Virus record (IMG/VR): IMGVR_UViG_3300027807_000003
Location: 1-64,000 of that record
Strand: one strand, 5' to 3'
Length of the DNA: 64,000 nucleotides
From: a virus
Taxonomy: Duplodnaviria; Caudoviricetes
Part shown: piece by piece, positions 1 to 64,000 of the stretch
Position numbering within the stretch: position 1 is the first letter of the stretch
How the letters are laid out: every line of letters begins with the position of its first letter
Made by a program: the position numbers and the translations under genes
The notes under the pieces: model-generated
The model's database searches: none
What the model saw: only the letters and a program-made list of their open reading frames with translations
What the model was told of the DNA's origin: nothing

Positions 1-851
1 GGACAGACCCGCCGCCCTCTGGAATCCTTTCTCGGCAATAGTCGTAGGATCTGGGGGGTTTAATAATTTCTCTGCCCCAATTCTCTCTAAGGTGCGATCG
101 CTAGCAGTAAAAAATCCACACCGACAACCATAAGCACAACTAGGGGTAGCGATCTTCCAGAAGGGGTGTGTAGCGGGTATGGCTTTATTATGTAATGCCA
201 AATGATTGGGACGGGGGACTACACTATCACGGTGAACCCATACCCACCAAGGACGACTCTGGAGAATTTCCGGTGAGGTTGCCTGCTGATATCGTCCGGC
301 AGCATAACTCCGTCTGAGGTTGGTATCAAGAATGGTATAGAGTCGGCTATCACTAGCTCGCCACCCCCGACGGCCAATTAATCTTTGGAACTGCCTTTTA
401 AAAGTATCTAAATCCGCACCATCCTCAATGTGCTTATTAACCAACCATCTAGCATCATCAAGTAAGTCACCCCGTGTTAGTCCAGAGATGGTAAAAGCTA
501 TATCATGCTGCTCTGCTGTAAAGTCATCCCACCTCTGTGTGGGGATTACTAACTTTTTCCGAAAGTAATCAATTTGCTGCTGAAAAGGCAGTTTGAACCA
601 ACTGGGGTATTTAGCATCTTCTCTACCCCCGTCACCCTCGGCATCCCCGTCATCTACGGTGTCGGACATCCCGGCTAACTTACTCAGGGTTATCCCCTGC
701 TGCAATCCTTGAGTAAATTTGGTCCCACTTATCTTTGGGTAAAGTGACGGCAGGCGATCGCTCAACTCATCAAAACTAGAAAACTGATTAATATGTTCAC
801 TTAGACTAGCGATCCACTGATTTACCCCTTTGGTGACGAGGGGGAGTTTTT
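1..851 (-). CDS. Phage Mu gpF / SPP1 gp7-like head morphogenesis protein (MuF), 3' end outside the window; absent from the ORF track
   Basis: Manual translation, open to base 1: WFKLPFQQQIDYFRKK...AFTISG...LDTNLRRSYAAGRYQQ...HRDSVVPRPNHLALHN...HPFWK...PSCAYGCRC. First in-frame ATG at 669, but the frame is open back to 897 and joins ORF 822-1013 by a -1 shift. Confidence 0.9.
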
Positions 852-1013
852 TTTTACGATTAAATCTGGGACATCTGAGGGATCTACAGAGTCCTTTTTA
901 GTTAATGCTTCTGGTTCCTCGAAGGTGACATAGGTAGGCTCGATAAACCGTAGGTAGTCTAACTCCTGCTGCTCCTCCGGTGTTGTTTCTGTAATTAGTT
1001 CTATGGGGTTCAA
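822..1013 (-). CDS. 63-aa ORF, probable N-terminal leader of the MuF gene (frameshift at A9 tract 847-855)
   Basis: ATG overlaps the portal stop (ATGA); ends shortly after GTA AAA AAA AAC. Confidence 0.6.
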   Translation of the reverse strand: MNPIELITETTPEEQQELDYLRFIEPTYVTFEEPEALTKKDSVDPSDVPDLIVKKNSPSSPKG

Positions 1014-4000
1014 GCTTCCTCCAAGTGGATGCGTTTAATACCGTTTTCTCCGTCTTCTACACCAGTTACCCTACCTCGCCATTTGTGCGGGAGGACTACT
1101 TCTTTCTCCTTGGCAGTCTTGGAGAAGTCTTTAATTATCCTACCTGACTTAGCCTGAATCCGGTACTCAACCTGAGTTGACGCTTCGTGGGGGAGCGATC
1201 GCACTCCGGCTTTTTCGGCTAATTCTTCGTATTTACTGGCTTTGGCTGAGGCACCTTTGGTTTTACCAATTAGCACATCAGATTTACTCTGATCACCATA
1301 GTTACTGGTTTCTTTCCCTGTAAGGTCGGTGCTAGTGGAAGTAAAACCATGCATGACAACTACTTTCCCAACTTGGTATTTATCCACATCCTGAGTTGGG
1401 ATGCGAGTATCACGCCTTAGCTCACCTTCGTAAGTGGGTACTTTCTTAAGCGCTTGGTGGAAAATCTTGGCTTGGAGCAGCTGCTGTTGGGCAGTTTCAC
1501 TGGTGGGGTCTACCTGCAACCCACGTAGTGCTCCATTCATCCCAATGTATCCATTACCCGTGTAATGGTTAATTGCTTTAAATTCATGGGGAGTCATATC
1601 GGGGGCGATCGCCTTAGCTTTGTTGTAAGCTTTTACCTCATTCTCATATCGCTGCCGTAGGTAATGATTCTGTGGTAGTTGTACAGCTTCGTGGGGTTTA
1701 AGAGCAAAATTTAGGTGTTTGTCGGAGTTAGCTAGTTCCTGCTCACTAACAGAAAGTGGCGCATCTAAGTCCCCAATTTTAACGGGGTTCCCTTTCTTAA
1801 ACTTAGCTTTATTTCCAGCTTTAGCCTGCTTTAGTGCTTTCTCGGACTCCCTCAGTTCTGCTTCTGCCTTGGGAATGTCAACTTCTTTTAAGCGTTTGTA
1901 AACTGCTGCTTGCTGTTGAGTATTGACACTCTTACCCATTTCCTCTAACTGAGATTTTTTCAGTTTCAGGTTTTTGGCAGCTTCTTTAAACCTCTGTTCA
2001 TGATGCTCAATTGTGGCCGCAGGTTCTTCCTGTACCTGCGGATTTTCTTGCTGCTGTTGAGCAGGGGGTAATTTCTGTTTCCTGATCCGCCTAATAGCTT
2101 CACCAAAACTAGGCTTTGGTAGTTCGTCTTTTTGCTCTGATGGAGGTTCAGCTATTTCTGTTGGTGGTACCTCTGGAGGTTTCTCTGGGGGTTGCTCAGG
2201 TGGTTTCTCTTTTTTCTTCTTACCCGGCTTCCCTTTTCCCGGCTCAGGTGGTTTCTCCGGAGGTTTCTCAAATATTTCTGGTGGACTCTCTGGAGGTTCA
2301 GGGGGTTTTACTGGCGCTTTCTTCCTTACCTTTGGCTCAATCTTGGGAGCTTCTTGTACCTTTGGCTTAGGTATGGGATCTCCCTGTCTCTGGCTTAAAG
2401 CTAATGCTCCCGCAGCACCACCCACAGCTAAGGCTCCTACACCACTCACGGTAGCGATCGCAGCTATGGATTTAGCCCTTTTGTGCCCCTCATCTTCTTG
2501 GTGTAACGCTGAATGATGGGTTGTTTTCCGTAAATATTTCCCGCCTTTCACCCGGTGATCATATACCCAGTGGTACCCCGGTGGTGCATTTACCAGAGAA
2601 TCTGTCTTTGTCTCCCCTGCCCACTGATAAGCCAGTACAGATGCCTGCATCCCTGGCTTAATCCCAAAGTTGTACACCCCGTACGGACTAGTAAATTGCC
2701 CAAAAATCTCTTGTTTCTGGTTAGTCTGCCACCGATCTAGGTTTACTACCCCTTCAGGAAACCCAGTCTCAACTACTCGCAGCACTTCAGTGTCGCTCAA
2801 ATTCTCCAATTTAATCGGAACCACCACAGTCCCATTTTCCAAGTCAGGGATTTTCACCCCACACCCACAATCACCCACCCCATCTTGGCGATAGCTCTTA
2901 AACTCATCTGTACCAACAGGTTCTACTCCCCCAAATCTTTCTAACCCAGCATGGTAAACAAACGCTTGCTTTACCTCTTGGGGAGAATTGAACCCTAAGA
3001 AATACTTAGGCTCATCTACCATCCCTGTGTCAGGGTGGATTTGCCGCACTTTGTACCCATTGGGTGCAGAAGTTAAGTTTTTCTCATTTACATACACATC
3101 AAAAGCTTTACCATCAGGTGCGTCCCCGTATGACCCCCGAATGTGCCCATAAGACGATAGCATTGTCTTCCCGTGGGAAAATCGTTTATCCCCTGGGGCA
3201 TGAGTAATCCCAATAGGTACATTATTCCAGTGAATTACCCGCTTTGGACGGGTAATTTCCTGCCTATCTTGGATATCTTGAAGCAAAGTATTCCCATAAA
3301 ATGACGAGTCGCCGCGATCGCCCCCACCACCTCCGTCATCATCCCCGTCATCCCCGTCATCGTCCTCAAAATCCTCCCCCTCTGTATCTGCCGAATCATC
3401 ATCGTCATCCCCGAATCCTGATTGCTGTTGTTGGGCTTGCTGCTGCTGCTTCTGAAACTTAGCCCAAGCTTTAGCATCAAGATTGGTTTCCATGCTGAAA
3501 GTAGACCCAAACCGGGAATTTCTGATTTCTTCCGGGGTAACTACCCCCGCTTGCAGGTAGGCGGTGTCGGTGGTGGCTTGGGTACCCCGTAAGCTTGCTT
3601 CTTCCTCTTCACTCAAGTGCTTGATTGAGGGGAAAATTAAATCCCATTCGTCTGGTTCTTGCCCCTTGGTGGGACCTTCCTGAGATAAGAAAATATATCT
3701 CCCAAGTACTTCTAGCTTGGGTTTCCACTCGGTTTCTTGAAATTCCCTTACATCATTTGCCCAGTTATTCTCCTCACTCTCCCCAGTGGCTCCCAACCCT
3801 GATGGTGATTCCCCGAACAGGCGATCATGGGGAATACCTGTCGCGCCAATAAAAGAATCGCGCTGCTCTCGGTTAATGTCCGACACCCCCGACACGTTGC
3901 GGCTAGGAAAATCAATTGCTTCACCGTCAGCATCTACCGCTAGTCCCCCAAACACAGAGGTCATCATCCGCAGCAGGGTGATGTGATCCTTCAGCAAATT

Positions 4001-4795
4001 AACTTCCTGGTCTTTGACCATCTTGGCCAGACCTTTGAGTTTATACACAAACACCGAGGCATCCTGAAGAATCGCTCCCGATGCCTTTAACCCCGTTTTC
4101 CAGTCGCGGTACTCCTCCCAGAGGGTATCAATCATGGAATGTCCCCACCCTTGGTTAAATTTCATCTGGTCAGGGGTGGCATAATTCCCAGAATCAAAAC
4201 GTAAAACTCGTGATTTATGAATTAGGTAAACTGATGCCCCATCTACTACGTCTGCAAATTCCCGTAGCAGGTCATCAGGCAAAATCAACTGATAAAATTC
4301 GGGATCAACTGCACTATACCCCGTCGTCACAAATGGCTGAATTTTCCACCTATCTAGAACCATTAAGCGATCTATCCGCTTAATTCTCTTGGTATTAACT
4401 GGCTTGGTGGCAGGTTGCCCATCTTCCACCACCATAATAATTACGGCACCGCCATAAATATTAGCTTGGGTCTGAGCATCAAAAAAATGCTCCTTCACCC
4501 TCAATCGCTTCTGTTCTTTTTGGAACTCCCGAACCAATTTATTTTTCTTGTTCTTATCTTCTTCGGTACCCAAAGACAACCGCCAACCCTTGACTGAGGC
4601 ACTTTTAGGTCTGGCTGTAACGATCCGATTAATAATTGGGACACCGGCAATATTCTCAACAATATTCTTGGGCCACCGTATCACCAACCCCGGAATAGTG
4701 TACTCCACGCGATCGCGATCCGTACCCATCCCGGTCATCGCATTACGAAGGGTAGCGTCGTATCTAATTTGTTCGTCTAAGGTATCTTCATCCAT
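1010..4795 (-). CDS. DUF1073-family phage portal fused to an InPase-like domain, a hydrophobic helix, a Pro-rich/coiled-coil linker and a VIP2/ExoS-type ADP-ribosyltransferase
   Basis: Portal motifs MTGMGTDRDR, IHKSRVLRF, GIPHDRLFGESPSGLGATGESE; InPase YGHIRG..DGKAFDVYV..DEPKYFLGF; ART YTGNGY.GMNGALR, R..STS..EKE. Confidence 0.85.
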   Translation of the reverse strand: MDEDTLDEQIRYDATLRNAMTGMGTDRDRVEYTIPGLVIRWPKNIVENIAGVPIINRIVTARPKSASVKGWRLSLGTEEDKNKKNKLVREFQKEQKRLRVKEHFFDAQTQANIYGGAVIIMVVEDGQPATKPVNTKRIKRIDRLMVLDRWKIQPFVTTGYSAVDPEFYQLILPDDLLREFADVVDGASVYLIHKSRVLRFDSGNYATPDQMKFNQGWGHSMIDTLWEEYRDWKTGLKASGAILQDASVFVYKLKGLAKMVKDQEVNLLKDHITLLRMMTSVFGGLAVDADGEAIDFPSRNVSGVSDINREQRDSFIGATGIPHDRLFGESPSGLGATGESEENNWANDVREFQETEWKPKLEVLGRYIFLSQEGPTKGQEPDEWDLIFPSIKHLSEEEEASLRGTQATTDTAYLQAGVVTPEEIRNSRFGSTFSMETNLDAKAWAKFQKQQQQAQQQQSGFGDDDDDSADTEGEDFEDDDGDDGDDDGGGGGDRGDSSFYGNTLLQDIQDRQEITRPKRVIHWNNVPIGITHAPGDKRFSHGKTMLSSYGHIRGSYGDAPDGKAFDVYVNEKNLTSAPNGYKVRQIHPDTGMVDEPKYFLGFNSPQEVKQAFVYHAGLERFGGVEPVGTDEFKSYRQDGVGDCGCGVKIPDLENGTVVVPIKLENLSDTEVLRVVETGFPEGVVNLDRWQTNQKQEIFGQFTSPYGVYNFGIKPGMQASVLAYQWAGETKTDSLVNAPPGYHWVYDHRVKGGKYLRKTTHHSALHQEDEGHKRAKSIAAIATVSGVGALAVGGAAGALALSQRQGDPIPKPKVQEAPKIEPKVRKKAPVKPPEPPESPPEIFEKPPEKPPEPGKGKPGKKKKEKPPEQPPEKPPEVPPTEIAEPPSEQKDELPKPSFGEAIRRIRKQKLPPAQQQQENPQVQEEPAATIEHHEQRFKEAAKNLKLKKSQLEEMGKSVNTQQQAAVYKRLKEVDIPKAEAELRESEKALKQAKAGNKAKFKKGNPVKIGDLDAPLSVSEQELANSDKHLNFALKPHEAVQLPQNHYLRQRYENEVKAYNKAKAIAPDMTPHEFKAINHYTGNGYIGMNGALRGLQVDPTSETAQQQLLQAKIFHQALKKVPTYEGELRRDTRIPTQDVDKYQVGKVVVMHGFTSTSTDLTGKETSNYGDQSKSDVLIGKTKGASAKASKYEELAEKAGVRSLPHEASTQVEYRIQAKSGRIIKDFSKTAKEKEVVLPHKWRGRVTGVEDGENGIKRIHLEEA

Positions 4796-4917
4796 GCCTC
4801 TATTTTCGTAGCCAAAATGCAGTGTGGAAGTGAATCTAATATTTCTAGAATCATCTCCACACTGCCCATAAATGCCTAAGCTAGAAGCAAATTAGTCCTA
4901 CATTTTTAGATAAATTT

Positions 4918-5583
4918 ATGGCTCTTGGAGTTGGCTCAGAATCCTACAATCGCCCTTTGGCATCCTCTACAGTTTCCACAAGTATCCCCACTTCCTTTAC
5001 TGTCGGTATTGCTGAAACCAGCGGTAACGAAGTAATTACGATTACGAAACTTGCAAACTTGGATACCGCAAACGTCGCCCAAGTTAGTACGGTGACACTG
5101 GCTACCCCCACGGTTGGCAACACAGTTGCACTTACTGTCACCGCAAACTCAGTGAGTAACCTGTATTTCTACGTTGTCCAAACCGGGGATACAGCCACCT
5201 CTGTCGCGGCTTATTTAGCCAAGATCATCGGCGCAGTTGACCCCAACGTCTCCGCGTCTGCTGCTGCTGGGGTCATCACTCTTACCTCCATAGTCCCTGG
5301 GCAAGCCTTCACCTTGGCAAACACAGGCTCAACAACTCCCTCCAACGTAGTCATCGCCACCACCACTGCTAACTCTGGTACACCTTTGCAGGTACAAACT
5401 GCGATCGCTACCCTGACCTTCAGTGTAGATAGTAATGGCTTCCAATCCATTGCTTTAGGTGGTAACTGGTACACCGGTGCAACTACTCCCGTGGTTGCTG
5501 CTGCTATCCCCACCCTATCAGCTAAAACCCCGGTTTCCTATAACACAATGCAAACTAACAACGGTATCCTACCCCCAGCTTAA
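4918..5583 (+). CDS. Virion structural protein with a tail-sheath-like insertion domain
   Basis: T/V/A-rich; GDTATSVAAYLA...VSASAAAGVITLT resembles the sheath accessory domain. Confidence 0.55.
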   Translation: MALGVGSESYNRPLASSTVSTSIPTSFTVGIAETSGNEVITITKLANLDTANVAQVSTVTLATPTVGNTVALTVTANSVSNLYFYVVQTGDTATSVAAYLAKIIGAVDPNVSASAAAGVITLTSIVPGQAFTLANTGSTTPSNVVIATTTANSGTPLQVQTAIATLTFSVDSNGFQSIALGGNWYTGATTPVVAAAIPTLSAKTPVSYNTMQTNNGILPPA

Positions 5584-6236
5584 TGCGCGACAAAATTAAA
5601 CACATAGAGAGAGTGTGGTTGCAGGTGGGGGATTTTATTTCCCCCACCGCTTTAGCCAAAACAGTAATTATTACCGAGGAATATCTGAGATTTAACTTCC
5701 CCGGTAATTTAAACCTGACTGAATTGTGGGCTATTTCGGGGGCAAAAAAATTCTCTGATCCAGTACCTGCTACCTTCGACTACACTTTTACCTTTAAATC
5801 AGACAAACGGGCAGTACGCCTTAACCATCCCCAGTATGGGCAAAACTTTCAAATCTCCGAACCAGATACTATTTCTGCCCGGTATGTAGTAGATGGTGCA
5901 GACAAGAATACCCCGGCTAAATCTATTGAGATTGTGCCGCAAAAATCCGATGTGAAATATGATGACCAACTATCAATCTCCAAGGATTTACGAGTATTCC
6001 TCGCTGAAAATTTGGTCCACAGTAAAACCGTTAGGGTGGAAGTCCCCTGCCAAGTTATGCAAGTCCAAGCACTGGAGGAACCGCTAGAAGAGGCGATCGC
6101 TCACATGGTCTGCACCTGGAATGATGATAGTGTGCATTACCTAAAATTTGTTGGTAAACCAGAGCCTAATCCTTTTCAAAAACGACTGATGGTTACTCTC
6201 AAAATTACTGGTGTGACAGATGAGGTCTTGTGCTAG
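5583..6236 (+). CDS. Hypothetical protein, putative tail module
   Basis: 217-aa ORF coupled (TAATG) to the structural gene. Confidence 0.7.
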   Translation: MRDKIKHIERVWLQVGDFISPTALAKTVIITEEYLRFNFPGNLNLTELWAISGAKKFSDPVPATFDYTFTFKSDKRAVRLNHPQYGQNFQISEPDTISARYVVDGADKNTPAKSIEIVPQKSDVKYDDQLSISKDLRVFLAENLVHSKTVRVEVPCQVMQVQALEEPLEEAIAHMVCTWNDDSVHYLKFVGKPEPNPFQKRLMVTLKITGVTDEVLC

Positions 6237-6922
6237 TCAAATTAAAGAGTAAAGATGGTAATTTCCAGCTTGTAACTAAAAGTGATATCCCTGCTTCCAG
6301 GTACCAGAAAGTGAGGGGATACCATTTAGAATTGCTCAATGTCATACACAATAAGGAGGGGATGATTTACTGGGAGCCACAACAGATTGTCCCATCGCCA
6401 CCATATCCTGAATTTAGTACCTACCTTTACGAAAAATATTGGCGTTACTACCTCAAAGTATTTGAAGCTTTACACTTAGGAATTAACTGTGACGAACTAA
6501 CTCCCCATTGTCGCCATAACTTTCTCATCTGTAATAGCGATCGCCAAGGGGAAGAAGTAAAATTTAGCCTGTCTTTCCTAGAGCAACTAATGGGGTTCAC
6601 GATGGTCAAAGAACCCCTCCCACCCCCATCTACCAAGACCTTATATCCCAGTACCGGAGACGATTGCTTAGATGTAAAAGCCAGCTTGCTCCTAAATTTC
6701 AAAGCTAGGGCAAACAAAATATGGGAGGCACATTCCCTCGAAGAATGTGTACTAATTTGTAAGCAAGCCGCTGACTGCATGCAACTAGCCCACGGTGAAG
6801 ACAATACAGAATGGCAACCCCTAGCTTGGCATGAACCAGATAGCCCCACCTTTTTATTACAAAAACCGCAAATTATTACCCATCTCCAGCACCTTGGTGT
6901 CCCCATCCCCCGTGACTTTTAA
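6230..6922 (+). CDS. Hypothetical protein
   Basis: 230-aa ORF overlapping the previous gene. Confidence 0.7.
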   Translation: MLVKLKSKDGNFQLVTKSDIPASRYQKVRGYHLELLNVIHNKEGMIYWEPQQIVPSPPYPEFSTYLYEKYWRYYLKVFEALHLGINCDELTPHCRHNFLICNSDRQGEEVKFSLSFLEQLMGFTMVKEPLPPPSTKTLYPSTGDDCLDVKASLLLNFKARANKIWEAHSLEECVLICKQAADCMQLAHGEDNTEWQPLAWHEPDSPTFLLQKPQIITHLQHLGVPIPRDF

Positions 6923-7477
6923 ATGCTAAAACACTCCTCCCCGTACATTTCCTATGTCGATGATTTTGTCAAAGCCGTTAATCAACCATTTGTCCAAACC
7001 CTCGGCATTTCCCTCACAGATATCCGTGATGATGATATTGCCCCTGGCGATCGCTATGGGATTATCACCTTTACCGAAGCTCGACCAGATCGAGCAACTA
7101 ATATTCGTGGGGGAATCGAGCAGTGGGCGATCGCTATGGACGTAATTATTCGCCAAGGATGTGATGGCTATATGTCTGGGGAGGCAGAAAAGTTGAAGCT
7201 ATTCTTGGATCTGCACAATATATTCCCCTCCGAAATTCGGGAAGGATTGCCAACAGGATGGGCAGTTAATTTAAGTTTGAATGGCTCATTTAGATTTAGC
7301 ACCCAAACTTCCCACAAACCAGCAGGAAAACCCACATTTGTTGACCCCTTACCGCAGACACAAACCCAATCTCCCAAATATAATTTTATTATCACTACCA
7401 CCACTTCATTTATTGCTACTGTGTGGATTGGTGTGAATTACGAAGGACAGCAATACATCCCTTATCCCTTAACTTAA
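6923..7477 (+). CDS. Hypothetical protein (possible tail completion protein)
   Basis: 184-aa ORF in the operon; function from position only. Confidence 0.65.
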   Translation: MLKHSSPYISYVDDFVKAVNQPFVQTLGISLTDIRDDDIAPGDRYGIITFTEARPDRATNIRGGIEQWAIAMDVIIRQGCDGYMSGEAEKLKLFLDLHNIFPSEIREGLPTGWAVNLSLNGSFRFSTQTSHKPAGKPTFVDPLPQTQTQSPKYNFIITTTTSFIATVWIGVNYEGQQYIPYPLT

Positions 7478-7481
7478 AAAA

Positions 7482-8051
7482 ATGACTTCATTTAATTTTC
7501 GTGGTAAATCGTATCCTGTATTAGTGGAAAGCTACACCACTACGGATGCAATTAAACTGAGTGAATCAATTGATAATAAATTTAAAGATCCAAAAGACGA
7601 TTCCAGAGCCGCTTATGTCTTTACTAAATTATGCCCCGAATTAGCCAAGGACCTCCCTGGTGTTGTCGCATACAATAGTGAGTTCTCGTTTCTTTGGGGT
7701 ATAGAACTAGCAGAGGCGATCGCCTTCCTTTCCGTTCTGAGTGGTATCACCATGACACGGGTTGCCGACCGTAGTTCCGATCCGGCAACACTTCATCGAA
7801 AAGCCAGAGAAATGGGTGAGCAAGTTGAAGGATTAGTAGAGGAATCTAATCAAGTCTATGCCGAAGCATTACTAGAAAGAATTAGGGAAGAGGAAGGGAC
7901 AATCGACGTGCGCTCGCAAGAAGTTCCTAAAGTTACGATAACTCCAAAAACTACAAAGGGTAAAGCGATCGCCCCCAGTGATAAAGCTTCCAGAAAAGCT
8001 AAATTACTCCAAGAAATTCAAGAATTAGAAGGATCTCCAGATGGTGAATAA
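7482..8051 (+). CDS. Hypothetical protein (possible tail chaperone)
   Basis: 189-aa ORF in the operon. Confidence 0.65.
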   Translation: MTSFNFRGKSYPVLVESYTTTDAIKLSESIDNKFKDPKDDSRAAYVFTKLCPELAKDLPGVVAYNSEFSFLWGIELAEAIAFLSVLSGITMTRVADRSSDPATLHRKAREMGEQVEGLVEESNQVYAEALLERIREEEGTIDVRSQEVPKVTITPKTTKGKAIAPSDKASRKAKLLQEIQELEGSPDGE

Positions 8052-8649
8052 ACCAACAAAATCTGAGGGAAAAGGTAAACCCGCGATCGCTCCTCCAGTA
8101 CCGATGGACCCCCGTATCCTCACCCCCTACGGATTCAATGCTAAAAAGCATGAGCCAGAGCAGGTGACAAAGCTGGCAAATATTTTGAAGGAATATGGGC
8201 CAGATCAACCCATCGTGGTTGATGAGAATCATGTAATCCTCAAAGGGCATGGGAGGCGATTAGCAGCCATTGAAGCTGGACTAGAAACTTTCCCGGTGAT
8301 TGTCCGCACGGGACTAACTGAGGAAGAAAAACGCATTTTGCGCCTATCTGATAACAAAGTCAACGAATCACCTTGGGACGATAAGCTGCTAATAGCAGAG
8401 TTAGCATATCTTCAGGAAGCCGAAAGCGATCTATCTCTAACTGCATTTGACTCGGAGGAGATTGACAGATTATTCCAAGAATTAGAAGGGGACACCGACG
8501 GGCAACTATATGGTGATGGAGGAAGTGGCAAACTGTTCACCGACGATGAACCTGGTAGTGGTATCCCATCCGGCAATAAACCTATTAACGAAAACAAATT
8601 AAGGACTTCCAGAAAACATGAGTGTCCAGAGTGCGGCTACCAGTGGTAA
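8041..8649 (+). CDS. ParB/Srx N-terminal domain protein with C-terminal CPECG zinc knuckle
   Basis: PYGFNAKKH...QPIVVDENHVILKGHGRRLAA...LSDNK. Confidence 0.9.
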   Translation: MVNKPTKSEGKGKPAIAPPVPMDPRILTPYGFNAKKHEPEQVTKLANILKEYGPDQPIVVDENHVILKGHGRRLAAIEAGLETFPVIVRTGLTEEEKRILRLSDNKVNESPWDDKLLIAELAYLQEAESDLSLTAFDSEEIDRLFQELEGDTDGQLYGDGGSGKLFTDDEPGSGIPSGNKPINENKLRTSRKHECPECGYQW

Positions 8650-9649
8650 ACCTACCGTCGTCGATGTTTTCAGTGGTTGCGGCGGCTCAAGCCTGGGCTA
8701 CAAGTGGGCTGGATACCGGGAACTACTAGCGGTTGAATGGGATAAAAACGCCATAGATACCTTCCGCCTTAACTTCCCGGAAATCAATATTTTTGCTGGT
8801 GATATCTGTAGATTGGGGGGTGGACGTGCCCTAGAAATCACCGGATTAAAACCCGGTGAGCTAGATGTGTTCAATGGTAGCCCCCCCTGCCAAGCTTTCT
8901 CCAAAATGGGCAACACCAACCTCAAGGACTCCAGGGGTAAGTTATTTACTGAATATATTCGCTTGCTAAACGTCTTCAAGCCCAAGGTATTTGTTGCTGA
9001 GAACGTCGTCGGGCTAATCACGGGCAAATTCAAAACTTTTTACCTGGATATCATGAGCCAGCTACGTGAGTCTGGCTATAACGTCGAGGCACAGGTAATG
9101 GAATGCAAGTATTTTGAAGTCCCCCAAATGCGAGAGCGTGTCATCATCATTGGGGTGCGATCCGACCTCAACCTCCTCCCATCCCACCCCCGACCATACG
9201 CTAAACCCATCACCTTTAAAGATGCGATCGCTAACCTAGTCATCCCCCCAGACGAACCCCCCTATCACCCAACAGACCAAGAGCTAGAACGCTGGCATAT
9301 CCTCAAACCAGGTGAGAATCAAGCCCTAACAAAATACGGTTGGATGAGAGCAGCACACGTCAAACTCCGGTGGGACCAAGTCGCTCCCACCTTGGTTACA
9401 AGCCACGGATGTTTACCATTCCATCCCTCCGAACCCCGTCGCTTACTGGTGTGTGAAATAGCCCGATTAGCTACCTTCCCAGATAACTTTAAATTTATTG
9501 GTACTCGCTTTGAGCGGATCGCTAGAATCGGTAACTCTGTCCCTCCAAAATTAATGTATGCGATCGCTAAACACATTAAAGAAAATATCTTGAATAGCGA
9601 TCCGACAGCGATCCGATCCGGCGATCCGATAAACGCACGTTTTAGCTGA
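8618..9649 (+). CDS. DNA cytosine-C5 methyltransferase
   Basis: FSGCGG, GSPPCQ, ENV, QMRERV, IGNSVPP motifs. Confidence 0.95.
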   Translation: MSVQSAATSGKPTVVDVFSGCGGSSLGYKWAGYRELLAVEWDKNAIDTFRLNFPEINIFAGDICRLGGGRALEITGLKPGELDVFNGSPPCQAFSKMGNTNLKDSRGKLFTEYIRLLNVFKPKVFVAENVVGLITGKFKTFYLDIMSQLRESGYNVEAQVMECKYFEVPQMRERVIIIGVRSDLNLLPSHPRPYAKPITFKDAIANLVIPPDEPPYHPTDQELERWHILKPGENQALTKYGWMRAAHVKLRWDQVAPTLVTSHGCLPFHPSEPRRLLVCEIARLATFPDNFKFIGTRFERIARIGNSVPPKLMYAIAKHIKENILNSDPTAIRSGDPINARFS

Positions 9650-9943
9650 TCCGGATCAGATCATAGCTAATCATGCTCAATTATTTCTAATATACTAATT
9701 CCTGATCCGGCCCATGCCGTGCGATAGAAAATACCAATGCTTATGCTGAGTTTGTAATAGCCTGGTTAGCTATCATGCTTAGGTTAAAAATGATTTTTCA
9801 TGCGATATATTTAACGCTCAAACTTTAAGCATGACAGCTACTAACTGATGAATGTTAAATGTCTTAACAATTATTTACAAAAGCTAGAATACTTACACAG
9901 TAAGGATTACAGCCGATGGATAAAAGTAGTTTTTAGAAAAAAC

Positions 9944-9972
9944 TTGACACCAAAAAACTATACTAGTAGATT
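9944..9972 (+). promoter_or_regulatory. sigma70-type promoter opening the early region
   Basis: TTGACA-N17-TAGATT upstream of 10024. Confidence 0.65.
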
Positions 9973-10023
9973 GGAACAACCTACCTTAATGTAGGTAAAA
10001 ACAATTTTCAAAAGGACAAAGAG

Positions 10024-11400
10024 ATGACTGCTACCACCAATACATCCAAAGTAAAAACCACAATCCAACAGGCTTACCATAAGAGGTATCTTACGGAGCA
10101 CACACTAGAATACACAGCCCCAAACGGGGATATCATCGAGATAATTTCCATCAAGGAAAATACAGGGAAAGATAAGACTAAAAAACCTTATACGGTGGGA
10201 TTCCGCAATACGGCAGATGATTCCGAGTACTCCTGTAATACTGTAGGGGATATGCCCTGCTTTATGTCCGTATCTATCCCTCCTGCTAAAGAGCCAGTAA
10301 AAACAGTAGAAGATCCGATTAAAAGTACACTCGCTCAAGTTATCCAAGATGGCTTATTATCAAGCCACGACGTTAGGTTCACATCGAAGGGTATCGAGTA
10401 CGATATCCGCAGCATTTCCGCGATCCAAGATGATGGAAAATGTAGTATCAAGTACGTACCTATCTTGAATACCATGCAGATCCTATCTGCGAGAACCCCC
10501 CTGACTACGGTTGTGTTTTTGTATCCATATAACAATCCTGATACGACACCACCTAAAGAAGATCCAGTAGCAGAACCAGTACCATTTAACGTAGAAGATC
10601 TAGTAAAAAAACTGAAAACGCTCGATACCCGTGAGGAAGGGTATCAGATACTAGATGAATTTTCTAAAACCAAGGATATATTGGAGTCTATGTGTAGGTA
10701 TTTAGATATACCTACACATAGGCAGAGTGCCCAAACACTGAGAGAGAAAATTGTACAGGCTACCATTGGGTTTAGGTTGGAATCCAAAACTATTCGCGGC
10801 GAAAACACTACTAATTTTAATGACCTAACAGCTGTGGTTGAGTTAGTTAAGGATTTTTCAAATGACTCTAAATTGGCTTTGATTAATCTGCTGATATTGC
10901 AGATGTCTGATCCTGCTACATCCCCTAATACTACCACCAATCCTGCTCCCACCAAGGTAGATACTAATCCTGCCAACAATCCTAAGCCTGTTACTGCCAC
11001 CAAGCCTACCACCAAGCCTACCACCACCACCAATGACGAAGATAGGGACAAGTCCTACGAATCCTTATACCCTGCTTTATGCGAATGGAAACAATTGAGA
11101 GATAGCGGAAAAACAATCAAGAGTTTTAGTCCTGAACAATCTCATGGCGCTGGATACGCTTCCATAGTGGAAGAATTGAAGGTAATAGACTGGCTGGATG
11201 GTCTTCATCCTTCACACAAATCGCAGATCCTAGAGAGATGGAAGAAAGGCGAAATTAAATTCAGCCTTTTGAACGGTATCTGTAAGCCTAACTATCATGT
11301 CCATTACCCATCAAACGCTACTTTAATCGCACTGGGCCGCATGGAAGCCAAGTCACAAGGTGAGTACAAAGCAGCCATAGCTGCCAAAAAATCTGCCTAG
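10024..11400 (+). CDS. Hypothetical early protein with Thr/Pro-rich linker
   Basis: 458-aa ORF, AAGGA RBS. Confidence 0.8.
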   Translation: MTATTNTSKVKTTIQQAYHKRYLTEHTLEYTAPNGDIIEIISIKENTGKDKTKKPYTVGFRNTADDSEYSCNTVGDMPCFMSVSIPPAKEPVKTVEDPIKSTLAQVIQDGLLSSHDVRFTSKGIEYDIRSISAIQDDGKCSIKYVPILNTMQILSARTPLTTVVFLYPYNNPDTTPPKEDPVAEPVPFNVEDLVKKLKTLDTREEGYQILDEFSKTKDILESMCRYLDIPTHRQSAQTLREKIVQATIGFRLESKTIRGENTTNFNDLTAVVELVKDFSNDSKLALINLLILQMSDPATSPNTTTNPAPTKVDTNPANNPKPVTATKPTTKPTTTTNDEDRDKSYESLYPALCEWKQLRDSGKTIKSFSPEQSHGAGYASIVEELKVIDWLDGLHPSHKSQILERWKKGEIKFSLLNGICKPNYHVHYPSNATLIALGRMEAKSQGEYKAAIAAKKSA

Positions 11401-11476
11401 CCCACCAAGACCGATCGCTCCTTACTCCCAAGAGTACCAAGGCAGCGATCGTCTTCCCATACTCAAAATTTTCATC

Positions 11477-12010
11477 ATGAGGTACACCATGTCTAAAACA
11501 GTCAGAGAACGGGAATTAGAAAATCTTGTAGTACAGTTGCAAGATGATATAAAGCAGTACAAAGACTGTATAACCCTGATGCTCAGGGGAATACAAAATA
11601 TAGATGAGGAAGTCAAAAACAAGTTTGGGTTTGGGCCTAAAATGAACAGCCCATCTAAACTACAGGAAATTAGCCGTAGAATAAGCGAGACAGATAAAGT
11701 AATTTCTACCTTTATAGAGGTAGATACTCAGGATTTACCACCAGGCCTAGAGCCGGAGCTAGAGCCAGAGCTAGAGCCAGAGCTAGAGCCAGAGCCAGAG
11801 CCAGAGCCAGAGCTAGAGCTAGAGCTAGAGCCGGAGCTAGAGCCGGAGCTAGAGCCAGAGCCAGAGCTAGAGCTAGAGCCAGAGCCAGAGCTAGAGCCGG
11901 AGCTAGAGCCAGAGCCAGAGCCAGAGCTAGAGCCAGAGCTAGAACCTAAAAAAACTCGGTACCTGCATCCTGATGAGGCCGTCGGTTCCAGACGGCATTG
12001 GAGGAAATAA
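11477..12010 (+). CDS. Hypothetical protein with Glu-Pro/Glu-Leu repeat (start may be ATG 11489)
   Basis: Coiled coil followed by an EPEL tract. Confidence 0.75.
   Translation: MRYTMSKTVRERELENLVVQLQDDIKQYKDCITLMLRGIQNIDEEVKNKFGFGPKMNSPSKLQEISRRISETDKVISTFIEVDTQDLPPGLEPELEPELEPELEPEPEPEPELELELEPELEPELEPEPELELEPEPELEPELEPEPEPELEPELEPKKTRYLHPDEAVGSRRHWRK
11747..11946 (+). repeat. Hexamer tandem repeat (GAGCTA/GAGCCA/GAGCCG) coding the EPEL tract
   Basis: Directly visible. Confidence 0.95.
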
Positions 12011-12068
12011 AAAAGCTTAATACCCTACTGGGTAAGGTGAGTAGCCTACCTAGTAGGGTATAGGAGTA

Positions 12069-12470
12069 ATGAGCATGAACGATGATGATGATATTGATAG
12101 CTTATTAGCTAGCCTAGCTAGCCTAGCTAGTTTGTCTGATGTGTTAGTAGGTGGTGTCCCGGCCACCAACAGTACCACCAACACCATCAACAACGGGTAT
12201 GTAGTGGCTGTTAGTGGGGGTCTATTTCTAATAGATCGCGAAAGTTTAAAAGTTTTCTCTTTGGGAGCATGCGATCGCACTCCCAATCTGGGGATAAGTG
12301 ATGGCGATCGCGTTACCTATTCCCTATCCGGGTCATTGTCCGTATACCCGGATATGTTCAAAAAAATTAGCCAGGGTATTTTGGCTAAATACCCACTGGC
12401 TAAAATTAGCCACCAAAGTAAGGACTTTGTGGCATGGTCAGCCATACCAAAGGGGGTTAATAATGTTTGA
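12069..12470 (+). CDS. Hypothetical protein
   Basis: ORF with AGGAG RBS. Confidence 0.7.
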   Translation: MSMNDDDDIDSLLASLASLASLSDVLVGGVPATNSTTNTINNGYVVAVSGGLFLIDRESLKVFSLGACDRTPNLGISDGDRVTYSLSGSLSVYPDMFKKISQGILAKYPLAKISHQSKDFVAWSAIPKGVNNV

Positions 12471-12945
12471 CGATCCCGATCCCATTGTCGAGCTAAATCG
12501 CATTTCCCAGAGCCTCTACTCGCTCTTTGGGTTCGAGCGAGAAACCGATCCTAACGTACCTAACGTAAAATTTCTGAGAAAAGGCAGGTTGCAGATATCA
12601 TATGGCCGTTATCGGCTAGATATCTGCGGTAGCACAAATACCACCTTATGGTATTTGTGTGATGATGGCGTATTACGCCAATCCTATGACTGGGATATAT
12701 TTACCCAGATCGTAGAACTCTGCCTAGAGTACAGATTGGTTAGGTTCCGTACGCTCGCTAGGGTGTGCGATCGCCTAACCCCCATCTTCGTTAACCGTCG
12801 CGCTACCACCCGCGACAAGGTAAATGAATGGTGGTACGGGGAAATATCCAAGTATGATCCTGACTATAAATGGAGTGGTCATGCTCCGACCACCTTACCA
12901 AAGGTGGTAAGGTTGGTGAAGCATGATCAGTTAAAAGCTTCCTAA
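12463..12945 (+). CDS. Hypothetical protein (start at ATG 12463)
   Basis: AGGGGG RBS; overlaps previous stop. Confidence 0.65.
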   Translation: MFDDPDPIVELNRISQSLYSLFGFERETDPNVPNVKFLRKGRLQISYGRYRLDICGSTNTTLWYLCDDGVLRQSYDWDIFTQIVELCLEYRLVRFRTLARVCDRLTPIFVNRRATTRDKVNEWWYGEISKYDPDYKWSGHAPTTLPKVVRLVKHDQLKAS

Positions 12946-13149
12946 TTCCTATGGCTAGTTAGCCCTATCCCTAGCTAGCCCAAATACTCAAGGTAGCCTA
13001 GCCTAGTAGTTTAAGCCTACTGCTAGCCTACCTACTGGATAGGTGCGATCGCCTAAGTAATACCGTCAGGTTGTAGGCTCGCACCTCAGATTCGATGTCT
13101 GAGCGATCGCCTACACGGGGTCTGTTTTTCACCCGTGTTCTGATAGAAA

Positions 13150-13455
13150 ATGCAAATGTATCTAGTCTGTATTCAAGAGTCGGTTTATGCAGCCAGCTTT
13201 TCACAAAAGTTGGCGAACAAATACTGTGAAAACCTGCCACCGGTAAAGCGCCAAAGATCGCAAATAGAGGAAGGGGGATTGAGAAATTGGGAGGAAACTA
13301 TTCCTCCTAATGTCGTAGTAATTGACTACGACAAAAATAAAAACAGAATATTCATTTCCAAAAATAAAGATAGGGTGTACGGATGGTGGGTCGGGGAATG
13401 CCCACTGCTCGTATTCCCAGAAGACGCAATGGCAGCAAATAACTGGATTGGCTAG
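13150..13455 (+). CDS. Hypothetical protein
   Basis: 101-aa ORF, co-oriented. Confidence 0.6.
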   Translation: MQMYLVCIQESVYAASFSQKLANKYCENLPPVKRQRSQIEEGGLRNWEETIPPNVVVIDYDKNKNRIFISKNKDRVYGWWVGECPLLVFPEDAMAANNWIG

Positions 13456-13484
13456 CAGAAATAAAGTTTCTGGAAAGGGTATCT

Positions 13485-13649
13485 TCCTAGCGCATGATAT
13501 CCTTTCCCTGCTACTCACCACCTTTCCGGTGAGTAGATCGTAAAAAACCTATCCCTTACAGAGTAAGGTTTCTAGACGATTTTACAAAAGTAGTTGACAA
13601 ACAAACTAAACAACTACTATAGTAATAATTCAGTCTAGTTTTAGACACA
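13485..13649 (+). repeat. 165-bp promoter cassette, copy 1 (TTGACA 13594, TATAGT 13618)
   Basis: Identical to 15827-15991 except for 2 substitutions. Confidence 0.95.
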
Positions 13650-13684
13650 AAACAACCAAGTTAAGTTAATTGGAGGAAAGTTTT

Positions 13685-13939
13685 ATGCCTAGAGATACGC
13701 GTCCTGAATGGGCAAAAATATGTAGAAATTTTGATGGGTCGATATCCCATCGAGGTTTCTCGTACGAGACAATACTGAGGATTGAAAACCTATGCAAAAC
13801 ATTCAATGTTCCCTTGAACAGTGGGTCTTTAGTACAGATAAAAACATATACTGCTCATGTAAACAAAGTATCTTGGAGGGATGGGTACAAAACAGAGGTG
13901 TATGTTGATGGGAAAAATATAGGTAGCTACACTTATTAG
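13685..13939 (+). CDS. Hypothetical protein
   Basis: GGAGG RBS before ATG 13685, after the promoter repeat. Confidence 0.7.
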   Translation: MPRDTRPEWAKICRNFDGSISHRGFSYETILRIENLCKTFNVPLNSGSLVQIKTYTAHVNKVSWRDGYKTEVYVDGKNIGSYTY

Positions 13940-14080
13940 ATACCTATATTCTGCCCGATCGCTCTTTAGTTCTTTTTACCGGAGCTAGGTGCGATCGCTT
14001 CCCCCAACGATTGCTTAAAATTTTAGCGTTAGGCGATCGTTTGGGGAAACCCAATAAACCAAGTTAAGTCAGGAGATCGC

Positions 14081-14290
14081 ATGAAAGCAGTAGTGTCTAT
14101 CCGCCCACTAGGGTGGTTAGAAGAAATAGTAATGGAACTCCCAGCCGAATCGCCCGGTCCTTGTAGCGGGCGCTGCGTAGTTGCCGGGTACGAGAACGGC
14201 AACTACGCTAAACCTGTCTGGGTGCGGATCCCAGAGAAGTTTGGCAATATAAATGACGTTATTGTTTCATTGATGGAAGTAAAGAAATGA
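14081..14290 (+). CDS. Hypothetical protein
   Basis: AGGAG RBS, ACCAAGTTAA leader. Confidence 0.7.
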   Translation: MKAVVSIRPLGWLEEIVMELPAESPGPCSGRCVVAGYENGNYAKPVWVRIPEKFGNINDVIVSLMEVKK

Positions 14291-14607
14291 TGAAATTAAT
14301 TAAGAAAGAAAAAATCGATTTAGGCATTTGCCTGATCGATATATATCGCCAACCGGGTGATTTATGTGAATCTTGGGACATTGTCCTTGCCTGCAAGGAC
14401 GGTTCTTTTGCCCGTGCCCCTTACGCGGGTTATGGTCCGGACGCACCAGAGTGCCGTCCTATTAGTGATTTCCATCCCATACCACTGGTATGGGTGTATG
14501 AGGAGTATGACCATAACGGTCATACTGAATCCTGCACAACTATATTATTGGATTCACCACAGGAATCCATAATATGCCACCGCGAAGGGTGGCTACAAGG
14601 TTGGTAG
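14287..14607 (+). CDS. Hypothetical protein
   Basis: ATGA overlap with the previous gene. Confidence 0.65.
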   Translation: MMKLIKKEKIDLGICLIDIYRQPGDLCESWDIVLACKDGSFARAPYAGYGPDAPECRPISDFHPIPLVWVYEEYDHNGHTESCTTILLDSPQESIICHREGWLQGW

Positions 14608-14793
14608 GATTCTAGAGGGTATCTTAGTTCGTGATACCCTCACCCCAGCGATCGCTCAATGAAAGTAGCGAGAGGAAAACTCTTCTGATGCTTTAGCTCC
14701 GAGATTGTCAACTTTCGGATGTTAGACAGTGTTAGGCGATCGCTAGGGTAAAACCATAAATCACACAATCAACTTAAGGGACTTAAGGTAAAA

Positions 14794-15117
14794 ATGAAAA
14801 TTCAAGCATTACTAGAGGACGGTTCTGTTGTACATAAAAATGAGATAGTGCTCATTGAAAGGGCGCTCGGCAAACATCTGGACTGGGAGGAAGTCCCAGA
14901 CACCCGGCAAACGGCCGGTTCTTACTTTCAAGTAATATATGAAGCTGAGGTCAGCGAAGAAGAATTTTTGATCGCCGACGAGGCGGTGAGCAATACTAGC
15001 TCACTCAAAGCAATACGAGAATTCGTAACAAACCACGACAAGGGTTATTTCACCATCATAGGTGGGGACGAAAGAAGCAAAATTCTTTCTTACTCCAGCA
15101 AATTAGCAACCAATTAG
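14794..15117 (+). CDS. Hypothetical protein
   Basis: 107-aa ORF, AAGG RBS. Confidence 0.65.
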   Translation: MKIQALLEDGSVVHKNEIVLIERALGKHLDWEEVPDTRQTAGSYFQVIYEAEVSEEEFLIADEAVSNTSSLKAIREFVTNHDKGYFTIIGGDERSKILSYSSKLATN

Positions 15118-15164
15118 CACCTCAAGAAAAACTCATAATTGCGATTGATAACTTAGGGTTTGCT

Positions 15165-15201
15165 AAAAAAGATTTGCAACGCCCGTACGCAAATCTTTTT
15201 T
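15165..15201 (+). terminator. Intrinsic terminator (possibly bidirectional)
   Basis: AAAAAAGATTTGC...GCAAATCTTTTTT. Confidence 0.7.
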
Positions 15202-15426
15202 ACCTGCCTCGCTACTTGCCAAGGGGGATCTATTTCCTGATCTCCCGTGCACCCTTCCCACCAGGGGAATCAGGTTTAGTAATTGAAGCTCCCACGGGAA
15301 GCTTCAATTGCTGATCGCCTTTAATCTGGTAGTCTGAAAAGAGAATCGCTTTCCCCTAGTGGTTGTCCACTTAAGCAACCACTAGGGAAACCCCATCAAC
15401 CAACAAGTTAACTAAAAACAAAACGA

Positions 15427-15825
15427 ATGAGTGCAAAAGAAGACGACTTGTTTCGGTATCCGGACAAGTCATTGTGTCCGGATAAGTCATTGTTCGTAAT
15501 AATACCAGGGAAGCAAGAAGGCTTTGACAATAAGCCTGGCTGGTACCAATTCGTATGGGAGGATGGGCATCCAGATCTTCCCAATCGGATTAATTTGCTC
15601 GATCTGACTGATGAGCAGATCAAGTTATTAGAGTGGTTTCCATATGATACAATCTCTGGTTTCCATGATCTACCAACTACCGAGGAACTGTTGAGCAAAG
15701 TCCAACAGTATTATGACGAATGCGGAGGTGACCCAGACAATTTGGGTGCAGCAGATGATGACCTGCCACCAGGTCAAAAGATTGTAGGACGACTTCGAGT
15801 CGTTCTCAGAAAAAATAAATCTTAG
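15427..15825 (+). CDS. Hypothetical protein
   Basis: 132-aa ORF. Confidence 0.7.
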   Translation: MSAKEDDLFRYPDKSLCPDKSLFVIIPGKQEGFDNKPGWYQFVWEDGHPDLPNRINLLDLTDEQIKLLEWFPYDTISGFHDLPTTEELLSKVQQYYDECGGDPDNLGAADDDLPPGQKIVGRLRVVLRKNKS

Positions 15826-15826
15826 A

Positions 15827-15991
15827 TCCTAGCGCGTGATATCCTTTCCCTGCTACTCACCACCTTTCCGGTGAGTAGATCGTAAAAAACCTATCCCTTA
15901 CAGAGTAAGGTTTCTAGACGATTTTACAAAAGTAGTTGACAAACAAACTAGACAACTACTATAGTAATAATTCAGTCTAGTTTTAGACACA
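15827..15991 (+). repeat. 165-bp promoter cassette, copy 2, upstream of yefM
   Basis: Near-identical to 13485-13649. Confidence 0.95.
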
Positions 15992-16023
15992 GAAAACCAA
16001 GTTGACTAACAAGGAACTAAGTT

Positions 16024-16302
16024 ATGCAAGTAATAGATTACTCCGAAGCTAAGGACAAATTAGATGAAATCTGCGACCAAGTTGTTTTAAGCCGTGATGC
16101 AGTGATTGTTGAGAGAGAAGATAGTGAAAATGTTGCTCTCATCCCAGCAGACGATTTAATTAGCATGAAAGAAACTCTTCACCTACTGAGTTCTAAGGAA
16201 AATGCATCTCGTTTGTTTGCTGCCTTAGAAGAGGCAGAGTCAGGGAATCTTAAGCCTCAGACACTTGATGAACTGTATGAGGAATTAGAGAAGGATGACT
16301 AA
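16024..16302 (+). CDS. yefM: Phd/YefM-family antitoxin, orphan (no yoeB)
   Basis: YSEAKDKL..ICDQV....VIVER...ENVALI...SMKETLHLLSSKENASRL. Confidence 0.9.
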   Translation: MQVIDYSEAKDKLDEICDQVVLSRDAVIVEREDSENVALIPADDLISMKETLHLLSSKENASRLFAALEEAESGNLKPQTLDELYEELEKDD

Positions 16303-16506
16303 AATCATTAAGTAAATTAGCGCGATCGCTCCTCCAGAGGGAAGGGCGATCGCCCACCCCCTCGCTTATTTAGAACCCTAGATAAGCGAGGGGGTAACAC
16401 CCATTTTGAATAACCGCGATTGTCTGTGGCTATTTTATGGCTTGTGAGCGATCGCGTGTCTGCTAGATGCATACATCACTTATTAATTAAAAGGAAAAAG
16501 TAAATT

Positions 16507-16905
16507 ATGGCAATGGGTCCATATTGCACATTGGCTGAAAAGTCAAGCAATATCGTAGTTGATTGTTTGCGCGATGAAGAAAGTGTATTCGTTTTGATAG
16601 AAATATCAAAACGAATACACTTTCGTGAAAAGCTTGCAAAAGCAATTGTAGAAGAGTTATTAGAAGAGGACACAGACAAATTCCTATACGCCGATCCCAT
16701 CGGCGGTAATATTTACTCGTTGAGAGAAGACGAAAATGGGTGGATTTTACACCCACGAGTCTGGTGGCGAGTGCGAACGTGTAGTGACTTTTTCATTGGA
16801 GTTAATTTTGATTTTAAACAGCTACTAAAGCTGTATAATAAAAACGAATTAATCCAAATAGCTTTTGAACTAATTGCTGATAAATATCAGCTATCAATAG
16901 ATTAA
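16507..16905 (+). CDS. Hypothetical protein
   Basis: 132-aa ORF. Confidence 0.7.
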   Translation: MAMGPYCTLAEKSSNIVVDCLRDEESVFVLIEISKRIHFREKLAKAIVEELLEEDTDKFLYADPIGGNIYSLREDENGWILHPRVWWRVRTCSDFFIGVNFDFKQLLKLYNKNELIQIAFELIADKYQLSID

Positions 16906-16989
16906 CTCTATGATTTAGCGATCGCTCTCATCACTTCTGCCCCCAGAGAGCGATCGCACCAAGTATTAACCCCATAACCCATAACCCCT

Positions 16990-18111
16990 ATGGCCAATTC
17001 TTCCCCCGTGAGAATTGGTGCATTACTGTGGTGGCATATCCCCAGTGATGCCCAATTCTCACGGAATGACCTGATCGCCAATGCCCGTAAGTACGGGATA
17101 GGTGACAGGTACATTCCTGAACAAATCTCATTTATCTCTGCGTTCAAGCGCGGGATCGCAGAGATAAAAACTAGTACAGATCGCTCTCAGGGGATTCTCC
17201 TGCGAGAGATCAAAGAGCGTGGTGGGAGTAAGCCCACCAGCAATAGCAACAGTGACTATAAAGTTGCTGTTGTTAAAGAGGAAGCTTCATTTCGCAGAAG
17301 TGAAGTTTCCCATTTGCAGCTAGGTACGGTTACAGCGAACCGCACCCTAGAAACCATAGAATCTCATCCTGCTTATCAGATTAATAAAGAGCAGGAAGAG
17401 TTATTCCAGCAAACGGCGGAAGAAGTGCGAGCCGCGTACCGTCGCGCCCTTCTGTACAACGCTGATGACCTTCGGCGGATGTTATCTCGGTTCGCCGACT
17501 TGTGCGCTGTTTCCCTCCGGCGCTCTGGAGGGGTTTACTTTGTTCCCGAGCAATACTGCTCGGATCTTGAGAATTTCAAAAAGTTTATCTATGCCGTAGG
17601 TGGAGGTGCGGCAATCCAAATAGATATACTTCCCCAGTACATGGTAAATGCAGAGGACATTGTTTCCCTGCGCCGTGTGGCTCAGGAAGTATTTCAGGAA
17701 GAGGTTAAGAATTTGCAGGAAGCTAGTGTCAGTCTTCTGCAAGACATGAAAGACACAAAGATTAGCCAAGTCACAAAAGCCAAGCGCGAATCTCTGGCTA
17801 AAAAGGTCGAAGGGTTTGACGAGCAGCGCCAACGGATCGAAGCGTTCTCAGAAACCCTACAACTGGAGTCCGAAGGTCTGTTGCAGCAGATCGCCGAACT
17901 CCGGCAAACTCTAGAACCAGATGTTAAGCGTCTGGGTATTCCATCAAAACCAGTAACCAAGGTAGTCCCTAAGCTGAGGGAAGTTACCAAAGTTGAGGTA
18001 CCTACACCACACCCTATCCCCGATCCCGTCCCATCGTCATCCCCTCAGCAGAGGGAAATAGACCAGATGCTAGCCGACCTCGGTGGGTTAGCAGATTTAC
18101 TCAAAGTCTAA
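16990..18111 (+). CDS. DUF6744/DUF3150-like protein of the kind found beside phage MoxR-VWA genes
   Basis: N-terminal G.LLWW, GGVYFVP, C-terminal coiled coil. Confidence 0.6.
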   Translation: MANSSPVRIGALLWWHIPSDAQFSRNDLIANARKYGIGDRYIPEQISFISAFKRGIAEIKTSTDRSQGILLREIKERGGSKPTSNSNSDYKVAVVKEEASFRRSEVSHLQLGTVTANRTLETIESHPAYQINKEQEELFQQTAEEVRAAYRRALLYNADDLRRMLSRFADLCAVSLRRSGGVYFVPEQYCSDLENFKKFIYAVGGGAAIQIDILPQYMVNAEDIVSLRRVAQEVFQEEVKNLQEASVSLLQDMKDTKISQVTKAKRESLAKKVEGFDEQRQRIEAFSETLQLESEGLLQQIAELRQTLEPDVKRLGIPSKPVTKVVPKLREVTKVEVPTPHPIPDPVPSSSPQQREIDQMLADLGGLADLLKV

Positions 18112-18175
18112 AATCGCCCCCGGTTAATCCGGGGGTTTGCTTTTCATACACACTAAACTTAGGAGAATTGTTGTC

Positions 18176-19642
18176 ATGGCTGTTGTAAAAGTTAATTTAG
18201 GCGATCTGTCTGTTACCCAAAAATTCTATATCCTTTCTAGGCAGCTTAAGCGCGAGTGCTTAGAAAGGGAATATGCAGTTGATTCTGTTCTGGCTCTGCT
18301 GATATCTAAGCAGCATGGGCTAATGTTGGGACCACCAGGAACGGGTAAATCAATGCTTCTCAGACTCATCTGTGAGTCAGTTATTGGGGCTAATTTCTTC
18401 AGCCGACTAATCGGTGAAGACACTCGCCCTGAAGAGTTATTCGGACCAATCTCAGCGAAGGGATTGAGGGAAGAGGAAAAATATGAGCGCGTGCTTCGGG
18501 GTCGTCTCCCTGAAGCACACATTGCTTTTTTAGATGAAATATTCAAGGCACCTGGTGCGTGCCATAACTCCCTATTAGGGATCATGAACGAACGCATCTT
18601 TGAGAACGGAACGCAGCAGATTAAGGTTCCCCTTCGCATGGCAGTGGGGGCAAGTAACGAACTACCAGAGGGGGAAGATAACCCCTTTCTGGATCGTTTC
18701 GCATGGAAAATCTGGGTAGATTATCTATCCCCAGAGGGACTAACTGCACTCCTCAAACGGAAGTATGAGGAGAACCGCAAGTGTGCAGTTACGGTCAAGC
18801 TCACAATACCAGAGTTAGATGAGGCTTTGGCGCTGGCTAAAAAAATAAAGGTTGACCACGTGATAGGTGTGGTTGTCAAGGTCAATGAAGACCTGAAGTC
18901 AGCTAATTTATCTGCGGCGAGCGATCGCCGTATGGGTCAGATCCTAGACTTTCTCCAAGCGTTTGCTTGGGTAAGAGGTGAGAAGAAAGTCACCCTAGAA
19001 ATTATTAAAGAAGTAATGCCAGACTGTATCTGGCAAAATAAAGAAGATATTCAAAAAATTAAAGAAAGTATTCATAAGTCTGTCAATGGCTATGCCAATG
19101 CACTGACTGAAATTAGGGAACAAGTAGAAGCCTCCAAAACCGTTATTACGGTAGTCTTGCCTGAGAATTCAGTAAGTACTGAAGACAAGGTAAATACTTG
19201 CCTCAAGCTGATATCTAATCTAGAGGTATTGGAATCTAAGTTAGCTAATGCTAGTAACTCTGGGTTCTTTAGCCAAGAAAGTATAGATATTCTGGATCAA
19301 GACATTAAAGATGTAATAAATTTAGTATATAAAAATATGCAAAAATACGAGTCAGAGAAAGCTGACTCGCTCTTAGATAATTACGAACACCATCTAACAG
19401 GTGAGATTTTGAGACTCACATCTACCTCACTTGATGCGAGGGATGACCAATGGCTAGAGGATGTCAGAGCAAAGGTGGAAGAATTGAAGGGTGCGATCGC
19501 TTTCTTCCACCAAAACAAAGCAGATCGCAACAGTCCCTTCATAACTTACATCAATGCTTCCGAGGATAGGAAGATTAAATTTAAAAAGACACTCATAGAC
19601 CTAATATCAAAAGTCGAGTACGCCCTAAAGGGTGGGGTCTAA
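18176..19642 (+). CDS. MoxR/RavA-like AAA+ ATPase
   Basis: GPPGTGKS, PEELFGP, FLDEIFKA, GASNELP, DRF; AGGAG RBS before ATG 18176. Confidence 0.9.
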   Translation: MAVVKVNLGDLSVTQKFYILSRQLKRECLEREYAVDSVLALLISKQHGLMLGPPGTGKSMLLRLICESVIGANFFSRLIGEDTRPEELFGPISAKGLREEEKYERVLRGRLPEAHIAFLDEIFKAPGACHNSLLGIMNERIFENGTQQIKVPLRMAVGASNELPEGEDNPFLDRFAWKIWVDYLSPEGLTALLKRKYEENRKCAVTVKLTIPELDEALALAKKIKVDHVIGVVVKVNEDLKSANLSAASDRRMGQILDFLQAFAWVRGEKKVTLEIIKEVMPDCIWQNKEDIQKIKESIHKSVNGYANALTEIREQVEASKTVITVVLPENSVSTEDKVNTCLKLISNLEVLESKLANASNSGFFSQESIDILDQDIKDVINLVYKNMQKYESEKADSLLDNYEHHLTGEILRLTSTSLDARDDQWLEDVRAKVEELKGAIAFFHQNKADRNSPFITYINASEDRKIKFKKTLIDLISKVEYALKGGV

Positions 19643-19678
19643 GTAATTAAGTATAAATAATAAGAGGGGGATAAAATC

Positions 19679-21166
19679 ATGCTACATATTCAAGCTCAAG
19701 CTAGAGAAATTATCGACAACGCGCTCACCTGTGAGTCTTTTATGTCTGTGGTTCTAGCTCACAGCAAGATTGTTGATAACAGTCTTATGTTTGCAAATGA
19801 GTTACTAGCAATTATGCTGGATGATAAGGTGGCTATCCCCCCAGTTTCTGATACGATGCCATATAGCGATCGCTGGAGGTATAAAGTCCTTGAGATAATT
19901 GTCAGGGACAAAGCATGGAAACCCCTACTAGACAAGATTAAGGAAGTCCCTGCTGCAAATCTTGTCTCCTTTGAACGTGCTACTCTTGTAGCCATGATTC
20001 ATATCTACAAACACTTAGTGTCTGTAGATTATCTGAAAATGGAAACACCAGCGATTAAAAGTGGAGGTGAGCGATCGTCTTCCGAGGTAATATATGAGCT
20101 TGAGAATTTATACAAGCATAAAAAGAATTTAGAGGATAGGGGGTTATTCTCTAGTGCTATCTCTGTAGATAGTGGCATCAATGAAATTGAAAGCTTATAT
20201 AAATACGTCTATCCAAGTATTGCTGATAGGTATTCTAGCTTTCCTGATGAAGCGAGGACAGCAATTGAGTCGGCGATCTACTCACTAGATCCCATTCAAT
20301 CAGGAATATCTGATAGCTTTGGTTTACCTTGTATTCGTAAATTGTCCGGCATCGGCAATATAGCCGTAAAAGATGCTGTATTTAGTACTAAAACTTGTAA
20401 AAATATTATAGATATGATGGGTAGAATGGAGGCATCATATACACCACTGCCCAAGCAAAAATCTAAAAAACGTGTTCGTAAAGTCGAATACGGTAATGAT
20501 ATTTCTCGTCTGTTACCAGATGAGTTATTAAAGGATGATTATTTATTCTATAAAGAGTTCGCAGATCAGTCCCTTCTCCAATATGCTGAAGGTGGAACAT
20601 CTGGAGATGGTAGAGGACCGATCATCGTTGTACTTGATGAAAGTGCAAGTATGCGGCATGCAGTAGAAAGGCTTTCTGCTGATATTAACCCTACTACCAG
20701 AGCGACTTGGGCAAAGGGGTTTACATTAGTTATTCAAAAACAAGGTATAAGACAAAAGCGTAATGTATATATTGTGGGCTTTGGCGAGGCAATTAAATAT
20801 AAATTTAGCCTGAATAACCCTACATTAGAACAGATGGATACCTTAATAAATAAGGGTGTAGACGATGGGACAAACTTCGCTCAACCATTAAGAGAATCCA
20901 TAGAGATTATTAGACAGAATAATAAATACAAAAACGCCGATATTGTATTTATTACAGATGGGCAGGATAATGATTTACGCTACAATTATAAGTTATTAGA
21001 AGAATATAAAAAGATAAAAAGTGATCTTAAATTCAAGTGTTATGGTATACTAATCGGAGGGGATAAATATAACCCCGGTGCGTTAGGTTTAATCGCTGAC
21101 AGTATAATATCTATATCCAAGCTAGCTGACACTTCAAACCTAGCAGATATAGTCAACAGTTTATAA
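19679..21166 (+). CDS. ViaA-like VWA-domain protein
   Basis: YGNDISRLLPDEL, GPIIVVLDESASM (MIDAS), GTNF, DIVFITDG. Confidence 0.9.
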   Translation: MLHIQAQAREIIDNALTCESFMSVVLAHSKIVDNSLMFANELLAIMLDDKVAIPPVSDTMPYSDRWRYKVLEIIVRDKAWKPLLDKIKEVPAANLVSFERATLVAMIHIYKHLVSVDYLKMETPAIKSGGERSSSEVIYELENLYKHKKNLEDRGLFSSAISVDSGINEIESLYKYVYPSIADRYSSFPDEARTAIESAIYSLDPIQSGISDSFGLPCIRKLSGIGNIAVKDAVFSTKTCKNIIDMMGRMEASYTPLPKQKSKKRVRKVEYGNDISRLLPDELLKDDYLFYKEFADQSLLQYAEGGTSGDGRGPIIVVLDESASMRHAVERLSADINPTTRATWAKGFTLVIQKQGIRQKRNVYIVGFGEAIKYKFSLNNPTLEQMDTLINKGVDDGTNFAQPLRESIEIIRQNNKYKNADIVFITDGQDNDLRYNYKLLEEYKKIKSDLKFKCYGILIGGDKYNPGALGLIADSIISISKLADTSNLADIVNSL

Positions 21167-21224
21167 CTATTCTAATAATAATCAACCTTCCCAGTGAATT
21201 AGCCCCGCACTGGGAAGTCCACTA

Positions 21225-21410
21225 ATGGGGCAAAAAGATAACATGCCACTGTACATAGACGACCACACTGTTGAGTCAATTGCCAATTCTATTCAGGATT
21301 GGAGCGACACTGACAAACTTGAACTGATAGCTGTTTTAGCTAATCAAGTGCGAGAAGATCTTCTTCTATCGTCTGAAGAGGAAGAGGAAGAAAACATAGT
21401 TAACTCCTAA
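21225..21410 (+). CDS. Hypothetical protein
   Basis: Short acidic ORF. Confidence 0.55.
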   Translation: MGQKDNMPLYIDDHTVESIANSIQDWSDTDKLELIAVLANQVREDLLLSSEEEEEENIVNS

Positions 21411-21473
21411 TATACTCGCCCTACCTCTTGGTGGGGCAGCATACTTAAACCAAGAACAGGAACAAGAAGCAAA

Positions 21474-21776
21474 ATGGCCCCCAGACAAAATAGAAAAGCT
21501 CACGCTAAAAAAAGTAGTGCAATTGTCTCTCTCAGGCAAATTCCTGAGCTAAATTATCCTGCGCTAGACAGGATATCACGAGGGAATGGCAATGGAGGGA
21601 GGAGCGATCGCTACTACCTTGACGAAGAAGAAGATGAAAGCGATGAAGAATATCATCGGGGTTCCGGCAGGAATTCCCCTGACGATATTCAAAAATATCG
21701 CCAAGCAACAAAATCGGCGTTCCACGCCGGTGCAGCGATCGCTGACTTGGTATTTGATTTGTGGGAGATATTCTAA
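21474..21776 (+). CDS. Hypothetical protein
   Basis: 100-aa ORF, coupled to the next gene. Confidence 0.6.
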   Translation: MAPRQNRKAHAKKSSAIVSLRQIPELNYPALDRISRGNGNGGRSDRYYLDEEEDESDEEYHRGSGRNSPDDIQKYRQATKSAFHAGAAIADLVFDLWEIF

Positions 21777-22327
21777 TGCTCCCGCAGTCCCTGTCAACAC
21801 AACCTTTGACGGATCTGTGCAATTTTTTGGCAGATGCACTGTGTCTGCCAAAGGCAAATTGTACCCCCATATATACCTATGGGGATTTTCACTACGGTAT
21901 CCGCCATGATGCCCCTTGGTATCGCGGGTATGGATTCGATGGTAAAGGTCATTATGTCGAGGGACGGATGATGGCATCTGATGCCTGTCATGAATTTATC
22001 AGACAGTCCATTGATCGCCGGATCTACAATCGGCATAGCGACAGAAATTATTTATCCTCAAAGCAAATCAAGTGGGAGTCAGCCCCCGAAGATTTGCAGG
22101 AGTACTGGGAACTCCAGCAGCAAAACCCAGAGGCTTTGGTCTTCTACCAAAGTTGCTGCTACTTCGATCAAGCTTTCATTGCCTCCAGGTTCCTCCCCGG
22201 TCTGCTGACAGATCGCAGGGAACTAAAAGAGGGAATGATTCTTGCACTTTCAGCCCCCGAAAGAGTTGAAGCAAAGTTATATCAAGTTCTGAGGGAGGCA
22301 GGATTTAAAGTAGTTTTAGCAGGATAG
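21776..22327 (+). CDS. Protein with C-terminal MutS domain-I-like fold
   Basis: QEYWELQQQNPEALVFYQ...A.IASRFL..LLTDR...LREAGFKVV. Confidence 0.6.
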   Translation: MLPQSLSTQPLTDLCNFLADALCLPKANCTPIYTYGDFHYGIRHDAPWYRGYGFDGKGHYVEGRMMASDACHEFIRQSIDRRIYNRHSDRNYLSSKQIKWESAPEDLQEYWELQQQNPEALVFYQSCCYFDQAFIASRFLPGLLTDRRELKEGMILALSAPERVEAKLYQVLREAGFKVVLAG

Positions 22328-22379
22328 TAGTTATATACTTGGGTGGTCAACTACTGCTCAAGTATATGCAAAAAACAAA

Positions 22380-22724
22380 ATGAGTCCAAGAAGCCCAAGG
22401 AGTAAAAAAGTAAAAATAGTTGCCAAGTGCCCTCACTGTGGTGGCGATTCCATCAAAGCTGGCGAACTCCCCAGCCGCCCACCTACTCAACGGTGGAAGT
22501 GTAAAAGCTGCGAAAAACACTTCAAGCAGCGCAAAGATACCGTTATTCAAGAGGTGGAAATCAAGAAAGATCCCAACGATGATTATGTGCGATCGATTAC
22601 GGTAAAGATCCCCCGCGATCTTGAGCGATTAATCAGGAACCAAACAAACATACAGCAGTTTGTTGTACGTATCCTGAGAGAGTACAGGGATCAGAATAAA
22701 AAACCTAAGACTCCTGCTGTGTAA
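22380..22724 (+). CDS. InsA-like zinc ribbon plus ribbon-helix-helix-like regulator
   Basis: CPHC...QRWKCKSC; ITVKIPRDLERLIR. Confidence 0.7.
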   Translation: MSPRSPRSKKVKIVAKCPHCGGDSIKAGELPSRPPTQRWKCKSCEKHFKQRKDTVIQEVEIKKDPNDDYVRSITVKIPRDLERLIRNQTNIQQFVVRILREYRDQNKKPKTPAV

Positions 22725-22751
22725 GGTTTCTAGACATTTTAAGTAAAGTAG

Positions 22752-22780
22752 TTGACAAGAAAATTGTTATCTACTATAGT
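22752..22780 (+). promoter_or_regulatory. sigma70 promoter related to the 165-bp cassette
   Basis: TTGACA-N17-TATAGT, with the same flanking GTAAGGTTTCTAGAC and AGTCTAGTTTTAGAC. Confidence 0.8.
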
Positions 22781-22827
22781 TAAATCTAGTCTAGTTTTAG
22801 ACGGTCAAACCAAGTTAATTAAGGATA

Positions 22828-23871
22828 ATGATGCAAGTACGATATTTGGTTACTACCCGCGCCGACATTTTCAATACAGTATCCGAAAACTGTCGGATCT
22901 GGACTGTAGACGGTACAATTCCCGGTACCACCCCCCGGACTGCTTGGGGCGATCGCGTGTTCGACCACCACCGTCCGGGGGGTAAAGCCATTCAGATTGA
23001 CGAGATGCCTTTACCGTTAACTGCTTCATTAATCGAAGAAACTTTCTTCCCCGTGAAAGAAATCATCATCGCTACCACCCAAGTGGATGCCGATGCTTGT
23101 GTAGCTGCGGCGTGGGTGCAGTTGCGACCTCATGAAATCGATCCAAATAATTTAGAAAAGCTAAGGGCGATCGCCTATGATTGTGATCATTTAGCCGTAC
23201 CCCCCGAATTATCCCATCTGGCCGATTTTGCGGCGCAAGCCGTAGCCGCGCTAAAGTCTGGATCTGATACTCTGGTGGCTGAATTGGAGCTACCCGCTGA
23301 CCGCAAAGTTTGGAGCCTTGATCAAAAAGAATTCTTCAATTCCCACGCATTTAAAATAGGGACAGAATCGATTGTAGATGCTTGCAGAGGAATCCGCGCC
23401 TGGCCAGGCGAGAATGGTGAAGCTGCCGAATATTGGCAGAAGGTAGAACACTTTACCGAGCAAATCATCAGGGAAAATCGGGTTTCCCTGCATGGAGGAT
23501 GTCTGCTGTTTGACGCCAAGGGGTTTGGTGGTAAGTACGTCGATCCTCGTTGTTGGCTAAAGGCAGCCAAGCAGATGGGATTAAATGCCGAAATCCCAAT
23601 CACGCTAACGCAGCGTGAAGTTTTTGTAGACAATGAGTACAAAGGTTTATCCTACACAATCGGGGTGGTGCCCCTTCACCCCAAGGTTGCCAATTTGGAC
23701 TTAACCAGATCAACTTTCCATCTGCTAACCAAGGCAGAAAAAGAGATTAACCCCGAAGCAGATGGATGGGGTGGCAGAGCAACAGTAGGGGGTTCCGGAT
23801 GGAACACCCCTTCACAATTAAGCGCAACCAAAGTTTTAGAAATAGTAATTGCTGCCTATGTAGATCAGTAG
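22828..23871 (+). CDS. DHH-like putative phosphoesterase
   Basis: VDGT, FDHH, DADA, DCD, GWGGR motifs. Confidence 0.6.
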   Translation: MMQVRYLVTTRADIFNTVSENCRIWTVDGTIPGTTPRTAWGDRVFDHHRPGGKAIQIDEMPLPLTASLIEETFFPVKEIIIATTQVDADACVAAAWVQLRPHEIDPNNLEKLRAIAYDCDHLAVPPELSHLADFAAQAVAALKSGSDTLVAELELPADRKVWSLDQKEFFNSHAFKIGTESIVDACRGIRAWPGENGEAAEYWQKVEHFTEQIIRENRVSLHGGCLLFDAKGFGGKYVDPRCWLKAAKQMGLNAEIPITLTQREVFVDNEYKGLSYTIGVVPLHPKVANLDLTRSTFHLLTKAEKEINPEADGWGGRATVGGSGWNTPSQLSATKVLEIVIAAYVDQ

Positions 23872-23980
23872 CGGAGTTTAGCTGCATAATCCCCATAATT
23901 AAGCGATCGCTCTTTCTCCCGGTGGAGGGCGATCGCACCAATTAAGTTAAATCTAAATCATCTAAATCAAGGAGACACAC

Positions 23981-24259
23981 ATGGCTACAACAATGCACAC
24001 AGTATATGTGATTAGGTTTTTCTTCAGTGGGCACCACTGCATGATCTATGGTGCCTACTCTACCTACGACGCGGCGGTAGAGAGGCTACAGGCTGTGTTT
24101 AGTGAAGAGCATAGCTGCCTCTCTGACATATGGAGGGAGGGCAAGGGATGGGGTAAACAAAAGGGAAGTAGATGGGACATAGTCCCCCTAGAGGTAGATG
24201 AGGGCGCGGAGCTTGACTCTAATCACCTCTACGACAAGGAAGGGAAGAAGGTTTGGTAA
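23981..24259 (+). CDS. Hypothetical protein
   Basis: AAGGAG RBS. Confidence 0.7.
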   Translation: MATTMHTVYVIRFFFSGHHCMIYGAYSTYDAAVERLQAVFSEEHSCLSDIWREGKGWGKQKGSRWDIVPLEVDEGAELDSNHLYDKEGKKVW

Positions 24260-24282
24260 ATCTAAATCAAGGAGACACACAC

Positions 24283-24870
24283 ATGGCTACTGCTATTGCA
24301 TCTAAAACAATACACACGATAAAGTTCTCTAGCTTAAGCTACTGTGAGCAAGAAATCATTGCAGACACAATAGAAGAATTGAAAGAGGCCGGCAAAGATC
24401 CGGCAGAATATATTTGTGATGCATGGAGGGATTTTATGATCCCACAGAAGGTAATAAAAAAAGAAGATTACCGACCTGAAGATTATTTTAGCAATGATCC
24501 CGAAAAGTACATGGTTTGGGTTGTTTTGGGCAATGTGACGCCAGAAGATCTGGCGCACATACCACATCCGACTTCAAAACAAACTGCTTGTAAGCTTCCG
24601 TTAATTCCCTTCAAAGAGATATGTAAAATAATTGAGGAATACATATCTCAGCAAGATCTCCCACTCCCCCCTCGGGGTTACATCACCAGGCATATTACGT
24701 CTCATCCAATGAGAGCAGGGCACTGGACTGCGGGGAACCCTGACGGAGGTTCCGTCTACCGCCTTCGCTGGAAAAGGCGAACTTTTCAAGTATATGACTT
24801 TCTTTTCCCCAGGTGGAAAAATGCACCAATAGATAAACCCTACTGGGGTGGGATTATGTCTGGACGCTAG
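24283..24870 (+). CDS. Hypothetical protein (start ATG 24283)
   Basis: Leader duplicated from the 23981 gene. Confidence 0.7.
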   Translation: MATAIASKTIHTIKFSSLSYCEQEIIADTIEELKEAGKDPAEYICDAWRDFMIPQKVIKKEDYRPEDYFSNDPEKYMVWVVLGNVTPEDLAHIPHPTSKQTACKLPLIPFKEICKIIEEYISQQDLPLPPRGYITRHITSHPMRAGHWTAGNPDGGSVYRLRWKRRTFQVYDFLFPRWKNAPIDKPYWGGIMSGR

Positions 24871-24960
24871 TTAAATCCGCGATCGCTCAAACACCTAAAG
24901 GGTTGGGGATGGAATCCCTAGCGATCGCCTTCGCTGGATTTGTTATTCACCAGCGTTTAA

Positions 24961-25821
24961 GTGACCATGTTTGTTGAATTAGAAAAAGTAAGTTTTCGGA
25001 TTCCTGTCACAGGAAATGTTGGGCATCAAAACTGCTCAAGTCTTCATTACAAGGTCGAACCTCAACAAGATGAATATATTACCGTTGAGGTCAAATGGTC
25101 CGATGAATGGGATTTATCCAGCGAAGTCCATACCCTCCAAAAAGGGTTAGCGGAAGTATGGCTTTGCATACCTTCAGGATCACTAAAAATCTTTAATGTT
25201 AAAGTTGAAATTGTACCAGGAGAATATTCTCAAGAAGAGAAAGAGATTATTTTCTCCGGACAGGGAACTTGGGACGGTAAATCCGCTGGACTGCTTGGCG
25301 GTATGTCAGGATTCGGTAACTTTTACTTTCAACGTGATTTAGCTATTGTCAAAAAGGGTGTTTTTCGCCCTGATAAAGACATAAACATTCGGGAATACGA
25401 AGGATTGGCGAAACTTGCCAGATTCAGAAAGTCTGGTCAATCTTACCCTCCACTTAGTGAGGAGTTTGAGATTGCCAAGTATTTATATCGAAATGAGGAA
25501 TGGACAGTACCGAATCTGTCCGAGTCTGAATGGAACGGGTTTCTGTGCGATTGCCTGCAAGATATACGGGTATGGTATTCTGAAAGGTTAAAAGAAATTC
25601 CTCAAGTTGAAGAAGAGGATGAGATAAAAATCTGCCACTGGCAAGTGGTAGAAGAACAGTTTACATCATATACAATTCCTGGGCTTATGGGATATCCGCC
25701 CAAACAGCGGCGTTACTATGACGGTGTACAAGAAACCCGGGCCCGTCGTCGGCAGCAACGCCACCAAAAAATTGAGGATTTTGTTGAGGATGGATCGCAC
25801 CTCATTCCCGATAATGAGTAG
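24961..25821 (+). CDS. Hypothetical protein
   Basis: 286-aa ORF. Confidence 0.75.
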   Translation: MTMFVELEKVSFRIPVTGNVGHQNCSSLHYKVEPQQDEYITVEVKWSDEWDLSSEVHTLQKGLAEVWLCIPSGSLKIFNVKVEIVPGEYSQEEKEIIFSGQGTWDGKSAGLLGGMSGFGNFYFQRDLAIVKKGVFRPDKDINIREYEGLAKLARFRKSGQSYPPLSEEFEIAKYLYRNEEWTVPNLSESEWNGFLCDCLQDIRVWYSERLKEIPQVEEEDEIKICHWQVVEEQFTSYTIPGLMGYPPKQRRYYDGVQETRARRRQQRHQKIEDFVEDGSHLIPDNE

Positions 25822-25920
25822 TAATTGAAGTGCGCGATCGCATCCCGCGCATCCCGCAGAACCAAGGATAGCGATCGCGCTTCACCAATAAATCAACCAA
25901 TAAACAACCAAGGACAAAAA

Positions 25921-26490
25921 ATGAAAAACCCAGCATTAGAGAGAGGACAAAAGGGGATTCCGGCTAAAGAATATTCCCCAACATTTGAGGAAATCGCTAA
26001 GAAATATCCCAATGCTCCAAAAGTCAGTTTTTGGAGGCAATGGCTAAACCCATTCACCCAAGAATGGGAAACAATAAATGGGGGTAGCAATGGTTCAATA
26101 GAAGCACACAGAGAATTCGATTCCCTAGATTATGCCGGAGTAATCCGATATATTGAACCTACTAAACCACAGAACGTTTTGTGCGAGTTTAGATGCAATG
26201 GGAAGAAACACCCACTTGAATCAGACTTCAAACACTTCTCGCACTACTACCGTGTGATACCGTCTATCCTAGACGGGGAACGTGTTAAAAGTATCAGTGT
26301 AGCTGTAATCAGCTACACTGGAGCACACAACTCCCATGTGCCTACCGATAGACATTATGACGTTACTCTCACCTCTGGTAGAAAGGTGAGCAGTATAACT
26401 GAGACGGAATTTAACCAGTTAAAAAAATGGTTCCCTGATATTCCAGTATCCTATGGTGGGCGAGAAGTCCCCGGTGGATATAGCTGGTAA
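25921..26490 (+). CDS. Hypothetical protein (start ATG 25921)
   Basis: AAGGA RBS. Confidence 0.7.
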   Translation: MKNPALERGQKGIPAKEYSPTFEEIAKKYPNAPKVSFWRQWLNPFTQEWETINGGSNGSIEAHREFDSLDYAGVIRYIEPTKPQNVLCEFRCNGKKHPLESDFKHFSHYYRVIPSILDGERVKSISVAVISYTGAHNSHVPTDRHYDVTLTSGRKVSSITETEFNQLKKWFPDIPVSYGGREVPGGYSW

Positions 26491-26533
26491 TTCTTATTTC
26501 TTATAGTGCGATTGAAACAATTGAGGAGATGTC

Positions 26534-26791
26534 ATGACCAAGGATGTAAATATTTTATTAGAAGCTCAGAATGGTAAGAAGGTAAGGTTCTAGATGCCTC
26601 CTGAATGGAGGCAAGAAGATATAACCAACCTCTCCTATGAGAAGGGGCAGCCTAGCCCCTACATAGATGTTGCCTACTTTGTGGGCACTGTAACCTACAA
26701 AGGTGTTGATTACCCTGCCAGGGGAACATCTTCTTGCGATCATCGCGGGTGGAGTATCCTCCACTTTAGCTTAATTAACACTGCACATTAA
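26534..26791 (+). pseudogene. Small gene interrupted by an in-frame TAG at 26591-26593
   Basis: GAGGAG-ATG 26534 is in frame with ORF 26594-26791. Confidence 0.5.
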
Positions 26792-26941
26792 TTAAATTGT
26801 TAGCGATCGCATTTCTACGTTTGAGTGTCATCCCAGGCTACAGATCTAGAGAGTGCGATCGCTTCCCCCAGCGATTGCTTAATCGAGTAGGCGATCGTTG
26901 GGGGAAACCCGTAACCAAGTTCAAATTAGTTAAAGGAAATT

Positions 26942-27304
26942 ATGACAAAAAACATAACTGCAATTGGTGGATTAGCAGAAATATCTGCTACATGGTTTGA
27001 GGTATTTACCTCTTCTGATGGAGCGATTTTGGTATGGAAATCTTGTGATACCTACCAAGAAGCAGAAGATTTTCTGTCTTGTGGGTTCGCAAGACAACTC
27101 AAAAACCCAAGAATAAGAATGGAAAATGGTACAGCATACAATATTGGAGTGTGCAACCACTGGGTTGAGGACTGCGACGGAGAAACCAGCTATTGGCGGT
27201 ACCCTCCGGGTGGGGGTATTTCGGAAGCACCTAGTCTTCCGAAAGGGTTTGAGATCGACGAAAAACGATCTAACCCATATTGGGTTATTCGGCGAAAGAA
27301 ATAG
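26942..27304 (+). CDS. Hypothetical protein
   Basis: AAGGA RBS, ACCAAGTT leader. Confidence 0.7.
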   Translation: MTKNITAIGGLAEISATWFEVFTSSDGAILVWKSCDTYQEAEDFLSCGFARQLKNPRIRMENGTAYNIGVCNHWVEDCDGETSYWRYPPGGGISEAPSLPKGFEIDEKRSNPYWVIRRKK

Positions 27305-27337
27305 CTAAACCAAGTTAATTCATAGGAAAGAAGCAAA

Positions 27338-28048
27338 ATGGACATCGGAAAGTTTCTGCAAGGGTGGGATCACCCAAGTCGATACGGGATCGACTACTCT
27401 CATTTTACAAGAGAAAGCAAACATCCACTGACAGACAAAGGTCTGTATGCCTCTAGGGGTGAGGTCTGGAGGCATGATTATAAGTATGAGATAGTAAGCC
27501 CAGATGGTTTGCTAAAAATGGGTGGAAAAGTTCGTTTTGAAGTTGAACCGGACAAAATAAAAAAGGTCTGGATTCAACAGCTTTTCGAGGAAATCCCCGA
27601 TTTCCCACAAGCTAAAAGAGAAAACCCACTGCAAAATATTGTCCCCAATCAGTTTGCATGGGACGAGAACAAAGCTTATTCTGTAAGGATCAAATATGGC
27701 GATCCCTATAAGCTAGGGGGTTTTGATAGTAATTTTACAGGGAATCTTGAGGAAATAAGGTTAGAAATGAGATCCCTTCAAGACTATATGTGGCACAAGA
27801 TGAACTGCAATGGAAACCCCTATGTAAACTTTGAGTTTCAGGGGAAAACATGGGACCGGAACTTTGAACTCCTGTTCTCAAAAGGTACAGGGTTGTATCT
27901 TCGCAAAAATGCCCATTTAATCTCAGGGTGTTGTCTGGTTAATGTGTTTAAGTCTGTGTTTAGGCTTGAACATTTCACAGTAACACGCCAACTGAATTTG
28001 GATGATCTTTTAAGATATATAGACGATGATGCGATCTATGCATCTTAA
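27338..28048 (+). CDS. Hypothetical protein
   Basis: ACCAAGTTAA leader. Confidence 0.75.
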   Translation: MDIGKFLQGWDHPSRYGIDYSHFTRESKHPLTDKGLYASRGEVWRHDYKYEIVSPDGLLKMGGKVRFEVEPDKIKKVWIQQLFEEIPDFPQAKRENPLQNIVPNQFAWDENKAYSVRIKYGDPYKLGGFDSNFTGNLEEIRLEMRSLQDYMWHKMNCNGNPYVNFEFQGKTWDRNFELLFSKGTGLYLRKNAHLISGCCLVNVFKSVFRLEHFTVTRQLNLDDLLRYIDDDAIYAS

Positions 28049-28168
28049 GAACTGCCACAGTTGCAGAAATTTTTGAATAGTGAAGTGCGATCGCTATACC
28101 ACCAAAATAAAAGAGCGATCGCACTTCATGCCACATAAAACCAAGTTAATTTACAAGGAAGAAAGAAT

Positions 28169-29134
28169 ATGTCGTCATACACAAAAATGGATCTCTTAAT
28201 AATTGCTGTTAATGCCCCCAAGGGCAACGCAGCGTGGATGGTAGAATATGATTCACCACGCCTTATCCCATTCAAGGTCTGCGGGATAGCCGAGGACCCG
28301 TTAGGGGTCGCGGAGGACGGCTTATCCCGGATTTCGCCCCACAATAGGGCGATCGCCGTTCTGGAAGACGGCAGAGAATTAATTTATGCCGATAACGACT
28401 TTTATGTCGTTGAGAAAGGAATGCTACTGGGAGAGAATTCTCTCCTGAGTGGTTTACACAGATCTGAACTCCTTGAGTTAATTAAAAAATCCCGAACAGG
28501 AATCCAAGCATGGGAGATGACCATAGATGCAGATTTCCAAGGCAAGCAATTTGCCGAAAATCTGGAAACTGTTCCGTACAGTTTGTACGGGGAGAAATGG
28601 TGGGCACACTATTTCGCTGACGTAATACCTAAGTTCATGCAAGAGCATGAGAGGATTGACCCCTATGAAGGGATGGAAATAATCTCCCACACCGTCAGCG
28701 ACGGGGATGATGAGTTTCCCTTCGTCAACCTCGAAGAGGAGGTAAAACTGGGGTGCGCGATCACCCCTCTTAAGATATCTGTACAAGATTTGAGAGTTCA
28801 GATTCTGGATCTCCAGATTTCTGAGCGAACCATGTTCAAGGAGTATCTTGAAAAAGGATGCTTCAAGCCAAATGATGGGATCGAAATGGGGTATTCCCCG
28901 AATATGGTTATAAAATGCCGCGATCGCTTCGGCGAAAGTTTCTACGTGGGGTGCCAGTTACTCCATGCAGATGTTTACAATCTGCAAAATCCACAAAAAA
29001 TAGTGGAGTCATTAAACCATCACCTCCACGATAATGGAGAATTCACCGATGGTAACGGTGCTAGATGGATGGAAGCCACCTTGTCCGAAGACAAGGAATG
29101 GATTTACATAGAATATGTACCCATAGAAGAATAG
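28169..29134 (+). CDS. Hypothetical protein
   Basis: 321-aa ORF, ACCAAGTTAA leader. Confidence 0.75.
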   Translation: MSSYTKMDLLIIAVNAPKGNAAWMVEYDSPRLIPFKVCGIAEDPLGVAEDGLSRISPHNRAIAVLEDGRELIYADNDFYVVEKGMLLGENSLLSGLHRSELLELIKKSRTGIQAWEMTIDADFQGKQFAENLETVPYSLYGEKWWAHYFADVIPKFMQEHERIDPYEGMEIISHTVSDGDDEFPFVNLEEEVKLGCAITPLKISVQDLRVQILDLQISERTMFKEYLEKGCFKPNDGIEMGYSPNMVIKCRDRFGESFYVGCQLLHADVYNLQNPQKIVESLNHHLHDNGEFTDGNGARWMEATLSEDKEWIYIEYVPIEE

Positions 29135-29218
29135 TTTCAGTGCGATCGCTCCTCCAGTTATTCGGGAATGAGGGGCGATCTTGTAGTGCAAATTTAAAAT
29201 TACAAGAAGAATTAGCCC

Positions 29219-30025
29219 ATGAGTGATGCATCTTATTATGATCCCCAATACCATACCAAAGTTTACACAGATGAAGAATTCCTTTCAATGCTGAAAGGAT
29301 TAATCGGGGTTTACGAGCTACGTCAAGGACCATGTAGCAAATACGATGTAACCCCCGATGATTATTTACTGATTGTTGGCTATAATCGCCCCTATTGCCC
29401 GTTATTCCAAGCCAAGAAAAATATAAGGATTATGTACCGTGAGTTCCATTGCTCAATAGCAAATCATGGTAGGTACACTTGGGCAATAGATAGATTTTGC
29501 CGTGGTCAGTATAAAATTCATACCGCCGCCATAGTATTTTATAGTGATGAGAATGGCAGCTTGCAAATCGCACCAGTTAGCGATTACATCGCTTGTGCTT
29601 TGGTATATGATCATTACACAAGTATGGGATGGGAAAAGTACAAATTCTCATCAAAATTTCCTGTTTCTTATGGGAAAGAAGTAATGCATCCCTTAAATCC
29701 AGCTTATTTGTCTTGGGAAGGGCGTATGGAATATAGATGGGTGAGGCGGCGATTAAGAAGAAGGGGAAGTTTTTTCGATCATGCCAAAGCCTTTTTGTCC
29801 CTTTCTCCAACCATTCAGCAACAATACCCAATCTATAAAAAAGAAATTGAGGAATGGTTGGGAAAGTATGGTGGTATTTGGGGATATGAAAGACTTCTCA
29901 CTTACAGGAAATGGCACGAAAAGATTAATCGAGGGTTTGAGTGCTTAATCCGAGAAATCCAATATTATGATCACCTGCCTTGCTCTCCATATTTAGGAGA
30001 AGTTTGGATAGAAAGTAATCTTTAG
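29219..30025 (+). CDS. Hypothetical protein
   Basis: 268-aa ORF. Confidence 0.75.
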   Translation: MSDASYYDPQYHTKVYTDEEFLSMLKGLIGVYELRQGPCSKYDVTPDDYLLIVGYNRPYCPLFQAKKNIRIMYREFHCSIANHGRYTWAIDRFCRGQYKIHTAAIVFYSDENGSLQIAPVSDYIACALVYDHYTSMGWEKYKFSSKFPVSYGKEVMHPLNPAYLSWEGRMEYRWVRRRLRRRGSFFDHAKAFLSLSPTIQQQYPIYKKEIEEWLGKYGGIWGYERLLTYRKWHEKINRGFECLIREIQYYDHLPCSPYLGEVWIESNL

Positions 30026-30054
30026 TCAATTCATTAGTTTACTTAGGAGTAAAA

Positions 30055-30297
30055 ATGTCAGTAATTAAATTAAGCTTTCAAGCGTTTGAAGAAGTTAAAA
30101 AGAATCTAACTCAGAAAGAAAAGGAGGAATTAGCGAGTCTAAATCTTCCCGAAGACTTAGAAGATCAGATTTATGATTTAGAATTGTGGCTAAAAAATAA
30201 GCCTCACTTATTTTCAATATATAGCCAGATCTTAGATAAGCTAATGGATGAAGATATAGAGGGTATGAAAGAGTTTTCAAAGGACATTTACTTATAA
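30055..30297 (+). CDS. Hypothetical protein
   Basis: AGGAG RBS. Confidence 0.65.
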   Translation: MSVIKLSFQAFEEVKKNLTQKEKEELASLNLPEDLEDQIYDLELWLKNKPHLFSIYSQILDKLMDEDIEGMKEFSKDIYL

Positions 30298-30335
30298 ACT
30301 AAACAAAGTGTTATGTCTTTAGAGGAGAAAATAAA

Positions 30336-30668
30336 ATGGACAATTTGTTCAATTTAGAATGTGAATATTTAGGGGGGTTTAGCGATGAAACAGATTTCCC
30401 GCTACTCCCAGGGGATAGAATTCTTGTATATAGGATTATTTGCTTCTGCGTCAGTTTGGGATGTGGATGTAAAAATTTTGAAATCCTTTATAGCTGTGTA
30501 GATGCCCCGGAATTGGGTATTTTAATAGGAGAAGGAATGAATTTTGATCAATACTTAAGACCCTTAAATGGGGGGAATTTAATGTCTTTAATAGGTTATG
30601 CCCGCCATAACCGTGATCCTGAAAAAGATCGAATAATTCAAGCTTTTAGCGATCGCTACCAGATCTAA
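30336..30668 (+). CDS. Hypothetical protein
   Basis: GAGGAG RBS. Confidence 0.65.
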   Translation: MDNLFNLECEYLGGFSDETDFPLLPGDRILVYRIICFCVSLGCGCKNFEILYSCVDAPELGILIGEGMNFDQYLRPLNGGNLMSLIGYARHNRDPEKDRIIQAFSDRYQI

Positions 30669-30671
30669 AAA

Positions 30672-31049
30672 ATGGCTTTGATAATGAGAATTTACTCTAG
30701 CAAACGAAAACGTAGGCGAGATCGACAACACAAGAGAACTAAGGCTAAGCCAATGAAAGTCTATAGTTACAACTACTCTAGTGATACAGGCAATGAATTC
30801 GTAGTTAGTTATGGGGAAGCTGCTGTTATGGCATTAGCAGCTTATTTTGATGATGGTAGTTTTGAGGTCATCGAACCCCCTTCGCAAGAAGAAACAGTAT
30901 CGGGAGTGTGGTACTCCGGTGTTACTTTTACTGTTAGATTTTTGACAAATGGAGAAGTAGAAATTGAAAAAGAAGCAGAAGCGTGTGTTCAGTACCCATA
31001 TTTAGCAGAAACACTGAACGAAATAGAAAGAGTTTTCAAAAAAGGGTAG
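30672..31049 (+). CDS. Hypothetical protein
   Basis: 125-aa ORF; start uncertain. Confidence 0.6.
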   Translation: MALIMRIYSSKRKRRRDRQHKRTKAKPMKVYSYNYSSDTGNEFVVSYGEAAVMALAAYFDDGSFEVIEPPSQEETVSGVWYSGVTFTVRFLTNGEVEIEKEAEACVQYPYLAETLNEIERVFKKG

Positions 31050-31055
31050 TACACC

Positions 31056-31880
31056 ATGCAAAAGTCTTATAAGATGCCAAGCAACTATTTGTCTTGGCCA
31101 TCTTTCCTGAAGCATAGGGAACTCCTGAGCTATGTTCCCACCATCAAAAATACCTCATTCACTTCCCCCTCCGTAGGGGGAAATTTGGCATATCTATATG
31201 AATTCTGGTCACAGGGCGGGTACCCAGTCTACTGCGTCCGTGATTCTTTGCTGGAAGATATGCAGCAAACAGATGTCGGTGAGAAGCTGGATTTATTTGC
31301 CGACATCAGGTTGGCAATGCCATCTTACGTGTTGTTCTTTCCCAGGAAGTCGGTGAAATCTGTATCTGGGGATGGGGGATTTATTGATTACGTGATAATC
31401 AACCACGAAGAAATAGTAGATCACCCAGATTACAAGTATGTAATTACTTGGGGAGCGATCGACTCTAAGGGGTGTATGTTCTTCAGTGGTAAGCAAATTA
31501 GGAGGGATGGAACCCTCAAAAGTTCCTACTTTACTACAGATGACGAAGAACAGCGGAAAGCTACGTTATCGCTACGCAATATAGTTCTTCAGTCGATTCT
31601 CCTCCTCCAGTATTACCCAAACATTGAGGAGGAGATGACATCCTTGCCGATATCCCCATCTAAAGCTAGGGGCTTCACCAAGCCACCAGAGGAAGATAAC
31701 AGCGCAGCGGATACTTTGTTCCCTCGGTGGTTAGGGCGGGAGTGCCATGTCCCAAAAGCAAATGCTACTATTACGGGGAGTGGTAGATCGAAAAGCCCCC
31801 ATTTTCGTAGAGGGTATTGGCGGCGAAGAAATAATAAAATTATCTGGGTTCGCCCATGTGCCGTAAACCATGACGTTTAA
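31056..31880 (+). CDS. Phage protein with C-terminal SPHFRRGYWR...WVRP motif
   Basis: Motif common in uncharacterised phage proteins. Confidence 0.75.
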   Translation: MQKSYKMPSNYLSWPSFLKHRELLSYVPTIKNTSFTSPSVGGNLAYLYEFWSQGGYPVYCVRDSLLEDMQQTDVGEKLDLFADIRLAMPSYVLFFPRKSVKSVSGDGGFIDYVIINHEEIVDHPDYKYVITWGAIDSKGCMFFSGKQIRRDGTLKSSYFTTDDEEQRKATLSLRNIVLQSILLLQYYPNIEEEMTSLPISPSKARGFTKPPEEDNSAADTLFPRWLGRECHVPKANATITGSGRSKSPHFRRGYWRRRNNKIIWVRPCAVNHDV

Positions 31881-31892
31881 TCTTTAATCTAG

Positions 31893-31926
31893 AGAGCTAT
31901 TTCTTAACAGGAATAGCTCTATTTTA
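31893..31926 (+). terminator. Intrinsic terminator
   Basis: AGAGCTATT...AATAGCTCT followed by ATTTT. Confidence 0.65.
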
Positions 31927-32097
31927 TTAGAGGTATTATAATAGAATAATGCCTCTATAATTACTTAAAAAGATTGATATTATTACCTATTTCTGTTACT
32001 ATTAATAAGGTATTGTTCAGAGAAACCCGTCTGGTCGCCCGTTCTTTTACGGGTGACTTTTTCATGTTTTTAACTATCTAAATAATAGGAGATTATT

Positions 32098-35000
32098 ATG
32101 TTTGCAATCACCACAGCGATCGCTCAATCACTGCTGTCCGCTACACCAAAACAAAGATGGGAGAATAACAAAAAAGCTATAGAATCCCTCAAGCTTGGGG
32201 GGAATATAGCTGATTTAGCTTTATTTAATGGTTGGGGTTCCATCCCCGAAGTATTTAGCTTAAATCCTGAAAAAGGATGGGCGGCTAATGCTCAAGCAGA
32301 GCTAAAGGTACTTTTAGGTGAAGAGGGGTATAACAGTGCTGCCGCAAGTATTCTCAACGCTCACTACACCTCCCCCGAAGTTATCTCAGCTATGTGGAGA
32401 ATGGTTGAGCGATTAGGTTTTGCTGGTGGCAGAGTTCTAGAACCAAGCTGTGGAACAGGGATGTTCTTTGGCTTGATGCCTGAAGATATGAGGGAAAGAT
32501 CTAAGTTGTTCGGCGTGGAAATAGACCCCATACCAGCACAGATCGCCCAAGCTTTGTACCCCAAGTCACGCATATATAATTATGCGTTCCAAGATGTAAA
32601 ATACCCTGATGGGTATTTTGATCTAATTATTGGTAATGTGCCTTTTGGGTCTTATGGTGTGCATGACCCTAAATATAATTTCTTAAATACAGGTATTCAT
32701 AATTATTTTCTAGCCAAATCTTCTGATTTAGTTCGCATTGGTGGGCTAGTTTGTATTCTTACCTCTAACTACACCTTAGATGCTCGTGGTTCCCAAGATT
32801 TCCGGGAATGGTTAGGTGGTAGACAAAAAATGAAATTGTTAGCGGCACTTCACCTGCCCATTGGAATATTCAAGCAAATATCCAGAACAGAGGTCAGCCC
32901 ACTGCTGCTGATATTCCAGAAACTTGCACTTAGCGAGGGAACTAACTCTAAAGATTGGGCAGGGACTAAAGAAGTTTTGATCAAGCCCCATGAATGGAGC
33001 GATGATAACGACTCACCACAGGTAGAAGCTGACCTTAATCAGTGGTTTGTAGGTGAATTCCAAGGTAGACGCTTAGACTACGGATATAGTCAGCTTGCTA
33101 AATCCACCCCCTACTGGGCAACGAAGAAAGGATACGATGACCCCCACAAATTGCTGGGAAGACCAGGGGTGAATAAGCTTTACGGGAATGGATTTGCTCT
33201 GTACGAAGATGGGAGAGACGTAATTGCTGCCCTTGATGGATTCCCCCTACCTGCTGTCTACCAACCTGCGGAAGTAATTCAGGAAGTGCTACTAGTCCCT
33301 CCATCGCTCTTATCCGTGAAGGACGGATCACTATGCCTTCACGAGGGGAAAATCTACCAGCGGGTAGGTGGGAGTTTGCAGTATACAAATGTGGAACAGC
33401 TAAGGGTGAAAGCCTTCTGGCAGTTACGGGAAGTTTTGCTACAAACCATTGAGGCTCAACAGTCTGGTGACGATGACACCCTGCTACAGTGCCAAGCTGA
33501 TTTAGCCACAGAATACCGCCACTTTACCAAGGAATGGGGTCTAGTCAACAGTAAAGAAAATATCAGTAAGCTAGGTGTTGACCCTAATTACTTCTTGGTG
33601 CGATCGCTAGAAAAGTCTGATAAATCTTTAGCTGATATCTTCTACAAGCGAGTATGTCGCACTTACTCTGTGGGTGAAGTGGATAATTCCAAGGATGCCC
33701 TAATTCACTCACTCAACTCCAAAGGTGTACTCGATCTAGAGTTCATGTCACAAATCAGTAATATTGACAAAAATGAACTAGTTAGACAGCTAGATGCTGA
33801 AGATGTGATTTACTGGAATCCCACAGATACCCAGTGGGAGTTAAAGGCAGATTACCTCAGTGGTAATATTCGCCAAAAACTAGAAGCTGCGAAAGCTGCC
33901 GAAATCACCAAAAATATTCAAGCACTAGAAAAAGTCCTGCCCTTGGCTATGCTTCCCGATGCCCCAGATCATGTTAAGTTCCTTTGCTTGGATAACTTAG
34001 GAGTGAAATGGGATCAGCTATCAGATGATGAGCGTGACAAGATTCTGGGTAAGAAAATCTACGTCACCATTGGAACAAGCTGGATCAAACCTGATATCTA
34101 CACTCAATTTGCTAGAGAAGTTCTGAATATTAAGGTGAAAATAACCCACACAGTTGCTGCTAATACCTCATTTTGGAGTGTAGATGGGCAAAACACAGAT
34201 AAGCAGCAGTTTGGTACAGAACATTTAAGCAGTACACAAATTCTGTCTAGGGGATTAAACCAGCAAGATCCAAAAGTGATAATCTATAACACTGATGGTA
34301 GTGGGGTTAATTACTCACTTTCTGCTGAAGCGACAGAGGAAGCTAGGGGTAAGTTAACTATCATCAAAAACGCCTTCAAGGAATGGATTTGGGGCGATCA
34401 GCAGAGATGCATTGAACTGTGTACCTACTACAACACCCACATTAATGTTTACGCCGAAAGGAAGTTTGATGGTAGTTATCTACATTTACCAGGGTCTAAT
34501 CCTAGTATCAAACTCAACCCTTGGCAGTTGAGCGCGATCGCTCGTATTCTCAACAATCAACGAGTGATGCTTGCTCATGATGTAGGATTTGGTAAAACAT
34601 TCATCATGATCACCGCTGTTATGGAGTGTCGGCGATTGGGGTTAGCCAGAAAACCAATACTAGTAGTGCAAAAGGGCAACGTCGCTCAGGTAGTGAACGA
34701 CTTTAAGCTACTTTATCCCTTGGCTAATTTACTAGTCCCTGACAAGTTAGATGCTGGGGGACGGAAATTATTTACTGCTTCTATTCTCACGGGTGACTTT
34801 GATTGTGCAATTGTCACCCACCCCCAGTTTTTCACCTTATCGCTCTCAGAAAACTACCAAGTAGCGTTCTTAAAAGAACAGGTAAACATCCTGACAGAAT
34901 TGATCAAAGATGTAGACGACCGGGGAACTACTAAACATCTTCAGCGCCAAATTAGAAATATTGAAAATCGCATCGAGAAGGTAACTGCTTCTCACCGCAA

Positions 35001-37323
35001 AGATAACCATATTGAGTTTGACGGGCTAACTGATTTTCTGTTAGTTGATGAAATCCAAGCATGGAAAAACTTGGAAGTTATCACCAAAATGTACAACGTG
35101 CGTGGCTTACCCAGTGGCGGATCTCAGAGAGCGATCGACTCTTGGATGAAAGCTTTGGTCGTACTGGGTGATTTAGTTGGTTCTGCCAACAAAGTTAAAG
35201 GTAAGTTAGTGGGAGCAACAGGTACAATCCTGAGTAACTCAATGGCTGAGTTATTTACTTGGATGCGAATGTTTCAGTTACCAGAACTCAAGCGATTAGG
35301 GATTGAGAACTTTGACGAGTGGGCGAGTATGTTCGCTGAACCAACAGCAACCGCCGAAATAACGGCCGGAGGAAAGGTGAGAGTTATTACCCGCTTTAGG
35401 GAATTTCACAACCTTCAAGCATTACGAGGGGTGATGTCACAATTTTTAGATTTAGTGACAAATAAAACCACAAACAACGGGTTAAAACGCCCTGATGCCG
35501 AATTTATTGATGTTGTTACCCCACCTAGTGATACTCAACTTGAGTTTTTACGGGAAGCTTTGAGCAGGGCTGAAGCGATATCTAAGGGTATGGTTCCCCC
35601 TGATCAAGATAATATGCTGAGTGTCACGTCTGATTTAGTTAAGTGTTCCCTCAGTCCCAAGCTAATCGGCTATAACGAGGAAGCCCTAGATAGCAAAGTG
35701 CATGAATGTATCTGGAACGTGTGGCAAATATGGCAGGCAACCACACCGATCAAAGGTACGCAGTTAATATTTAGCGATGGTGGTACACCTAAACCAGACA
35801 AGTATAATGTGTACCAATATATCAAAAATATGCTCATAGCTTTGGGTATACCCGATCGCCAAATCGCTTTTATTCATGATTATGATGGGCAAACCAAGCG
35901 GGCTAAGTTGTACAGGATGATTGAATCTGGGGAGATTCGCATCATCCTCGGTAGCACAGAAAAACTCGGAACTGGTTGTAATGTCCATCAGCGAGGGATA
36001 TGGGCAGCACACCACCTTGATGCACCTTGGCGTCCTGCCGACTTAATCCAACGGGAAGGGCGATCAATCCGCCAAGGTAATGGACAGCTAATTGGCAAAA
36101 TCCTCACTAAAACATGGGTATTCCGCTATGTAGTGGAACGACTAGACGCACTCCGCTGGCAAACACTCCATACCAAGCAGCAGGCGTTTACTCAGTTCTT
36201 GGATGGGGTAGAGCTAGACTCAATGGAAGACGTAGGCTCAGTGGATGCCTACTCCTACGCTCAAGTAAAATCCTTGGCCACTGGGAACCCCCTGCTTATA
36301 GAGGAAGCCAATCTACGAAACCAGCTAAACGCCCTAATCATTCAACAACGGGCGCATGCTCGTCAACAGCTAGGGATTGAGTACACCCTGACCGATTGGC
36401 AACGACGGGTTGAAGATACCCAAGCACGGCTAAAATTCCTCAAGGATGATTTACGCCTTATCCACAATATTAATGATGTATCTAATACCGAAGTAGCCGA
36501 AATAAATATCGCTGTCACAGACTTCTTGGAAAACCCGTTGTATGAAAATACCTACCTTGGGGATTATCGTGGTCTAGAGGTATATGCTAAAAAATGGCAG
36601 TCAGGGGCTATTGATGCATCCCTCAAAGGAAACCTAACTTACTCGTTACCTTGGTCTTACGGCAAAGATAGACCACTGATCAAACTAAGCAAAGTAAACC
36701 CCGCTGGTAGCTTTAATAGCTTAATTGAGGAACTAAAATTCTTCCAGCAAATCTTAGAGAGTAACCTAGAGACAGCAAAAACCGAGTACGATCGCGCCAA
36801 ATCAATTAAGGGACAAGAGTTTCCCCGACTAGAAGAACTCAACAGTATTAAGCAGCGATTACAAGAAATTGATTTACTCTTAGCCGAGACAGCGATCATA
36901 GTTGAGGAAGAAGCTAAATCTAGTAAGGCTAATTCTGATGATGAAGAAGAGAACCACAGATATTATGATTTTGATGACAAATCAACCGTAGGAAATTGCG
37001 ATATCGACCCTGCGATCGCACAACATTTACTAGAAAGAGAACCGGTAGAAGAATGGCTAAAAGAGATATCAGAAATAGTTAGCAAATATTCAGGATTTGC
37101 TGAGAAAATTGAGCCAGACGATTTACCTGAATTAGAGCTAACCTCTATATCATCAAAACAAGCTGCTAAGAGGAATAGAGCTAAAAAGGTAGGTAAAATA
37201 GAACCCAATTTTAAACAACTACAACTAATAGTGGAACCCGAAGAACTAGACCCTGTGCTAGAATTATCTAAGGCGATAAATGGGATACTTGAATTATTCG
37301 ATTATCGTCAAGAAAGTTGTTAG
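32098..37323 (+). CDS. DarB-like N6-adenine methyltransferase / SNF2-type helicase fusion
   Basis: NAHYT, LEPSCGTG, GNVPF; YLSGNIRQKL; HDVGFGKT, VDE, ATGT.LSNS, HHLDAPWRP, QREGRSIRQGN, KSLATGNP. Confidence 0.9.
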   Translation: MFAITTAIAQSLLSATPKQRWENNKKAIESLKLGGNIADLALFNGWGSIPEVFSLNPEKGWAANAQAELKVLLGEEGYNSAAASILNAHYTSPEVISAMWRMVERLGFAGGRVLEPSCGTGMFFGLMPEDMRERSKLFGVEIDPIPAQIAQALYPKSRIYNYAFQDVKYPDGYFDLIIGNVPFGSYGVHDPKYNFLNTGIHNYFLAKSSDLVRIGGLVCILTSNYTLDARGSQDFREWLGGRQKMKLLAALHLPIGIFKQISRTEVSPLLLIFQKLALSEGTNSKDWAGTKEVLIKPHEWSDDNDSPQVEADLNQWFVGEFQGRRLDYGYSQLAKSTPYWATKKGYDDPHKLLGRPGVNKLYGNGFALYEDGRDVIAALDGFPLPAVYQPAEVIQEVLLVPPSLLSVKDGSLCLHEGKIYQRVGGSLQYTNVEQLRVKAFWQLREVLLQTIEAQQSGDDDTLLQCQADLATEYRHFTKEWGLVNSKENISKLGVDPNYFLVRSLEKSDKSLADIFYKRVCRTYSVGEVDNSKDALIHSLNSKGVLDLEFMSQISNIDKNELVRQLDAEDVIYWNPTDTQWELKADYLSGNIRQKLEAAKAAEITKNIQALEKVLPLAMLPDAPDHVKFLCLDNLGVKWDQLSDDERDKILGKKIYVTIGTSWIKPDIYTQFAREVLNIKVKITHTVAANTSFWSVDGQNTDKQQFGTEHLSSTQILSRGLNQQDPKVIIYNTDGSGVNYSLSAEATEEARGKLTIIKNAFKEWIWGDQQRCIELCTYYNTHINVYAERKFDGSYLHLPGSNPSIKLNPWQLSAIARILNNQRVMLAHDVGFGKTFIMITAVMECRRLGLARKPILVVQKGNVAQVVNDFKLLYPLANLLVPDKLDAGGRKLFTASILTGDFDCAIVTHPQFFTLSLSENYQVAFLKEQVNILTELIKDVDDRGTTKHLQRQIRNIENRIEKVTASHRKDNHIEFDGLTDFLLVDEIQAWKNLEVITKMYNVRGLPSGGSQRAIDSWMKALVVLGDLVGSANKVKGKLVGATGTILSNSMAELFTWMRMFQLPELKRLGIENFDEWASMFAEPTATAEITAGGKVRVITRFREFHNLQALRGVMSQFLDLVTNKTTNNGLKRPDAEFIDVVTPPSDTQLEFLREALSRAEAISKGMVPPDQDNMLSVTSDLVKCSLSPKLIGYNEEALDSKVHECIWNVWQIWQATTPIKGTQLIFSDGGTPKPDKYNVYQYIKNMLIALGIPDRQIAFIHDYDGQTKRAKLYRMIESGEIRIILGSTEKLGTGCNVHQRGIWAAHHLDAPWRPADLIQREGRSIRQGNGQLIGKILTKTWVFRYVVERLDALRWQTLHTKQQAFTQFLDGVELDSMEDVGSVDAYSYAQVKSLATGNPLLIEEANLRNQLNALIIQQRAHARQQLGIEYTLTDWQRRVEDTQARLKFLKDDLRLIHNINDVSNTEVAEINIAVTDFLENPLYENTYLGDYRGLEVYAKKWQSGAIDASLKGNLTYSLPWSYGKDRPLIKLSKVNPAGSFNSLIEELKFFQQILESNLETAKTEYDRAKSIKGQEFPRLEELNSIKQRLQEIDLLLAETAIIVEEEAKSSKANSDDEEENHRYYDFDDKSTVGNCDIDPAIAQHLLEREPVEEWLKEISEIVSKYSGFAEKIEPDDLPELELTSISSKQAAKRNRAKKVGKIEPNFKQLQLIVEPEELDPVLELSKAINGILELFDYRQESC

Positions 37324-37331
37324 TAAAATGG

Positions 37332-37360
37332 TTGACAACTTGACCACTTAAATATATTCT
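37332..37360 (+). promoter_or_regulatory. sigma70 promoter
   Basis: TTGACA-N17-TATTCT. Confidence 0.7.
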
Positions 37361-37436
37361 AGAAATGGGCTGGGTGCGATCAGCCCTGCTAAATCCGCAC
37401 ATCATTAACCAAGTTAATTAAGGAGCAAACAAACAA

Positions 37437-38054
37437 ATGAGATTAGGTAACTACAAAGTAGAAGTAAACGGCGGGCAAGAATCCCAAGAAGGTTACGTGC
37501 TTTTCACTTTAGGAAATCGTGAAGAAAAAGCAACATTCACTATCAACGTCACCAACTTTGGTACAACTGAATGTGATGCAGAGATTAAATTAAATAATTC
37601 TCTAGTTGGGGTCTGGAGGGTAGGACCTGGGGAAACCTACTATATCACCAGGCCTGCTAACAACACAGGGAAATTTACTGTGGGGTTCCGAGATTCGGTT
37701 GTTGGCGCAAAACTAGGTTCACATCAAATTGATAGGGAAGATAGCGGGGTAATTACCGTTATATTCACACCTAACAAAAAAGATGTCCCAAGTATTTATA
37801 GCAAAGGTGTTGATCTTGAAGTAGCTCCCCTTACTAGAAGCCTTACCAAAGGTAGTAAAGGCGTGGATTCAGCCGTCATCGGTCTTTCTGGCACTAGTAA
37901 TCAGAAATTCCGAGAAGTGGGGCCTTTGAGCGATCCTGACTATGCAAAGCAGGTCACAATCAACTTACGATTAGTTGTGTCTGATGCTTCTGATGCTGAT
38001 GACGACATTAGACCGATCACCCCGCTAAGTAATTTAGTACCTCCAGCAATTTAG
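37437..38054 (+). CDS. Hypothetical beta-rich protein
   Basis: 205-aa ORF, AAGGAG RBS. Confidence 0.75.
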   Translation: MRLGNYKVEVNGGQESQEGYVLFTLGNREEKATFTINVTNFGTTECDAEIKLNNSLVGVWRVGPGETYYITRPANNTGKFTVGFRDSVVGAKLGSHQIDREDSGVITVIFTPNKKDVPSIYSKGVDLEVAPLTRSLTKGSKGVDSAVIGLSGTSNQKFREVGPLSDPDYAKQVTINLRLVVSDASDADDDIRPITPLSNLVPPAI

Positions 38055-38135
38055 TAAATCAGGTCAGAAAACCCCCGGATTCATCCTTGGGGTTTTCTGG
38101 CACACATCAACCAAGTTAATTCAAAGAAGGGGAAA

Positions 38136-38240
38136 ATGAAAATGAGCAAGATTAAAGAAGCACTCTCCTTGGACACTCAAGAAGTACGGAATATAGTCAG
38201 AAACCCCACGGATGAATCCGGGGGCTTGAAAAAGTCCTAA
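38136..38240 (+). pseudogene. Truncated 5' copy of gene 38509-38973, interrupted by the omegaRNA
   Basis: MSKIKEALSLDTQEVRNIV versus MSKVKEALSLDTQEVQNIV. Confidence 0.8.
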
Positions 38241-38427
38241 TCTGACCCAACTCACAGTACTTCGCGTACTACGTTATGGGCAAGAGTTAAAGACCTACCA
38301 GGGGATGCGTAGCTAGTCCCGTGCTCTAGAACCGGACGATTAAACATCTTTAAAGGGGTTAAGGAAGTGTCGTCTGGAGAGTACCGACCCATAACATTGT
38401 CAAAGCTCACATTACCCCGAAAGGGAG
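38196..38427 (+). ncRNA. HEARO / IscB omegaRNA scaffold without iscB
   Basis: GTCAGAAACCCC...TCTGAC first stem; CTACGTT; GGGATGCGTAGCTAGTCCC; GCTCT; TTAAACA; GTTATGGG/CCCATAAC pairing; ACATTGTCAAAGCTCACATTAC. Confidence 0.85.
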
Positions 38428-38508
38428 TTTGGTGAGTACCAAGACTTGGTACTCACATATCATACTTATTCTCGCAGAAACCAAGTTAGTTCAAAGAAGA
38501 AGGGAAAA

Positions 38509-38973
38509 ATGAGCAAAGTTAAAGAAGCACTCTCCTTAGACACTCAAGAAGTGCAGAATATAGTCAACTCTCTCAACAGAGAGCGTCCAAAAAACTTAAT
38601 TAAGCAGTATCAGAATGATCTCGCCGAATGGGTCATCCCAAAGTTTCCTCATTTGGGGACTCAAGCGATCGCGGACTCCTTGGCTACTGACCCCCTACCC
38701 GCCTTTAAGGAGGTAGTGAAGAGTATGTCTTTGCTGGAATTACAGGAAGTAATAGAGTACGAAACTCCAACTGGCATCGGACAATACATAGCCTCCGGAA
38801 TCGTTAATGCAGCTGACTTCCTGACACTAGGTTTGGTGGGGAAAGCTATGTACGGGCTGCTAGAGTGGTATTTTGGATTCAAGGTAATTAAGATCTCTAG
38901 TAAAAAGCTTGAGCCACTGAAGAGAGCATTGGTCTACATAGCTCTCCTAGAACTGGTAGGAGAGAATAAATAG
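38509..38973 (+). CDS. Hypothetical protein with a hydrophobic segment
   Basis: AAGGG RBS, ACCAAGTTAG leader. Confidence 0.7.
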   Translation: MSKVKEALSLDTQEVQNIVNSLNRERPKNLIKQYQNDLAEWVIPKFPHLGTQAIADSLATDPLPAFKEVVKSMSLLELQEVIEYETPTGIGQYIASGIVNAADFLTLGLVGKAMYGLLEWYFGFKVIKISSKKLEPLKRALVYIALLELVGENK

Positions 38974-39033
38974 CAGTTCAGGTCACACATATCACACATA
39001 ACCAAGTTAATTCAGTTAATTCAAAGGAAAATC

Positions 39034-39654
39034 ATGCTTTATCTTGTTACTTCCAGACCTGAAGTAATAGAAGAGATACGTAAGTCTCATCCTTGTAATA
39101 TTATCGCAGTCGGCGAACCCATAGCAGGGATTGAGCCAAGGGTAGAACATGGGGATGTCTTCTACTGGAAAAGTGGTAAAAAAGACATCCAGATTGATGA
39201 AATGCCTTTCCCGGTACATTCTTCCCGTCTCGCTTGGGAAGATGGGCCACAAGTCAAATACAAATCGCAATACCCGTGTATTGCAGCATCCAAGCTTACT
39301 GTGGAAAATTATGTCACTGCTGCTTGGATGCAATTGACAAGAGCAGAGATTGTCGAAAACCTTGATCGCCTGAGAGCGATCGCCTACTTCTCCCAAGGGA
39401 ACATAATCCCACCTCCAGAGCTACACTACCTTGAAAGCTTTGCGTTGGGGGTACTGGAATTCTTGGAGCGAGAACAACAGGAGGTCGAAGAACACCGAAG
39501 ACAACTAGAGCATTGGTCTGCCAGCCTTCCGGGTCTGGGAGCAACTGATGCAAGAATCGAAACAAACGAGGAGCTAGTTAACTCGGGATATTTCGCAGTT
39601 AGGACCGATTTTTTGGTGGAAGCTTGCACAGGTTATAGGGGATGGGAGGTTTAA
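39034..39654 (+). CDS. Degenerate paralogue of the DHH-like protein 22828-23871
   Basis: Shares YLVT.R, IQIDEMP.P, AAW.QL, L.AIAY; lacks DHH and DAD. Confidence 0.75.
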   Translation: MLYLVTSRPEVIEEIRKSHPCNIIAVGEPIAGIEPRVEHGDVFYWKSGKKDIQIDEMPFPVHSSRLAWEDGPQVKYKSQYPCIAASKLTVENYVTAAWMQLTRAEIVENLDRLRAIAYFSQGNIIPPPELHYLESFALGVLEFLEREQQEVEEHRRQLEHWSASLPGLGATDARIETNEELVNSGYFAVRTDFLVEACTGYRGWEV

Positions 39655-39656
39655 TC

Positions 39657-39911
39657 ATGGTCAAACTGAAAGATAAGTTTTGTGCAAATGTGGATCAATT
39701 CGTTGATTCACTCGGTATTAATTCAATTGGCAAAGATGAATTAGAGAGAAGGGCGATCGCGTGGTTGCAAGACACCACCGATTGGGAAAGTGTCTTCTAC
39801 TCTGAGAAAGAGTGCGAAGAGTATATTAATGAAATCCTCAAGCAGGAATTCATTAATTACTTGCAAGAAGAGTTCAAATATCTACTTACATTTACCATAG
39901 GTGCAAGATGA
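39657..39911 (+). CDS. Hypothetical protein
   Basis: GGAGG RBS. Confidence 0.65.
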   Translation: MVKLKDKFCANVDQFVDSLGINSIGKDELERRAIAWLQDTTDWESVFYSEKECEEYINEILKQEFINYLQEEFKYLLTFTIGAR

Positions 39912-40345
39912 CTGAAGTTAATCATCCCAAAAGATTGGTAGAACTCTATCGCGCCTTCTACCGTGCAGATAAGCAGTATGATCCAACTGCAAGGAAGGCA
40001 GTACAACCAGTCGCCGAGGGAATTGAGATAATAATTGAAGCTGATCCCAGTTTCAGAAACCCCGACACCTTGACTGATGCTGTCGCGGGTAGATTAGGTA
40101 GGCTAATGGCTCAAATTCACACCTCAACAGGTGCGTTGGGGCGGTGGGTTATAGAAGACTCCGCACAAGAGAGGGAAGCTATTCTAGCTTTTGCCTCGTA
40201 TTTGGTAAAAGATGTTTTTTATGGAGCATTCCAAGGAAGATTGGATTTGTTCCACGGAAGGCAAGCTGATTTGCTTCGTAATACCTGCGAGCTAATTTAC
40301 CGCCAAATACAGGACAAAGAGAATAGAGAATACGGAGAACAATAA
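39908..40345 (+). CDS. cas11d: Stand-alone Cas11d homologue (C-terminal domain of type I-D Cas10d)
   Basis: HPKRLVELYRAFYRA, EADPS, GRWVI, EREAILAFASY, GRQ..LLRNTCELIYR..DKEN; 145 aa. Confidence 0.8.
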   Translation: MTEVNHPKRLVELYRAFYRADKQYDPTARKAVQPVAEGIEIIIEADPSFRNPDTLTDAVAGRLGRLMAQIHTSTGALGRWVIEDSAQEREAILAFASYLVKDVFYGAFQGRLDLFHGRQADLLRNTCELIYRQIQDKENREYGEQ

Positions 40346-40414
40346 CTAACACTTGTAGGCGATCGCACTTTCCCCTGTGGAGGGCGATCGCATCAATAAC
40401 AAATAGGAGGAGAA

Positions 40415-40753
40415 ATGGTAAATTCATACGGATTCAATGGTGCGATTCCCAAAGGGGCGATCGCTGCTAAATACAGTATCTACAATGGAGAATTCACTGG
40501 AAAGTTTTATTTTCCGCAAGAACTAATACCTGAGAACGATGAAAACTATTCTGTGGAAGCCCTGTATGGAGTATCTGTTAAAGATGCTCCTGCCTTGCAA
40601 AGCAGGAATGATAATTTTAGAGGGGTGTTTCTGATGCCAGAGCAGGCGATCAGCTACTCCGATGAATGGGCAGCAGAATATGGCAATAAATATATTGTCC
40701 AAGATCTGCTCAATAATGTCGTTATTCACGAATCTAGTGTCAATAACAAATAG
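40415..40753 (+). CDS. Hypothetical protein, paralogous to the C-terminus of 41970-42812
   Basis: IPKGAIA...KFYFP...VE.LY.V...A.SY.D...LNN shared. Confidence 0.75.
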   Translation: MVNSYGFNGAIPKGAIAAKYSIYNGEFTGKFYFPQELIPENDENYSVEALYGVSVKDAPALQSRNDNFRGVFLMPEQAISYSDEWAAEYGNKYIVQDLLNNVVIHESSVNNK

Positions 40754-40767
40754 GAGGAGAGATTAAC

Positions 40768-41562
40768 ATGACAAACGAAGAAATTCTACAAGAATTTAGA
40801 CTTCTAGCCTCCACACTGAAATATATATCAGGCTCCAGCGAACTGCGAGTTTGTGCATACCAATATCCGGATCTACAGTACAGTAGGTTCGAGATAATCA
40901 AACCTGATGCGATCACAGTTTCAACTGTTAACAAAATTAAGAAACTACAACACGTAGTAAACCTTAATCTGAAAGACCGAACAGGGTATGACTGGTATCT
41001 CGGTTTTGATGTGGTGGATGAGTTAATTGAACTCGCAGATCGCTCTAAGTTTAAGGTACTAGATCTGAGGGAATTACCCGCCTTGGATATCAGGGGGAAA
41101 GAAGAGGTATCTGTCTGGGATTCTTTGCTATATGGTGGTGATTGGACATCAGAGCCATACAAAAGTGAGTCCATTTGGGATGGCACTGTTAGTAAGCTGA
41201 CAGATCAGCAAATGGATTTTGTCTGGGAATCATTCCAGCGCCTACTTGATCACCATGTAGGTAAAGATCATGATGTATTGTTCAGAACAGGGTGGAGGGA
41301 AATTTATTCCTACTCAGATACGAAATTCGTAGCTGTAATCTGCCAAGGAATGAAAAGTAAAGATTTTTTTGATTTGGGAGAAAGATGGGCAAAAATGCAG
41401 CCTGAGCACTGTATCCTCTCTGAACCCAATGCTTTTAGCGAACTAGTAATAGACGGAGACAGTGTGAAAACACTACTCTATCTGCGTAAAGCAGACTATT
41501 ACAGTACCGAAGAAAGAGAATTTTTACCAAAGATAGAGATTAGGAGGATGTATGACAGTTAG
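40768..41562 (+). CDS. Hypothetical protein
   Basis: AGGAGG RBS. Confidence 0.75.
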   Translation: MTNEEILQEFRLLASTLKYISGSSELRVCAYQYPDLQYSRFEIIKPDAITVSTVNKIKKLQHVVNLNLKDRTGYDWYLGFDVVDELIELADRSKFKVLDLRELPALDIRGKEEVSVWDSLLYGGDWTSEPYKSESIWDGTVSKLTDQQMDFVWESFQRLLDHHVGKDHDVLFRTGWREIYSYSDTKFVAVICQGMKSKDFFDLGERWAKMQPEHCILSEPNAFSELVIDGDSVKTLLYLRKADYYSTEEREFLPKIEIRRMYDS

Positions 41563-41758
41563 AGCAAAAGCATTGGTAGCCCTGAATATTAAGAAAAATC
41601 GATTAGTTTGGGCTGGACGGGGCGAACAACCTAACGCCGATTTCCCACTCGGATCAGAGATTGGGGAAGTAGTTATAGGTAGTTCTGGTGAAAACTATGT
41701 ACAGATCAAAAACGAGAGGGGGACGTTCTTTGTGTCCCATGCTGATTACATCTGCTAG
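41552..41758 (+). CDS. Hypothetical protein
   Basis: AGGAGG RBS, overlaps the previous gene. Confidence 0.6.
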   Translation: MTVRAKALVALNIKKNRLVWAGRGEQPNADFPLGSEIGEVVIGSSGENYVQIKNERGTFFVSHADYIC

Positions 41759-41969
41759 ATGCACTAATTAGATGTTCATGCGATCGCTCCTCATGGGTTT
41801 ACGGATTGGGAGCGATCGCCCTACTAACCAATCTTGCCTGCACGAGTAGGGATTAATCCCTCTGTTCAGAACTCCTTGTAAGGGTCAAATTCTTACCAAT
41901 AAAAGGTTCTAAGACTTTTGAAGGGGATCTACTTGTAAGGGTTTTTTAAATTAAGGAGAGTCACAAATC

Positions 41970-42812
41970 ATGCTAAGATCATACAGCAGAGCAATTGACT
42001 TCAAGGTCGTCTGGGAAGCTACTAAAGCTCTTAGAAGTAATGGCTTCTATGTAGTCATAGGGAAAATGTTCGACTGCGATTCAGAAATTGCAGCATTAGC
42101 CATCTACTCAACACAGACCTATGTATTCGCAGGTTTTGTAAGGTTCGACCAAGGATGCCAGATGTACGAAGATGAAAAACGCAATGTACCTAATGTATTT
42201 TTCGTCTCTAATAAATATGTTCAGCAAGTCAGGGAGGTTCTTTCCTATGGCGAAATACAAGAGAATTTCGATTTTAGCCAATTCCCGCAAAGCTACTACC
42301 CAGACATTTTAGACACAACACTGCCTGAAGTATACAGATTCGACTTGGCACAGATTTTTAACAGAATTTTGTCTCCTGAACAGGTCAGGAAAGAGTATGA
42401 AGAGTATTTGGAAGAAGAGCGGTTGAAGGAGGAAACCAAGAGACAGATAAAAGGAAACTCAGTGGAGTATATAGAGGATCTGGGAGTGTTAAAAAGTAAG
42501 CATTCTTCTAGGGATACTAAAGACATTAAAATCCCTAAAGGTGCGATCGCGGTTGAGTATAACACAGCAAATAAACGGGTATGTAAATTCTATTTTCCTG
42601 GAGACAAGATACCTGAATCCATTGGTATGTTTCGGGTAGAGGGGTTATACCAAGTCACGACGTTTATTCAGTGCGAAGATGAGGAAGATCCTGAAAGGAT
42701 ATTTTTATACCCACAAGATGCTGTCAGCTATTGTGATAGCTTGAGTGATGAAAGTGGTAAGAAATGTTTCGTCAGAAATATGTTGAATAACAACTATATT
42801 TACGAAACGTGA
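41970..42812 (+). CDS. Hypothetical two-domain protein
   Basis: AAGGAG RBS; paralogous C-terminal domain. Confidence 0.75.
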   Translation: MLRSYSRAIDFKVVWEATKALRSNGFYVVIGKMFDCDSEIAALAIYSTQTYVFAGFVRFDQGCQMYEDEKRNVPNVFFVSNKYVQQVREVLSYGEIQENFDFSQFPQSYYPDILDTTLPEVYRFDLAQIFNRILSPEQVRKEYEEYLEEERLKEETKRQIKGNSVEYIEDLGVLKSKHSSRDTKDIKIPKGAIAVEYNTANKRVCKFYFPGDKIPESIGMFRVEGLYQVTTFIQCEDEEDPERIFLYPQDAVSYCDSLSDESGKKCFVRNMLNNNYIYET

Positions 42813-43175
42813 CTAGTGCCAGAAACCCCCAGATTCATCTGTGGGTTTGAAAAATAAACAACAAAATCCCCCACTTATTTGCATGAGTGGGGAACTCAGT
42901 GGAGTATGTAGAAGATCTGGGTTAAAAAGTGCTTCCCAGTCTTGAATGAACTATCCCCCGATAGAGTTGGATTCCTGACGATATCGGATATAATATGGTT
43001 AAAGCACCTAATAAAAGGTGAGGATTGGAACACGTTAATGATCCTGGCTGCGGTCATCGCCAAGAAGTTTTTACCTCTTGGCGATGACTATATTGAGGTT
43101 CTTGTACAGTCCCATAAACCAAAATCCCCCACTTATGCAAATAAGTGGGGGATTAGTCGTATTAGAGCATATGTT

Positions 43176-43457
43176 CTAATTATAGTAGCAGTTATCAAGA
43201 ATTCCGTCGTATTTAACGATAATCAAGCGAATGCTTTCAAGCAAAAACTCAACACTACATTGTTGTACAGAGTACTTGTTCGATAGCTCCTCAATTATCT
43301 CTGACAAATCGTAATCGCTTGGGTTGCCGGGATCTGCATCCATCCAAAATTGATGGATATCCTCACCAATCTGGCTGTTGTCTAAATAAACTTCCCCTTC
43401 CGCGATCGCCATCAACAGACGACGTTCTTTGATTGAAACTATTTGAGGATGTGGCAT
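43176..43457 (-). CDS. Hypothetical protein
   Basis: 93-aa ATG ORF, counter-oriented. Confidence 0.45.
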   Translation of the reverse strand: MPHPQIVSIKERRLLMAIAEGEVYLDNSQIGEDIHQFWMDADPGNPSDYDLSEIIEELSNKYSVQQCSVEFLLESIRLIIVKYDGILDNCYYN

Positions 43458-43642
43458 ATAATTACTGTAAATCTAGGTACACCATGTTCGCACCCACCCA
43501 TTTTTTTAGTGGGTGATTTTTTATGTCTTAAATCTAACTCAATATGTATATATTCGTCAAGTATAAATACTTTAGCAAACTATTTCACTTTCCTAAAAAA
43601 ATACCAACTAACATAGAAGTGTAAACTTTTCCCTCTTAAGAT

Positions 43643-43924
43643 ATGCTGCGAAAGTTACACCTCATAAGGCTAAAAAAGCCACACCAAATTAACTATACGG
43701 TGATGTTACTAATAACACTTCTAGCTATTTTAGGTACTACCAAGTGGCATATTGTCTATTCTTCAACCTCAAATAAACCAAATGGTTGGGAGGTCGAGAC
43801 TTACCCCGATAAGCTGTGGCCATATACGACAACGTTATTATTTAGCCTTGGTATACCCTTTGATAGCATCAACAAGGAAAAAATAGTTAAGCTCATCTCT
43901 GCTATCTCAGCATTATATAAATAG
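43643..43924 (+). CDS. Small membrane protein
   Basis: Two hydrophobic stretches. Confidence 0.5.
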   Translation: MLRKLHLIRLKKPHQINYTVMLLITLLAILGTTKWHIVYSSTSNKPNGWEVETYPDKLWPYTTTLLFSLGIPFDSINKEKIVKLISAISALYK

Positions 43925-43936
43925 TGGAATATATGT

Positions 43937-44560
43937 GTGATTCAATCAATCTTAAAAAAGCTGAAAAAAGCTTTACAAAAAACCAAAACTATCGGACAGA
44001 AACACCCCAAGGTAATTAAAACGAAATATGGAAAAAAATGCGCGGTCTTCCAAATTCATGACCCCCAATTCATCGCCACATTCAGAGTCACACCGTACTC
44101 TGTCGAGGTGGGAGATTTTGAGTATATATTCAAAATTCGTATTTTGCCCGGTTTCGAGGAAGAAATTCTTGGGGAATTCGATGGGGAAGTTATCTCTGTA
44201 CCATCGGATCTGTCTAAAGATGGCCTGTGTGTATATGAGTTTTCGATACTCGCTTTATTTCCTAATGGCGCTAGTCGGGTTCTGTATTGTATTTACATCG
44301 ATTCTTATAATCCCAACCGTACCAGGGTTAGTAGAATCCTCGGCGCCACAGCTAGGAGGATCGCATATAAATCACTTCAGGTAGTCCACGACCCTAAAAA
44401 CGGTTTAAGCCACACATGGCGATCGCTGATGGCAGAGAGAAACTGGCTTCTAGAACTCAGTGAGGCGATCGCCATGTTTGAAGAATCAGATCCCGATCTC
44501 AAAAACCAACACATCAGTACATCGATAGTGCTGATGTATCAAGCGGATTTGTATTACTAA
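43937..44560 (+). CDS. Hypothetical protein
   Basis: 207-aa ORF. Confidence 0.7.
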   Translation: MIQSILKKLKKALQKTKTIGQKHPKVIKTKYGKKCAVFQIHDPQFIATFRVTPYSVEVGDFEYIFKIRILPGFEEEILGEFDGEVISVPSDLSKDGLCVYEFSILALFPNGASRVLYCIYIDSYNPNRTRVSRILGATARRIAYKSLQVVHDPKNGLSHTWRSLMAERNWLLELSEAIAMFEESDPDLKNQHISTSIVLMYQADLYY

Positions 44561-44612
44561 CTTTTTTGACATAAGAGTTATCTTTGGTGTTGATAACTCG
44601 CAATCAAAAATA

Positions 44613-44825
44613 ATGGGACGAAAGAAACGAAATAAAGATGCAGTAATCCTAAGGATTTCACCAGAGAAGCGCGATCGCCTGGAGAAAGCCTTGGTACAGC
44701 TAGGTTTCACATATTGTAGAGGTGGAAATCGCTTCGCCTCATGGTCAAAATGGGTAGAGGCGATCGCAGATGGAGATATAATTTGTTACAAGAAAATCCC
44801 CTTAGACATTGACAACGATCAATAA
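44613..44825 (+). CDS. Ribbon-helix-helix-like regulator
   Basis: VILRISPEKRDRLEK; upstream TTGACA and GAGTTATC...GATAACTC palindrome. Confidence 0.65.
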   Translation: MGRKKRNKDAVILRISPEKRDRLEKALVQLGFTYCRGGNRFASWSKWVEAIADGDIICYKKIPLDIDNDQ

Positions 44826-44876
44826 CTGATTTACAGTTTCTGTAAGTATTTTCAAAAATGAAATGAAAGAGGAAAA

Positions 44877-46046
44877 ATGCCAATCGCTGGTTTAAAGCAG
44901 AGAACTGAAATAGGCAGAATTAAAATTAAAGTCTACAAAGGTGATCCCAAAAAGAATGGGACCACCTTTGGTCCTGACCTAAACGAAAAACTCAGGATTA
45001 CTACAGGTGATATGGCCTGTATGCACGTACTGAAAAAGTACTATGGTGATGTAAAGTACGACCAAGTAAATAAACTCTGGCACTTTCACACTGAGTCCAT
45101 CAATATTTACCTTCCCTATGATCAAGTCACCAAGGTATTTGTTACCGCGATGGAAAGATGGGATGCTAGTACCTTAAAGCTGAGGTGCGATCGCAATACC
45201 ATCACCCACGAAATGGTACAAACTAAGGACGCAAAAGGCAATGTTTGCAATAACTTACTAGAAGTTAACAAAGAATGCCCAGTTGCTGGGGAACATCTAG
45301 GGTATGAATGCCCCAACGGATGTGATGCGATCGGTGTTCTGTATTTCTACATCAGGGAGATAATGGACGAAGGATACCCGCTCATACCCTGCCAGCTAAC
45401 TACGCACTCCTATGAGGATCTAGTGTATTTTGGGGATGAGGAGGAAGGTCAACTAGCAAGAATCAAAGAGTGGTTAGGTGGGCTATCGCAATCCCCATTC
45501 CCATGCCAAGCCTTTAGCCACTACATTCCCTACACCTTAGGGCGCACGAAAGTTGATATTAAGCGACCAGTGCTAGATAACAAGGTGCGGACTGGCAAGA
45601 AAGCTGCTGGTGTAACCTTTGCCTTATCTTTGGAGGTTCTGCCTGTATATGTGCAGCTTTTCCAAGTTTGGCAACACATTCAGAGTCAAAAACAGTATCA
45701 GCTTCCGGTTTCTGACAAAATGGTAGCCGGACTGCTTAAGGGTGACATCATCGACGTAGATGCTACACCAGTACAAGAAAGGCAGCTACCCCCCGCTGCT
45801 ACGTCCCAACAACTGCCCCCAGCGGCTTCTTCCACTACTGAAGTTTGGCGTAGCTGGAGAAATGAGGAAGACGCGATCGCATGGGCGATGGCAGAACTGC
45901 CAAATTTCCCCCGTGAGGAGTTAGTTGAAGTATTAGCACAAGTTCTACCAGATCAATCTGGTAAAAAAGCACCTGCATTTATGGCGCAGATATTACGATT
46001 TCAGCAACAGATTGAGGATCAAGAATATGACGAGAAGGAGTGGTAG
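44877..46046 (+). CDS. Recombination-directionality-factor-like (Gp3-like) protein
   Basis: K.YKG.PK, ME.WDAS.LKLRCD, CP...CP.GC..IG.LYF.I.E. Confidence 0.6.
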   Translation: MPIAGLKQRTEIGRIKIKVYKGDPKKNGTTFGPDLNEKLRITTGDMACMHVLKKYYGDVKYDQVNKLWHFHTESINIYLPYDQVTKVFVTAMERWDASTLKLRCDRNTITHEMVQTKDAKGNVCNNLLEVNKECPVAGEHLGYECPNGCDAIGVLYFYIREIMDEGYPLIPCQLTTHSYEDLVYFGDEEEGQLARIKEWLGGLSQSPFPCQAFSHYIPYTLGRTKVDIKRPVLDNKVRTGKKAAGVTFALSLEVLPVYVQLFQVWQHIQSQKQYQLPVSDKMVAGLLKGDIIDVDATPVQERQLPPAATSQQLPPAASSTTEVWRSWRNEEDAIAWAMAELPNFPREELVEVLAQVLPDQSGKKAPAFMAQILRFQQQIEDQEYDEKEW

Positions 46047-46633
46047 TGAGGAATAAACTAGATCGCTATAACTCACCATTCTGGTATGCAACATACCTGC
46101 AAGAAGAGATTCATTTTTACGGAAACATCTTTGAGCCGTGTAACGGTGGGGGGAACTTATCTAGGGTTTTAGCCAAAATCCCCCATACAAGGGTTATCAC
46201 TAACGATATCGATTTAGAAGAGGAAGCTGATTTTCATCTTGATGTCACCGAACCATATAGTTGGAAGCATCTACCAGATTGTGATTGGGTGGTCACAAAT
46301 CCACCCTTTAGTGATGCGTTCCCTATTCTAAAGAACGCCTACCAAAAAGCTACTGGTGGTGTGGTGATGTTTCTGCGGCAGTCATTTGCAGAACCGACAG
46401 GCGATCGCGCCATGTGGCTCTACGAGCACCCACCACACGTTGTCTATGTTTACCCCCGGTTCAAGTTCAAGATGAACGATAAAGGGAGGTGGCAGACAGA
46501 CACCAGTACCATTGCTGCCTTTGTGTGGATAAAATTCGCCAAACCACCAAGGCGATCAGGTTTGATTAGTGTACCTAAATCGCTAATCAAGGACTATTAC
46601 GATAACCCCGATAAGGAACCTATCGAACCATGA
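46040..46633 (+). CDS. Small N6-adenine DNA methyltransferase
   Basis: EPCNGGG, TNDID, TNPPF. Confidence 0.85.
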   Translation: MVVRNKLDRYNSPFWYATYLQEEIHFYGNIFEPCNGGGNLSRVLAKIPHTRVITNDIDLEEEADFHLDVTEPYSWKHLPDCDWVVTNPPFSDAFPILKNAYQKATGGVVMFLRQSFAEPTGDRAMWLYEHPPHVVYVYPRFKFKMNDKGRWQTDTSTIAAFVWIKFAKPPRRSGLISVPKSLIKDYYDNPDKEPIEP

Positions 46634-47418
46634 CAACTAAAATCGAGTGGACGCAGGAGACTTGGAACCCTATTGTAGGGTGTAGTAAAATCTCACCTGG
46701 TTGTGTAAACTGCTATGCAATGACAGCGGCGAACCACCCCCGTCTGCAACAATACCCCCAGTATCAATCAGTCGCTAAATGGGACGGAACAATTGAGTTT
46801 GTACAATCTCAATTGAATAAACCGACGAAGTGGCGATCGCCCAAAAGGATTTTTGTCTGTTCAATGTCGGACCTATTCCATCCTAATGTTTCGCACGACC
46901 AAATACGGATGATAATGAATGTCATCAGGTCGTGCCCACAGCATACCTTTCAGGTTTTAACTAAGCGGCCAGATAAGATGGCGGAATTTTTTGAAATCAG
47001 CGGTGAAAACTCCTACACATTGCCTAATCTGTGGGTGGGCACATCGGTAGAAGATAGCAAATCTGCAAAAGCTCGGATTCCCATACTCGCTAAAATACCT
47101 GCCGCGATCAGGTTTCTATCCTGCGAACCACTACTAGAGATGGTTGATCTGTCATTTATGGGAAAGGAGATTGACTGGGTGATTGTTGGTGGTGAGTCCG
47201 GTCCCGATGCCCGCCCTTGTCAAATCAAATGGATAGAGGGAATAGTGCAAGATTGCAAGAACTCAAAAATCCCAGTATTTGTAAAACAATTAGGAAGCTT
47301 TTTCTTGGATGACCCTCATTCTATTCTGTACCCAAAACTTAAGGGTAAGCGATCTGATTTTGACCTTTTCCCAGATGCTGTACGCTACCGAGAATTCCCA
47401 AAACTAAAAAATGCCTGA
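46630..47418 (+). CDS. Phage gp37/gp68 (DUF5131) family protein
   Basis: IEWT..TWNPIVGC.KISPGC.NCYA, SMSDLFH, LTKRP, WVIVGGESG. Confidence 0.92.
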   Translation: MTTKIEWTQETWNPIVGCSKISPGCVNCYAMTAANHPRLQQYPQYQSVAKWDGTIEFVQSQLNKPTKWRSPKRIFVCSMSDLFHPNVSHDQIRMIMNVIRSCPQHTFQVLTKRPDKMAEFFEISGENSYTLPNLWVGTSVEDSKSAKARIPILAKIPAAIRFLSCEPLLEMVDLSFMGKEIDWVIVGGESGPDARPCQIKWIEGIVQDCKNSKIPVFVKQLGSFFLDDPHSILYPKLKGKRSDFDLFPDAVRYREFPKLKNA

Positions 47419-47602
47419 AAACCTTGATTTTTCTAACCTAGAAACTACTGCACAAATCCTATTTAACGCAGTTAGCTCTGTCACAAACTGGAAAGACAGT
47501 AATGGTGCTCCAATCCCTAAATGGGATGAACTCTCACCCCAAACTCAAACATTTTGGGCGATCGCTGCAAACAATTTTTTAATTCTTCCTAGGAGAGAAT
47601 AG
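47411..47602 (+). CDS. Hypothetical protein
   Basis: Coupled small ORF. Confidence 0.6.
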   Translation: MPENLDFSNLETTAQILFNAVSSVTNWKDSNGAPIPKWDELSPQTQTFWAIAANNFLILPRRE

Positions 47603-47606
47603 TCTG

Positions 47607-48344
47607 ATGCTCGACGAAGTAGACGCAATAGAAAGAATCGCAAGCTTTTGTAGGCGATTCGGGATAAATCACTGGTACTTAGCTTATCATGCTGCTTTCC
47701 CTCAGAGAATTACGCCTGAACTTCTTACTGAAATTCGAGAAAGATTTGTTCATGATTCACACTGGGGAGCCATTAGTGACCTACTTTTATCCAGACTGTT
47801 TCAAGAGGTCGGATATGAACTTTACGAGATGGATGTTACGTTGCGTAATATTTTGTTACATGAATTAATTTCATTTGAGAAGTATGGTAAGCGACGATTG
47901 GTTGAGCTAGCTAACTTTTATCTCGAATGGGTTTCCAAAAATCCAAGAAGAGTTTCTGAAAAAGGGTTTACACACCCTTCTGTCTGGATACCACTGATCT
48001 TGGGTGAAGAACCCACAAAACATCTAAATTACCATCTAGCGATCGCAATTCAATCAGGGCTACAAAAAGGTGATCTAAAAGAGTTGTTTCGATTAGCAAT
48101 GTTTGCAGAAAATACCCCACCAGTGTTGGTGGATATTAATCCTTTATTACTCACTTACTGTAAGGGATTACATGAACTCGTTGTTCTCAGCGGTGGTGTA
48201 GAATGTGCGCTAAAAAAGTTCAAGGAGCTTGTAGACCAAGGGTATACAAATCTAAATGTTTTTGGTGTTAACTTACCAATCCTTGAAAGAGATACTCTGG
48301 AGAAATTGTTGAATCCAAGAAGACAGGAAGTGGAAGAAGAGTAG
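47607..48344 (+). CDS. Isolated helical domain like the N-terminus of cyanobacterial MoxR-vWA-associated effector proteins
   Basis: RI.SF..RFG..H..LAYHAAFP..ITPELL...W.AISDLLLS.L..EVGYELYEMD..LRN.LL. Confidence 0.65.
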   Translation: MLDEVDAIERIASFCRRFGINHWYLAYHAAFPQRITPELLTEIRERFVHDSHWGAISDLLLSRLFQEVGYELYEMDVTLRNILLHELISFEKYGKRRLVELANFYLEWVSKNPRRVSEKGFTHPSVWIPLILGEEPTKHLNYHLAIAIQSGLQKGDLKELFRLAMFAENTPPVLVDINPLLLTYCKGLHELVVLSGGVECALKKFKELVDQGYTNLNVFGVNLPILERDTLEKLLNPRRQEVEEE

Positions 48345-48360
48345 CTTTTAAGCTATAATT

Positions 48361-48732
48361 TTGACAAAGATCGATAAATATAAATGCCGGGTGTGTTATA
48401 CACACCCTTTTTCAAACTTAGGGGGAGATGAAATGAGCGCCAGAATTAGACTTGAAACAGAATTGAAGAAGTACTTTCCTAATCTTGAATGGCGGATTGA
48501 AGGTTTAGGTACATATGCAAGAGCTACATCCGAGGTTTCTATATTATTGTTGAAAATAGATACCACGAGTGATGGTTCAAATTACGCTAACGTTTTTGTC
48601 GGATCAACTTCGGGTCCTAGACTTTTTTATGTTAATCAACCTACTAAGGTTACTCTCCATCAAGCAGTTGAATCAATGCAAGTATTTTTGAGAGGATTAG
48701 GAACGCAATTAATGGAGGTAACTAATCAATGA
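48361..48732 (+). CDS. Hypothetical protein (start may be ATG 48433)
   Basis: ORF in operon. Confidence 0.6.
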   Translation: MTKIDKYKCRVCYTHPFSNLGGDEMSARIRLETELKKYFPNLEWRIEGLGTYARATSEVSILLLKIDTTSDGSNYANVFVGSTSGPRLFYVNQPTKVTLHQAVESMQVFLRGLGTQLMEVTNQ

Positions 48733-49184
48733 AGGCTTTCTCCGTGCAGCAGCCTTACGCAGGATTTTTTGTTGCTTTGAATAGGAGCGATAGTACTCCT
48801 ATTAAGCAGTGGGAGACTGGAAGACTAAAAACAAATTACAGAGGACCAATAGTAATTTGTTCAAGTCGTGTAAAAAGTGCAAAAATTAATAGAGAATTAC
48901 GCGAAAAGTTCGCGGATCTGATAAACCAATCACACCTAAATCAGCTGATAACTTCTTATGCCGGAAGTGCGATCGCTATAGCTGATTTAGTAGATTGCCT
49001 ACCAATCACCCAAGAGCTAATCGACCAACAGACAGAATTAGAGAAGAGAGTGGGTTTTTGGGTGTTGGGCGATCACACTAAATACGCTTGGAAACTAGAG
49101 AATGTCCGCCGAATCCCTGTACCATTCCCTGTACGTGGGCAATTAGGGATTTACAATTTACCCTACGAAATTGAAATAGCATGA
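48729..49184 (+). CDS. ASCH-domain protein
   Basis: MKAFSVQQPYA...K.WET...TNYRG..YAWKLENVR..P.PVRGQLG. Confidence 0.9.
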   Translation: MKAFSVQQPYAGFFVALNRSDSTPIKQWETGRLKTNYRGPIVICSSRVKSAKINRELREKFADLINQSHLNQLITSYAGSAIAIADLVDCLPITQELIDQQTELEKRVGFWVLGDHTKYAWKLENVRRIPVPFPVRGQLGIYNLPYEIEIA

Positions 49185-50194
49185 TCGACATCGGTAGTAT
49201 CTGTTCCGGTATGGGAATGGGCTTACACGGGTTAGGTACGCCAAAGTGGGGAATTGAGTACGATGAAAAGATCGCCCAAGTCTACAAACTCAATCACCCT
49301 ACCTCACAGATCTATGTCCAACCTGTAGAATCAATCATCCCATCCACGCTGCAAGACGTAGACCTAATCATTGCTACTCCCAGTTGTCAAAATGCATCAA
49401 TCGCCAAAGGTGAGTCCATCGAAGCTCCTGAAGACTACAGGGTAGGGCAGGCGATCGCCCAAATAATTTCCACTAAACTCCCCAAATTCTTCATGCTAGA
49501 AAACGTCTGGGGATATCGTAATTTTGATGCGTTCAAAACCATTATTGCTGCTCTTAACAGGAATGGCTATTACTTGCAGTATTATCATCTGAACTTAGCT
49601 GACTGGGGTATTGCCCAATCCAGATTCCGTCTTTACCTGTTAGCTATCAGACATGGTGCGTTCTGGGATGTAGTCCCACCCCAACTACCAAAGGTAGGAT
49701 GGTATGAGGCGATCGCGGATCTAATCCCCGAACTTCCAGAGTCTCAGTTATGTGATTGGCAACTCAAGAAATTCCCCAATTTGTCTCAAGTCTGCCTAAT
49801 CCCTGACCATTCCAACTGGACTCCTTTAGTCCCTCCCACAAAACCAGCAAATACTATTCGCGCTGGACATACCACATTCAAAGCTTTGGTTAAACGGGCT
49901 GGTGGTGGACGGGACAGCGATCGCCTTTACCTCCCATCAGACCCACCACCAACTATCAAAGCGATGTGTGGTCAGCAGTATCGCCAACTTGATGCAATAG
50001 TTGGGGATGCGATCGTTTGTGTGACTCCCCGCGCTTGTCTCCGGTTCTTTGGGAATAAGGAGATAGCAGATAATATTTGGCTACCACCTCAAAAGGGTTT
50101 AGCTACAAAGGTGGTAGGGAATGGAGCTAGCTGGCAAATTTTCGGGCAATTGTTTAATCACTTACAACTATCATGTGACATTAACGTCGCTTAA
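49181..50194 (+). CDS. DNA cytosine-C5 methyltransferase (TPSCQ variant)
   Basis: CSGMG, TPSCQ, ENV, QSRFR, VGN. Confidence 0.85.
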   Translation: MIDIGSICSGMGMGLHGLGTPKWGIEYDEKIAQVYKLNHPTSQIYVQPVESIIPSTLQDVDLIIATPSCQNASIAKGESIEAPEDYRVGQAIAQIISTKLPKFFMLENVWGYRNFDAFKTIIAALNRNGYYLQYYHLNLADWGIAQSRFRLYLLAIRHGAFWDVVPPQLPKVGWYEAIADLIPELPESQLCDWQLKKFPNLSQVCLIPDHSNWTPLVPPTKPANTIRAGHTTFKALVKRAGGGRDSDRLYLPSDPPPTIKAMCGQQYRQLDAIVGDAIVCVTPRACLRFFGNKEIADNIWLPPQKGLATKVVGNGASWQIFGQLFNHLQLSCDINVA

Positions 50195-50609
50195 AACCAT
50201 GCTAAAAGTCAATCTTCATATCGCTGACAAAACCAATATTGTTCTTATTGTTCTTCTGCTCTACGAAGATAAAGAACAATTAGTCCAAAAAGGTTGGACC
50301 ATGTATTATCCAAGTGACTGTGATGATACTTACTGGGATGCTTTTTATGCTGCAACCATCGCCACATTAAAAGATTACCCAGAACAAGTCACAAAAGCTA
50401 ATGTAGCGATCGCGCTTCACGAACATTTCCACCTACTCTTGGGTGAGACAGACCCCGACAAAATAACTGAGAACCTGAGCTATATGCGATGGGCAACGGG
50501 TATCATCAGGAACTTAAGAAAGGTTTACTACCCTTCTAGCGATAATGAAGTAACTGGGGAGGTAGTAGTTGAAGTAATCCCTCCAGAGCCATATCAGTGG
50601 GAAGGTTAG
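50121..50609 (+). CDS. Hypothetical protein (start likely ATG 50199)
   Basis: ORF in operon. Confidence 0.6.
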   Translation: MELAGKFSGNCLITYNYHVTLTSLKTMLKVNLHIADKTNIVLIVLLLYEDKEQLVQKGWTMYYPSDCDDTYWDAFYAATIATLKDYPEQVTKANVAIALHEHFHLLLGETDPDKITENLSYMRWATGIIRNLRKVYYPSSDNEVTGEVVVEVIPPEPYQWEG

Positions 50610-50634
50610 GTAATTTAAATAGGAGGCGCTAGCC

Positions 50635-50856
50635 ATGACATCAACAGTAATAAGATATGAAATAGTAGAAGGACTACCAGAGGATCATGGCATTTACTTA
50701 TTCCTGCTTCGTGATGGTAGTATCAAGGAAGGATTCTACTCGTCATTCCCATTCCCTCACCATGACAAACCTGTTCGCTACGGGAATCTGAAAGAAGAAT
50801 TTCTTGAATATGGTGAGCCTACTGGATGGTTGAGACGCTTACCAGAACCGACATAA
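50635..50856 (+). CDS. Hypothetical protein
   Basis: AGGAGG RBS. Confidence 0.65.
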   Translation: MTSTVIRYEIVEGLPEDHGIYLFLLRDGSIKEGFYSSFPFPHHDKPVRYGNLKEEFLEYGEPTGWLRRLPEPT

Positions 50857-50952
50857 ACGCTTGGTGCGATCGCTAAATTGCCAAAATAGTATTATATTGT
50901 GGCAGAATTAGGGTAAAGTAACCTTAGTACTTAACAGAGCGATCGCACTTTA

Positions 50953-51576
50953 ATGAATCCAAGCATTCCTCAATACTGGGAATATCAACAAGATTTAGAC
51001 AGAACACCAAAAAGATTTCGTGCGTTCTCACTATTTCGTGATCTTGGTAAAGATGTGCGAACGGTAGCAAGAGCGTGGGCAGCTTATAAAGGAATTCCGT
51101 ATAGTGAATACGAGGAAAGTGTCAGGGAACACGTAGGTAGAAAGCAGGTCCCTGGATATTTTAGGGAAATGGCAATAAATGCTAAATGGATGGAAAGAGC
51201 GATCGCATACGACGCTTTTTTAGACAGAAAACAAATAGAAACTTTCACAAAAGAAGAAAATATAAAACATAAGAGAAAACTAGAGATACATCGCCAAAAA
51301 CAAGAGCACGTAGGCAGTTTGATGACGAGTCAAGCTATAGAAGTCTTGAAAGTTGCCAAAATAGCGATGGGTGAATACTATACAATAAATGACCCAGCAA
51401 ATCCAAGTGACATTACTTTAAATAGAGTTTTAGATATACGTGAAATTTATAATTTATGCCGTATTGCTAAAGAGTTAGGATTAGCAGGTAAACACCTAAC
51501 ATCTGAATCTCTTGGTATTAATCAAATTCTTTTAGAATTAGAAAAACTTGACTTCCCAAATATAGAAGAGGAGTAA
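50953..51576 (+). CDS. terS: Putative terminase small subunit
   Basis: WE.Q...P..F.AF..FRDLG..R...W.ERA.AYD; directly upstream of terL. Confidence 0.7.
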   Translation: MNPSIPQYWEYQQDLDRTPKRFRAFSLFRDLGKDVRTVARAWAAYKGIPYSEYEESVREHVGRKQVPGYFREMAINAKWMERAIAYDAFLDRKQIETFTKEENIKHKRKLEIHRQKQEHVGSLMTSQAIEVLKVAKIAMGEYYTINDPANPSDITLNRVLDIREIYNLCRIAKELGLAGKHLTSESLGINQILLELEKLDFPNIEEE

Positions 51577-51586
51577 TAATTAAGCA

Positions 51587-53998
51587 GTGAAATCAGTTGA
51601 TCGCTTAGTAATGGACAGGGCTAGAAAAGCACTCCCATTATTAAATAAAGTTAAAAGTATTAACAAGAATTCACCCCAAATAGGAAAAGCGATTAAATCT
51701 TTCGCCGACAAGCTATGGAAACCACAAGCAGGACCGCAGACTCAGGCATTTAACCATCAGGCAGATGAACTGTTATTTGGGGGAGCAGCAGGAGGCGGGA
51801 AAGCTCAACCATGCTACTCCATAGAGTGGGCGTTTGAGAATCTTAAATCATTTACGGTGGATCAATATAGTAGTGTACTGTCTCAAATACCACAAGAGAT
51901 TAGAAACAAAGACAGCAAAATACTAATGGGTGATGGACGCTGGAAATCGCTCGCTGAGATTGTAGTTGGCGATCGCATCATGAATCCCAGTGGTAGAACT
52001 CAAGAAGTATTACAGGTACATGAGAGAGGAATACTACACCTTTACCGGATTACCTTTGCAGATAAGACCACAGTGGAGTGCAGTGGTGATCATCTGTGGG
52101 GTTTTTGGAACATCAGGCCTCCTACTGTAAAAACTATTGACTGGGGTGTTAGCTACATTTATAACACAAGAGTTAAAAATACGGAGTGGTTGTTTGAACA
52201 GTTTAACCAGTGGGGGAAATTTGCTATTCCCATCAATGATGCACTTAATTATACTGATAAATCCTTAAATAGTAGATGGGAAATCGCACGAAGATTGTTT
52301 GATGCTCATGGGGAAATCACTCAAGACAATGTTTTTATTGGGACTTTTGGTGACGATTGTGACTTTGTGACTGACTTAGTGCGATCGCTGGGTTACATGG
52401 TTAGACACGAAGAAATCGACAGCGATCGCACTAAGCTTGTTGTCGAAGGTAATGATAAATGGAAGTTATTTAGCCTTCCCTGTAAAGTAGAAGCAGCGAA
52501 AGAACATGAGCCAAATATCTGGGTGGGTAAAAGAATTGAGAATATCGAGGAAATTGGCTCAACCTACTGTAGATGCATAACAGTTTCTAACCCAAATGGT
52601 CTGTACATAACCGACGGATACAACGTCACCCACAATTCAGCCCTGCTACTGATACTCGCTGGTCTATCCCATACTCAGTCAATCATTTTCCGCCGTGAAT
52701 ACTCTCGCCTAAAAGATATCATCGAGAAAAGCCGTAGGATGTTTGGCGAATTAGGGAAAAGCGCCAGGTATAACAGTACTGATAAGATTTGGCGCTTACC
52801 CAGTGGAAAGACAATTGAATTTGGAGCGATTCAGTACGACCAAGATATGGAGAACTATCGCGGTCGTGAGCATGACTTAAAGGGATGGGACGAATTAACC
52901 GAGTTTACCCAAGAAATATACGAATTCGTCAATACTTGGAACCGATCGCCCAACCAAGTCCAACGCTGTAGAATCGTCGCTACTTGTAATCCACCATCCA
53001 CAGAAGAGGGGCAGTGGATTATTGATTACTGGGGACCTTGGTTAAAGGAAGATTACGAAGGTGTACCAGCACTACCTGGGGAAATTAGATGGTTTGCCCG
53101 TATTGGTGACAAAGACGTAGAACTGGAGTCAGGCGATCGCTTTTCCCACACCGATGAAGATGGCAGAACCGAGCAAATTATTCCTCGTTCCCGCTCATTT
53201 ATCCCAGCTAGGCTAGAAGATAATGCCTACCTGATGAACACCAACTACCGGGGGGCATTGCAACGATTACCTGAGCCACTGCGATCGCAGCTACTCTATG
53301 GTAGTTTCAAGAAAATAAAGACCAAAGACCATCCGTGGCAGGTTATTCCCTCGGAATGGTACGATCAAGCGGTAGCCAGATGGACTGAAAACCCACCCGC
53401 ACCACAATCGCATTTAGGTGTAGACGTAGCCAGAGGTGGTGAATGTAATTCAGTTATTGCTAGCAGATACTACAACTGGTTAGCCCCACTAATTGTCATT
53501 CCAGGGACGGAAACCCCAGATGGTGACACACTGGCGATGGAAATATTAAAACATCGCCGCCATAATAAGGTAGAAATCAGGATTGACGTACTTGGTGTAG
53601 GTTATTCTCCCTATGATTCACTCAATCGCTTGAGAGTAAAAGAAGTAGTAGCGATCAATGGTAATGCGAGCACAGGGGAGAAAAAAGATAAATCAGGAGT
53701 ACTAGAATTCTTCAACCTGCGATCGTTTATGTATTGGCATTTTAGGGAAGCACTAGACCCTAAAAACCATTACGACATCATGTTACCGAATGATCCTCGA
53801 CTGCGAAGGGAGATATTAGCTCCGCGATGGGAGTGCACAAAAGGTAGAAGTGATTTTGGGATTATTCGGGTTGAGAGTAAAGAAGATATAATTAAGCGTA
53901 TTGGTGGTGGGAGTCCTGATAGAGCAGACGCTACGGTATATGCGTTCGCTGATTTAGAACTTGATGTTACTGATAATTATGATTGGTTGAGGGGATGA
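51587..53998 (+). CDS. terL: Terminase large subunit containing an intein
   Basis: GGAAGGGK|S Walker A, WDELTEF, TCNP, FIPARLEDN, GVDVARGG, SPDRADA. Confidence 0.93.
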   Translation: MKSVDRLVMDRARKALPLLNKVKSINKNSPQIGKAIKSFADKLWKPQAGPQTQAFNHQADELLFGGAAGGGKAQPCYSIEWAFENLKSFTVDQYSSVLSQIPQEIRNKDSKILMGDGRWKSLAEIVVGDRIMNPSGRTQEVLQVHERGILHLYRITFADKTTVECSGDHLWGFWNIRPPTVKTIDWGVSYIYNTRVKNTEWLFEQFNQWGKFAIPINDALNYTDKSLNSRWEIARRLFDAHGEITQDNVFIGTFGDDCDFVTDLVRSLGYMVRHEEIDSDRTKLVVEGNDKWKLFSLPCKVEAAKEHEPNIWVGKRIENIEEIGSTYCRCITVSNPNGLYITDGYNVTHNSALLLILAGLSHTQSIIFRREYSRLKDIIEKSRRMFGELGKSARYNSTDKIWRLPSGKTIEFGAIQYDQDMENYRGREHDLKGWDELTEFTQEIYEFVNTWNRSPNQVQRCRIVATCNPPSTEEGQWIIDYWGPWLKEDYEGVPALPGEIRWFARIGDKDVELESGDRFSHTDEDGRTEQIIPRSRSFIPARLEDNAYLMNTNYRGALQRLPEPLRSQLLYGSFKKIKTKDHPWQVIPSEWYDQAVARWTENPPAPQSHLGVDVARGGECNSVIASRYYNWLAPLIVIPGTETPDGDTLAMEILKHRRHNKVEIRIDVLGVGYSPYDSLNRLRVKEVVAINGNASTGEKKDKSGVLEFFNLRSFMYWHFREALDPKNHYDIMLPNDPRLRREILAPRWECTKGRSDFGIIRVESKEDIIKRIGGGSPDRADATVYAFADLELDVTDNYDWLRG
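51803..52636 (+). mobile_element. Class 3 intein (278 aa) in the TerL P-loop with a degenerate LAGLIDADG remnant
   Basis: Starts AQP, block B DHLW, block F CRCITV, ends VTHN/S. Confidence 0.88.
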
Positions 53999-54059
53999 CT
54001 TATGATGACTGAAGTGGAAGAACAAAATCAGCAAAGAGTAGATAAATTGTGTCAGAAAC

Positions 54060-55150
54060 TGCTATAATCCAAACGAGATGCGGACTCACATAGAAGATCA
54101 AAAGCGTCCTGAACAAATTGGGACGCTTTTGATTGCCACCCACTAGAGCGATCGCCTATAATCAATTCTAGTTAAGTCTATAATGTAAGTGTGTTATCAT
54201 GGATACTCAACACTAATCTGTCCCTAACTACAGGGATGCACCTAAAGATTAGTAGTTGAGTATTTTTTATTTGAAAATCGCCTACAATATTAGTACCAAC
54301 CTCCCCGTTGGTGCTATTTCCATATCTGTCGGTGTTCAACACTAATTGTCCCTAGTTACAAGGGATGCAAGGAAAGATTAGTAGTTGAACATTTTTATTT
54401 GTATGAATATTCGGTTTACCGTAATCTAGAGTTCGGTAAACCGAACAAGCATCAAGATCGCCAAACAAAAACACACCTTACTGTGGCTGGTAGATAACAG
54501 TAAGGTGTGGTGCTTAACTGTCAAAACCTATTTCCGTTATCTTAGTCGATCTTCCAAAAAAGTTGTACTCGGAGGAGCGATCGCACTATAATCAGTCCAG
54601 TGCCAAACGGTGAGGATTGGAACGAATAGCCAATGGTCCTGTAAATTCTCCTCCTTCAACATTGCCCTAGACTCTGCCAAGATCTGGGGCGATTGTTTTG
54701 ACGTGAGTTATAATCAGTCGAGATGGAGATTCAATCATGATATTATTACATCCTCACCCTCAGTTTTTGTGACTGAGGGTGTTTTGTTTTTGAGCCAAAT
54801 CGACTAAAATGCAACCAGGTTGCATATATCGATACTGTCGCTCCTAGTTGCTGATGCCTGGGAGCCTTTTTATGCGAGTGCTATAATATTCAAGTTTGGT
54901 AAGATTCATTTTTATGTCCCCTCGCTCTCAGCCATTAGGTTCTGGGGGCGATTGTTTATGATGGGCTATAATATTTCTGTTGCTGATAAAACAGCACGCA
55001 AAAAAAGATTTGGGTCTTGTTATCACCTCTGATGTCAAAATCAGGGGTGATTGTTTATTGACTTGTAGTCTGGAGGAGCGATCGCCTATCATGGTTTCAC
55101 AAATGTAATTTACCCCCGCCCATCTATATAGAATAGATGGGTATTTTTTT
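54060..55150. ncRNA. Tandem array of about 10 putative small-RNA genes (-10 box, 20-60 nt unique segment, terminator hairpin)
   Basis: -10 boxes at 54063, 54157, 54283, 54587, 54709, 54805, 54882, 54967, 55087 (+) and 54544 (-), each followed by a hairpin and a T-rich tail. Confidence 0.7.
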
Positions 55151-55197
55151 GGAAGTTTGGTTATATTTGTGGTGTCCAACCGTAAAGCACAACACTT

Positions 55198-56202
55198 ATG
55201 GCTTCCTATAACCGCTTCTACAAAATCCTGTCAATTGATGGTGGTGGTATTCGGGGGATAATCCCCGCAGCGATCCTAAAAGAGATTGAGCGACGGACCA
55301 ACAAAAGAATCTACCAGTTGTTTGACCTTATTGCTGGTACTTCTACTGGAGGAATACTGGCTTTAGGCTTAACCACACCTAGGGAATTCAATAAAAATGG
55401 AAATTATGCACTATATTCAGCGGAAGATTTACTGAATTTGTACATAAATCAAGGTGCGGACATTTTTGCTAAATCCAGAACTTTGCCATCATTTATTCCG
55501 GACCAATTAGCTAGCTTGTTCTGTCCCAAGTACCGGGATACTGGCAGAGACAATATTTTACATAGCTACTTTAAAGATGCATTTCTTGTAGATGCACTAA
55601 CTAAAATCTTCATTACCAGCTACGATACCGTTGGACGTGTCCCAGTTTTCTTTACTAATGATGTTGAACAAATAGGGGTTAGCTATAAAAAGCTATTTAA
55701 AGGAATAACAATGAGGCAGGCAGCGATCGCTACTTCTGCCGCTCCCACTTTCTTCCCACCATTTGAATTAGCTGATTTGTCTTTGGTTGATGGTGGAGTT
55801 TACGCCAATAACCCAGTCCACTTGGCTATAACTGAATCAATCATTAACAGCAAAGGTAGAGAAACCAGAACTCTAGATGATTTAATGGTTGTGAGTCTGG
55901 GGACCGGATCGCTCACCAGACCTTATCCCTACAATAAAACTAAAAACTGGGGAGCACTTCAATGGGTCGGTCCATTAATTGATGTAGCTTTCGACGCACA
56001 GTCAGAGGCGATCGCATCTCAACTGGAACAAATGTTTCCTAGCGATCGCTATTACCGTTTTCAAGCCCTATTGACTACTGCTGATGACGACATGGACAAT
56101 ACTTCACCGAGAAATATTTCAGATTTACTTGAAGTAGCCGATCAACTGATTATTTCTCAGGATAAAAATATAGATCGCCTTTGCCAGAATTTGATAAGTT
56201 AG
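55198..56202 (+). CDS. Patatin-like phospholipase
   Basis: DGGGIRG, GTSTG, SAAPTFF, DGGVYANNP, SLGTG. Confidence 0.95.
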   Translation: MASYNRFYKILSIDGGGIRGIIPAAILKEIERRTNKRIYQLFDLIAGTSTGGILALGLTTPREFNKNGNYALYSAEDLLNLYINQGADIFAKSRTLPSFIPDQLASLFCPKYRDTGRDNILHSYFKDAFLVDALTKIFITSYDTVGRVPVFFTNDVEQIGVSYKKLFKGITMRQAAIATSAAPTFFPPFELADLSLVDGGVYANNPVHLAITESIINSKGRETRTLDDLMVVSLGTGSLTRPYPYNKTKNWGALQWVGPLIDVAFDAQSEAIASQLEQMFPSDRYYRFQALLTTADDDMDNTSPRNISDLLEVADQLIISQDKNIDRLCQNLIS

Positions 56203-56310
56203 TCCTAAAGCAACAACCCCGCCTTAGCAGCAGGGTTGAGTGAGAGTAAAAATTGGGTTATTAACAAAAAGTGTGAATAAGGTCCGAATCTCTACTAGCT
56301 TAACAAATTA

Positions 56311-56709
56311 TTAAGCGGTTGTGTTATTAGTGGTTCCAGAAACGACAGAATTGTCAACAGGTACTTGTGGTACTGGAGCTACGTTAGGTTCAGGTTCGGG
56401 CGTGGGGTTGGTGGCGGTGGAAGCAACATCGGTAGCAGTAGATGCGGTGGGATCTTCTGTAGATACCGTCGTCTCTTGAGGTGGTTCTGGTGCTGCCGCG
56501 ATCGCACTAGAACTAGAGCTATCATCAGGTAGTGTAGGAGAAGTTTCTACAGTAGCTACATCTTCATTTTCACCACCTTCATCTTCATCACCACCATAAT
56601 ATTCTTCAGTGGTGGTAGTACGGCTATGGCTTTCAGTCTCTACAGTTACGACTTTTTTACGCTCTAATGCTGGAGCGTCGGGGTTACTAAAATCTGGGTT
56701 GTTAGACAT
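56311..56709 (-). CDS. Low-complexity acidic/Thr-Pro-rich protein
   Basis: 132-aa ORF. Confidence 0.65.
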   Translation of the reverse strand: MSNNPDFSNPDAPALERKKVVTVETESHSRTTTTEEYYGGDEDEGGENEDVATVETSPTLPDDSSSSSAIAAAPEPPQETTVSTEDPTASTATDVASTATNPTPEPEPNVAPVPQVPVDNSVVSGTTNNTTA

Positions 56710-56885
56710 GGCGATCGCCTTTTATAACTAGAGAACAAACATTTTTGGTAGTACCACCAAAAATGTAACTAATTTTTTAGCGATCGCCAAGCTATAATTT
56801 AGCTTATGCCCATTCTGTGGACATCTCAAAGGTTAGATTTCATCAATTGAAGCACCTACCTATTACTTGGTAGGTGTTTTTGCTG

Positions 56886-57119
56886 TCAACTACCATTTCT
56901 TGTTTTTCCCCGTAGCTGTTTGTTCACCAACACTTTGTTATACTCCTCAGCCATAGCTCCTAGTCCTTTTGCAAGAACTAACCTATAGAACTCCGCCCTG
57001 GTATATCCTTGGGCCTCAGCCATTTCGTGGATCTCTCCAAGGAGGGGTGTTGGGACGGAAAAGCTAATCTTGGTCATACCTCCCTTTTTTTCTTGCTCTA
57101 GCTCTTGGTCTTCAGTCAT
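56886..57119 (-). CDS. CopG/RHH-like regulator
   Basis: KISFSVP..LL.EIHEMA...GYTRAEFYR; AAGGAG RBS. Confidence 0.75.
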   Translation of the reverse strand: MTEDQELEQEKKGGMTKISFSVPTPLLGEIHEMAEAQGYTRAEFYRLVLAKGLGAMAEEYNKVLVNKQLRGKTRNGS

Positions 57120-57257
57120 TTGTTTTTCTCCTTAGCTTACGTTTACCCTACATATTCCCCACAGCCCCCACACAGAATCTATAGTGTATGCTGTAGAGTA
57201 TATCCCATCTTTTTGGGAATCTACCAGAGGGAAAGTTGAGGAAGGGCACAATAAATT

Positions 57258-57485
57258 ATGACACCACAGCAGTACGCGGAAAAATATGGATTAGCCCCAG
57301 AAAAAGTTTCTGAGGAAATAGCGATAGACCTTGGATCGTACTTTCGTTACAACTCACGGGGAAAACGTAGGCGGACACCGTCCCCGCAGATTTTAACTAT
57401 TTGTCAATTACTGGATTTTATTCGCCAGAACGGACTTGAGCCACCAACACCAACTATCCCCGACCGGCGGACGTTGACTTTATAA
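57258..57485 (+). CDS. Small Cro-like/HTH regulator, divergent from the RHH gene
   Basis: MTPQQYAEKYGL....RRRTPS pattern. Confidence 0.6.
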   Translation: MTPQQYAEKYGLAPEKVSEEIAIDLGSYFRYNSRGKRRRTPSPQILTICQLLDFIRQNGLEPPTPTIPDRRTLTL

Positions 57486-57741
57486 TTTCACGATTTTACT
57501 ATGCTTTTGAAGGGACATATGGTGAGAATTGTCCACGCAAAACCCTTGAAATACCGTTCCTTTTTGGCAGTTTACAAGGTTTTTGTCACATTTTTAGCCA
57601 AAAAAGACTGTCTCACCATATGTCCAAACCCATACACCAAGTTAGGTTCAAGGATTATGACACGGAAAATGCCTATTGTCCCCCAGGGGGTGAAAGCGAT
57701 CGCCTAAAGTAAAATTCCAGCTAGAAAAATCCGTTCTGCGA

Positions 57742-58197
57742 TTGGAATATGAACGTGTATTAGGCACGAATATCTCGGACAAAACGTGGAGACGGGTTAA
57801 GCGGGATTGGGCGATTGAAGACCAAGACGAAACTACTACCAAGCTATTTCCGTTGGTGGGGGCGATCGCTAGTCTTAGGAAACTCAATCCCAAAAAAAGA
57901 ATCAAGGGAATAGATGTGGTAGTCTACACCACAATTTCCCAGAATTTACCAAGGCTCACCTGCAATGGTGTACAGCTGTACGAAGCTTTGCAGAGATTAA
58001 ACCCACAACCGAGTGTGAAGACCCTTTACCGCTGGGGAATTAACATCGGAGTTCCTCTGAGAAAAAGCAAATCAGTTGTCTACACACCACAGCAGATACA
58101 GCAATGGGTGCAGAAGATAAGTTCACAAACGAGGTTTAAATTTAATGAACGACAAGCTAACCAAGTTAAAAACGATGCTCAAAGGGCATCAAATTGA
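57742..58197 (+). CDS. Hypothetical DNA-binding protein
   Basis: PSVKTLYRWG HTH-like segment; start uncertain. Confidence 0.6.
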   Translation: MEYERVLGTNISDKTWRRVKRDWAIEDQDETTTKLFPLVGAIASLRKLNPKKRIKGIDVVVYTTISQNLPRLTCNGVQLYEALQRLNPQPSVKTLYRWGINIGVPLRKSKSVVYTPQQIQQWVQKISSQTRFKFNERQANQVKNDAQRASN

Positions 58198-58660
58198 AAT
58201 GTCTGATGAGCAGTTGACTGCTTTCGTCAGGGGAAACGGTAAAAACCCCGAAAAGTTAACCGATGCTGTGGTTACAGCTTTGGTGAATATTGCGATCGCC
58301 CAAAAAGGCAGTATTGTTTCTTCGTCTCAGCAGTCAGAATTAGCCAGCAGTGAAGAGGGTCAAAAGGCAGCCCCGGTGGAACCCCCCAAGAGTGAATATT
58401 GCGAACCATCAAACTTCCAAGACGCGATCGCTAATATGGGTGGTCAAGTTTCTAAAGAAGTTACGGAACTGACTAACCCAATTATTAAAGGTGCAAAAGA
58501 TTATGCTCAAGGAAGAGCTATGGAGACACTGCAAGTAATAGCAGATGTCCCTAATCTTGTGGGACGGATAATTATTGAAAATGCTGCTGAGTACAAAGGC
58601 AATCCAGATGCCTTTCGCACAGCGGGTAGAGCAATTAGTAAGGGAATCTTCGGTAATTAA
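58145..58660 (+). CDS. Hypothetical protein
   Basis: 171-aa ORF in operon. Confidence 0.7.
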   Translation: MNDKLTKLKTMLKGHQIEMSDEQLTAFVRGNGKNPEKLTDAVVTALVNIAIAQKGSIVSSSQQSELASSEEGQKAAPVEPPKSEYCEPSNFQDAIANMGGQVSKEVTELTNPIIKGAKDYAQGRAMETLQVIADVPNLVGRIIIENAAEYKGNPDAFRTAGRAISKGIFGN

Positions 58661-58728
58661 TCCTCACCCTTGGATGGCAGTTGTTGCCATCTTATTTCAA
58701 CTCATTGGAATTAGTGTTTTGGTAGGTT

Positions 58729-59100
58729 ATGCAATTATCGAATCAGGAACAGGAAGTCAAACAACAACAAACACAGAGTTTTACCCCTCAGTCACCACCA
58801 GTACCTCCACCACGACAACTGGAATTTACACTCCAACCCAATGGCGGAGTAAAATTCGTCGGTACCGCCGACACCGAAAGTATTAGGGACCTACTAGACC
58901 AAGCTTACTTAATTCAAAGGCGGCATCTTGAACAGGAAAGATTGCTTTCCTCAATGAATAATTGGGTGCTAATTTTCTATGGATTTATAGTTTTCGGACT
59001 AGCGATCGCTATCCTCGCCACATTAGGAAATATATACAACCACAACAACCATGAGTCTCGCATCAATCTTCCAAGGAATGGGATCATTCGAGTCGGGTAA
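58729..59100 (+). CDS. Membrane protein
   Basis: One C-terminal TM helix. Confidence 0.6.
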   Translation: MQLSNQEQEVKQQQTQSFTPQSPPVPPPRQLEFTLQPNGGVKFVGTADTESIRDLLDQAYLIQRRHLEQERLLSSMNNWVLIFYGFIVFGLAIAILATLGNIYNHNNHESRINLPRNGIIRVG

Positions 59101-59494
59101 CGAGTTCGGTTATGGGACTGAATCAGTTACCAGAGTCAACCAAGCGGCCAAGAATACCTTACGTCAACTTGGTTCATTGCCTGCTGGTGTAAGTGTTAGT
59201 ACAGTTCTGCAACGGGCAAAAGCACATGGTGCATCAAGGGAGCAGAATTATTTGATGGGGAAATTAATTGGACACAATACGGGGATAGCCACTGCATTAG
59301 TTGAGCGATACGAGGACGCTGTTAATTATTCAAAAAAGATGATGGAGCTAGAGCAGCGAGTACATCAACTTGACGGGCAACACCAAATTAATGTTGGACG
59401 TTACAAGCTAGATCGGGCAGAGCAAAAAGCTTTAGTCAGTGGACACCAAAGACAATTACAGATCGCCGAAAACATTTTTTCTGCGAGGGACTAA
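59051..59494 (+). CDS. Hypothetical coiled-coil protein
   Basis: 147-aa ORF. Confidence 0.7.
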   Translation: MSLASIFQGMGSFESGNEFGYGTESVTRVNQAAKNTLRQLGSLPAGVSVSTVLQRAKAHGASREQNYLMGKLIGHNTGIATALVERYEDAVNYSKKMMELEQRVHQLDGQHQINVGRYKLDRAEQKALVSGHQRQLQIAENIFSARD

Positions 59495-59778
59495 TGGATA
59501 AAGACTTCTTTTTTCATTTGAGTCTGGTTGGTATCGGGTTTATCATGTTCCAGATTTTAGGATTTGGGATGGCGGGGTATGGTCTTGGTTTTGTTCTATT
59601 AGGTGCTTTAGGTGGTGTTCTTATTTGGCTTGTTGGTTACATCAATAAATGTGGCATGGCAGCCAGAAATGGTGGGTACATCGAACCTAGTCAAATCACA
59701 ATTGCCTACGCACCTTCCATTGTTTTCGGGTCACTAGCAGTTATAGCGATCGCCATTGGTGTTTATGTTTGGCAATAA
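59494..59778 (+). CDS. Small multi-TM membrane protein
   Basis: Three hydrophobic helices; TAATG coupling. Confidence 0.7.
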   Translation: MDKDFFFHLSLVGIGFIMFQILGFGMAGYGLGFVLLGALGGVLIWLVGYINKCGMAARNGGYIEPSQITIAYAPSIVFGSLAVIAIAIGVYVWQ

Positions 59779-61216
59779 TTTCAAACACAGAGTTGAAAAA
59801 TATAAACTCCAAATTATTCTAGAACGGGGACTAGTTTGGGGGTTCTTAATCTGCGCCCTTGGAGGATCGACAATCCCCGTTATTTTCCACAACCAGTCTA
59901 GGTTTAGCAAACTGGTTGAAATGGTTGGGGGACTGGGAAATGCGATCGCCCTATCGGCCAGTTTGTATTTCCGCCAATCAGATGAAGAGATGTTCCAGTC
60001 TTTGGAGAAAGCAAAGACACACCTTGATAGGGAATATCTCAAATCTGAGTTGGTCAACGATGCCAACAAAATTAAAGTTGACGGTGACAGGCAGTTTGCG
60101 GGGAGAATTATTGACCAAGTGCCTGAATATGAGTATCCCCGCTGGGTAGAAACATTTGGGCTACATGGATTAATCCCACTGTCATCGAGCAAACCTGATT
60201 TTGATGTACAGCTAGAAGATGGGACGGTAGTAAATGTACAAGATTTGCCAGAAACCGTCCAATACAATGATCCGCGCGATAATATCTCCGACGACTGGAT
60301 TAAGTATCTTGTAGCTGGGATGGCTCACCCGGACCCTGAAAAGCGAACGGATCATCATTTTAAAGTTGACGGTCCGTCTCAAACAGGGAAATCAACTCTA
60401 ATTAGCTACATTTTGTTTGGGTTAAATCAAGCATCTCAAAATCACGGTGGTAAACTTTACGTCAACTTGATTGACCCCAAATATCCTGAAACTAATTGGA
60501 TAATTGAGCCTAGCTTTACTGGATACGAGCAAGTAAAAGCCGGAGTAGAAACGGCTTTTCAAGAATTAAAAAGACGGAAAAACGTGCGGGTTGCAGACAA
60601 GCGATCGCACAAACCGCGAACGGTATTCCCCGACTACGTCTGCATTGTAGATGAATGGGACAATATTTATAGTGAAGGTAACGGATATGATGGTAAGATA
60701 TTAGACAAGAATGATGTAGCAGCTATTCGCTCTCAAATTTTAATTATCCTTAAGGAAGGTGCTGCCTACAATATTAGGCTAATCCTAATTGGGCAATCAG
60801 CTAATAGAGAATCACATGGTTTTAGCCATAGCCAGCTAAGGTCAACAACTCGGATTACTTTAGGTATTGAAGCTTTACAATGGACAAAAAACTCTGAGTT
60901 TCCTTGGAAAGACATTGCAGAGAACCTACGGAAAGAGTTAACCTACTGGATTAGCAAAAAACAAAGATGTGCTTTAGTCTGTCCAAATATGGGTGTTCCC
61001 TATGTAGCTCCCATACCCAAGATAAAAATCAATGCCCCGCAAGATGCCAATAGTAATATTCCAGAGTGGGAATTAATTGTTGGGCAATGGATTAAGGATT
61101 TGGGGCGACGACCGACAATTGATGAGTTAAAACCAATTGTCCAAGAACATACTAATGCATCATTCTCAGACGAAGAAATAAAGATTATCATCAATCATTT
61201 TTGCGGGGAGGAATAA
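59756..61216 (+). CDS. FtsK/HerA-superfamily ATPase with N-terminal TM helices
   Basis: GPSQTGKS, LIDPK, CIVDEW, LIGQS. Confidence 0.85.
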   Translation: MVFMFGNNFKHRVEKYKLQIILERGLVWGFLICALGGSTIPVIFHNQSRFSKLVEMVGGLGNAIALSASLYFRQSDEEMFQSLEKAKTHLDREYLKSELVNDANKIKVDGDRQFAGRIIDQVPEYEYPRWVETFGLHGLIPLSSSKPDFDVQLEDGTVVNVQDLPETVQYNDPRDNISDDWIKYLVAGMAHPDPEKRTDHHFKVDGPSQTGKSTLISYILFGLNQASQNHGGKLYVNLIDPKYPETNWIIEPSFTGYEQVKAGVETAFQELKRRKNVRVADKRSHKPRTVFPDYVCIVDEWDNIYSEGNGYDGKILDKNDVAAIRSQILIILKEGAAYNIRLILIGQSANRESHGFSHSQLRSTTRITLGIEALQWTKNSEFPWKDIAENLRKELTYWISKKQRCALVCPNMGVPYVAPIPKIKINAPQDANSNIPEWELIVGQWIKDLGRRPTIDELKPIVQEHTNASFSDEEIKIIINHFCGEE

Positions 61217-61218
61217 TT

Positions 61219-61425
61219 ATGCGCTACAGAGATAGGCTAGTACCTTGGTCTGTATTTTCATTGAACAACACTGGTGAATGGGCGATCGCTAGTCAACAAC
61301 GTAATCGAGAAGATGCGATCGCCTACGGAAACATTCTTCTAAGACAAGGCGTACGGAGGGTTAAATTAATTAACTCAGAAACCTTGGAAGAGAAACTACT
61401 TAATTCAGATTTAGACGCTGCTTAA
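61219..61425 (+). CDS. Small conserved cyanobacterial-type protein
   Basis: M.YRDRL.PW.V...RNREDA.AY...L.R; GGAGG RBS. Confidence 0.65.
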   Translation: MRYRDRLVPWSVFSLNNTGEWAIASQQRNREDAIAYGNILLRQGVRRVKLINSETLEEKLLNSDLDAA

Positions 61426-61442
61426 TTTAGGAGGAGAATAAC

Positions 61443-61652
61443 ATGGACGTAATATTTGCATCAGTTTTAATTTTAAGTGTCCCATTTGGAGGAGCCGGGA
61501 TGCTGTTTTGGCTGGGTAGAGAATCCTACCTTCAAGAGAGGAAGGCGATTTTACAAAGACAACAGCTGTCAAGGGATTGGAACCTGACCGTAAATTCAAC
61601 AGCTTCACCATCTACAAATCACCCAGAAATGCAGGAGCTAAATAAAAATTAA
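61443..61652 (+). CDS. Small membrane protein
   Basis: N-terminal TM; AGGAGG RBS. Confidence 0.65.
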   Translation: MDVIFASVLILSVPFGGAGMLFWLGRESYLQERKAILQRQQLSRDWNLTVNSTASPSTNHPEMQELNKN

Positions 61653-62167
61653 TGGGATTTTTTAAATCAACATTGGCATTTATTAAATTCCTAGCCCTTG
61701 GATTTGGTATGGCGATGGTTTGGTACGATACTGGACTATCAAGGGGCTGGATAGCACACAACTTTCACCTTGATAAGTTGTTTTGGAATTTTTCATGGAT
61801 ATTTGCTTTTACTTCTGCGATCGTAGTTCTGTCATTTGGGGCGATCATTACATTTCCATATAGCTGGCATTTTGTTGTAACCGGTGGCAGAAGGCTAGCG
61901 GCAGTTGGTGATGATACAGAAAGAAAATTCTATATTGGGGGGATTTGTCTGTTGGTTGCCTTTCTGGCTGCTAATTTATGGTTCTTCTATGAAATTGACA
62001 TTTTGTCAACTTACGAAAAAACCCATAATTGGTATATTACCACTGCGATTGTTTTCGCACCAGATTTACTTTTTCTACTTGCCAACGCACTTGAATTTAT
62101 CATCAATTCTCAAGGCGGAGAATCTGGTGGGGCAAGAGGTGGTAAAGGCAGATCTTACGACAATTAA
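61652..62167 (+). CDS. Four-TM membrane protein
   Basis: Four hydrophobic segments; TAATG coupling. Confidence 0.7.
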   Translation: MGFFKSTLAFIKFLALGFGMAMVWYDTGLSRGWIAHNFHLDKLFWNFSWIFAFTSAIVVLSFGAIITFPYSWHFVVTGGRRLAAVGDDTERKFYIGGICLLVAFLAANLWFFYEIDILSTYEKTHNWYITTAIVFAPDLLFLLANALEFIINSQGGESGGARGGKGRSYDN

Positions 62168-62170
62168 CAA

Positions 62171-62199
62171 TTGACAATTTAATTTGTCTGTTGTAAGAT
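62171..62199 (+). promoter_or_regulatory. sigma70 promoter
   Basis: TTGACA-N17-TAAGAT. Confidence 0.75.
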
Positions 62200-62232
62200 T
62201 TAAAACATCCAAGTTAGTTCAAAAGGAAAAAC

Positions 62233-62547
62233 ATGCTACAACTCAAAGTCACAGAAAAAGAAAATTACACTTTAGTAGAAACACAAAAAAATGATAAGCC
62301 AACGGGGCAAATTAACCCTGTTCAGCTATCTGATTATTCAGATATTGAATTCCCGCAAATACGTGGTGAAATTTTAGTAATATCTGGTATGCCAACAACA
62401 GCTACTGGTATTATTGCGCTTTACTACAAAGCGTATTTTAAAGTAATCACATTTTACAATCCTCGCGAGAAAAATGCTGAGGTAGCTTATTCAATTAATC
62501 CCAACATTCGATTAGGTCAGTCCGTTGAGATTGAACCTGTTGAATAA
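62233..62547 (+). CDS. csx3: Csx3/Crn3 ring-nuclease homologue with altered active site
   Basis: KENYTLV...INP..L...IEFP...LVISG.P...FYNPR...EVAYS..P..RLGQ.V follows the Csx3 pattern VVISGxxP...YDPR...VVxSH...G over its full 104 aa. Confidence 0.7.
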   Translation: MLQLKVTEKENYTLVETQKNDKPTGQINPVQLSDYSDIEFPQIRGEILVISGMPTTATGIIALYYKAYFKVITFYNPREKNAEVAYSINPNIRLGQSVEIEPVE

Positions 62548-62620
62548 GTTAAATTTTGCATATAACTCTTTAAAACGATCGCCCTCAATGGTGGTCGTTT
62601 TTCTTTAGGAGAAAAGGTAA

Positions 62621-63601
62621 ATGGATTTAAGAGTAGATTATGACTATTATATAGTTGCCTTCAGTGGGGGAAAGGATTCTCTAGCCTGTTTACTGCATCT
62701 GCTAGAGATTGGAGTACCCAAGTCCAAAATCGAGTTGTGGCATCATGAAGTAGACGGTAGAGAAGGGTCAGATTTATTTGACTGGCCATGTACCACAGGG
62801 TATGTAAGAGCGATCGCGGCTCACTTTGAAATTCCTCTTTACTTTAGTTGGAGACAAGGGGGGTTAGAAGGGGAAATGATGCGCGATAATACCCCAACCG
62901 CTGCCGTTAGCTTTGAAACCCCACACGGATTAGTAAATAGTGGAGGTAAAAGTAATCATTTAGGGACTAGATTACAATTTCCTCAAACTTCAGCTAATTT
63001 AGCTGTACGTTGGTGTTCTTCTTATGCGAAAATATCAGTAATGGATGTGGGAATAGCTCATCAATCTAGATTCAGAAATTCCCGAATTTTAGTAATCACT
63101 GGTGAGCGCAGGGAAGAATCTACCAATCGGTCAAAATATGCTGAATTTGAGCCTCACCGAAAACACTGTCAAATACGCCATGTAGACCACTGGCGACCAG
63201 TAATTGACTGGGAAGAACAAGAGGTATGGGGTATTATCAAAAGGTGGTCTGTGGTACCACACCCGGCATATAAATTAGGATGGGGAAGAACATCATGTTT
63301 CCTGTGTATTTTCTCCTCCAACGACCAATTAGCATCGGCTTGGAAAGTGGCACCACATAGGGTTCTCCGAATCGCTGCCTATGAAAAGTGTTTTGGGAAA
63401 ACCATTAGCTTTAAAAAAGTAAAAGGTAAGGTTGTCCAAGTATCGGTACTAGACAGAGTCGCGGATGGTACACCTTTTGAAATGAATGAAGATGATATTG
63501 CTCAAGCCATGAGTAGTGATTGGTATTCACCTATTACAGTACCTCCAGAGGAATGGCAGTTACCTTTGGGGGCTTATGGTGATTCTGCTGGACCAAGTTA
63601 A
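62621..63601 (+). CDS. PAPS-reductase-family (PP-loop) protein
   Basis: VAFSGGKDS, RWCSSYAK, GERREES..R, HPAY.LGWGR.SC..CIF. Confidence 0.9.
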   Translation: MDLRVDYDYYIVAFSGGKDSLACLLHLLEIGVPKSKIELWHHEVDGREGSDLFDWPCTTGYVRAIAAHFEIPLYFSWRQGGLEGEMMRDNTPTAAVSFETPHGLVNSGGKSNHLGTRLQFPQTSANLAVRWCSSYAKISVMDVGIAHQSRFRNSRILVITGERREESTNRSKYAEFEPHRKHCQIRHVDHWRPVIDWEEQEVWGIIKRWSVVPHPAYKLGWGRTSCFLCIFSSNDQLASAWKVAPHRVLRIAAYEKCFGKTISFKKVKGKVVQVSVLDRVADGTPFEMNEDDIAQAMSSDWYSPITVPPEEWQLPLGAYGDSAGPS

Positions 63602-63640
63602 TTCAACCAAACAAGCAAGCAAGCAAGCAAGGACAAAACC

Positions 63641-64000
63641 ATGACTAGTAGAATTGAGAAAATCCAATCAGACTTACAAGAGATGTGCGATCGCGGTTTA
63701 GATTTCTTAGAAGAATTAGGAGCACACACAATAGAAACCGGATTAGACCCCGACTCTCTACTCTTGTCAAACATCGAGTTGATGGTTCAAAAGTTCAGGA
63801 GAGCAATGGTTATTGAAGAAATGAAGTCTTTGGGAGGGATGGAGTTAAGATGGCGATACAATGGAGAGGAAATGTGGCGAAAAGAACGCCATATACCTAT
63901 AAATATTCCAAGCGATACTACTTGGATTACCTACGTAGTTGTACATAGTAGTTCCCCAAAAGAAGTATCGGCAGTTCAAGGGTCCGCTATTTTAGCTTCA
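63641..64000 (+). CDS. Hypothetical protein, runs off the window
   Basis: AAGGA RBS, ATG 63641, open to the end. Confidence 0.65.
   Translation, partial: MTSRIEKIQSDLQEMCDRGLDFLEELGAHTIETGLDPDSLLLSNIELMVQKFRRAMVIEEMKSLGGMELRWRYNGEEMWRKERHIPINIPSDTTWITYVVVHSSSPKEVSAVQGSAILAS

Follow-up and report, generated by a model that had tools for sequence, protein, structure and literature searches.

Pyrophosphatase-like and ADP-ribosyltransferase domains on the portal protein of a cyanophage: a putative enzyme cargo of the phage head

Results

A portal gene with a long C-terminal extension

The window, i.e., the whole stretch of 64,000 nucleotides analysed here (positions 1 to 64,000 of the IMG/VR record IMGVR_UViG_3300027807_000003), carries on its minus strand a long open reading frame, P0001, which is followed by a 63-codon ORF and by a MuF reading frame. 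The features of this region are given below, with the domains of P0001 in their order from the N-terminus:

1010..4795, minus strand: whole ORF P0001, 1261 aa, ATG start; portal with a C-terminal extension (putative cargo)
3563..4651, minus strand: Phage_portal_3 domain (DUF1073, PF06381), residues 49-411; Pfam E 5.2e-60
3308..3421, minus strand: Asp/Glu/Gly-rich acidic linker, residues 459-496; read from the sequence
2888..3244, minus strand: InPase (family I pyrophosphatase-like), residues 518-636; Pfam PF18823, E 1.7e-18
2606..2845, minus strand: domain X, conserved alpha/beta, residues ~651-730; alignment of relatives and AF2
2525..2605, minus strand: junction motif (…PPGYHWVYDHRVKGGKYLRK), residues 731-757, beyond which relatives diverge; comparison of relatives
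2393..2476, minus strand: Gly/Ala-rich hydrophobic transmembrane-like helix, residues 774-801; Kyte-Doolittle 1.84 over 19 aa
2108..2383, minus strand: Glu-Pro/Lys-Pro-rich spacer, residues 805-896; 4-8 Pro per 20 residues
1790..2005, minus strand: Lys/Glu-rich helical, coiled-coil-like segment, residues 931-1002; composition
1019..1621, minus strand: ADP-ribosyltransferase (ART; ADPrib_exo_Tox, PF03496), residues 1059-1259; Pfam E 2.6e-7
1412-1414 (R1128), 1337-1339 (S1153), 1106-1108 (E1230) and 1100-1102 (E1232), minus strand: ART catalytic codons; alignment
822..1013, minus strand: 63-codon ORF, whose TTG overlaps the portal TGA stop (GCTTGAAC)
847..855, minus strand: A9 run, read as A_AAA_AAC by the 63-codon ORF; a -1 shift here would enter the MuF frame
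1..897, minus strand: MuF (PF04233) reading frame, open from 897; Pfam E 1.8e-11

The portal assignment relies on a Phage_portal_3 match of 203.5 bits (cut-off 33.8) over model positions 7-356 of 357, on PHROG portal matches that span residues ~9 to 503 (phrog_220, 8e-165; phrog_146, 9.7e-79) and on the match of a profile of relatives to the solved portal of cyanophage Pam3 (8hds, E 1.6e-32). By homology to solved dodecameric portals (8hds, 12 chains), P0001 would form a ring of twelve subunits at a single vertex of the capsid. In the genome scan, PF06381 gave one match, P0001 itself (207.3 bits), and PF04860 and PF05133 gave none. P0001, as the sole portal found among these three families (a scan with PF06074 carries no weight, its control being silent), is the phage's own working portal.

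The source genome is a complete circle of 134 kb (CheckV 100%) with 143 ORFs, related to Aphanizomenon phage CL131. Besides the portal, its products include a large terminase, a head protease and a major head protein. Its content is that of a lytic phage (RNR, DnaB, many methylases), and no integration family was found among the 49 of 143 ORFs scanned against PHROGs, apart from a transposase-like ORF at 79711-81591 of the genome (G000). The closest isolated homologue of P0001 is CL131 ORF012 (gp012, 1393 aa; 46.6% identity over residues 1-735), reported as detected in purified virions by LC-MS/MS (PMC6293099). Portal C-terminal barrels have been described as reaching into the capsid interior. 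In phage Pa193, the account of the portal gives residues 529-765 as being without density (PMC11456595), and our sequence search places an InPase-like stretch at 664-755, inside this region.

The fusion is not an assembly artefact, since contigs of several runs tile the ORF and the strain differences are mostly synonymous. Indeed, metagenome contigs cover 7-1951 (X1, with 0 differences), 1506-2271 (X2), 2083-3132 (X1) and 3187-5459 (X1), where X1 may be the sample of origin, and the X1 and X2 contigs overlap from the MuF gene through the InPase. No single listed contig covers all of P0001, and the 54 bases at 3133-3186 of the window are unbridged by the listed contigs; these bases fall within the InPase domain, and the Pfam model aligns across them as one stretch. 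Among the 39 of 50 strain differences that were listed, 18 of the 25 in P0001 are synonymous in its own frame, as compared with 2 and 3 when read in the alternative frames. In addition, a diverged variant strain (X3) shows an in-frame 9-nt deletion at 2292, inside the Pro-rich spacer.

Domains of the extension

The InPase scored 67.2 bits (cut-off 26.8) and was modelled by AF2 with a pLDDT of ~90; the top PDB matches of this model in Foldseek are family I pyrophosphatases, at an E-value of only 7e-3 (prob 0.97). All residues conserved at 90% or more in 26 sequences are kept, including the D, D and DE positions. The Glu of 'THEPGD', usual in close relatives, is Ala here and Q, V or D in some others. 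The family has been described with four conserved acidic metal-binding residues (PMC5512222). The InPase of P0001 may be inactive or altered, since one acidic residue of most close relatives is replaced by Ala. The next module, domain X, was aligned in 8 of 14 relatives and modelled with a pLDDT of 76-92; it has no Pfam match, the protein Atlas search was empty, the best Foldseek match against the PDB reached an E-value of only 0.15, and its sole viral match is a 1393-aa CL131-type portal.

Beyond the junction motif, a hydrophobic helix similar to that of P0001 is present in 5 of 83 portal proteins (P0001, P0007, P0008, P0009 and P0014). The Lys/Glu-rich segment, which from its composition would form a coiled coil, recurs as a homologous stretch in P0084 and P0085, two stand-alone ART proteins, and therefore travels with the ART.

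The ART itself has a modest score (30.6 bits against a cut-off of 23.4). In an alignment with the solved ARTs 6drh and 4xzj, R1128, T1152-S1153-T1154 and E1230-K-E1232 fall on their R, STS and ExE motifs. Across 36 aligned ART relatives, R1128, S1153 and E1232 never vary (36 of 36), and 29 of the 36 have E1230. The cargo ART is predicted to be an arginine-type (R-S-ExE) mono-ADP-ribosyltransferase. The closest solved ARTs by sequence are PDB 6drh/6dre (E 1.3e-7), deposited as 'PAAR repeat-containing protein' and which we take to be the type VI secretion toxin Tre1, and Vis (4xzj, E 4.6e-5), an NAD+-arginine ADP-ribosyltransferase. The target of Tre1 is FtsZ. Tre1 and Vis share the aligned motifs with P0001 but are bacterial secreted toxins, and the insert of ~45 residues between STS and ExE, seen in comparison with Tre1, belongs to P0001. 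The 'Alt-like' family phrog_802 also matches P0001 at residues 914-1236 (E 9.4e-5).

Exchange of the terminal cargo among relatives

In close relatives, the portal-InPase-X part and the junction motif are common, and the terminal cargo differs (MuF, GNAT-like, HExxH or ART). Polymorphic toxin systems are recognised by this arrangement, in which the C-terminal domains differ after a conserved N-terminal part and junction. A prophage of Nostoc linckia z4 contains the junction motif twice, with a 334-aa cassette gene that opens with the motif and follows the portal gene; no spare downstream cassette was found in the source genome, where the motif occurs once. The portal-InPase-X architecture also occurs in Nostoc genomes and in the isolated phage CL131. 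P0001 likewise carries two effector-type domains (InPase and ART) on a virion-associated polypeptide, polyvalent proteins being defined by at least two. LPD domains and MPTase gave no Pfam match in P0001 at E-values up to 1, and the relative P0007 has a weak LPD1 match (E 0.0015).

A survey of DUF1073 fusions, proposed in the preliminary description, found an extra Pfam domain in 75 of 82 long DUF1073 proteins and an InPase in 26 of the 82; the ART is absent from all 25 other InPase-bearing members. Conversely, InPase, domain X and Pro-rich spacer are found in none of the 12 other portal-ART proteins examined, and a hydrophobic helix of any kind only in P0107. The InPase and the ART together on one portal were thus seen in none of the other proteins examined. 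The closest of the best 150 ART relatives stand alone; in this set the carrier is a DUF1073 portal in 8 cases, a Mu-type portal in 3 and MuF in 6, so that portal-ART proteins other than P0001 number 11.

A MuF frame entered at a run of nine A

The MuF frame lies directly downstream of the portal gene (45.2 bits against a cut-off of 29.6; phrog_220 positions 858-1111) and crosses the circular junction of the record, across which its end was read; 10 of its 13 differences among those listed are synonymous. It contains no ATG, GTG or TTG before 765, and its similarity to the MuF end of P0006 (59% identity) begins exactly at the A run ('KKLP'). Since the homology starts at the run and no start codon lies in frame before 765, a full-length MuF would need a -1 shift on the A9 run, a candidate site of programmed frameshifting or transcriptional slippage. 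MuF would here be a separate, translationally coupled gene, and is fused to the same portal in relatives. The end of the 63-codon ORF (…KKDSVDPSDVPDLIVKK) resembles the MuF-module start of relatives, and its single strain difference (864) is synonymous in that frame alone; this ORF had no significant BLASTP match against P0006 and no Pfam or PHROG family match.

The length of the A9 run is identical in contigs of three runs, and homopolymers of at least 9 occur only twice in the 134-kb genome. An A9 or A10 run is found at the MuF-module start in 5 of 5 related loci, out of frame in two (the window and L006) and in frame in three (L007, L008 and CL131). Frameshifting of the dnaX type occurs on A_AAA_AAG, and transcriptional slippage on runs of at least nine A. 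The loci resemble such poly-A recoding by an in-frame A_AAA_AAC (window) or A_AAA_AAG (Nostoc linckia z4) and by a predicted short zero-frame product that ends a few codons on, next to a long -1 product; they differ from it in that no stimulatory RNA structure was found downstream (z-scores 0.06, -0.72, -0.71 and 1.10). In a literature search, no relevant report came up of frameshifting between the genes for a portal and a minor head protein.

Discussion

Using Pfam searches and motif alignment, we arrive at the same reading of the domains as the preliminary description (DUF1073 portal, linker, InPase, and ART with R-STS-ExE), whose coordinates were off by a few tens of bases at most; the possibility that the fusion was an assembly artefact, which it had raised, did not survive the contig tiling and the 18 synonymous changes among 25 listed. 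It had not seen the variable-cargo pattern or the MuF frameshift. It also held that such effectors usually sit on MuF or polyvalent proteins. Portal fusions are no exception to this, since the literature already contains portal-InPase, portal-PBECR, portal-2H and portal-Nudix proteins as well as ARTs fused to head or portal proteins (PMC5512222, PMC9503650).

The closest known systems are the portal-InPase proteins BcepF1 gp124 (Burkholderia phage; Iyer et al. 2017), CL131 gp012, the portal of Planktothrix phage PaV-LD and Pa193 gp19 (Pseudomonas phage), in which, as in P0001, a DUF1073-type portal and a linker precede the InPase. Unlike P0001, they are without an ART: the Pa193 and PaV-LD portals end after the InPase, and CL131 gp012, which shares with P0001 domain X and an A9 run before MuF, continues in frame into MuF. 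In MuF-ART toxins (Jamet et al. 2017) and head or portal ARTs (Iyer et al. 2022), a head protein likewise ends in an R-S-E ART, the C-termini being variable and the packaging-gene context conserved; in contrast to the MuF-ART toxins, the carrier here is the portal, MuF is a separate gene and the host is cyanobacterial. Polyvalent proteins have been described as scarce in cyanobacteria (Iyer 2017, PMC5512222). T4 Alt, an ART described as packaged in the head and injected with DNA (PMC5512222), is comparable as a head-carried ART to which P0001 has a weak sequence relation through phrog_802, but it is a free internal protein and not a part of the portal.

We favour, as a moderately probable reading, that the portal-fused enzymes form a cargo carried in the head and delivered with the DNA, and that they would aid takeover or blunt defence. 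The portal is expected to be a twelve-subunit ring for DNA entry and exit, extended at its C-terminus, the end that would face the capsid interior. The extension consists of two conserved modules (InPase and domain X) and the junction motif, followed by an exchangeable cargo, here the hydrophobic helix, the EP/KP-rich spacer, the helical segment and the ART. Being built into the portal, the cargo would enter each head in about twelve copies and would need no packaging signal of its own. The cargo would probably be freed by the phage head maturation protease, or would unfold, and would exit through the portal and tail channel along with the DNA. Once in the new cyanobacterial host, the ART would modify proteins of that host at the expense of NAD+, and pyrophosphate or a nucleotide-derived signal would be removed by the InPase, so that takeover may be helped or defence blunted.

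Along this path, the best-supported step is the carriage of cargo into the head by the portal, and this part of the preliminary proposal of an injected, portal-packaged enzyme set is supported by the ART on two portal families and on MuF, by the CL131 virion protein and by the inward C-termini; its other part, cargo injection and enzyme activity, we infer, for injection on comparative grounds. That one ART subfamily occurs alone, on MuF and on portals of two families supports a head cargo, and MuF-effector and portal-effector fusions have been interpreted as injected cargo in published accounts (PMC5512222, PMC9503650, PMC5576092). Counting against injection, twelve tethered tails of 800 residues need cutting or unfolding to pass the channel, and a hydrophobic helix sits awkwardly in a head packed with DNA. 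Counting against activity are the Glu to Ala replacement in the InPase, and the ~45-residue insert and modest Pfam score of the ART.

It is rather unlikely, in our view, that the extension stays in the capsid as a structural or assembly appendage (organising DNA or scaffold, using the hydrophobic helix to nucleate heads at the membrane, or plugging the channel), any enzyme activity then arising late in the producing cell from unassembled portal subunits. Such a role would suit the covalent tether, as no protease domain or recognisable cleavage site was found between portal and cargo or within the cargo, although a head maturation protease is encoded in the genome. The helix could serve membrane-proximal assembly, a review on jumbo phages mentions membrane-linked assembly of the T4 portal, and the C-terminal region of the Pa193 portal is simply disordered in the virion (PMC11456595). 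However, the last domain is swapped among close relatives while the portal stays constant, a pattern of conflict effectors rather than of structural parts, and the same ART is also found on MuF and on portals of an unrelated family.

Those swapped ends, with their conserved junction and the spare cassette of a Nostoc genome, also fit a growth-arresting polymorphic toxin that hits cells without cognate immunity and serves competition between lysogens or phages instead of takeover, and we give this reading a still smaller chance. The closest solved ART relative (6drh/6dre) is presumably a type VI secretion toxin, and the small acidic ORF directly after the ART would be the immunity factor; this ORF, however, resembles the start of the MuF module and not an immunity gene, and matches no family. 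MuF toxins have been described in these terms, but are reported almost only in temperate phages (PMC5576092), and the present genome has lytic content (RNR, DnaB, many methylases) with no integration family in the 49 ORFs scanned, the transposase-like ORF aside. Finally, an assembly chimera, or a decaying gene whose ART part is unexpressed, is highly improbable: the record is metagenomic and no listed contig spans the ORF, but the unbridged bases lie under one continuous Pfam alignment, the X1 and X2 contigs overlap from MuF to InPase, the diverged X3 strain keeps the frame, Nostoc genomes and an isolated phage share portal-InPase-X, and the catalytic residues of the ART are intact.

Altogether, the idea of a portal-borne cargo is not new, portal-InPase and portal-ART fusions being in print (Iyer 2017, 2022). 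What the present analysis adds is a terminal cargo that is swapped after a shared junction, and a MuF that would be readable in full only through a -1 shift.

A single reading frame joins portal, pyrophosphatase-like and ADP-ribosyltransferase domains

The protein that joins a portal to a family I pyrophosphatase-like domain (InPase, PF18823) and an ADP-ribosyltransferase (ART) is real, and its kind has already been described by comparative genomics. Indeed, the layout of the preliminary description (portal, linker, InPase, helix, Pro-rich stretch and ART) was borne out, coordinates included, by a single ORF in which three Pfam domains exceed their cut-offs.

Features of the portal-InPase-ART protein
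Window 1010-4795, minus strand: whole ORF, 1261 codons
Residues ~9-503: portal families (PHROGs), in agreement with Pfam
Residues 49-411: Phage_portal_3 (DUF1073), Pfam E-value 5.2e-60, over the curated cut-off
Residues 459-496: Asp/Glu/Gly linker
Residues 518-636: InPase, Pfam E-value 1.7e-18, over the curated cut-off
Residues ~651-730: domain X, conserved
Residues 731-757: junction motif …GYHWVYDHRVKGGKYLRK
Residues 774-801: hydrophobic helix, Gly/Ala-rich
Residues 805-896: Glu-Pro/Lys-Pro-rich spacer
Residues 914-1236: 'Alt-like' ART family (PHROGs, E-value 9.4e-5)
Residues 931-1002: helical stretch, Lys/Glu-rich
Residues 1059-1259: ADPrib_exo_Tox, Pfam 30.6 bits against a cut-off of 23.4

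Parts of the region were found in four metagenome runs (X1-X4) from moss or related material, among which X1 is possibly the source sample, whereas X2 and X3 come from other samples and other studies. The X1 contigs cover window 7-1951, 2083-3132 and 3187-5459 with zero differences to the window, and an X2 contig covers 1506-2271; among the contigs listed, the sole unbridged stretch (3133-3186) falls within the InPase, which aligns to Pfam as one stretch across this gap. In X2-X4, contigs leave some portions of the ORF uncovered. In addition, 18 of the 25 strain differences within the ORF (drawn from the 39 listed of 50) are synonymous in the ORF frame, compared with 2 and 3 in the two alternative frames, and one variant strain carries a 9-nt deletion that keeps the frame. 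An assembly artefact, which the preliminary description had named among the findings that would refute it, is thus contradicted by contig tiling in several runs and by the synonymous bias, and together with the in-frame deletion these led us to reject an assembly chimera. Note that the 34-base matches seen at window 3421-3454 in all four runs were treated as low-complexity noise (a CAG-rich Gln-run, with 4 differences). Window 1-6000 had zero Megablast matches in the phage collection, and a scan of viral contigs with the fusion protein gave 10 pattern matches, 0 of them confirmed.

The virus record (134,332 bp, rated complete by CheckV, the window being its first 64 kb) is a circular assembly, since its last 133 bases (134200-134332 of the whole record) duplicate its start (window 1-132) with one indel. 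The indel, a single A near window base 7, alters the final residues of the ORF for the MuF head protein (PF04233), and the record is classed as 'linear' despite the repeat.

The fusion protein is the working portal of a cyanophage relative

PF06381 has one match in the genome, and PF04860 and PF05133 were absent from its Pfam scan; therefore, the single-copy portal-InPase-ART protein is the phage's working portal. The control genomes were silent in the PF06074 genome scan. The genome also codes for a DUF2213-type head maturation protease and a major head protein, as well as DnaB, ribonucleotide reductase and an endolysin. Among isolated phages, the nearest is Aphanizomenon phage vB_AphaS-CL131 (CL131), whose gp012 ('putative portal protein', 1393 aa) is 46.6% identical to residues 1-735 of the window portal; in both phages, the neighbours of the portal gene follow the same order and lie on the strand opposite to it. 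The large terminase gene (803 aa, window 51587-53998, plus strand, with a terminase match only from residue ~357) lies 47 kb from the portal gene, and the portal-MuF pair is the sole minus-strand unit amid plus-strand blocks, as it is in CL131.

The sequence GCGATCGC, which we take to be the cyanobacterial HIP1 palindrome, occurs 109 times in the 64-kb window where ~1 copy is expected and 191 times in the genome, an abundance that fits a cyanobacterial host. Contig matches of ~30-35 bases were also observed near window 1951, 2026-2059, 2709-2743, 3187, 3587, 5459 and 5555, beyond which the contigs run into cyanobacterial CRISPR repeat-like sequence (e.g., …CCCTATTAGGGATTGAAAC); hosts in the same samples appear to carry spacers against the phage, several of them within the portal gene. 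The CL131 homologue, ORF012, has been reported as a target of host CRISPR spacers (PMC6293099).

Several DNA methyltransferase genes are located at window 8041-9649 and 49181-50194. A 1741-aa protein (window 32098-37323, plus strand) has matches to families of DarB-like antirestriction proteins, methyltransferases and helicases (phrog_10089, 1025 bits) and is possibly a second head-carried protein. Elsewhere in the genome (106793-111916), a 1707-aa ORF opens with a …KPCGKGYIPAGRKC… motif resembling those that precede the InPase in the portals of relatives, continues with a Gly/Ala-rich hydrophobic helix, and shows weak lipase and esterase matches; it is perhaps a further virion protein of the internal or ejected kind.

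The enzyme domains and domain X

The best solved-structure matches of the ART were 6drh/6dre (E-value 1.3e-7), followed by the arginine ART Vis (E-value 4.6e-5). The Arg, Ser-Thr-Ser and Glu-x-Glu motifs line up with those of these enzymes, from which the window ART differs by a ~45-residue insert between STS and ExE. All 36 aligned relatives keep R1128, S1153 and E1232, and 29 of them also have E1230; judged from the sequence, the ART motifs are intact. The window InPase retains all residues that are at least 90% conserved among the 26 sequences compared, and the Glu of 'THEPGD' found in most close relatives is replaced by Ala. In an AlphaFold model of residues 505-835, InPase and domain X are confidently predicted, and the top PDB matches of the model are family I pyrophosphatases, albeit weak (E-value 7e-3). 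Modelled alone, domain X (pLDDT 74) gave no significant Foldseek match in the PDB and no usable match in the protein Atlas, and its sole match in the viral structure library was a homologous 1393-aa portal of CL131 type.

An exhaustive search with the ART recovered 336 representatives at an E-value of at most 0.001, 18 of which reach 1e-30 or lower. A word-based search with residues 1000-1261 among proteins of 693-2207 aa returned nothing, and since the exhaustive search recovers 336 relatives, including the 1072-aa P0093, this blank reflects a sensitivity limit and not absence. The nearest relatives, at 66% and 57% identity, stand alone as proteins of 400-480 aa and have the helical segment and the ART in common with the window portal. 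The closest stand-alone relatives, P0084 and P0085, have a short N-terminal motif in common (QPRD..GRW…YIP.AK), which might be a head-targeting or docking signal. The association of portal and ART is recurrent, because the best 150 of the 336 relatives include 8 DUF1073 portals and 3 Mu-type portals; 6 carry a MuF domain. InPase, domain X or the spacer occurred in 0 of the 12 portal-ART proteins examined, and the portal-InPase-ART combination had no second case among the sequences examined.

The end of the portal protein varies among close relatives

The portal part of the fusion protein retrieved 82 DUF1073 proteins (693-2207 aa), in which InPase and DUF5872 are the most common additions.

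Extra Pfam domains in the 82 DUF1073 proteins (some carry more than one, so that the rows sum to more than 82)
DUF5872: 27/82
InPase: 26/82
DUF6496: 14/82
MuF: 6/82
Topoisomerase IB: 4/82
Acb1: 1/82
LPD13: 1/82
Zeta toxin: 1/82
ART: 1/82
None: 7/82

Portal, linker, InPase, domain X and junction motif are common to the closest relatives (45-55% identity), and their ends differ. The junction is followed by MuF in P0004, P0006 and CL131, by a GNAT-like module in P0005 and P0008, by an HExxH module in P0003 and P0007, and by the ART in the window portal. In 5 of 83 proteins, a Gly/Ala-rich helix comes after the junction, and the other helix-bearing relatives have charged repeats where the window portal has its Pro-rich spacer. 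In Nostoc linckia z4, downstream of a portal-InPase-X-GNAT gene, a 334-aa gene opens with the shared junction motif and carries an HExxH module, and a 95-codon ORF and a MuF gene come next; polymorphic toxin loci have this layout. This MuF gene (L006 11172-13061) contains an intein (Hint and Intein_splicing matches), and the portal relative P0012 also matches PF14890. A search of the window for the junction motif revealed no such spare cassette.

Note that P0004, P0006 and P0081 are plain DUF1073 portals labelled 'anti-CBASS protein Acb1 family' in public sources. P0069 has a genuine Acb1 (2H) domain fused behind its portal (residues 529-671), and the name on the others looks like annotation spill-over from such portal-Acb1 fusions.

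A poly-A run marks the boundary between portal and MuF

PHROG 220 unites the portal and the gene after it in one family (profile positions 19-482 and 858-1111, respectively), therefore relatives are portal-MuF fusions; in the window phage, portal and MuF are separate genes. The TGA that ends the ART ORF overlaps the TTG that opens a 63-codon ORF (window 822-1013, minus strand; GCTTGAAC). The MuF frame (window 1-897, minus strand) is open from 897, its homology to P0006 (59% identity) starts exactly at an A9 run (847-855), and its first ATG, GTG or TTG comes only at 765. Read in the 63-codon frame, the run is A_AAA_AAC, and a -1 shift would yield …DLIVKK-N/K-LPLV…, which is the only way in which the MuF gene is fully readable. 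In relatives, the MuF module starts with a sequence similar to the tail of the 63-codon ORF (…TKKDSVDPSDVPDLIVKK). Homology of this ORF to part of P0006 was rejected, the BLASTP match not being significant and the resemblance limited to a short motif, and the idea of an immunity protein was dropped, with evidence neither for nor against.

We lean towards -1 slippage on the A9 run at this boundary, transcriptional slippage on nine A being its simplest form. MuF might instead be made by internal initiation at the TTG at 765, the first start codon of its frame, which lies downstream of the point where homology to P0006 begins. The out-of-frame MuF might also be a tolerated frameshift mutation. 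In Nostoc CHAB 5836 (A10), Nostoc NMS7 (A9) and CL131 (A9), the run is in frame at the boundary between domain X and MuF, and shifted frames hit stops soon after it. Nostoc linckia z4 has the same out-of-frame arrangement as the window phage (L006 10926, A_AAA_AAG), and the run length is identical in X1, X2 and diverged X3 contigs. The lone upstream difference (864) is silent solely in the 63-codon frame, and downstream of the run 10 of 13 differences leave the MuF protein unchanged. Slippage would act on a run that marks the portal/MuF boundary, as in-frame A9/A10 runs do in L007, L008 (the other two Nostoc loci) and CL131, and homopolymers of at least 9 number only two in the whole genome. 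No stimulatory RNA structure stands out downstream of the run. No relevant paper came up in a limited literature search for frameshifts that link portal and minor head protein genes, and from this we claim no absence from print.

The second homopolymer (A9, 106592-106600 of the genome) lies 20 nt ahead of the stop of a 642-aa ORF (104683-106611). A frameshift partner for it was rejected, as neither shifted frame enters the next gene.

Location in the head and possible delivery

By the positive-inside rule, which serves to orient membrane helices, the Lys-rich side after the hydrophobic helix would face the cytoplasm. The portal C-terminus points to the capsid interior in published structures, including that of Pa193 (PMC11456595); the extension of the window portal would therefore be located inside the head, at ~12 copies. 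In the Pa193 portal, residues 94-528 were modelled and 529-765 are without density (PMC11456595); our sequence searches located an InPase-like stretch within 529-765, and pyrophosphatase is mentioned 0 times in that paper. Moreover, CL131 ORF012 is among 23 virion proteins detected by LC-MS/MS (PMC6293099). Iyer et al. 2017 (PMC5512222) described InPase, including the portal fusion BcepF1.124, as well as PBECR and 2H domains fused to portals, and took all of these fusions as injected cargo; Jamet et al. 2017 (PMC5576092) described MuF polymorphic toxins adjoining portal genes.

Cargo of this kind might be freed by the head protease or by unfolding and would leave the head together with the DNA, after which the ART may modify host arginines in an NAD+-dependent manner and the InPase may clear PPi or nucleotide signals, to the benefit of either host takeover or counter-defence. 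A more speculative proposal, which taken jointly we consider rather unlikely, is that the portal gene of CL131-like cyanophages is a diversification platform combining junction swaps, A9/A10 slippage and membrane-held cargo. The junction motif would permit the swap of injected modules (ART, GNAT-like, HExxH), with spare cassettes downstream, and the A9/A10 run, by -1 slippage, would set the amount of MuF or the number of MuF-bearing portal subunits. In cargo forms that bear a Gly/Ala-rich helix together with a rigid spacer of EP/KP or charged repeats (similar to TonB), the 12 released tails would enter the host inner membrane and, once inserted, could form part of the DNA conduit and tether the enzyme at the cytoplasmic face.

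Implications

Taken alone, the portal-InPase-ART protein is a further case of a published theme and not a surprise; what is new is that one portal bears both InPase and ART, that CL131-like cyanophages show a swap pattern at a conserved junction, and that a poly-A run sits where portal and MuF meet. Effectors carried in the head are among the first phage components met by an infected cell, and to our knowledge almost all of them, T4 Alt and a handful of ejection proteins aside, are known solely from sequence comparison. Cargo on the portal has a fixed copy number of twelve and makes a packaging signal unnecessary, and therefore offers a clean test system for the delivery of head-fused domains. 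With a cultured member (CL131) and the prophage-like Nostoc copies, natural cargo swaps are therefore on hand for delivery tests. Finally, should the portal/MuF poly-A run prove to be a recoding site, stoichiometry control in head assembly would have a new example.

What the first reader, a model, noticed from the sequence alone, without database searches (positions are those of the whole stretch)
39908..40345. Stand-alone phage Cas11d homologue: candidate type I-D anti-CRISPR decoy
Seen: a 145-aa ORF with the motifs of the Cas10d C-terminal domain, among small early genes, with no cas operon or array in the window. Established: Cas11d is normally made by internal translation within cas10d and is a Cascade subunit; type I-D is common in cyanobacteria; a phage Cas11 homologue (AcrIB4) inhibits type I-B. 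Inference: a dominant-negative subunit that poisons I-D Cascade. I know of no described Cas11d-derived Acr.
Basis: partly seen in the sequence, partly recalled or inferred. Interest (0 to 1): 0.88.

Follow-up and report, generated by a model that had tools for sequence, protein, structure and literature searches.

The report
Cyanophage stand-alone Cas11d, candidate anti-CRISPR
A cyanobacterial virus carries its own diverged copy of the small subunit of the host's type I-D CRISPR complex, most likely as a faulty part that jams that defence, but this has not been tested.

Summary
ORF 39908-40345 (+, 145 aa) is a full-length, stand-alone homologue of Cas11d, the C-terminal domain of Cas10d (NCBIfam TIGR03174 E 3.6e-22; PADLOC Cas10_Id E 6.5e-36; PDB 7SBA Cas11d E 5e-5; AF2 model pLDDT 91.5, Foldseek TM 0.82). 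The window is the first 64 kb of a 134-kb virus record with portal, capsid and terminase genes. Its closest isolate is Aphanizomenon phage CL131. The record has no Csc2, Csc1, Cas3-core or Cas1 match.

The protein belongs to a strongly supported clade (bootstrap 100) that holds only orphan Cas11d-like proteins. The clade is separate from all full-length Cas10d. Its members occur on 6 virus contigs, counting this record, and one Nostoc MAG contig. Three of seven contexts have a DarB-like gene nearby. In two, a small probable winged-helix gene overlaps the 3' end.

Best reading (about 0.5): a Cas-derived anti-CRISPR that enters or titrates type I-D Cascade, like AcrIB4 for type I-B. No assay exists. 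No I-D spacer against this phage was found. A Cascade-binding prediction gave no verdict.

Outside the window the phage has a type V-like mini-array beside a TnpB/Cas12f-like gene.

The parts
39908..40345 (+). Stand-alone Cas11d-like gene (145 aa), the finding itself
   Evidence: ORF. TIGR03174 E 3.6e-22. PADLOC Cas10_Id E 6.5e-36. 7sba_J Cas11d E 5e-5. AF2 pLDDT 91.5. Foldseek 7sba_J TM 0.82. Lies in the orphan-only clade, 100/99 support.
39642..39911 (+). Upstream 89-aa ORF of unknown function. Its TGA stop overlaps the ATG of the Cas11d-like gene (ATGA), suggesting one transcription unit with coupled translation.
   Evidence: No Pfam or PHROGs family. A CRISPR spacer seen in an RNA-library contig matches 39839-39878 inside it.
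39034..39654 (+). 206-aa ORF of unknown function. It overlaps the start of the 89-aa ORF by 13 bases, on the same strand.
   Evidence: No Pfam or PHROGs family.
32098..37323 (+). DarB-like anti-restriction methylase/helicase (1741 aa), 2.6 kb upstream. It forms the anti-defence context.
   Evidence: phrog_10089 'DarB-like antirestriction' E 0. tblastn to Erwinia phage PEp14 'DarB-like antirestriction', 29.9% identity over 90% of the query. DarB-like genes also lie beside Cas11d-like genes in L008 and L047.

Best explanation
The gene encodes a phage-made copy of the type I-D Cascade small subunit. It has evolved apart from cellular cas10d and acts as an anti-CRISPR.

Proposed mechanism: it is expressed during infection and takes one or both of the two Cas11d positions in the minor filament. 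Those positions lie on the Cas7d backbone next to the Cas10d C-terminal domain. Alternatively it titrates those partners. Either way the complex no longer forms or holds a productive R-loop, or no longer passes on the rearrangement needed for Cas3' recruitment.

Shown here: homology, fold, native-like length, orphan status, phage location, separate clade, recurrence in virus contigs.

Inferred: expression, binding to Cascade, and inhibition.
For: (1) It is a complete Cas11d-fold protein whose ends match the native subunit.

(2) The record is a phage with portal, major head, protease and TerL PHROGs. TerL is 58.9% identical to Aphanizomenon phage vB_AphaS-CL131. The record has no Csc2, Csc1, Cas3-core or Cas1 match and only this one Cas10d match.

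(3) Phylogeny.
- In the careful IQ-TREE tree of 92 rows, a clade of 38 rows has support 100/99. It holds 20 solo forms, 13 with a novel N-terminal domain and 5 with a C-terminal extension.
- That clade holds none of the 42 full-length Cas10d rows.
- The query sits in a 10-row solo subclade with support 95/99 (quick tree of 116 rows agrees).
- This mirrors what is reported for AcrIB3 and AcrIB4.

(4) Clade members occur on IMG/VR contigs L057 (93 kb; 58% identical), L007/L044, L045 (208 kb), L046 and L047.

(5) Neighbourhood.
- DarB-like genes lie within 3 kb in 3 of 7 contexts examined: G000, L008, L047.
- In 2 of the 3 solo-type contexts with DNA (L057, L008), a roughly 90-aa gene overlaps the 3' end.
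- That gene has weak winged-helix signals: Rrf2 E 0.0064 and the BirA N-terminal domain E 0.0033. This is the acr-aca layout.

(6) The Nostoc MAG that carries the solo copy L008 also has a full 1134-aa Cas10d, only 43% identical to the solo copy.

(7) Residues near-invariant in cellular domains differ in the orphans. R69 becomes Q, V70 becomes I, and N121 becomes G or D. Several positions invariant only in cyanobacterial Cas10d also differ: K27, R85, R112.

(8) Literature.
- Cas11d is needed for a functional complex (10.1101/2020.04.18.045682, abstract passage).
- Two Cas11d copies sit in the minor filament (PMC9123187).
- Hosts of the related phage CL131 carry I-D and III-B systems with spacers against it (PMC6293099).

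(9) Cas7d is 75-90% identical across 13 cyanobacterial loci. One decoy could therefore fit many hosts.
Against: - There is no functional or binding data.
- In this phage the probable winged-helix gene is not adjacent. Its homologue lies at record 71174-71446 on the other strand.
- 0 of 791 spacers taken from I-D arrays in the fetched loci match the phage credibly; the best match is 19 of 20 bases.
- The one spacer seen against the phage is flanked by repeats unlike those I-D repeats. By my reading it has no GTN motif on either side. So I-D pressure on this phage is not shown.
- Most core residues are retained. The net-charge difference is small: query -2, solo clade mean +1.3, cyanobacterial Cas10d domains mean +2.3. 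The protein could therefore still be a working subunit.
- The diagnostic substitutions could not be mapped onto interfaces.
- The isolate CL131 lacks a homologue: no tblastn hit in 50,697 phage records.
Confidence: 0.5

Rival explanations
1. The Cas11d fold has been exapted for a job unrelated to type I-D Cascade. It could be a nucleic-acid- or protein-binding module used in phage replication, in the phage's own type V-like/TnpB-like system, or against another defence such as a type III complex.
For: - The clade has diversified into three architectures with extra domains of unknown fold.
- The phage carries its own non-I-D array beside a Cas12f1-like ORF.
- The only spacer seen against the phage is not I-D-like.
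- No I-D spacer hit was found.
Against: - The domain keeps high similarity to Cas10d C-termini over its full length: 41-49% identity to 28 full-length cyanobacterial Cas10d.
- The strongly conserved N-terminal helix motif is kept. That is most simply explained by keeping the same partners.
- The Cas12f1-like ORF and array lie 40 kb away.
Confidence: 0.22
2. It is a working Cas11d supplied by the phage to support or hijack host type I-D Cascade, for example against competing elements. On this reading it is a helper, not an inhibitor.
For: - Full-length domain with a native-like N-terminus and most core residues kept.
- Phages of this group carry CRISPR arrays.
Against: - The phage array's repeat is unlike the I-D repeats beside cas10d in the 22 fetched loci with an I-D-type array. 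The phage therefore offers no I-D guide.
- The host already makes Cas11d from cas10d.
- The orphan clade is long separated from cellular sequences.
- In the Listeria study the true Cas subunits did not affect immunity while the viral homologues did.
Confidence: 0.1
3. It is an inert remnant of a captured cas10d 3' end.
For: Orphan or broken cas10d pieces do exist: L038 has in-frame stops. L054 is a 189-aa C-terminal piece, 64.5% identical to a cellular Cas10d.
Against: - Intact ORFs of 140-148 aa recur in at least 8 distinct sequences at 51-59% identity to the query, with 46 invariant columns among the five aligned.
- The fold is predicted with confidence.
- Start overlap with the upstream ORF is retained.
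Confidence: 0.04

Closest known systems
AcrIB4 (Listeria; homologue of the Cas8b C-terminal 90 residues), with AcrIB3 (Cas5 homologue)
   Same: - A Cascade-subunit homologue encoded on a mobile element without its cas operon.
- It forms its own clade apart from true Cas proteins.
- The proposed action is assembly into a defective complex (passages of 10.1101/2023.06.24.545427).
   Different: - Different subtype (I-D, not I-B), different host phylum, and no sequence relationship tested or expected.
- Here the whole internally translated small subunit is copied.
- Relatives carry extra N- or C-terminal domains.
- Function is untested here.
Native Cas11d (7SBA chain J; internal translation product of Synechocystis cas10d)
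   Same: Same fold (TM 0.82), same length (145 against 146 aa), N-termini in register.
   Different: - 24% identity to 7sba_J.
- Encoded as its own gene in a phage, not inside cas10d.
- Lies outside all cellular Cas10d clades.
- Near-invariant R69 and N121 are replaced.
AcrID1 (SIRV3 gp02), the only type I-D anti-CRISPR named in the 2023 review
   Same: It would have the same target system.
   Different: - AcrID1 is an archaeal-virus protein unrelated to Cas proteins.
- It binds Cas10d as a dimer.
- Foldseek does not relate the model to it; the 6thh hit at rank 6 is its Cas10d chain, E 1.6.
Orphan viral cas genes of IMG/VR (358 loci in Katz et al.)
   Same: Same class of object and the same source database.
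   Different: The main text of the preprint does not mention Cas10d, Csc3, Cas11 or I-D: 0 occurrences each. Table S3 could not be opened, so this record or its relatives may already be listed there.

Membership tests
Cas11d / Cas10d C-terminal domain (TIGR03174 region 823-946) | Significant sequence match to the Cas10d C-terminal domain | tested here: met
   TIGR03174 E 3.6e-22, above the cut-off. PADLOC E 6.5e-36. 7sba_J E 5e-5.
Cas11d / Cas10d C-terminal domain (TIGR03174 region 823-946) | Cas11d helical-bundle fold | tested here: met
   AF2 pLDDT 91.5. Foldseek 7sba_J TM 0.82/0.81, rmsd 2.9.
Cas11d / Cas10d C-terminal domain (TIGR03174 region 823-946) | Made by internal translation within cas10d, inside a type I-D operon | tested here: not met
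   It is a separate 145-aa ORF. The record has no other Cas10d, Csc2, Csc1, Cas3-core or Cas1 match.
Cas11d / Cas10d C-terminal domain (TIGR03174 region 823-946) | Groups with cellular Cas10d sequences in a tree | tested here: not met
   It lies in a 38-row orphan-only clade with 100/99 support, holding none of the 42 full-length Cas10d rows.
Cas11d / Cas10d C-terminal domain (TIGR03174 region 823-946) | Subunit of Cascade (two copies in the minor filament) | not testable with these tools
   This needs purification or a structure.
Cas-derived anti-CRISPR (AcrIB3/AcrIB4 kind) | Cas-subunit homologue on a virus or mobile element without a cognate cas operon or array | tested here: met
   The array elsewhere in the record has a non-I-D repeat.
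Cas-derived anti-CRISPR (AcrIB3/AcrIB4 kind) | Own clade apart from bona fide Cas proteins | tested here: met
Cas-derived anti-CRISPR (AcrIB3/AcrIB4 kind) | Lies next to anti-defence genes or an HTH (aca-like) regulator | tested here: inconclusive
   - A DarB-like gene lies 2.6 kb upstream.
- No HTH was found among the 10 neighbours.
- A probable winged-helix gene overlaps the homologues in L057 and L008, but the domain signals are weak: E 0.0064 and 0.0033.
Cas-derived anti-CRISPR (AcrIB3/AcrIB4 kind) | Inhibits interference by the cognate CRISPR-Cas system | not testable with these tools
   This needs an interference assay.

The most novel reading that the evidence does not exclude
The gene is one member of an old, diversified family of type I-D Cascade poisons carried by cyanophages and other mobile elements. 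The family has three architectures: solo, with a novel N-terminal domain, and with a C-terminal extension. The Cas11d module docks onto the highly conserved Cas7d backbone. The added domains cap the minor filament or block Cas3' recruitment. These would be the first bacterial type I-D anti-CRISPRs, and possibly broad-range ones. Because I-D Cascade is structurally close to type III complexes, some members might also disturb type III effectors.
Probability: 0.3. Interest if true: 0.8.

Novelty: new variant of a known kind. Interest (0 to 1): 0.62.

Why it matters
The 2023 review read here names one type I-D inhibitor, from an archaeal virus. Type I-D is common in cyanobacteria, including bloom formers, and is also being developed as a genome editor (PMC8216271, seen as a search listing only).

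A Cas11d-derived inhibitor would:
- extend the 'viral cas gene as anti-CRISPR' principle to a small subunit that is normally hidden inside another gene;
- offer a natural off-switch for I-D tools;
- help explain how CL131-like cyanophages persist in hosts that carry spacers against them.

The family found here, with its three architectures, gives several independent candidates to test.

Tried and rejected
**Steps that led nowhere**
- Pfam and PHROGs gave nothing for the protein.
- The search for homologous proteins with 'longer' lengths found no full-length relative: 597 candidates, none scoring. That is a limit of the word index, because genome contigs gave 28 full-length Cas10d.
- Complex prediction with two copies of Cas7d (alignment A8) plus the phage protein (A3) gave no verdict: score 0.00 against a mark of 0.32, controls not run. 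This is neither support nor evidence against binding.
- The protein-atlas search gave no usable hit by features. The Atlas's own model is poor (pLDDT 0.51), so its structure rows mean nothing.

**The phage's own array**
- Rfam found no family for it, at the gathering threshold or at E <= 1.
- A 22-base part of its repeat was not found in other IMG/VR contigs.
- It was not found as an array in 401 sampled cyanobacterial genomes: 5 single hits at 3 mismatches, about as many as in the reversed-pattern control columns. It was absent from 4 named genomes.

**I-D targeting and other checks**
- 791 spacers from I-D arrays in the fetched loci gave no credible match to the phage.
- The repeat flanking the RNA-library spacer was not found in stored loci or in 41 genomes of the Nostoc MAG's family. 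Its CRISPR type stays unknown.
- Net charge and pI do not clearly separate orphans from cellular domains.
- hhalign found no similarity between the novel N-terminal domain and Cas11d (probability 0.2). The Foldseek alignment of the two-domain model to Cas10d beyond the Cas11d part has rmsd 21.9 and is not trusted.
- RNA-library contigs do not cover 39908-40345. No cover is no evidence, and DNA can be present in such libraries.
- The promoter and terminator scan was at chance level: 8 found against 6.5 expected, and 4 against 2.9.
- Supplements were closed, so Table S3 of Katz et al. and the tables of the CL131 paper were not seen.

**Rejected reading**
- 'Recent host capture'. The solo copy in the Nostoc MAG is only 43% identical to that MAG's own Cas10d.

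Full report
**1. The observation**

Window 39908-40345 (+) is an open frame of 145 aa. Its ATG overlaps the TGA of the preceding 89-aa ORF as ATGA. That ORF in turn overlaps a 206-aa ORF, all on the + strand.

The protein matches the C-terminal end of the type I-D large subunit:
- NCBIfam TIGR03174 (cas_Csc3): E 3.6e-22, 78.3 bits against a curated cut-off of 60, residues 6-132 on profile positions 823-945 of 946.
- Four PADLOC Cas10d models at E <= 2.2e-9, the best 6.5e-36.
- Pfam and PHROGs: nothing.

Among solved structures the best sequence match is chain J of 7SBA, deposited as Cas11d (146 aa), at E 5e-5. Query 5-134 aligns to chain 6-137. The phage protein therefore corresponds end to end to the natural small subunit, not to an arbitrary piece of Cas10d.

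An AlphaFold2 model built on 17 relatives is confident (pLDDT 91.5, pTM 0.88). Foldseek finds 7sba_J first (TM 0.82/0.81, rmsd 2.9), then the Cas10d chains of 7SBB and 7SBA. Everything else has E >= 0.8.

**2. What the window is**

The window is the first 64 kb of a 134,332-bp IMG/VR virus record, classed as linear and rated 100% complete by CheckV.

I made 150 ORF translations of 66 aa or more, covering the whole record. PHROGs finds among them a portal, major head protein, head maturation protease, large terminase, DnaB-like helicases, ribonucleotide reductase, ParB-like protein, several DNA methyltransferases and a DarB-like anti-restriction protein. TerL is at 51587-53995. A portal/minor-head fusion is at 1013-4795 on the minus strand.

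TerL is 58.9% identical over 98% of its length to Aphanizomenon phage vB_AphaS-CL131.

The octamer GCGATCGC occurs 191 times where about one is expected. I recall this as the HIP1 palindrome typical of cyanobacterial genomes. The host is therefore very probably a filamentous cyanobacterium.

DNA runs labelled moss metagenome hold 94% and 60% of the sampled words of 38000-42000. The best holder may be the source sample.

**3. Other cas genes**

TIGR03174 matches only this ORF in the record. Csc2/Cas7d, Csc1/Cas5d, cas3_core and cas1 give no match at E <= 1. A k-mer scan of the whole record finds no array in the window.

Outside the window there is one array, at record 82057-82900. It has ten good and about three decayed copies of a 36-nt repeat, spaced 71-76 nt with unique spacers. 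It lies next to a 626-aa ORF (79711-81591, minus strand) with a Cas12f1-like TNB domain (PF07282, E 2.3e-6, above the cut-off).

This is the layout reported for CL131: 10 spacers, 36-nt repeats, an adjacent TnpB-like gene, assigned to 'V-U2' (PMC6293099, passages).

The repeat is unlike the repeats beside cas10d in the 22 fetched loci that have an I-D-type array. Those all end in a GGGATTGAAAC-type motif. The phage array therefore says nothing for an I-D guide function.

**4. Relatives**

The word-indexed search finds four other proteins of 141-148 aa at 51-59% identity, out of 5 hits among 28 candidates. One is an NCBI entry from a Nostoc MAG annotated as Cas10d/Csc3.

A profile of the five (A2) was run against 1.84 billion cluster representatives. 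It gives 113 hits at E <= 1e-3, 79 at <= 1e-10 and 9 at <= 1e-30.

In genome contigs the profile finds 31 loci:

| Kind of locus | Number |
|---|---|
| C-terminus of a full-length Cas10d ORF, 1111-1199 aa (41-49% identical to the query) | 28 |
| Cut by a contig end (L018) | 1 |
| Pseudogene with in-frame stops (L038) | 1 |
| Stand-alone 148-aa gene (L008, the Nostoc MAG) | 1 |

Of 9 metagenome loci, 7 are full-length, one runs off its contig, and one (L054) is a 189-aa C-terminal piece 64.5% identical to a cellular Cas10d.

In IMG/VR:
- L057 (93,452-bp contig) encodes a 142-aa solo form, 58% identical to the query.
- A 270-300-aa family with a novel helical N-terminal domain plus the Cas11d domain occurs on four contigs of 27.5, 207.9, 5.1 and 37 kb.

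No hit was found in 50,697 deposited phage genomes.

**5. Phylogeny**

151 sequences matched the A2 profile. I kept the 117 whose match covers at least 115 of 142 profile positions.

I classed them by what lies outside the domain: 42 full-length Cas10d, 25 Cas10d fragments, 29 solo, 15 with a non-Cas10d N-terminal part, and 6 with a C-terminal extension.

The quick tree (116 rows, one duplicate dropped) shows a clade of 37 rows that holds only non-Cas10d forms, SH-aLRT 98.

For the careful tree (92 rows) I left out the 25 fragments and the duplicate and added L057. It gives:
- the orphan-only clade, now 38 rows (20 solo, 13 N-domain, 5 C-extension), with ultrafast bootstrap 100 and SH-aLRT 99;
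- the query's 10-row solo subclade at 95/99.

In the drawn quick tree its neighbour is the clade of cyanobacterial Cas10d C-termini; the careful tree was not drawn. The tool notes that the bootstrap had not fully settled and that 141 columns are few.

In the quick tree, nine further 'solo' rows sit outside the orphan clade: eight among full-length Cas10d clades and one (P0030) on its own branch. They may be gene-calling pieces that start at the natural internal Met. I do not count them as orphans.

**6. Neighbourhood**

Upstream at 32098-37323 lies a 1741-aa DarB-like methylase/helicase. DarB-like genes also lie within about 1-3 kb of the Cas11d-like gene in L008 and L047. That makes 3 of 7 contexts: G000, L008, L044, L045, L046, L047 and L057. 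L046 is a 5-kb fragment.

In L057 and L008 the stop region of the solo gene overlaps the ATG of a roughly 90-aa gene. Its family (A7) gives only weak DNA-binding signals:
- Rrf2, E 0.0064, below the cut-off;
- the winged-helix N-terminal domain of BirA, E 0.0033;
- a PHROG labelled recombinase, E 4e-4.

In the window's phage the homologue is 31 kb away on the other strand.

The ten ORFs around the gene have no Pfam family. Five of them have no PHROG either.

The Nostoc MAG that holds L008 also holds a full 1134-aa Cas10d on another contig. It is 43% identical to the solo copy. Binning errors cannot be excluded.

**7. What differs from cellular Cas11d domains**

I compared columns across 35 orphan sequences and 42 full-length Cas10d domains. 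Three positions are at least 80% conserved in cellular proteins and consistently different in orphans:
- R69 becomes Q;
- V70 becomes I;
- N121 becomes G (D in the query).

Several positions invariant in the cyanobacterial Cas10d set also differ: K27, N29, A30, D36, R85, R112 and A113. The query keeps R124, where most of its clade has E.

The N-terminal helix motif (L-x-x-L-Y-R-x-F-Y-R) and many core residues are shared.

Charge differs little. I could not map these positions to interfaces. The papers read give no residue-level contacts for Cas11d.

**8. Mechanism**

Established, from passages read:
- Cas11d starts at an internal Met of cas10d and is needed for a functional complex (10.1101/2020.04.18.045682).
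- The complex is Cas10d1:Cas7d7:Cas5d1:Cas11d2. The Cas10d C-terminus and two Cas11d form the minor filament.
- The small subunits shift on PAM recognition, in a way proposed to support R-loop stability and to open the non-target strand path (PMC9123187).

AcrIB3 and AcrIB4 are Cas5 and Cas8b-C-terminus homologues. They block target binding without preventing assembly, and AcrIB3 co-purifies with Cascade. The true Cas subunits had no such effect (10.1101/2023.06.24.545427).

By inference, the phage protein competes for the two Cas11d sites or titrates their partners. Cas7d is 75-90% identical among 13 cyanobacterial loci, so it offers a conserved docking surface.

I put this reading at about 0.5.

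**9. Evidence against, and rivals**
- No assay exists.
- No I-D spacer among 791 sampled hits the phage.
- The one spacer seen against the phage matches 39839-39878. It sits in a contig from an RNA library, between two repeat halves. Its repeats are unlike the I-D ones. By my reading of the flanks it has no GTN motif, the I-D PAM given in PMC10212523, on either side.
- CRISPR pressure on the phage is therefore shown, but I-D pressure is not.
- The rivals are an exapted module with another partner (0.22), a working helper subunit (0.10) and an inert remnant (0.04).

**10. Novelty**

Three literature searches found no paper describing a phage-encoded Cas11d or Cas10d-C-terminus homologue (about 8.4 million open papers and preprints).

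The 2023 review names AcrID1 as the only type I-D anti-CRISPR. Two cyanophage papers mention only predicted anti-CRISPRs of other kinds.

Katz et al. screened IMG/VR for orphan cas genes and list 358 in Table S3, which I could not open. The main text of the preprint does not mention Cas10d, Csc3, Cas11 or I-D. The object may therefore already sit unremarked in that table.

I class it as a new variant of a known kind, the Cas-derived anti-CRISPR candidate. It is new for type I-D, for cyanophages and for an internally translated small subunit, and it belongs to a family with three architectures.

**11. Verdict**

The gene is real, and the homology and fold are secure. The decoy function is plausible and supported by comparison, but it is unproven. 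Interest 0.62.

Noticed in passing
Outside the window: record 79711-82900 (L002:16715-18592 minus strand; L003:1057-1990): CRISPR-like array of ten good and about three decayed 36-nt repeats with unique spacers of 35-40 nt. It lies next to a 626-aa ORF with a Cas12f1-like TNB domain (PF07282, E 2.3e-6). This is the layout reported for phage CL131 ('V-U2'). The repeat was not found in 401 sampled cyanobacterial genomes or in other IMG/VR contigs.
   Followed up: partly
window 38196-38415 (+): Full-length HEARO RNA (Rfam RF02033, 130.7 bits, model 1-211 of 211), 1.5 kb upstream of the Cas11d-like gene. The record has no RRXRR (IscB-type) domain (PF14239, 0 matches). A promoter-like site ends at 38197. 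In four public runs this stretch has very high contig depth, with loose ends on both sides. It is therefore a multi-copy element of the community and is abundant in the RNA libraries. Why a phage carries a solitary copy is unexplained.
   Followed up: partly
window 39839-39878: A contig from a metatranscriptome library carries this 39-40-nt phage stretch between two halves of a 36-nt repeat, so it is a CRISPR spacer against this phage in a transcribed or co-sequenced array. The repeat is unlike the I-D repeats seen here. No GTN motif flanks the protospacer. The repeat was not found in 41 genomes of the Nostoc MAG's family.
   Followed up: partly
window 40415-40753 and 41970-42812: The 112-aa ORF just downstream of the Cas11d-like gene and the C-terminal 93 residues of the 280-aa ORF are paralogous (40% identity over 98 aa, E 2e-18). 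Neither has a Pfam family.
   Followed up: partly
L044:5707-6567, L045:7938-8771, L047:7944-8771, L046:16-609; proteins P0019, P0035, P0051, P0074, P0081: Two further architectures share the orphan Cas11d module. One is about 270-300 aa with a confident all-helical N-terminal domain of no recognised fold (AF2 pLDDT 90.3); it occurs on four IMG/VR contigs. The other is about 253-295 aa with a C-terminal extension. No Pfam family was found in the members tested (L044, L045, P0019, P0035, P0081).
   Followed up: partly
L057:5187-5468, L008:10434-10709, record 71174-71446 (minus strand): A conserved gene of about 90 aa with weak winged-helix signals overlaps the 3' end of the solo Cas11d-like gene in two other elements. 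In this phage it sits elsewhere. It is a candidate aca-like regulator.
   Followed up: partly
L054:9881-10450: A 189-aa orphan C-terminal piece of Cas10d, 64.5% identical to a cellular Cas10d. No upstream cas10d sequence is present in the 20-kb locus, which is a GC-rich (57%), HIP1-rich metagenome contig. It looks like a more recent, independent detachment of the same module.
   Followed up: no
L032:10481-11086 and the same position in 9 other type I-D loci: A conserved 201-aa ORF lies between cas10d and cas7d in 10 of the 29 cyanobacterial I-D loci searched (54-94% identity to the L032 copy; only a partial match in L037). Its function was not examined.
   Followed up: no
window 11747-11925, inside ORF 11477-12010: An imperfect short-period repeat (GAGCCA/GAGCTA units) lies within a coding frame. 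The k-mer scan picked it up as array-like, but it is not a CRISPR array.
   Followed up: no

Follow-up and report, generated by a model that had tools for sequence, protein, structure and literature searches.

In Nostoc sp. PCC 7120, NsiR1 is encoded by a tandem array of sRNA genes of ~60 nt, each with its own promoter. The array is made up of 12 identical or near-identical direct repeats with a DIF1-type heterocyst promoter, some copies of which act on translation-initiation regions (PMC9045159). In T4-like myoviruses, the elements named PeSLs are presented as well conserved copies that flank ORFs in many regions (PMC4122927). PasA and PasA-2 of E. coli prophages are modular sRNAs with a conserved 3' end and a diverged first ~40 nt; Pas genes are reported to be single and dispersed, not tandem duplicates, and both expression and target data exist for them (10.64898/2026.05.13.724894). 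The locus analysed here is a phage-borne row of nine plus-strand units and one minus-strand unit, each with a predicted promoter box and a predicted terminator.

The source phage record (134,332 bp) is that of a cyanobacterial virus from a moss metagenome and is rich in the cyanobacterial HIP1 palindrome (191 copies genome-wide, with ~1 expected). Its nearest relative found (G001) sits in a Nostoc linckia assembly, with a terminase identity of 59%. The window is the first 64,000 nt of the record. A gene-free stretch of ~1.2 kb (54000-55197) separates the large-terminase gene from a patatin gene, and a CRISPR array and a Cas12p-like gene are found in the same phage, 25-28 kb away. Cumulative GC skew climbs steadily across the site, and a replication origin or terminus at the array was rejected on this basis. 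The flanking genes and the predicted elements of the stretch, with fold z-scores where a unit was folded, are as follows.

51587-53998, plus strand: large terminase subunit gene (803 aa, with a Hint-like insert), upstream flank
54063-54141, plus strand: unit 1 (U1); TGcTATAAT with -10 box at 54063-54068, 5' segment of ~22 nt, hairpin 54097-54133 with TTTTGATTG tail; z -5.2
54148-54273, plus strand: unit 2 (U2); HIP1 at 54148-54155, TATAAT at 54157-54162, hairpin 54201-54265, T tail to 54273; z -3.1
54277-54401, plus strand: unit 3 (U3); TACAAT at 54283-54288, hairpin 54331-54393, T tail; z -3.5
54410-54445, strand not assigned: palindromic hairpin with a perfect 12-bp stem and no T tail
54462-54544, minus strand: minus-strand unit; TAAGAT -10 box at 54544-54539, hairpin 54509-54472, T-rich tail 54471-54462; z -3.45
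54577-54704, plus strand: unit 5 (U5); HIP1 at 54577-54584, TATAAT at 54587-54592, hairpin 54658-54697 of terminator family B; z -1.7
54709-54791, plus strand: unit 6 (U6); TATAAT at 54709-54714, 34-nt 5' segment, canonical terminator 54755-54781 with TTTTGTTTTT tail; z -3.0
54805-54873, plus strand: unit 7 (U7); TAAAAT at 54805-54810, 23-nt 5' segment, hairpin 54840-54865 with CTTTTTAT tail; z -1.0
54882-54961, plus strand: unit 8 (U8); TGcTATAAT with -10 box at 54882-54887, 28-nt 5' segment, hairpin 54922-54951 with TTGTTTAT tail; z -1.4
54967-55061, plus strand: unit 9 (U9); TATAAT at 54967-54972, 43-nt 5' segment, hairpin 55022-55051 with TGTTTATT tail; z -4.5
55078-55150, plus strand: unit 10 (U10); HIP1 at 55078-55085, TATCAT at 55087-55092, 20-nt 5' segment, terminator 55118-55142 with ATTTTTTT tail; z -3.1
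55198-56202, plus strand: patatin-like phospholipase gene, downstream flank

All nine plus-strand -10 boxes with their hairpins, as well as the minus-strand hairpin at 54472-54509 with its TAAGAT box, had been listed in a preliminary description of this DNA and are present in the sequence, as are the CTCCCC, CTCCTCCT and TACCCCCG motifs that it singled out. The promoter-like sequence of unit 1 (54039-54068) matches at 10/12 positions, and the unit 1 hairpin could alternatively be the plain terminator of the terminase operon. In unit 2, a TTGCCA -35 together with the TATAAT at 54157-54162 gives 11/12 matches, and further -10-like boxes follow at 54179 (TATAAT) and 54195 (TATCAT). The 5' part of unit 3 contains a mini-hairpin (54295-54312) with a CUCCCC loop, while in unit 5 the 5' segment (~60 nt) contains a GAGGA paired with UCCUC inside the same segment. 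The ATCATGAT core of unit 6 is itself a palindrome. Downstream of the array, a TATATT box lies ~19 nt after the unit 10 terminator and is followed by the patatin ORF.

The -10 boxes are unusually near consensus, seven being exact TATAAT. These seven hexamers, all within 54063-54972, represent 7/39 of the plus-strand TATAAT total of the genome in 0.8% of its length and 7/17 of the intergenic ones; the minus strand has none there, and no 1.1-kb interval shown outside the locus exceeds 4. Each of the nine plus-strand hairpins with T-rich tails lies 52-107 nt downstream of a -10 box. When the ten predicted units were folded, z was ≤ -2.99 in seven, with 0-1/200 shuffles equally stable, while the whole-unit folds of U5, U7 and U8 were no more stable than shuffles (z -1.0 to -1.7). 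Folded as RNA, the plus strand was at least as stable as the minus strand in 9/9 plus-strand hairpins, and in U5, U7, U8 and U9 its advantage was 5-8 kcal/mol because of G-U pairs (three in the hairpin of U8). A generic two-hexamer sigma-70 scan showed no enrichment (5 sites versus 6.3 ± 2.1 in shuffles) because most units have no -35 match, a usable -35 being found in only two. A strict terminator scan accepted only 3 hairpins (1.1 ± 0.9 in shuffles), and a looser one reached its maximum of 7 at the array, equalled in one coding region. At the junctions between units, a -10 box begins 14-36 nt after the end of the preceding hairpin eight times in succession. The same terminator-then-TATAAT layout stands before ordinary genes at 31937, 56793 and 78250, so that the signals of the array look like working signals of the phage; it is the layout that is common, not the sequence. 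The tandem mini transcription units put forward in the preliminary description fit the sequence statistics and the strand-specific predicted hairpins, and the units would probably give short RNAs. The '(G)ATCGCC' that had been taken for a unit motif is the HIP1 palindrome and is not unit-specific, three of its copies being inside the array. HIP1 followed by TATAAT was also considered as a general promoter of this phage and rejected, as a TA...T box lies downstream at 11/382 HIP1 sites (both strands counted) and 3/11 of these are the array's own.

The units are built from shared and unshared parts. The 5' segments (20-60 nt) are different in every unit, and terminators and -10 regions are common between units. 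Units 2 and 3 (family A) have a promoter match of 11/12 positions, 5' segments that cannot be aligned and paralogous 3' hairpins that are ~86% identical; two pairs of the outer stem are doubly compensated, and the differences are concentrated in the loops. Family B comprises units 5, 8 and 9, which have their 3' arm and tail in common; two pairs are compensated between U5 and U9. Modules common to units are only 11-36 nt long and scattered (families D3-D7, D15 and D20); for example, D3 and D6 occur in unit 5 and D3 and D20 in unit 8, and the palindrome is designated I1.

Dispersed repeats of host type account for some of these parts: HIP1 (three copies), the palindrome, and the 3' ends of units 2 and 3. 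These 3' ends are copies, exact or variant, of a host motif found at 4-12 copies per genome in 4/4 genomes tested (0 copies of the reversed control in the same four), and it gave BLAST matches in 15/201 Nostocaceae genomes. Copies similar to the palindrome at 54410-54445 were found in 5/201 of them, the best at 95% over 40 nt. The source of the motif appears to be a dispersed palindromic (MITE-like) repeat of Nostocaceae: the inner part of its right end is identical to the unit 2 3' arm and T tail (22/22 nt), and unit 3 holds a variant of the same end. The outer left end of the host elements, which is A-rich, and their terminal part are missing from the phage copies, which do not have both terminal inverted repeats; these copies have their own interior, with -10 boxes upstream.

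Near-identical DNA contigs of low depth from other runs provide variants of the locus. Variant contigs lack 94 nt of unit 2 (promoter, 5' segment and 5' arm); one (X3) has a 14-nt deletion covering the -10 box of unit 9 and four substitutions in the loop of the palindrome, with none in its stems; and another (X4) has lost the 5-nt loop of the unit 10 terminator. The deletions in units 2 and 9 indicate that single units are dispensable. Unit gain and loss, for which the preliminary description had proposed a comparison of related phages, was seen as unit-level indels among these variants, but neither the relative G001, with no such array anywhere in 119 kb, nor any terminase-linked locus had an array to compare. 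The latter were collected with the C-terminal part of the terminase (20 viral loci, 16 from metagenomes and 2 from genomes); the first two sets, 36 loci in all, showed no ORF-free gap and no array downstream of the terminase gene in a lenient screen using stop-to-stop frames of 60 aa. Searches with the array itself gave a similar picture. The stretch had no match in 50,697 phage records, and in its own genome it matched only itself, apart from a self-match of the palindrome, with no copy elsewhere. Family A scaffold patterns were found in 0 viral contigs and 0 genome contigs, and the U6 hairpin pattern in 0 viral contigs. A pattern of the family B tail plus TATAAT gave 20 matches, about the number estimated by chance, all of them HIP1-free and unrelated. 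The patatin protein had no relatives in viral contigs.

We also looked at coding capacity and known RNA families. The longest frames in the stretch are 83, 70 and 65 aa, and 0/6 frames of 47-83 aa matched a PHROGs family, in agreement with an earlier statement that the stretch holds no credible ORF. ARAGORN found no tRNA in it, and an Rfam search at E up to 10 returned 7 weak matches, all far below their gathering scores; neither NsiR1 nor any other curated family was matched at that level.

Single phage antisense RNAs such as P22 sar and P1 c4 reportedly block ribosome-binding sites, and their targets are said to be defined complementary sequences within the same element. The array units resemble them as short phage RNAs with a promoter and terminator of their own (predicted in the array) but differ in that no complementary target was found in the phage. 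The preliminary description had proposed a multiplexed silencing cassette, in which each unique segment would base-pair with the translation-initiation region (ribosome-binding site plus start codon) of a gene of the host, a plasmid or a rival phage, and we now consider this improbable. It was suggested by the 5' segments of U6 and U8, whose opposite strand reads as an SD-like motif, a spacer and ATG, and by C/U-rich motifs in U3, U5, U6, U8 and U10 that are unpaired or close to unpaired stretches. However, such a mirror image of a ribosome-binding site is present in only 2 of ~10 segments, one of them with the palindromic core of U6, and no 5' segment matched the remainder of the phage in antisense. 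Among 201 Nostocaceae genomes, the reverse complement of the U6 28-mer (≤3 mismatches) was found in none, and the U8 24-mer in two, with three mismatches each and the ATG lost. BLAST with the units against 151 genomes returned 4 and 5 matches, all weak and none recurrent in antisense; the two to U9 were sense-strand similarity to a coding gene. In duplex energy against 146 phage start regions, one unit of ten (U6) beat all 40 shuffles and 9/10 did no better than theirs, and against 246 start regions (400 kb of one Nostoc genome) 7/9 units were no better than shuffles. In this host sample, 2 of 100 shuffles equalled or beat the minimum energy of U6 and 4 of 100 that of U7; for both units, pairing to start regions was no stronger than to windows from mid-gene (p = 0.25 and 0.997, respectively), and across nine units and several measures these scores are not convincing. 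The data give no support to long antisense duplexes at ribosome-binding sites: there was no long target in the phage or in the 201 Nostocaceae genomes, and start-region complementarity showed no overall excess over shuffled controls in the phage or the host sample. The 'CRISPR-like' logic attributed to the array has no basis in the sequence. A CRISPR link, with units serving as repeat mimics (RNA anti-CRISPRs) or as stand-alone guides for the Cas12p-like nuclease, would draw on the presence of both CRISPR components in this phage, but the phage repeat scored 15 against the stretch, where shuffles averaged 16.7 and 177/200 scored at least as high. In addition, the variable part of the array units is 5' of the hairpin, the opposite order to that of a Cas12 crRNA, and no unit hairpin matched a regularly spaced repeat family in the 201 Nostocaceae genomes, the recurrent matches being dispersed elements. 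We regard such a link as barely credible. Only slightly less remote, and still very improbable, is the reading that the real products are very small proteins, from micro-ORFs or a type I toxin-antitoxin-like arrangement. Candidates for these are minus-strand micro-ORFs of 21 and 23 aa behind GGGGA and GAGGA and an 11-codon plus-strand frame in unit 6 (GGAG, 8 nt, ATG, with its stop in the terminator loop), so that an SD-like motif stands at a suitable spacing from the ATGs at 54909 (-), 54738 (-) and 54736 (+). Against this, frames of this kind occur in only 2-3 of ten units, the minus-strand ones cross plus-strand promoters and terminators, and the hairpins favour the plus strand. The translations, on inspection, show peptides that are not hydrophobic, in contrast to type I toxins, and a small hydrophobic ORF opposite an antisense RNA was not seen, the two minus-strand micro-ORFs (2/10 units) being non-hydrophobic. 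The frames of 47-83 aa have no family match, and the micro-ORFs are too short for family tools.

The reading we favour, tentatively, is that the stretch is a row of genes for short non-coding RNAs, assembled by shuffling of terminator/promoter cassettes. The nine plus-strand units and the minus-strand unit would be autonomous promoter-terminator mini-units giving RNAs with predicted lengths of 52-107 nt, in an accessory island with the terminase gene on one side and the patatin 'moron' gene on the other. Host RNA polymerase would read each unit from its near-consensus -10, usually without a -35 match, and the transcript would be released at the intrinsic terminator; growth of the array would have come from local duplication and shuffling of terminator-then-promoter junctions, plus host-type palindromic repeats. 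Speaking for such an array are its architecture, the TATAAT enrichment over the genome, the plus-strand bias of the hairpins, the compensated stems of paralogues and the unit-level indels of variants, while the lack of a target, of conservation and of sigma-70 enrichment and the dispensability of units speak against it. A distinct possibility, and the main rival, is that terminator/promoter cassettes and hairpin repeats of host type have been stacked, PeSL-like and without cargo, at a hyperplastic junction, where recombination between short cassettes, of the kind proposed for the PeSLs of T4-like phages, and palindromic insertions left nine junctions with scraps between them. The short RNAs would then be by-products, and the net role of the stack would be late-operon insulation and a patatin promoter, or none. 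PeSLs are described as short elements that combine a terminator with a promoter and through which indels arise in hyperplastic regions (PMC4122927), and much of the locus can be read in this way: the eight successive junctions and the last terminator, TATATT and patatin ORF; the same layout flanking ordinary genes; the short common modules scattered among units; the recurrence of the units 2/3 3' end and the palindrome in host genomes; the indels between near-identical variants; and the relative phage with no array, together with the absence of targets. The content of host-type repeats suits passive accumulation just as well. However, PeSLs flank ORFs as well conserved copies, and the array units share 11-36 nt with no ORF between them; the phage is not T4-like; and recombination of two cassettes would be expected to leave a single cassette and not nine separated by unique spacers. 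The consensus-like -10 boxes also count against a mere stack, as do the stems kept by compensatory change, which suggest that the signals are maintained and not decaying. If the units are genes, as in the reading we favour, we infer that their RNAs would have trans roles, as regulators, decoys or sponges, and would not be by-products. A bolder version, which we consider rather unlikely, is a phage multiplex sRNA cassette: nine independent short RNAs, each with a 5' 'business end' of its own but with promoter and terminator modules that can be exchanged, and with units gained and lost between near-identical phages, which would reprogram the host or fight co-resident elements via short imperfect pairing or decoys invisible to BLAST-level searches. 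A true sRNA array would offer natural promoters and terminators in compact form as parts for use in filamentous cyanobacteria, and it would be a test case for how shuffling of regulatory cassettes and host repeats gives rise to new sRNA genes; if it is only a pile of cassettes, the locus would document PeSL-like plasticity outside T4-like phages.

The array shares features with each of the three systems introduced above. Like the PeSLs, it has a stem-loop terminator followed by a host-type promoter, it lies in a plastic accessory region and it shows indels between close relatives; unlike them, nine such elements stand back to back without ORFs and share short modules only. Conserved ORF-flanking copies in several regions, which characterize PeSLs, were not seen, with no copy outside the stretch. 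Units 2 and 3 resemble PasA and PasA-2 in having a terminator hairpin, a conserved 3' end and a diverged 5' part. They differ in being tandem, whereas Pas genes are dispersed. NsiR1 is similar in its tandem short units with a promoter each and in its host lineage, which is that suggested by the nearest relative of the phage. In contrast to NsiR1, the phage array has 5' segments that are all different and plain -10 boxes, it is phage-borne and it has no Rfam match at the gathering score. In literature searches on phage and cyanobacterial sRNAs and arrays, prophage sRNAs appeared as dispersed, single genes and one tandem array was reported from Nostoc (NsiR1), with no phage array of unlike units among the results; a run of nine different sRNA genes would hence be an unusual regulatory payload.

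It is well supported that the stretch at 54000-55197 is an array, specific to one strand, in which each of nine -10 boxes is paired with an intrinsic-terminator-like hairpin and which is assembled from shuffled modules. The ten predicted mini-units and their flanks are as follows:

51587-53998: large terminase gene, upstream flank of the array (PHROG terminase families; weak Hint-like insert)
54063, plus strand: U1
54148-54273, plus strand: U2
54277-54401, plus strand: U3
54472-54509, minus strand: hairpin of the single minus-strand unit
54577-54704, plus strand: U5
54709-54791, plus strand: U6
54805-54873, plus strand: U7
54882-54961, plus strand: U8
54967-55061, plus strand: U9
55078-55150, plus strand: U10
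54148, 54577 and 55078: copies of HIP1
55198-56202: patatin-like phospholipase gene, downstream flank (Pfam E-value: 1.8e-26)

Every coordinate in the preliminary description was confirmed in the sequence. Between 54063 and 54972, exact TATAAT occurs seven times on the plus strand and not at all on the minus strand; genome-wide, the copies number 39 and 16, respectively. Only at the array locus does a sliding 1.1-kb window reach 5-7 copies, and of the plus-strand copies not contained in a long ORF, 17 in all, 7 fall inside the stretch. The nine plus-strand hairpins, each followed by a T-rich tail, all have a -10 box upstream, at a distance of 52-107 nt. Folding z-scores were ≤ -2.99 in 7/10 predicted units (the exceptions being U5, U7 and U8). 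For all plus-strand hairpins, the plus-strand RNA fold is at least as stable as the minus-strand RNA fold, with a difference of 5-8 kcal/mol for U5, U7, U8 and U9 because of G-U pairs. This bias points to plus-strand structures at the RNA level rather than DNA cruciforms. A generic two-hexamer promoter scan of the stretch showed no enrichment (5 sites versus 6.3 ± 2.1) because most units have no -35 element. A strict terminator scan accepted only three hairpins (1.1 ± 0.9 expected), and with a looser count the maximum at the array was equalled in one coding region. The (G)ATCGCC that had been singled out before several -10 boxes is simply HIP1 (octamer GCGATCGC), of which the genome carries 191 copies versus approximately one expected from base composition.

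The units are not independent inventions. U2 and U3 are alike at 11 of 12 positions of the -10 region and approximately 86% identical over a 3' hairpin of about 60 nt, while the 40-45 nt between these two parts cannot be aligned. In the outer stem of this hairpin, two pairs are altered on both sides and one is altered to G-U; the other hairpin differences are confined to loops and one bulge. U5, U8 and U9 have a 3' arm and tail in common, with two compensated pairs between the U5 and U9 stems, and 11-30 nt around the -10 box are common to U5 and U6, U8 and U9, and U2 and U10. The junction of hairpin, T tail, 14-36 nt and -10 box occurs eight times in the array, and a ninth follows U10 ahead of the patatin gene. 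As the same type of junction precedes ordinary genes at 31937, 56793 and 78250, the array signals look like the normal signals of this phage.

The virus record is 134,332 bp in length and is rated 100% complete with linear ends; the window is its first 64 kb. Phage DNA is contained in moss-metagenome runs. Judged by terminase, the nearest relative (59% identity) is a record of 119 kb that has direct terminal repeats and corresponds to a scaffold of ~119 kb within a Nostoc linckia assembly. Based on this relative and the abundance of HIP1, the element is a phage whose host is a cyanobacterium rich in HIP1 and most probably a member of the Nostoc family. The array lies at the edge of an accessory island, which comes after a plus-strand gene block of 49 kb. 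The large terminase is 803 aa in length, versus 440 aa in the relative, and its residues 108-160 show a weak Hint/homing-endonuclease-associated match below the Pfam cut-off; together these suggest a putative intein-like insert. Downstream of the patatin gene are two minus-strand genes, one encoding a CopG-like repressor. At 56886-57485, the gene for this 77-aa protein is divergent from a 75-aa plus-strand ORF, and the two may form a regulatory switch or TA-like pair.

We aligned contigs of four DNA runs to the region; as the variants are single low-depth contigs, they provide hints only. One run, possibly the source, is an exact match; a second is identical where covered. In the variant from the third run (X3, depth ~2.5), 54136-54229 is skipped with three other letters in its place, which takes away the promoter, 5' segment and 5' arm of U2; 14 nt are absent at 54961, with loss of the U9 -10 box; and a one-base insertion returns the U3 inner stem to the form of U2. 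Six listed substitutions at 54400-54433 lie in the spacer after U3 and in the loop of a palindrome (54410-54445) whose stems are free of them. In the variant from the fourth run (X4), the U10 hairpin is without its 5-nt loop. These hints suggest that units are gained and lost while stems are kept. Near-consensus -10 boxes, maintained stems and unit-like indels suggest that the signals are kept in working order.

No homologue of the stretch was found beyond these near-identical variants. The 119-kb relative has ordinary ORFs downstream of its terminase gene and no TATAAT-dense, ORF-free stretch anywhere in its record, and none of 36 screened terminase-linked viral and metagenome loci has an ORF-free gap. 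Directly after the terminase gene of the relative (L003, 7066-7190) is an AT-rich spacer of 125 nt, in which the words CGTAATT/ACGAATT are repeated and which contains a TATAATCAGT box; these 10 nt are also present at the -10/start regions of U5 and U6.

When the stretch was compared with 201 genomes of Nostocaceae, the family of Nostoc linckia, using BLAST (E ≤ 0.01), 31 genomes were matched, with repeated matches at two places only. Of the 43 matches listed, the U2 3' arm and T tail account for 21, spread across 15 genomes; in hosts, this sequence forms the right-hand end of a MITE-like palindromic element that is dispersed in the genome. A 22-nt motif from this end, of which U2 carries an exact copy, occurs 4-12 times per genome in all four host genomes tested, versus 0 copies of a reversed control. 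The second place is the palindrome, which is perfect; it drew 7 matches, spread over 5 genomes, the best of them at 95% across 40 nt. Part of the array is therefore built from sequence families that are likewise present in the intergenic DNA of hosts. The host element itself (L052-L055 and L062-L084) is ~130 nt in length and present in 4-12 copies per genome, with conserved, A/T-rich ends and a variable, often GC-rich interior.

This phage also has, at 79711-82830 outside the window, a type V CRISPR-Cas locus encoding a 626-aa minus-strand protein with a Cas12f1-like TNB domain (Pfam E-value: 2.3e-6) and a match to the solved Cas12p structure 9jfs (E-value: 3e-32). According to a preprint (10.1101/2025.01.20.633832), Cas12p is a miniature Cas12 that is carried by phages and whose hosts are unknown. 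Adjoining this gene is a 36-nt repeat, present in ~11 copies at a period of ~74 nt (82060-82830). It is followed at 82800-83600 by degenerate units that occupy ~800 nt at irregular spacing; many of them contain HIP1 and have the same heptamer at their end as the CRISPR repeat. These units could be trailer decay or something else. A second ORF-free stretch (95210-97018, 1.8 kb), also outside the window, is rich in palindromes resembling TTCCGGGAA. It also has four or more hairpins that are related to one another, carry T-rich tails and have a GTTACARG-type motif in common just after them. Another RNA array, a regulatory region and an origin are all possible identities for this stretch. Within the window, a minus-strand gene (1010-4795) encodes a 1261-aa fusion of phage portal, inorganic-pyrophosphatase-like and C-terminal ADP-ribosyltransferase (exoenzyme-type) domains, and a gene at 32098-37323, preceded by a terminator and two TATAAT boxes, encodes a protein of 1741 aa that has both methyltransferase (Eco57I-like) and helicase (ResIII/Helicase_C) domains.

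The array structure is real and unusual, but the function first proposed for it, that antisense RNAs block translation-initiation regions, is unsupported and now appears improbable. Searches of the phage and of Nostocaceae produced no long match, and complementarity to start regions was not enriched overall over shuffled controls; short imperfect seeds would evade every antisense test used. Nowhere else in the phage is the 5' segment of any unit matched in antisense. The two strings described as RBS plus ATG, when up to 3 mismatches were allowed, had 0 and 2 matches in the 201 genomes, and both of these matches lack the ATG. When the units were compared by BLAST with 151 genomes, the matches were weak (4 and 5 of them) and none recurred in antisense; the only recurring pair was in the sense orientation, between the U9 5' segment (54989-55030) and a conserved host coding gene (84-86% identity in two genomes, L099 and L102), a likeness that could be fortuitous or reflect the capture of a gene fragment. 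In duplex energies against 146 phage start regions, only u6 beat 40/40 shuffles, the remaining nine units being equalled by 4 to 32 of 40. Against 246 start regions, with gene starts guessed, in 400 kb of Nostoc linckia, which may not be the host, 7/9 units did no better than 12 shuffles. In this sample the minimum energies of u6 and u7 were reached by 2 and 4 of 100 shuffles, respectively, and neither unit paired more strongly with start regions than with mid-gene windows (p = 0.25 and 0.997, respectively).

We tentatively favour an array of short non-coding RNA genes, with predicted RNAs of 52-107 nt, in keeping with the signs that the signals are maintained and with the sRNA precedents from Nostoc and prophages. 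Almost as likely is a cargo-less stack of terminator/promoter cassettes resembling PeSL, a composite cassette, together with host repeats in a hyperplastic junction (PMC4122927, as far as the available text describes it). Such a stack accounts for the absence of both conservation and targets, but does not easily account for the persistence of nine cassettes with unique spacers. Less likely than either, besides antisense blocking, are micro-proteins as the real products, which we consider very doubtful, and a link to CRISPR, which is more doubtful still. As previously described, the stretch has no credible ORF: its longest frame is 83 aa, and none of six frames of 47-83 aa matches a PHROG family. 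Searches of the stretch gave no tRNA and no Rfam match above threshold, and no curated family fits it.

The accessible literature on phage and cyanobacterial sRNAs yielded single phage sRNAs, the NsiR1 array and general reviews, with no phage array of unlike promoter-terminator mini-units among them. A preprint (10.64898/2026.05.13.724894) reports sRNA families of prophages whose members share the 3' end and diverge at the 5' end. In Nostoc itself, the NsiR1 sRNA genes form a tandem array in which every copy has its own promoter (PMC9045159), like the layout predicted for the phage array. The known kinds nearest to the array are phage sRNA genes and composite regulatory cassettes.
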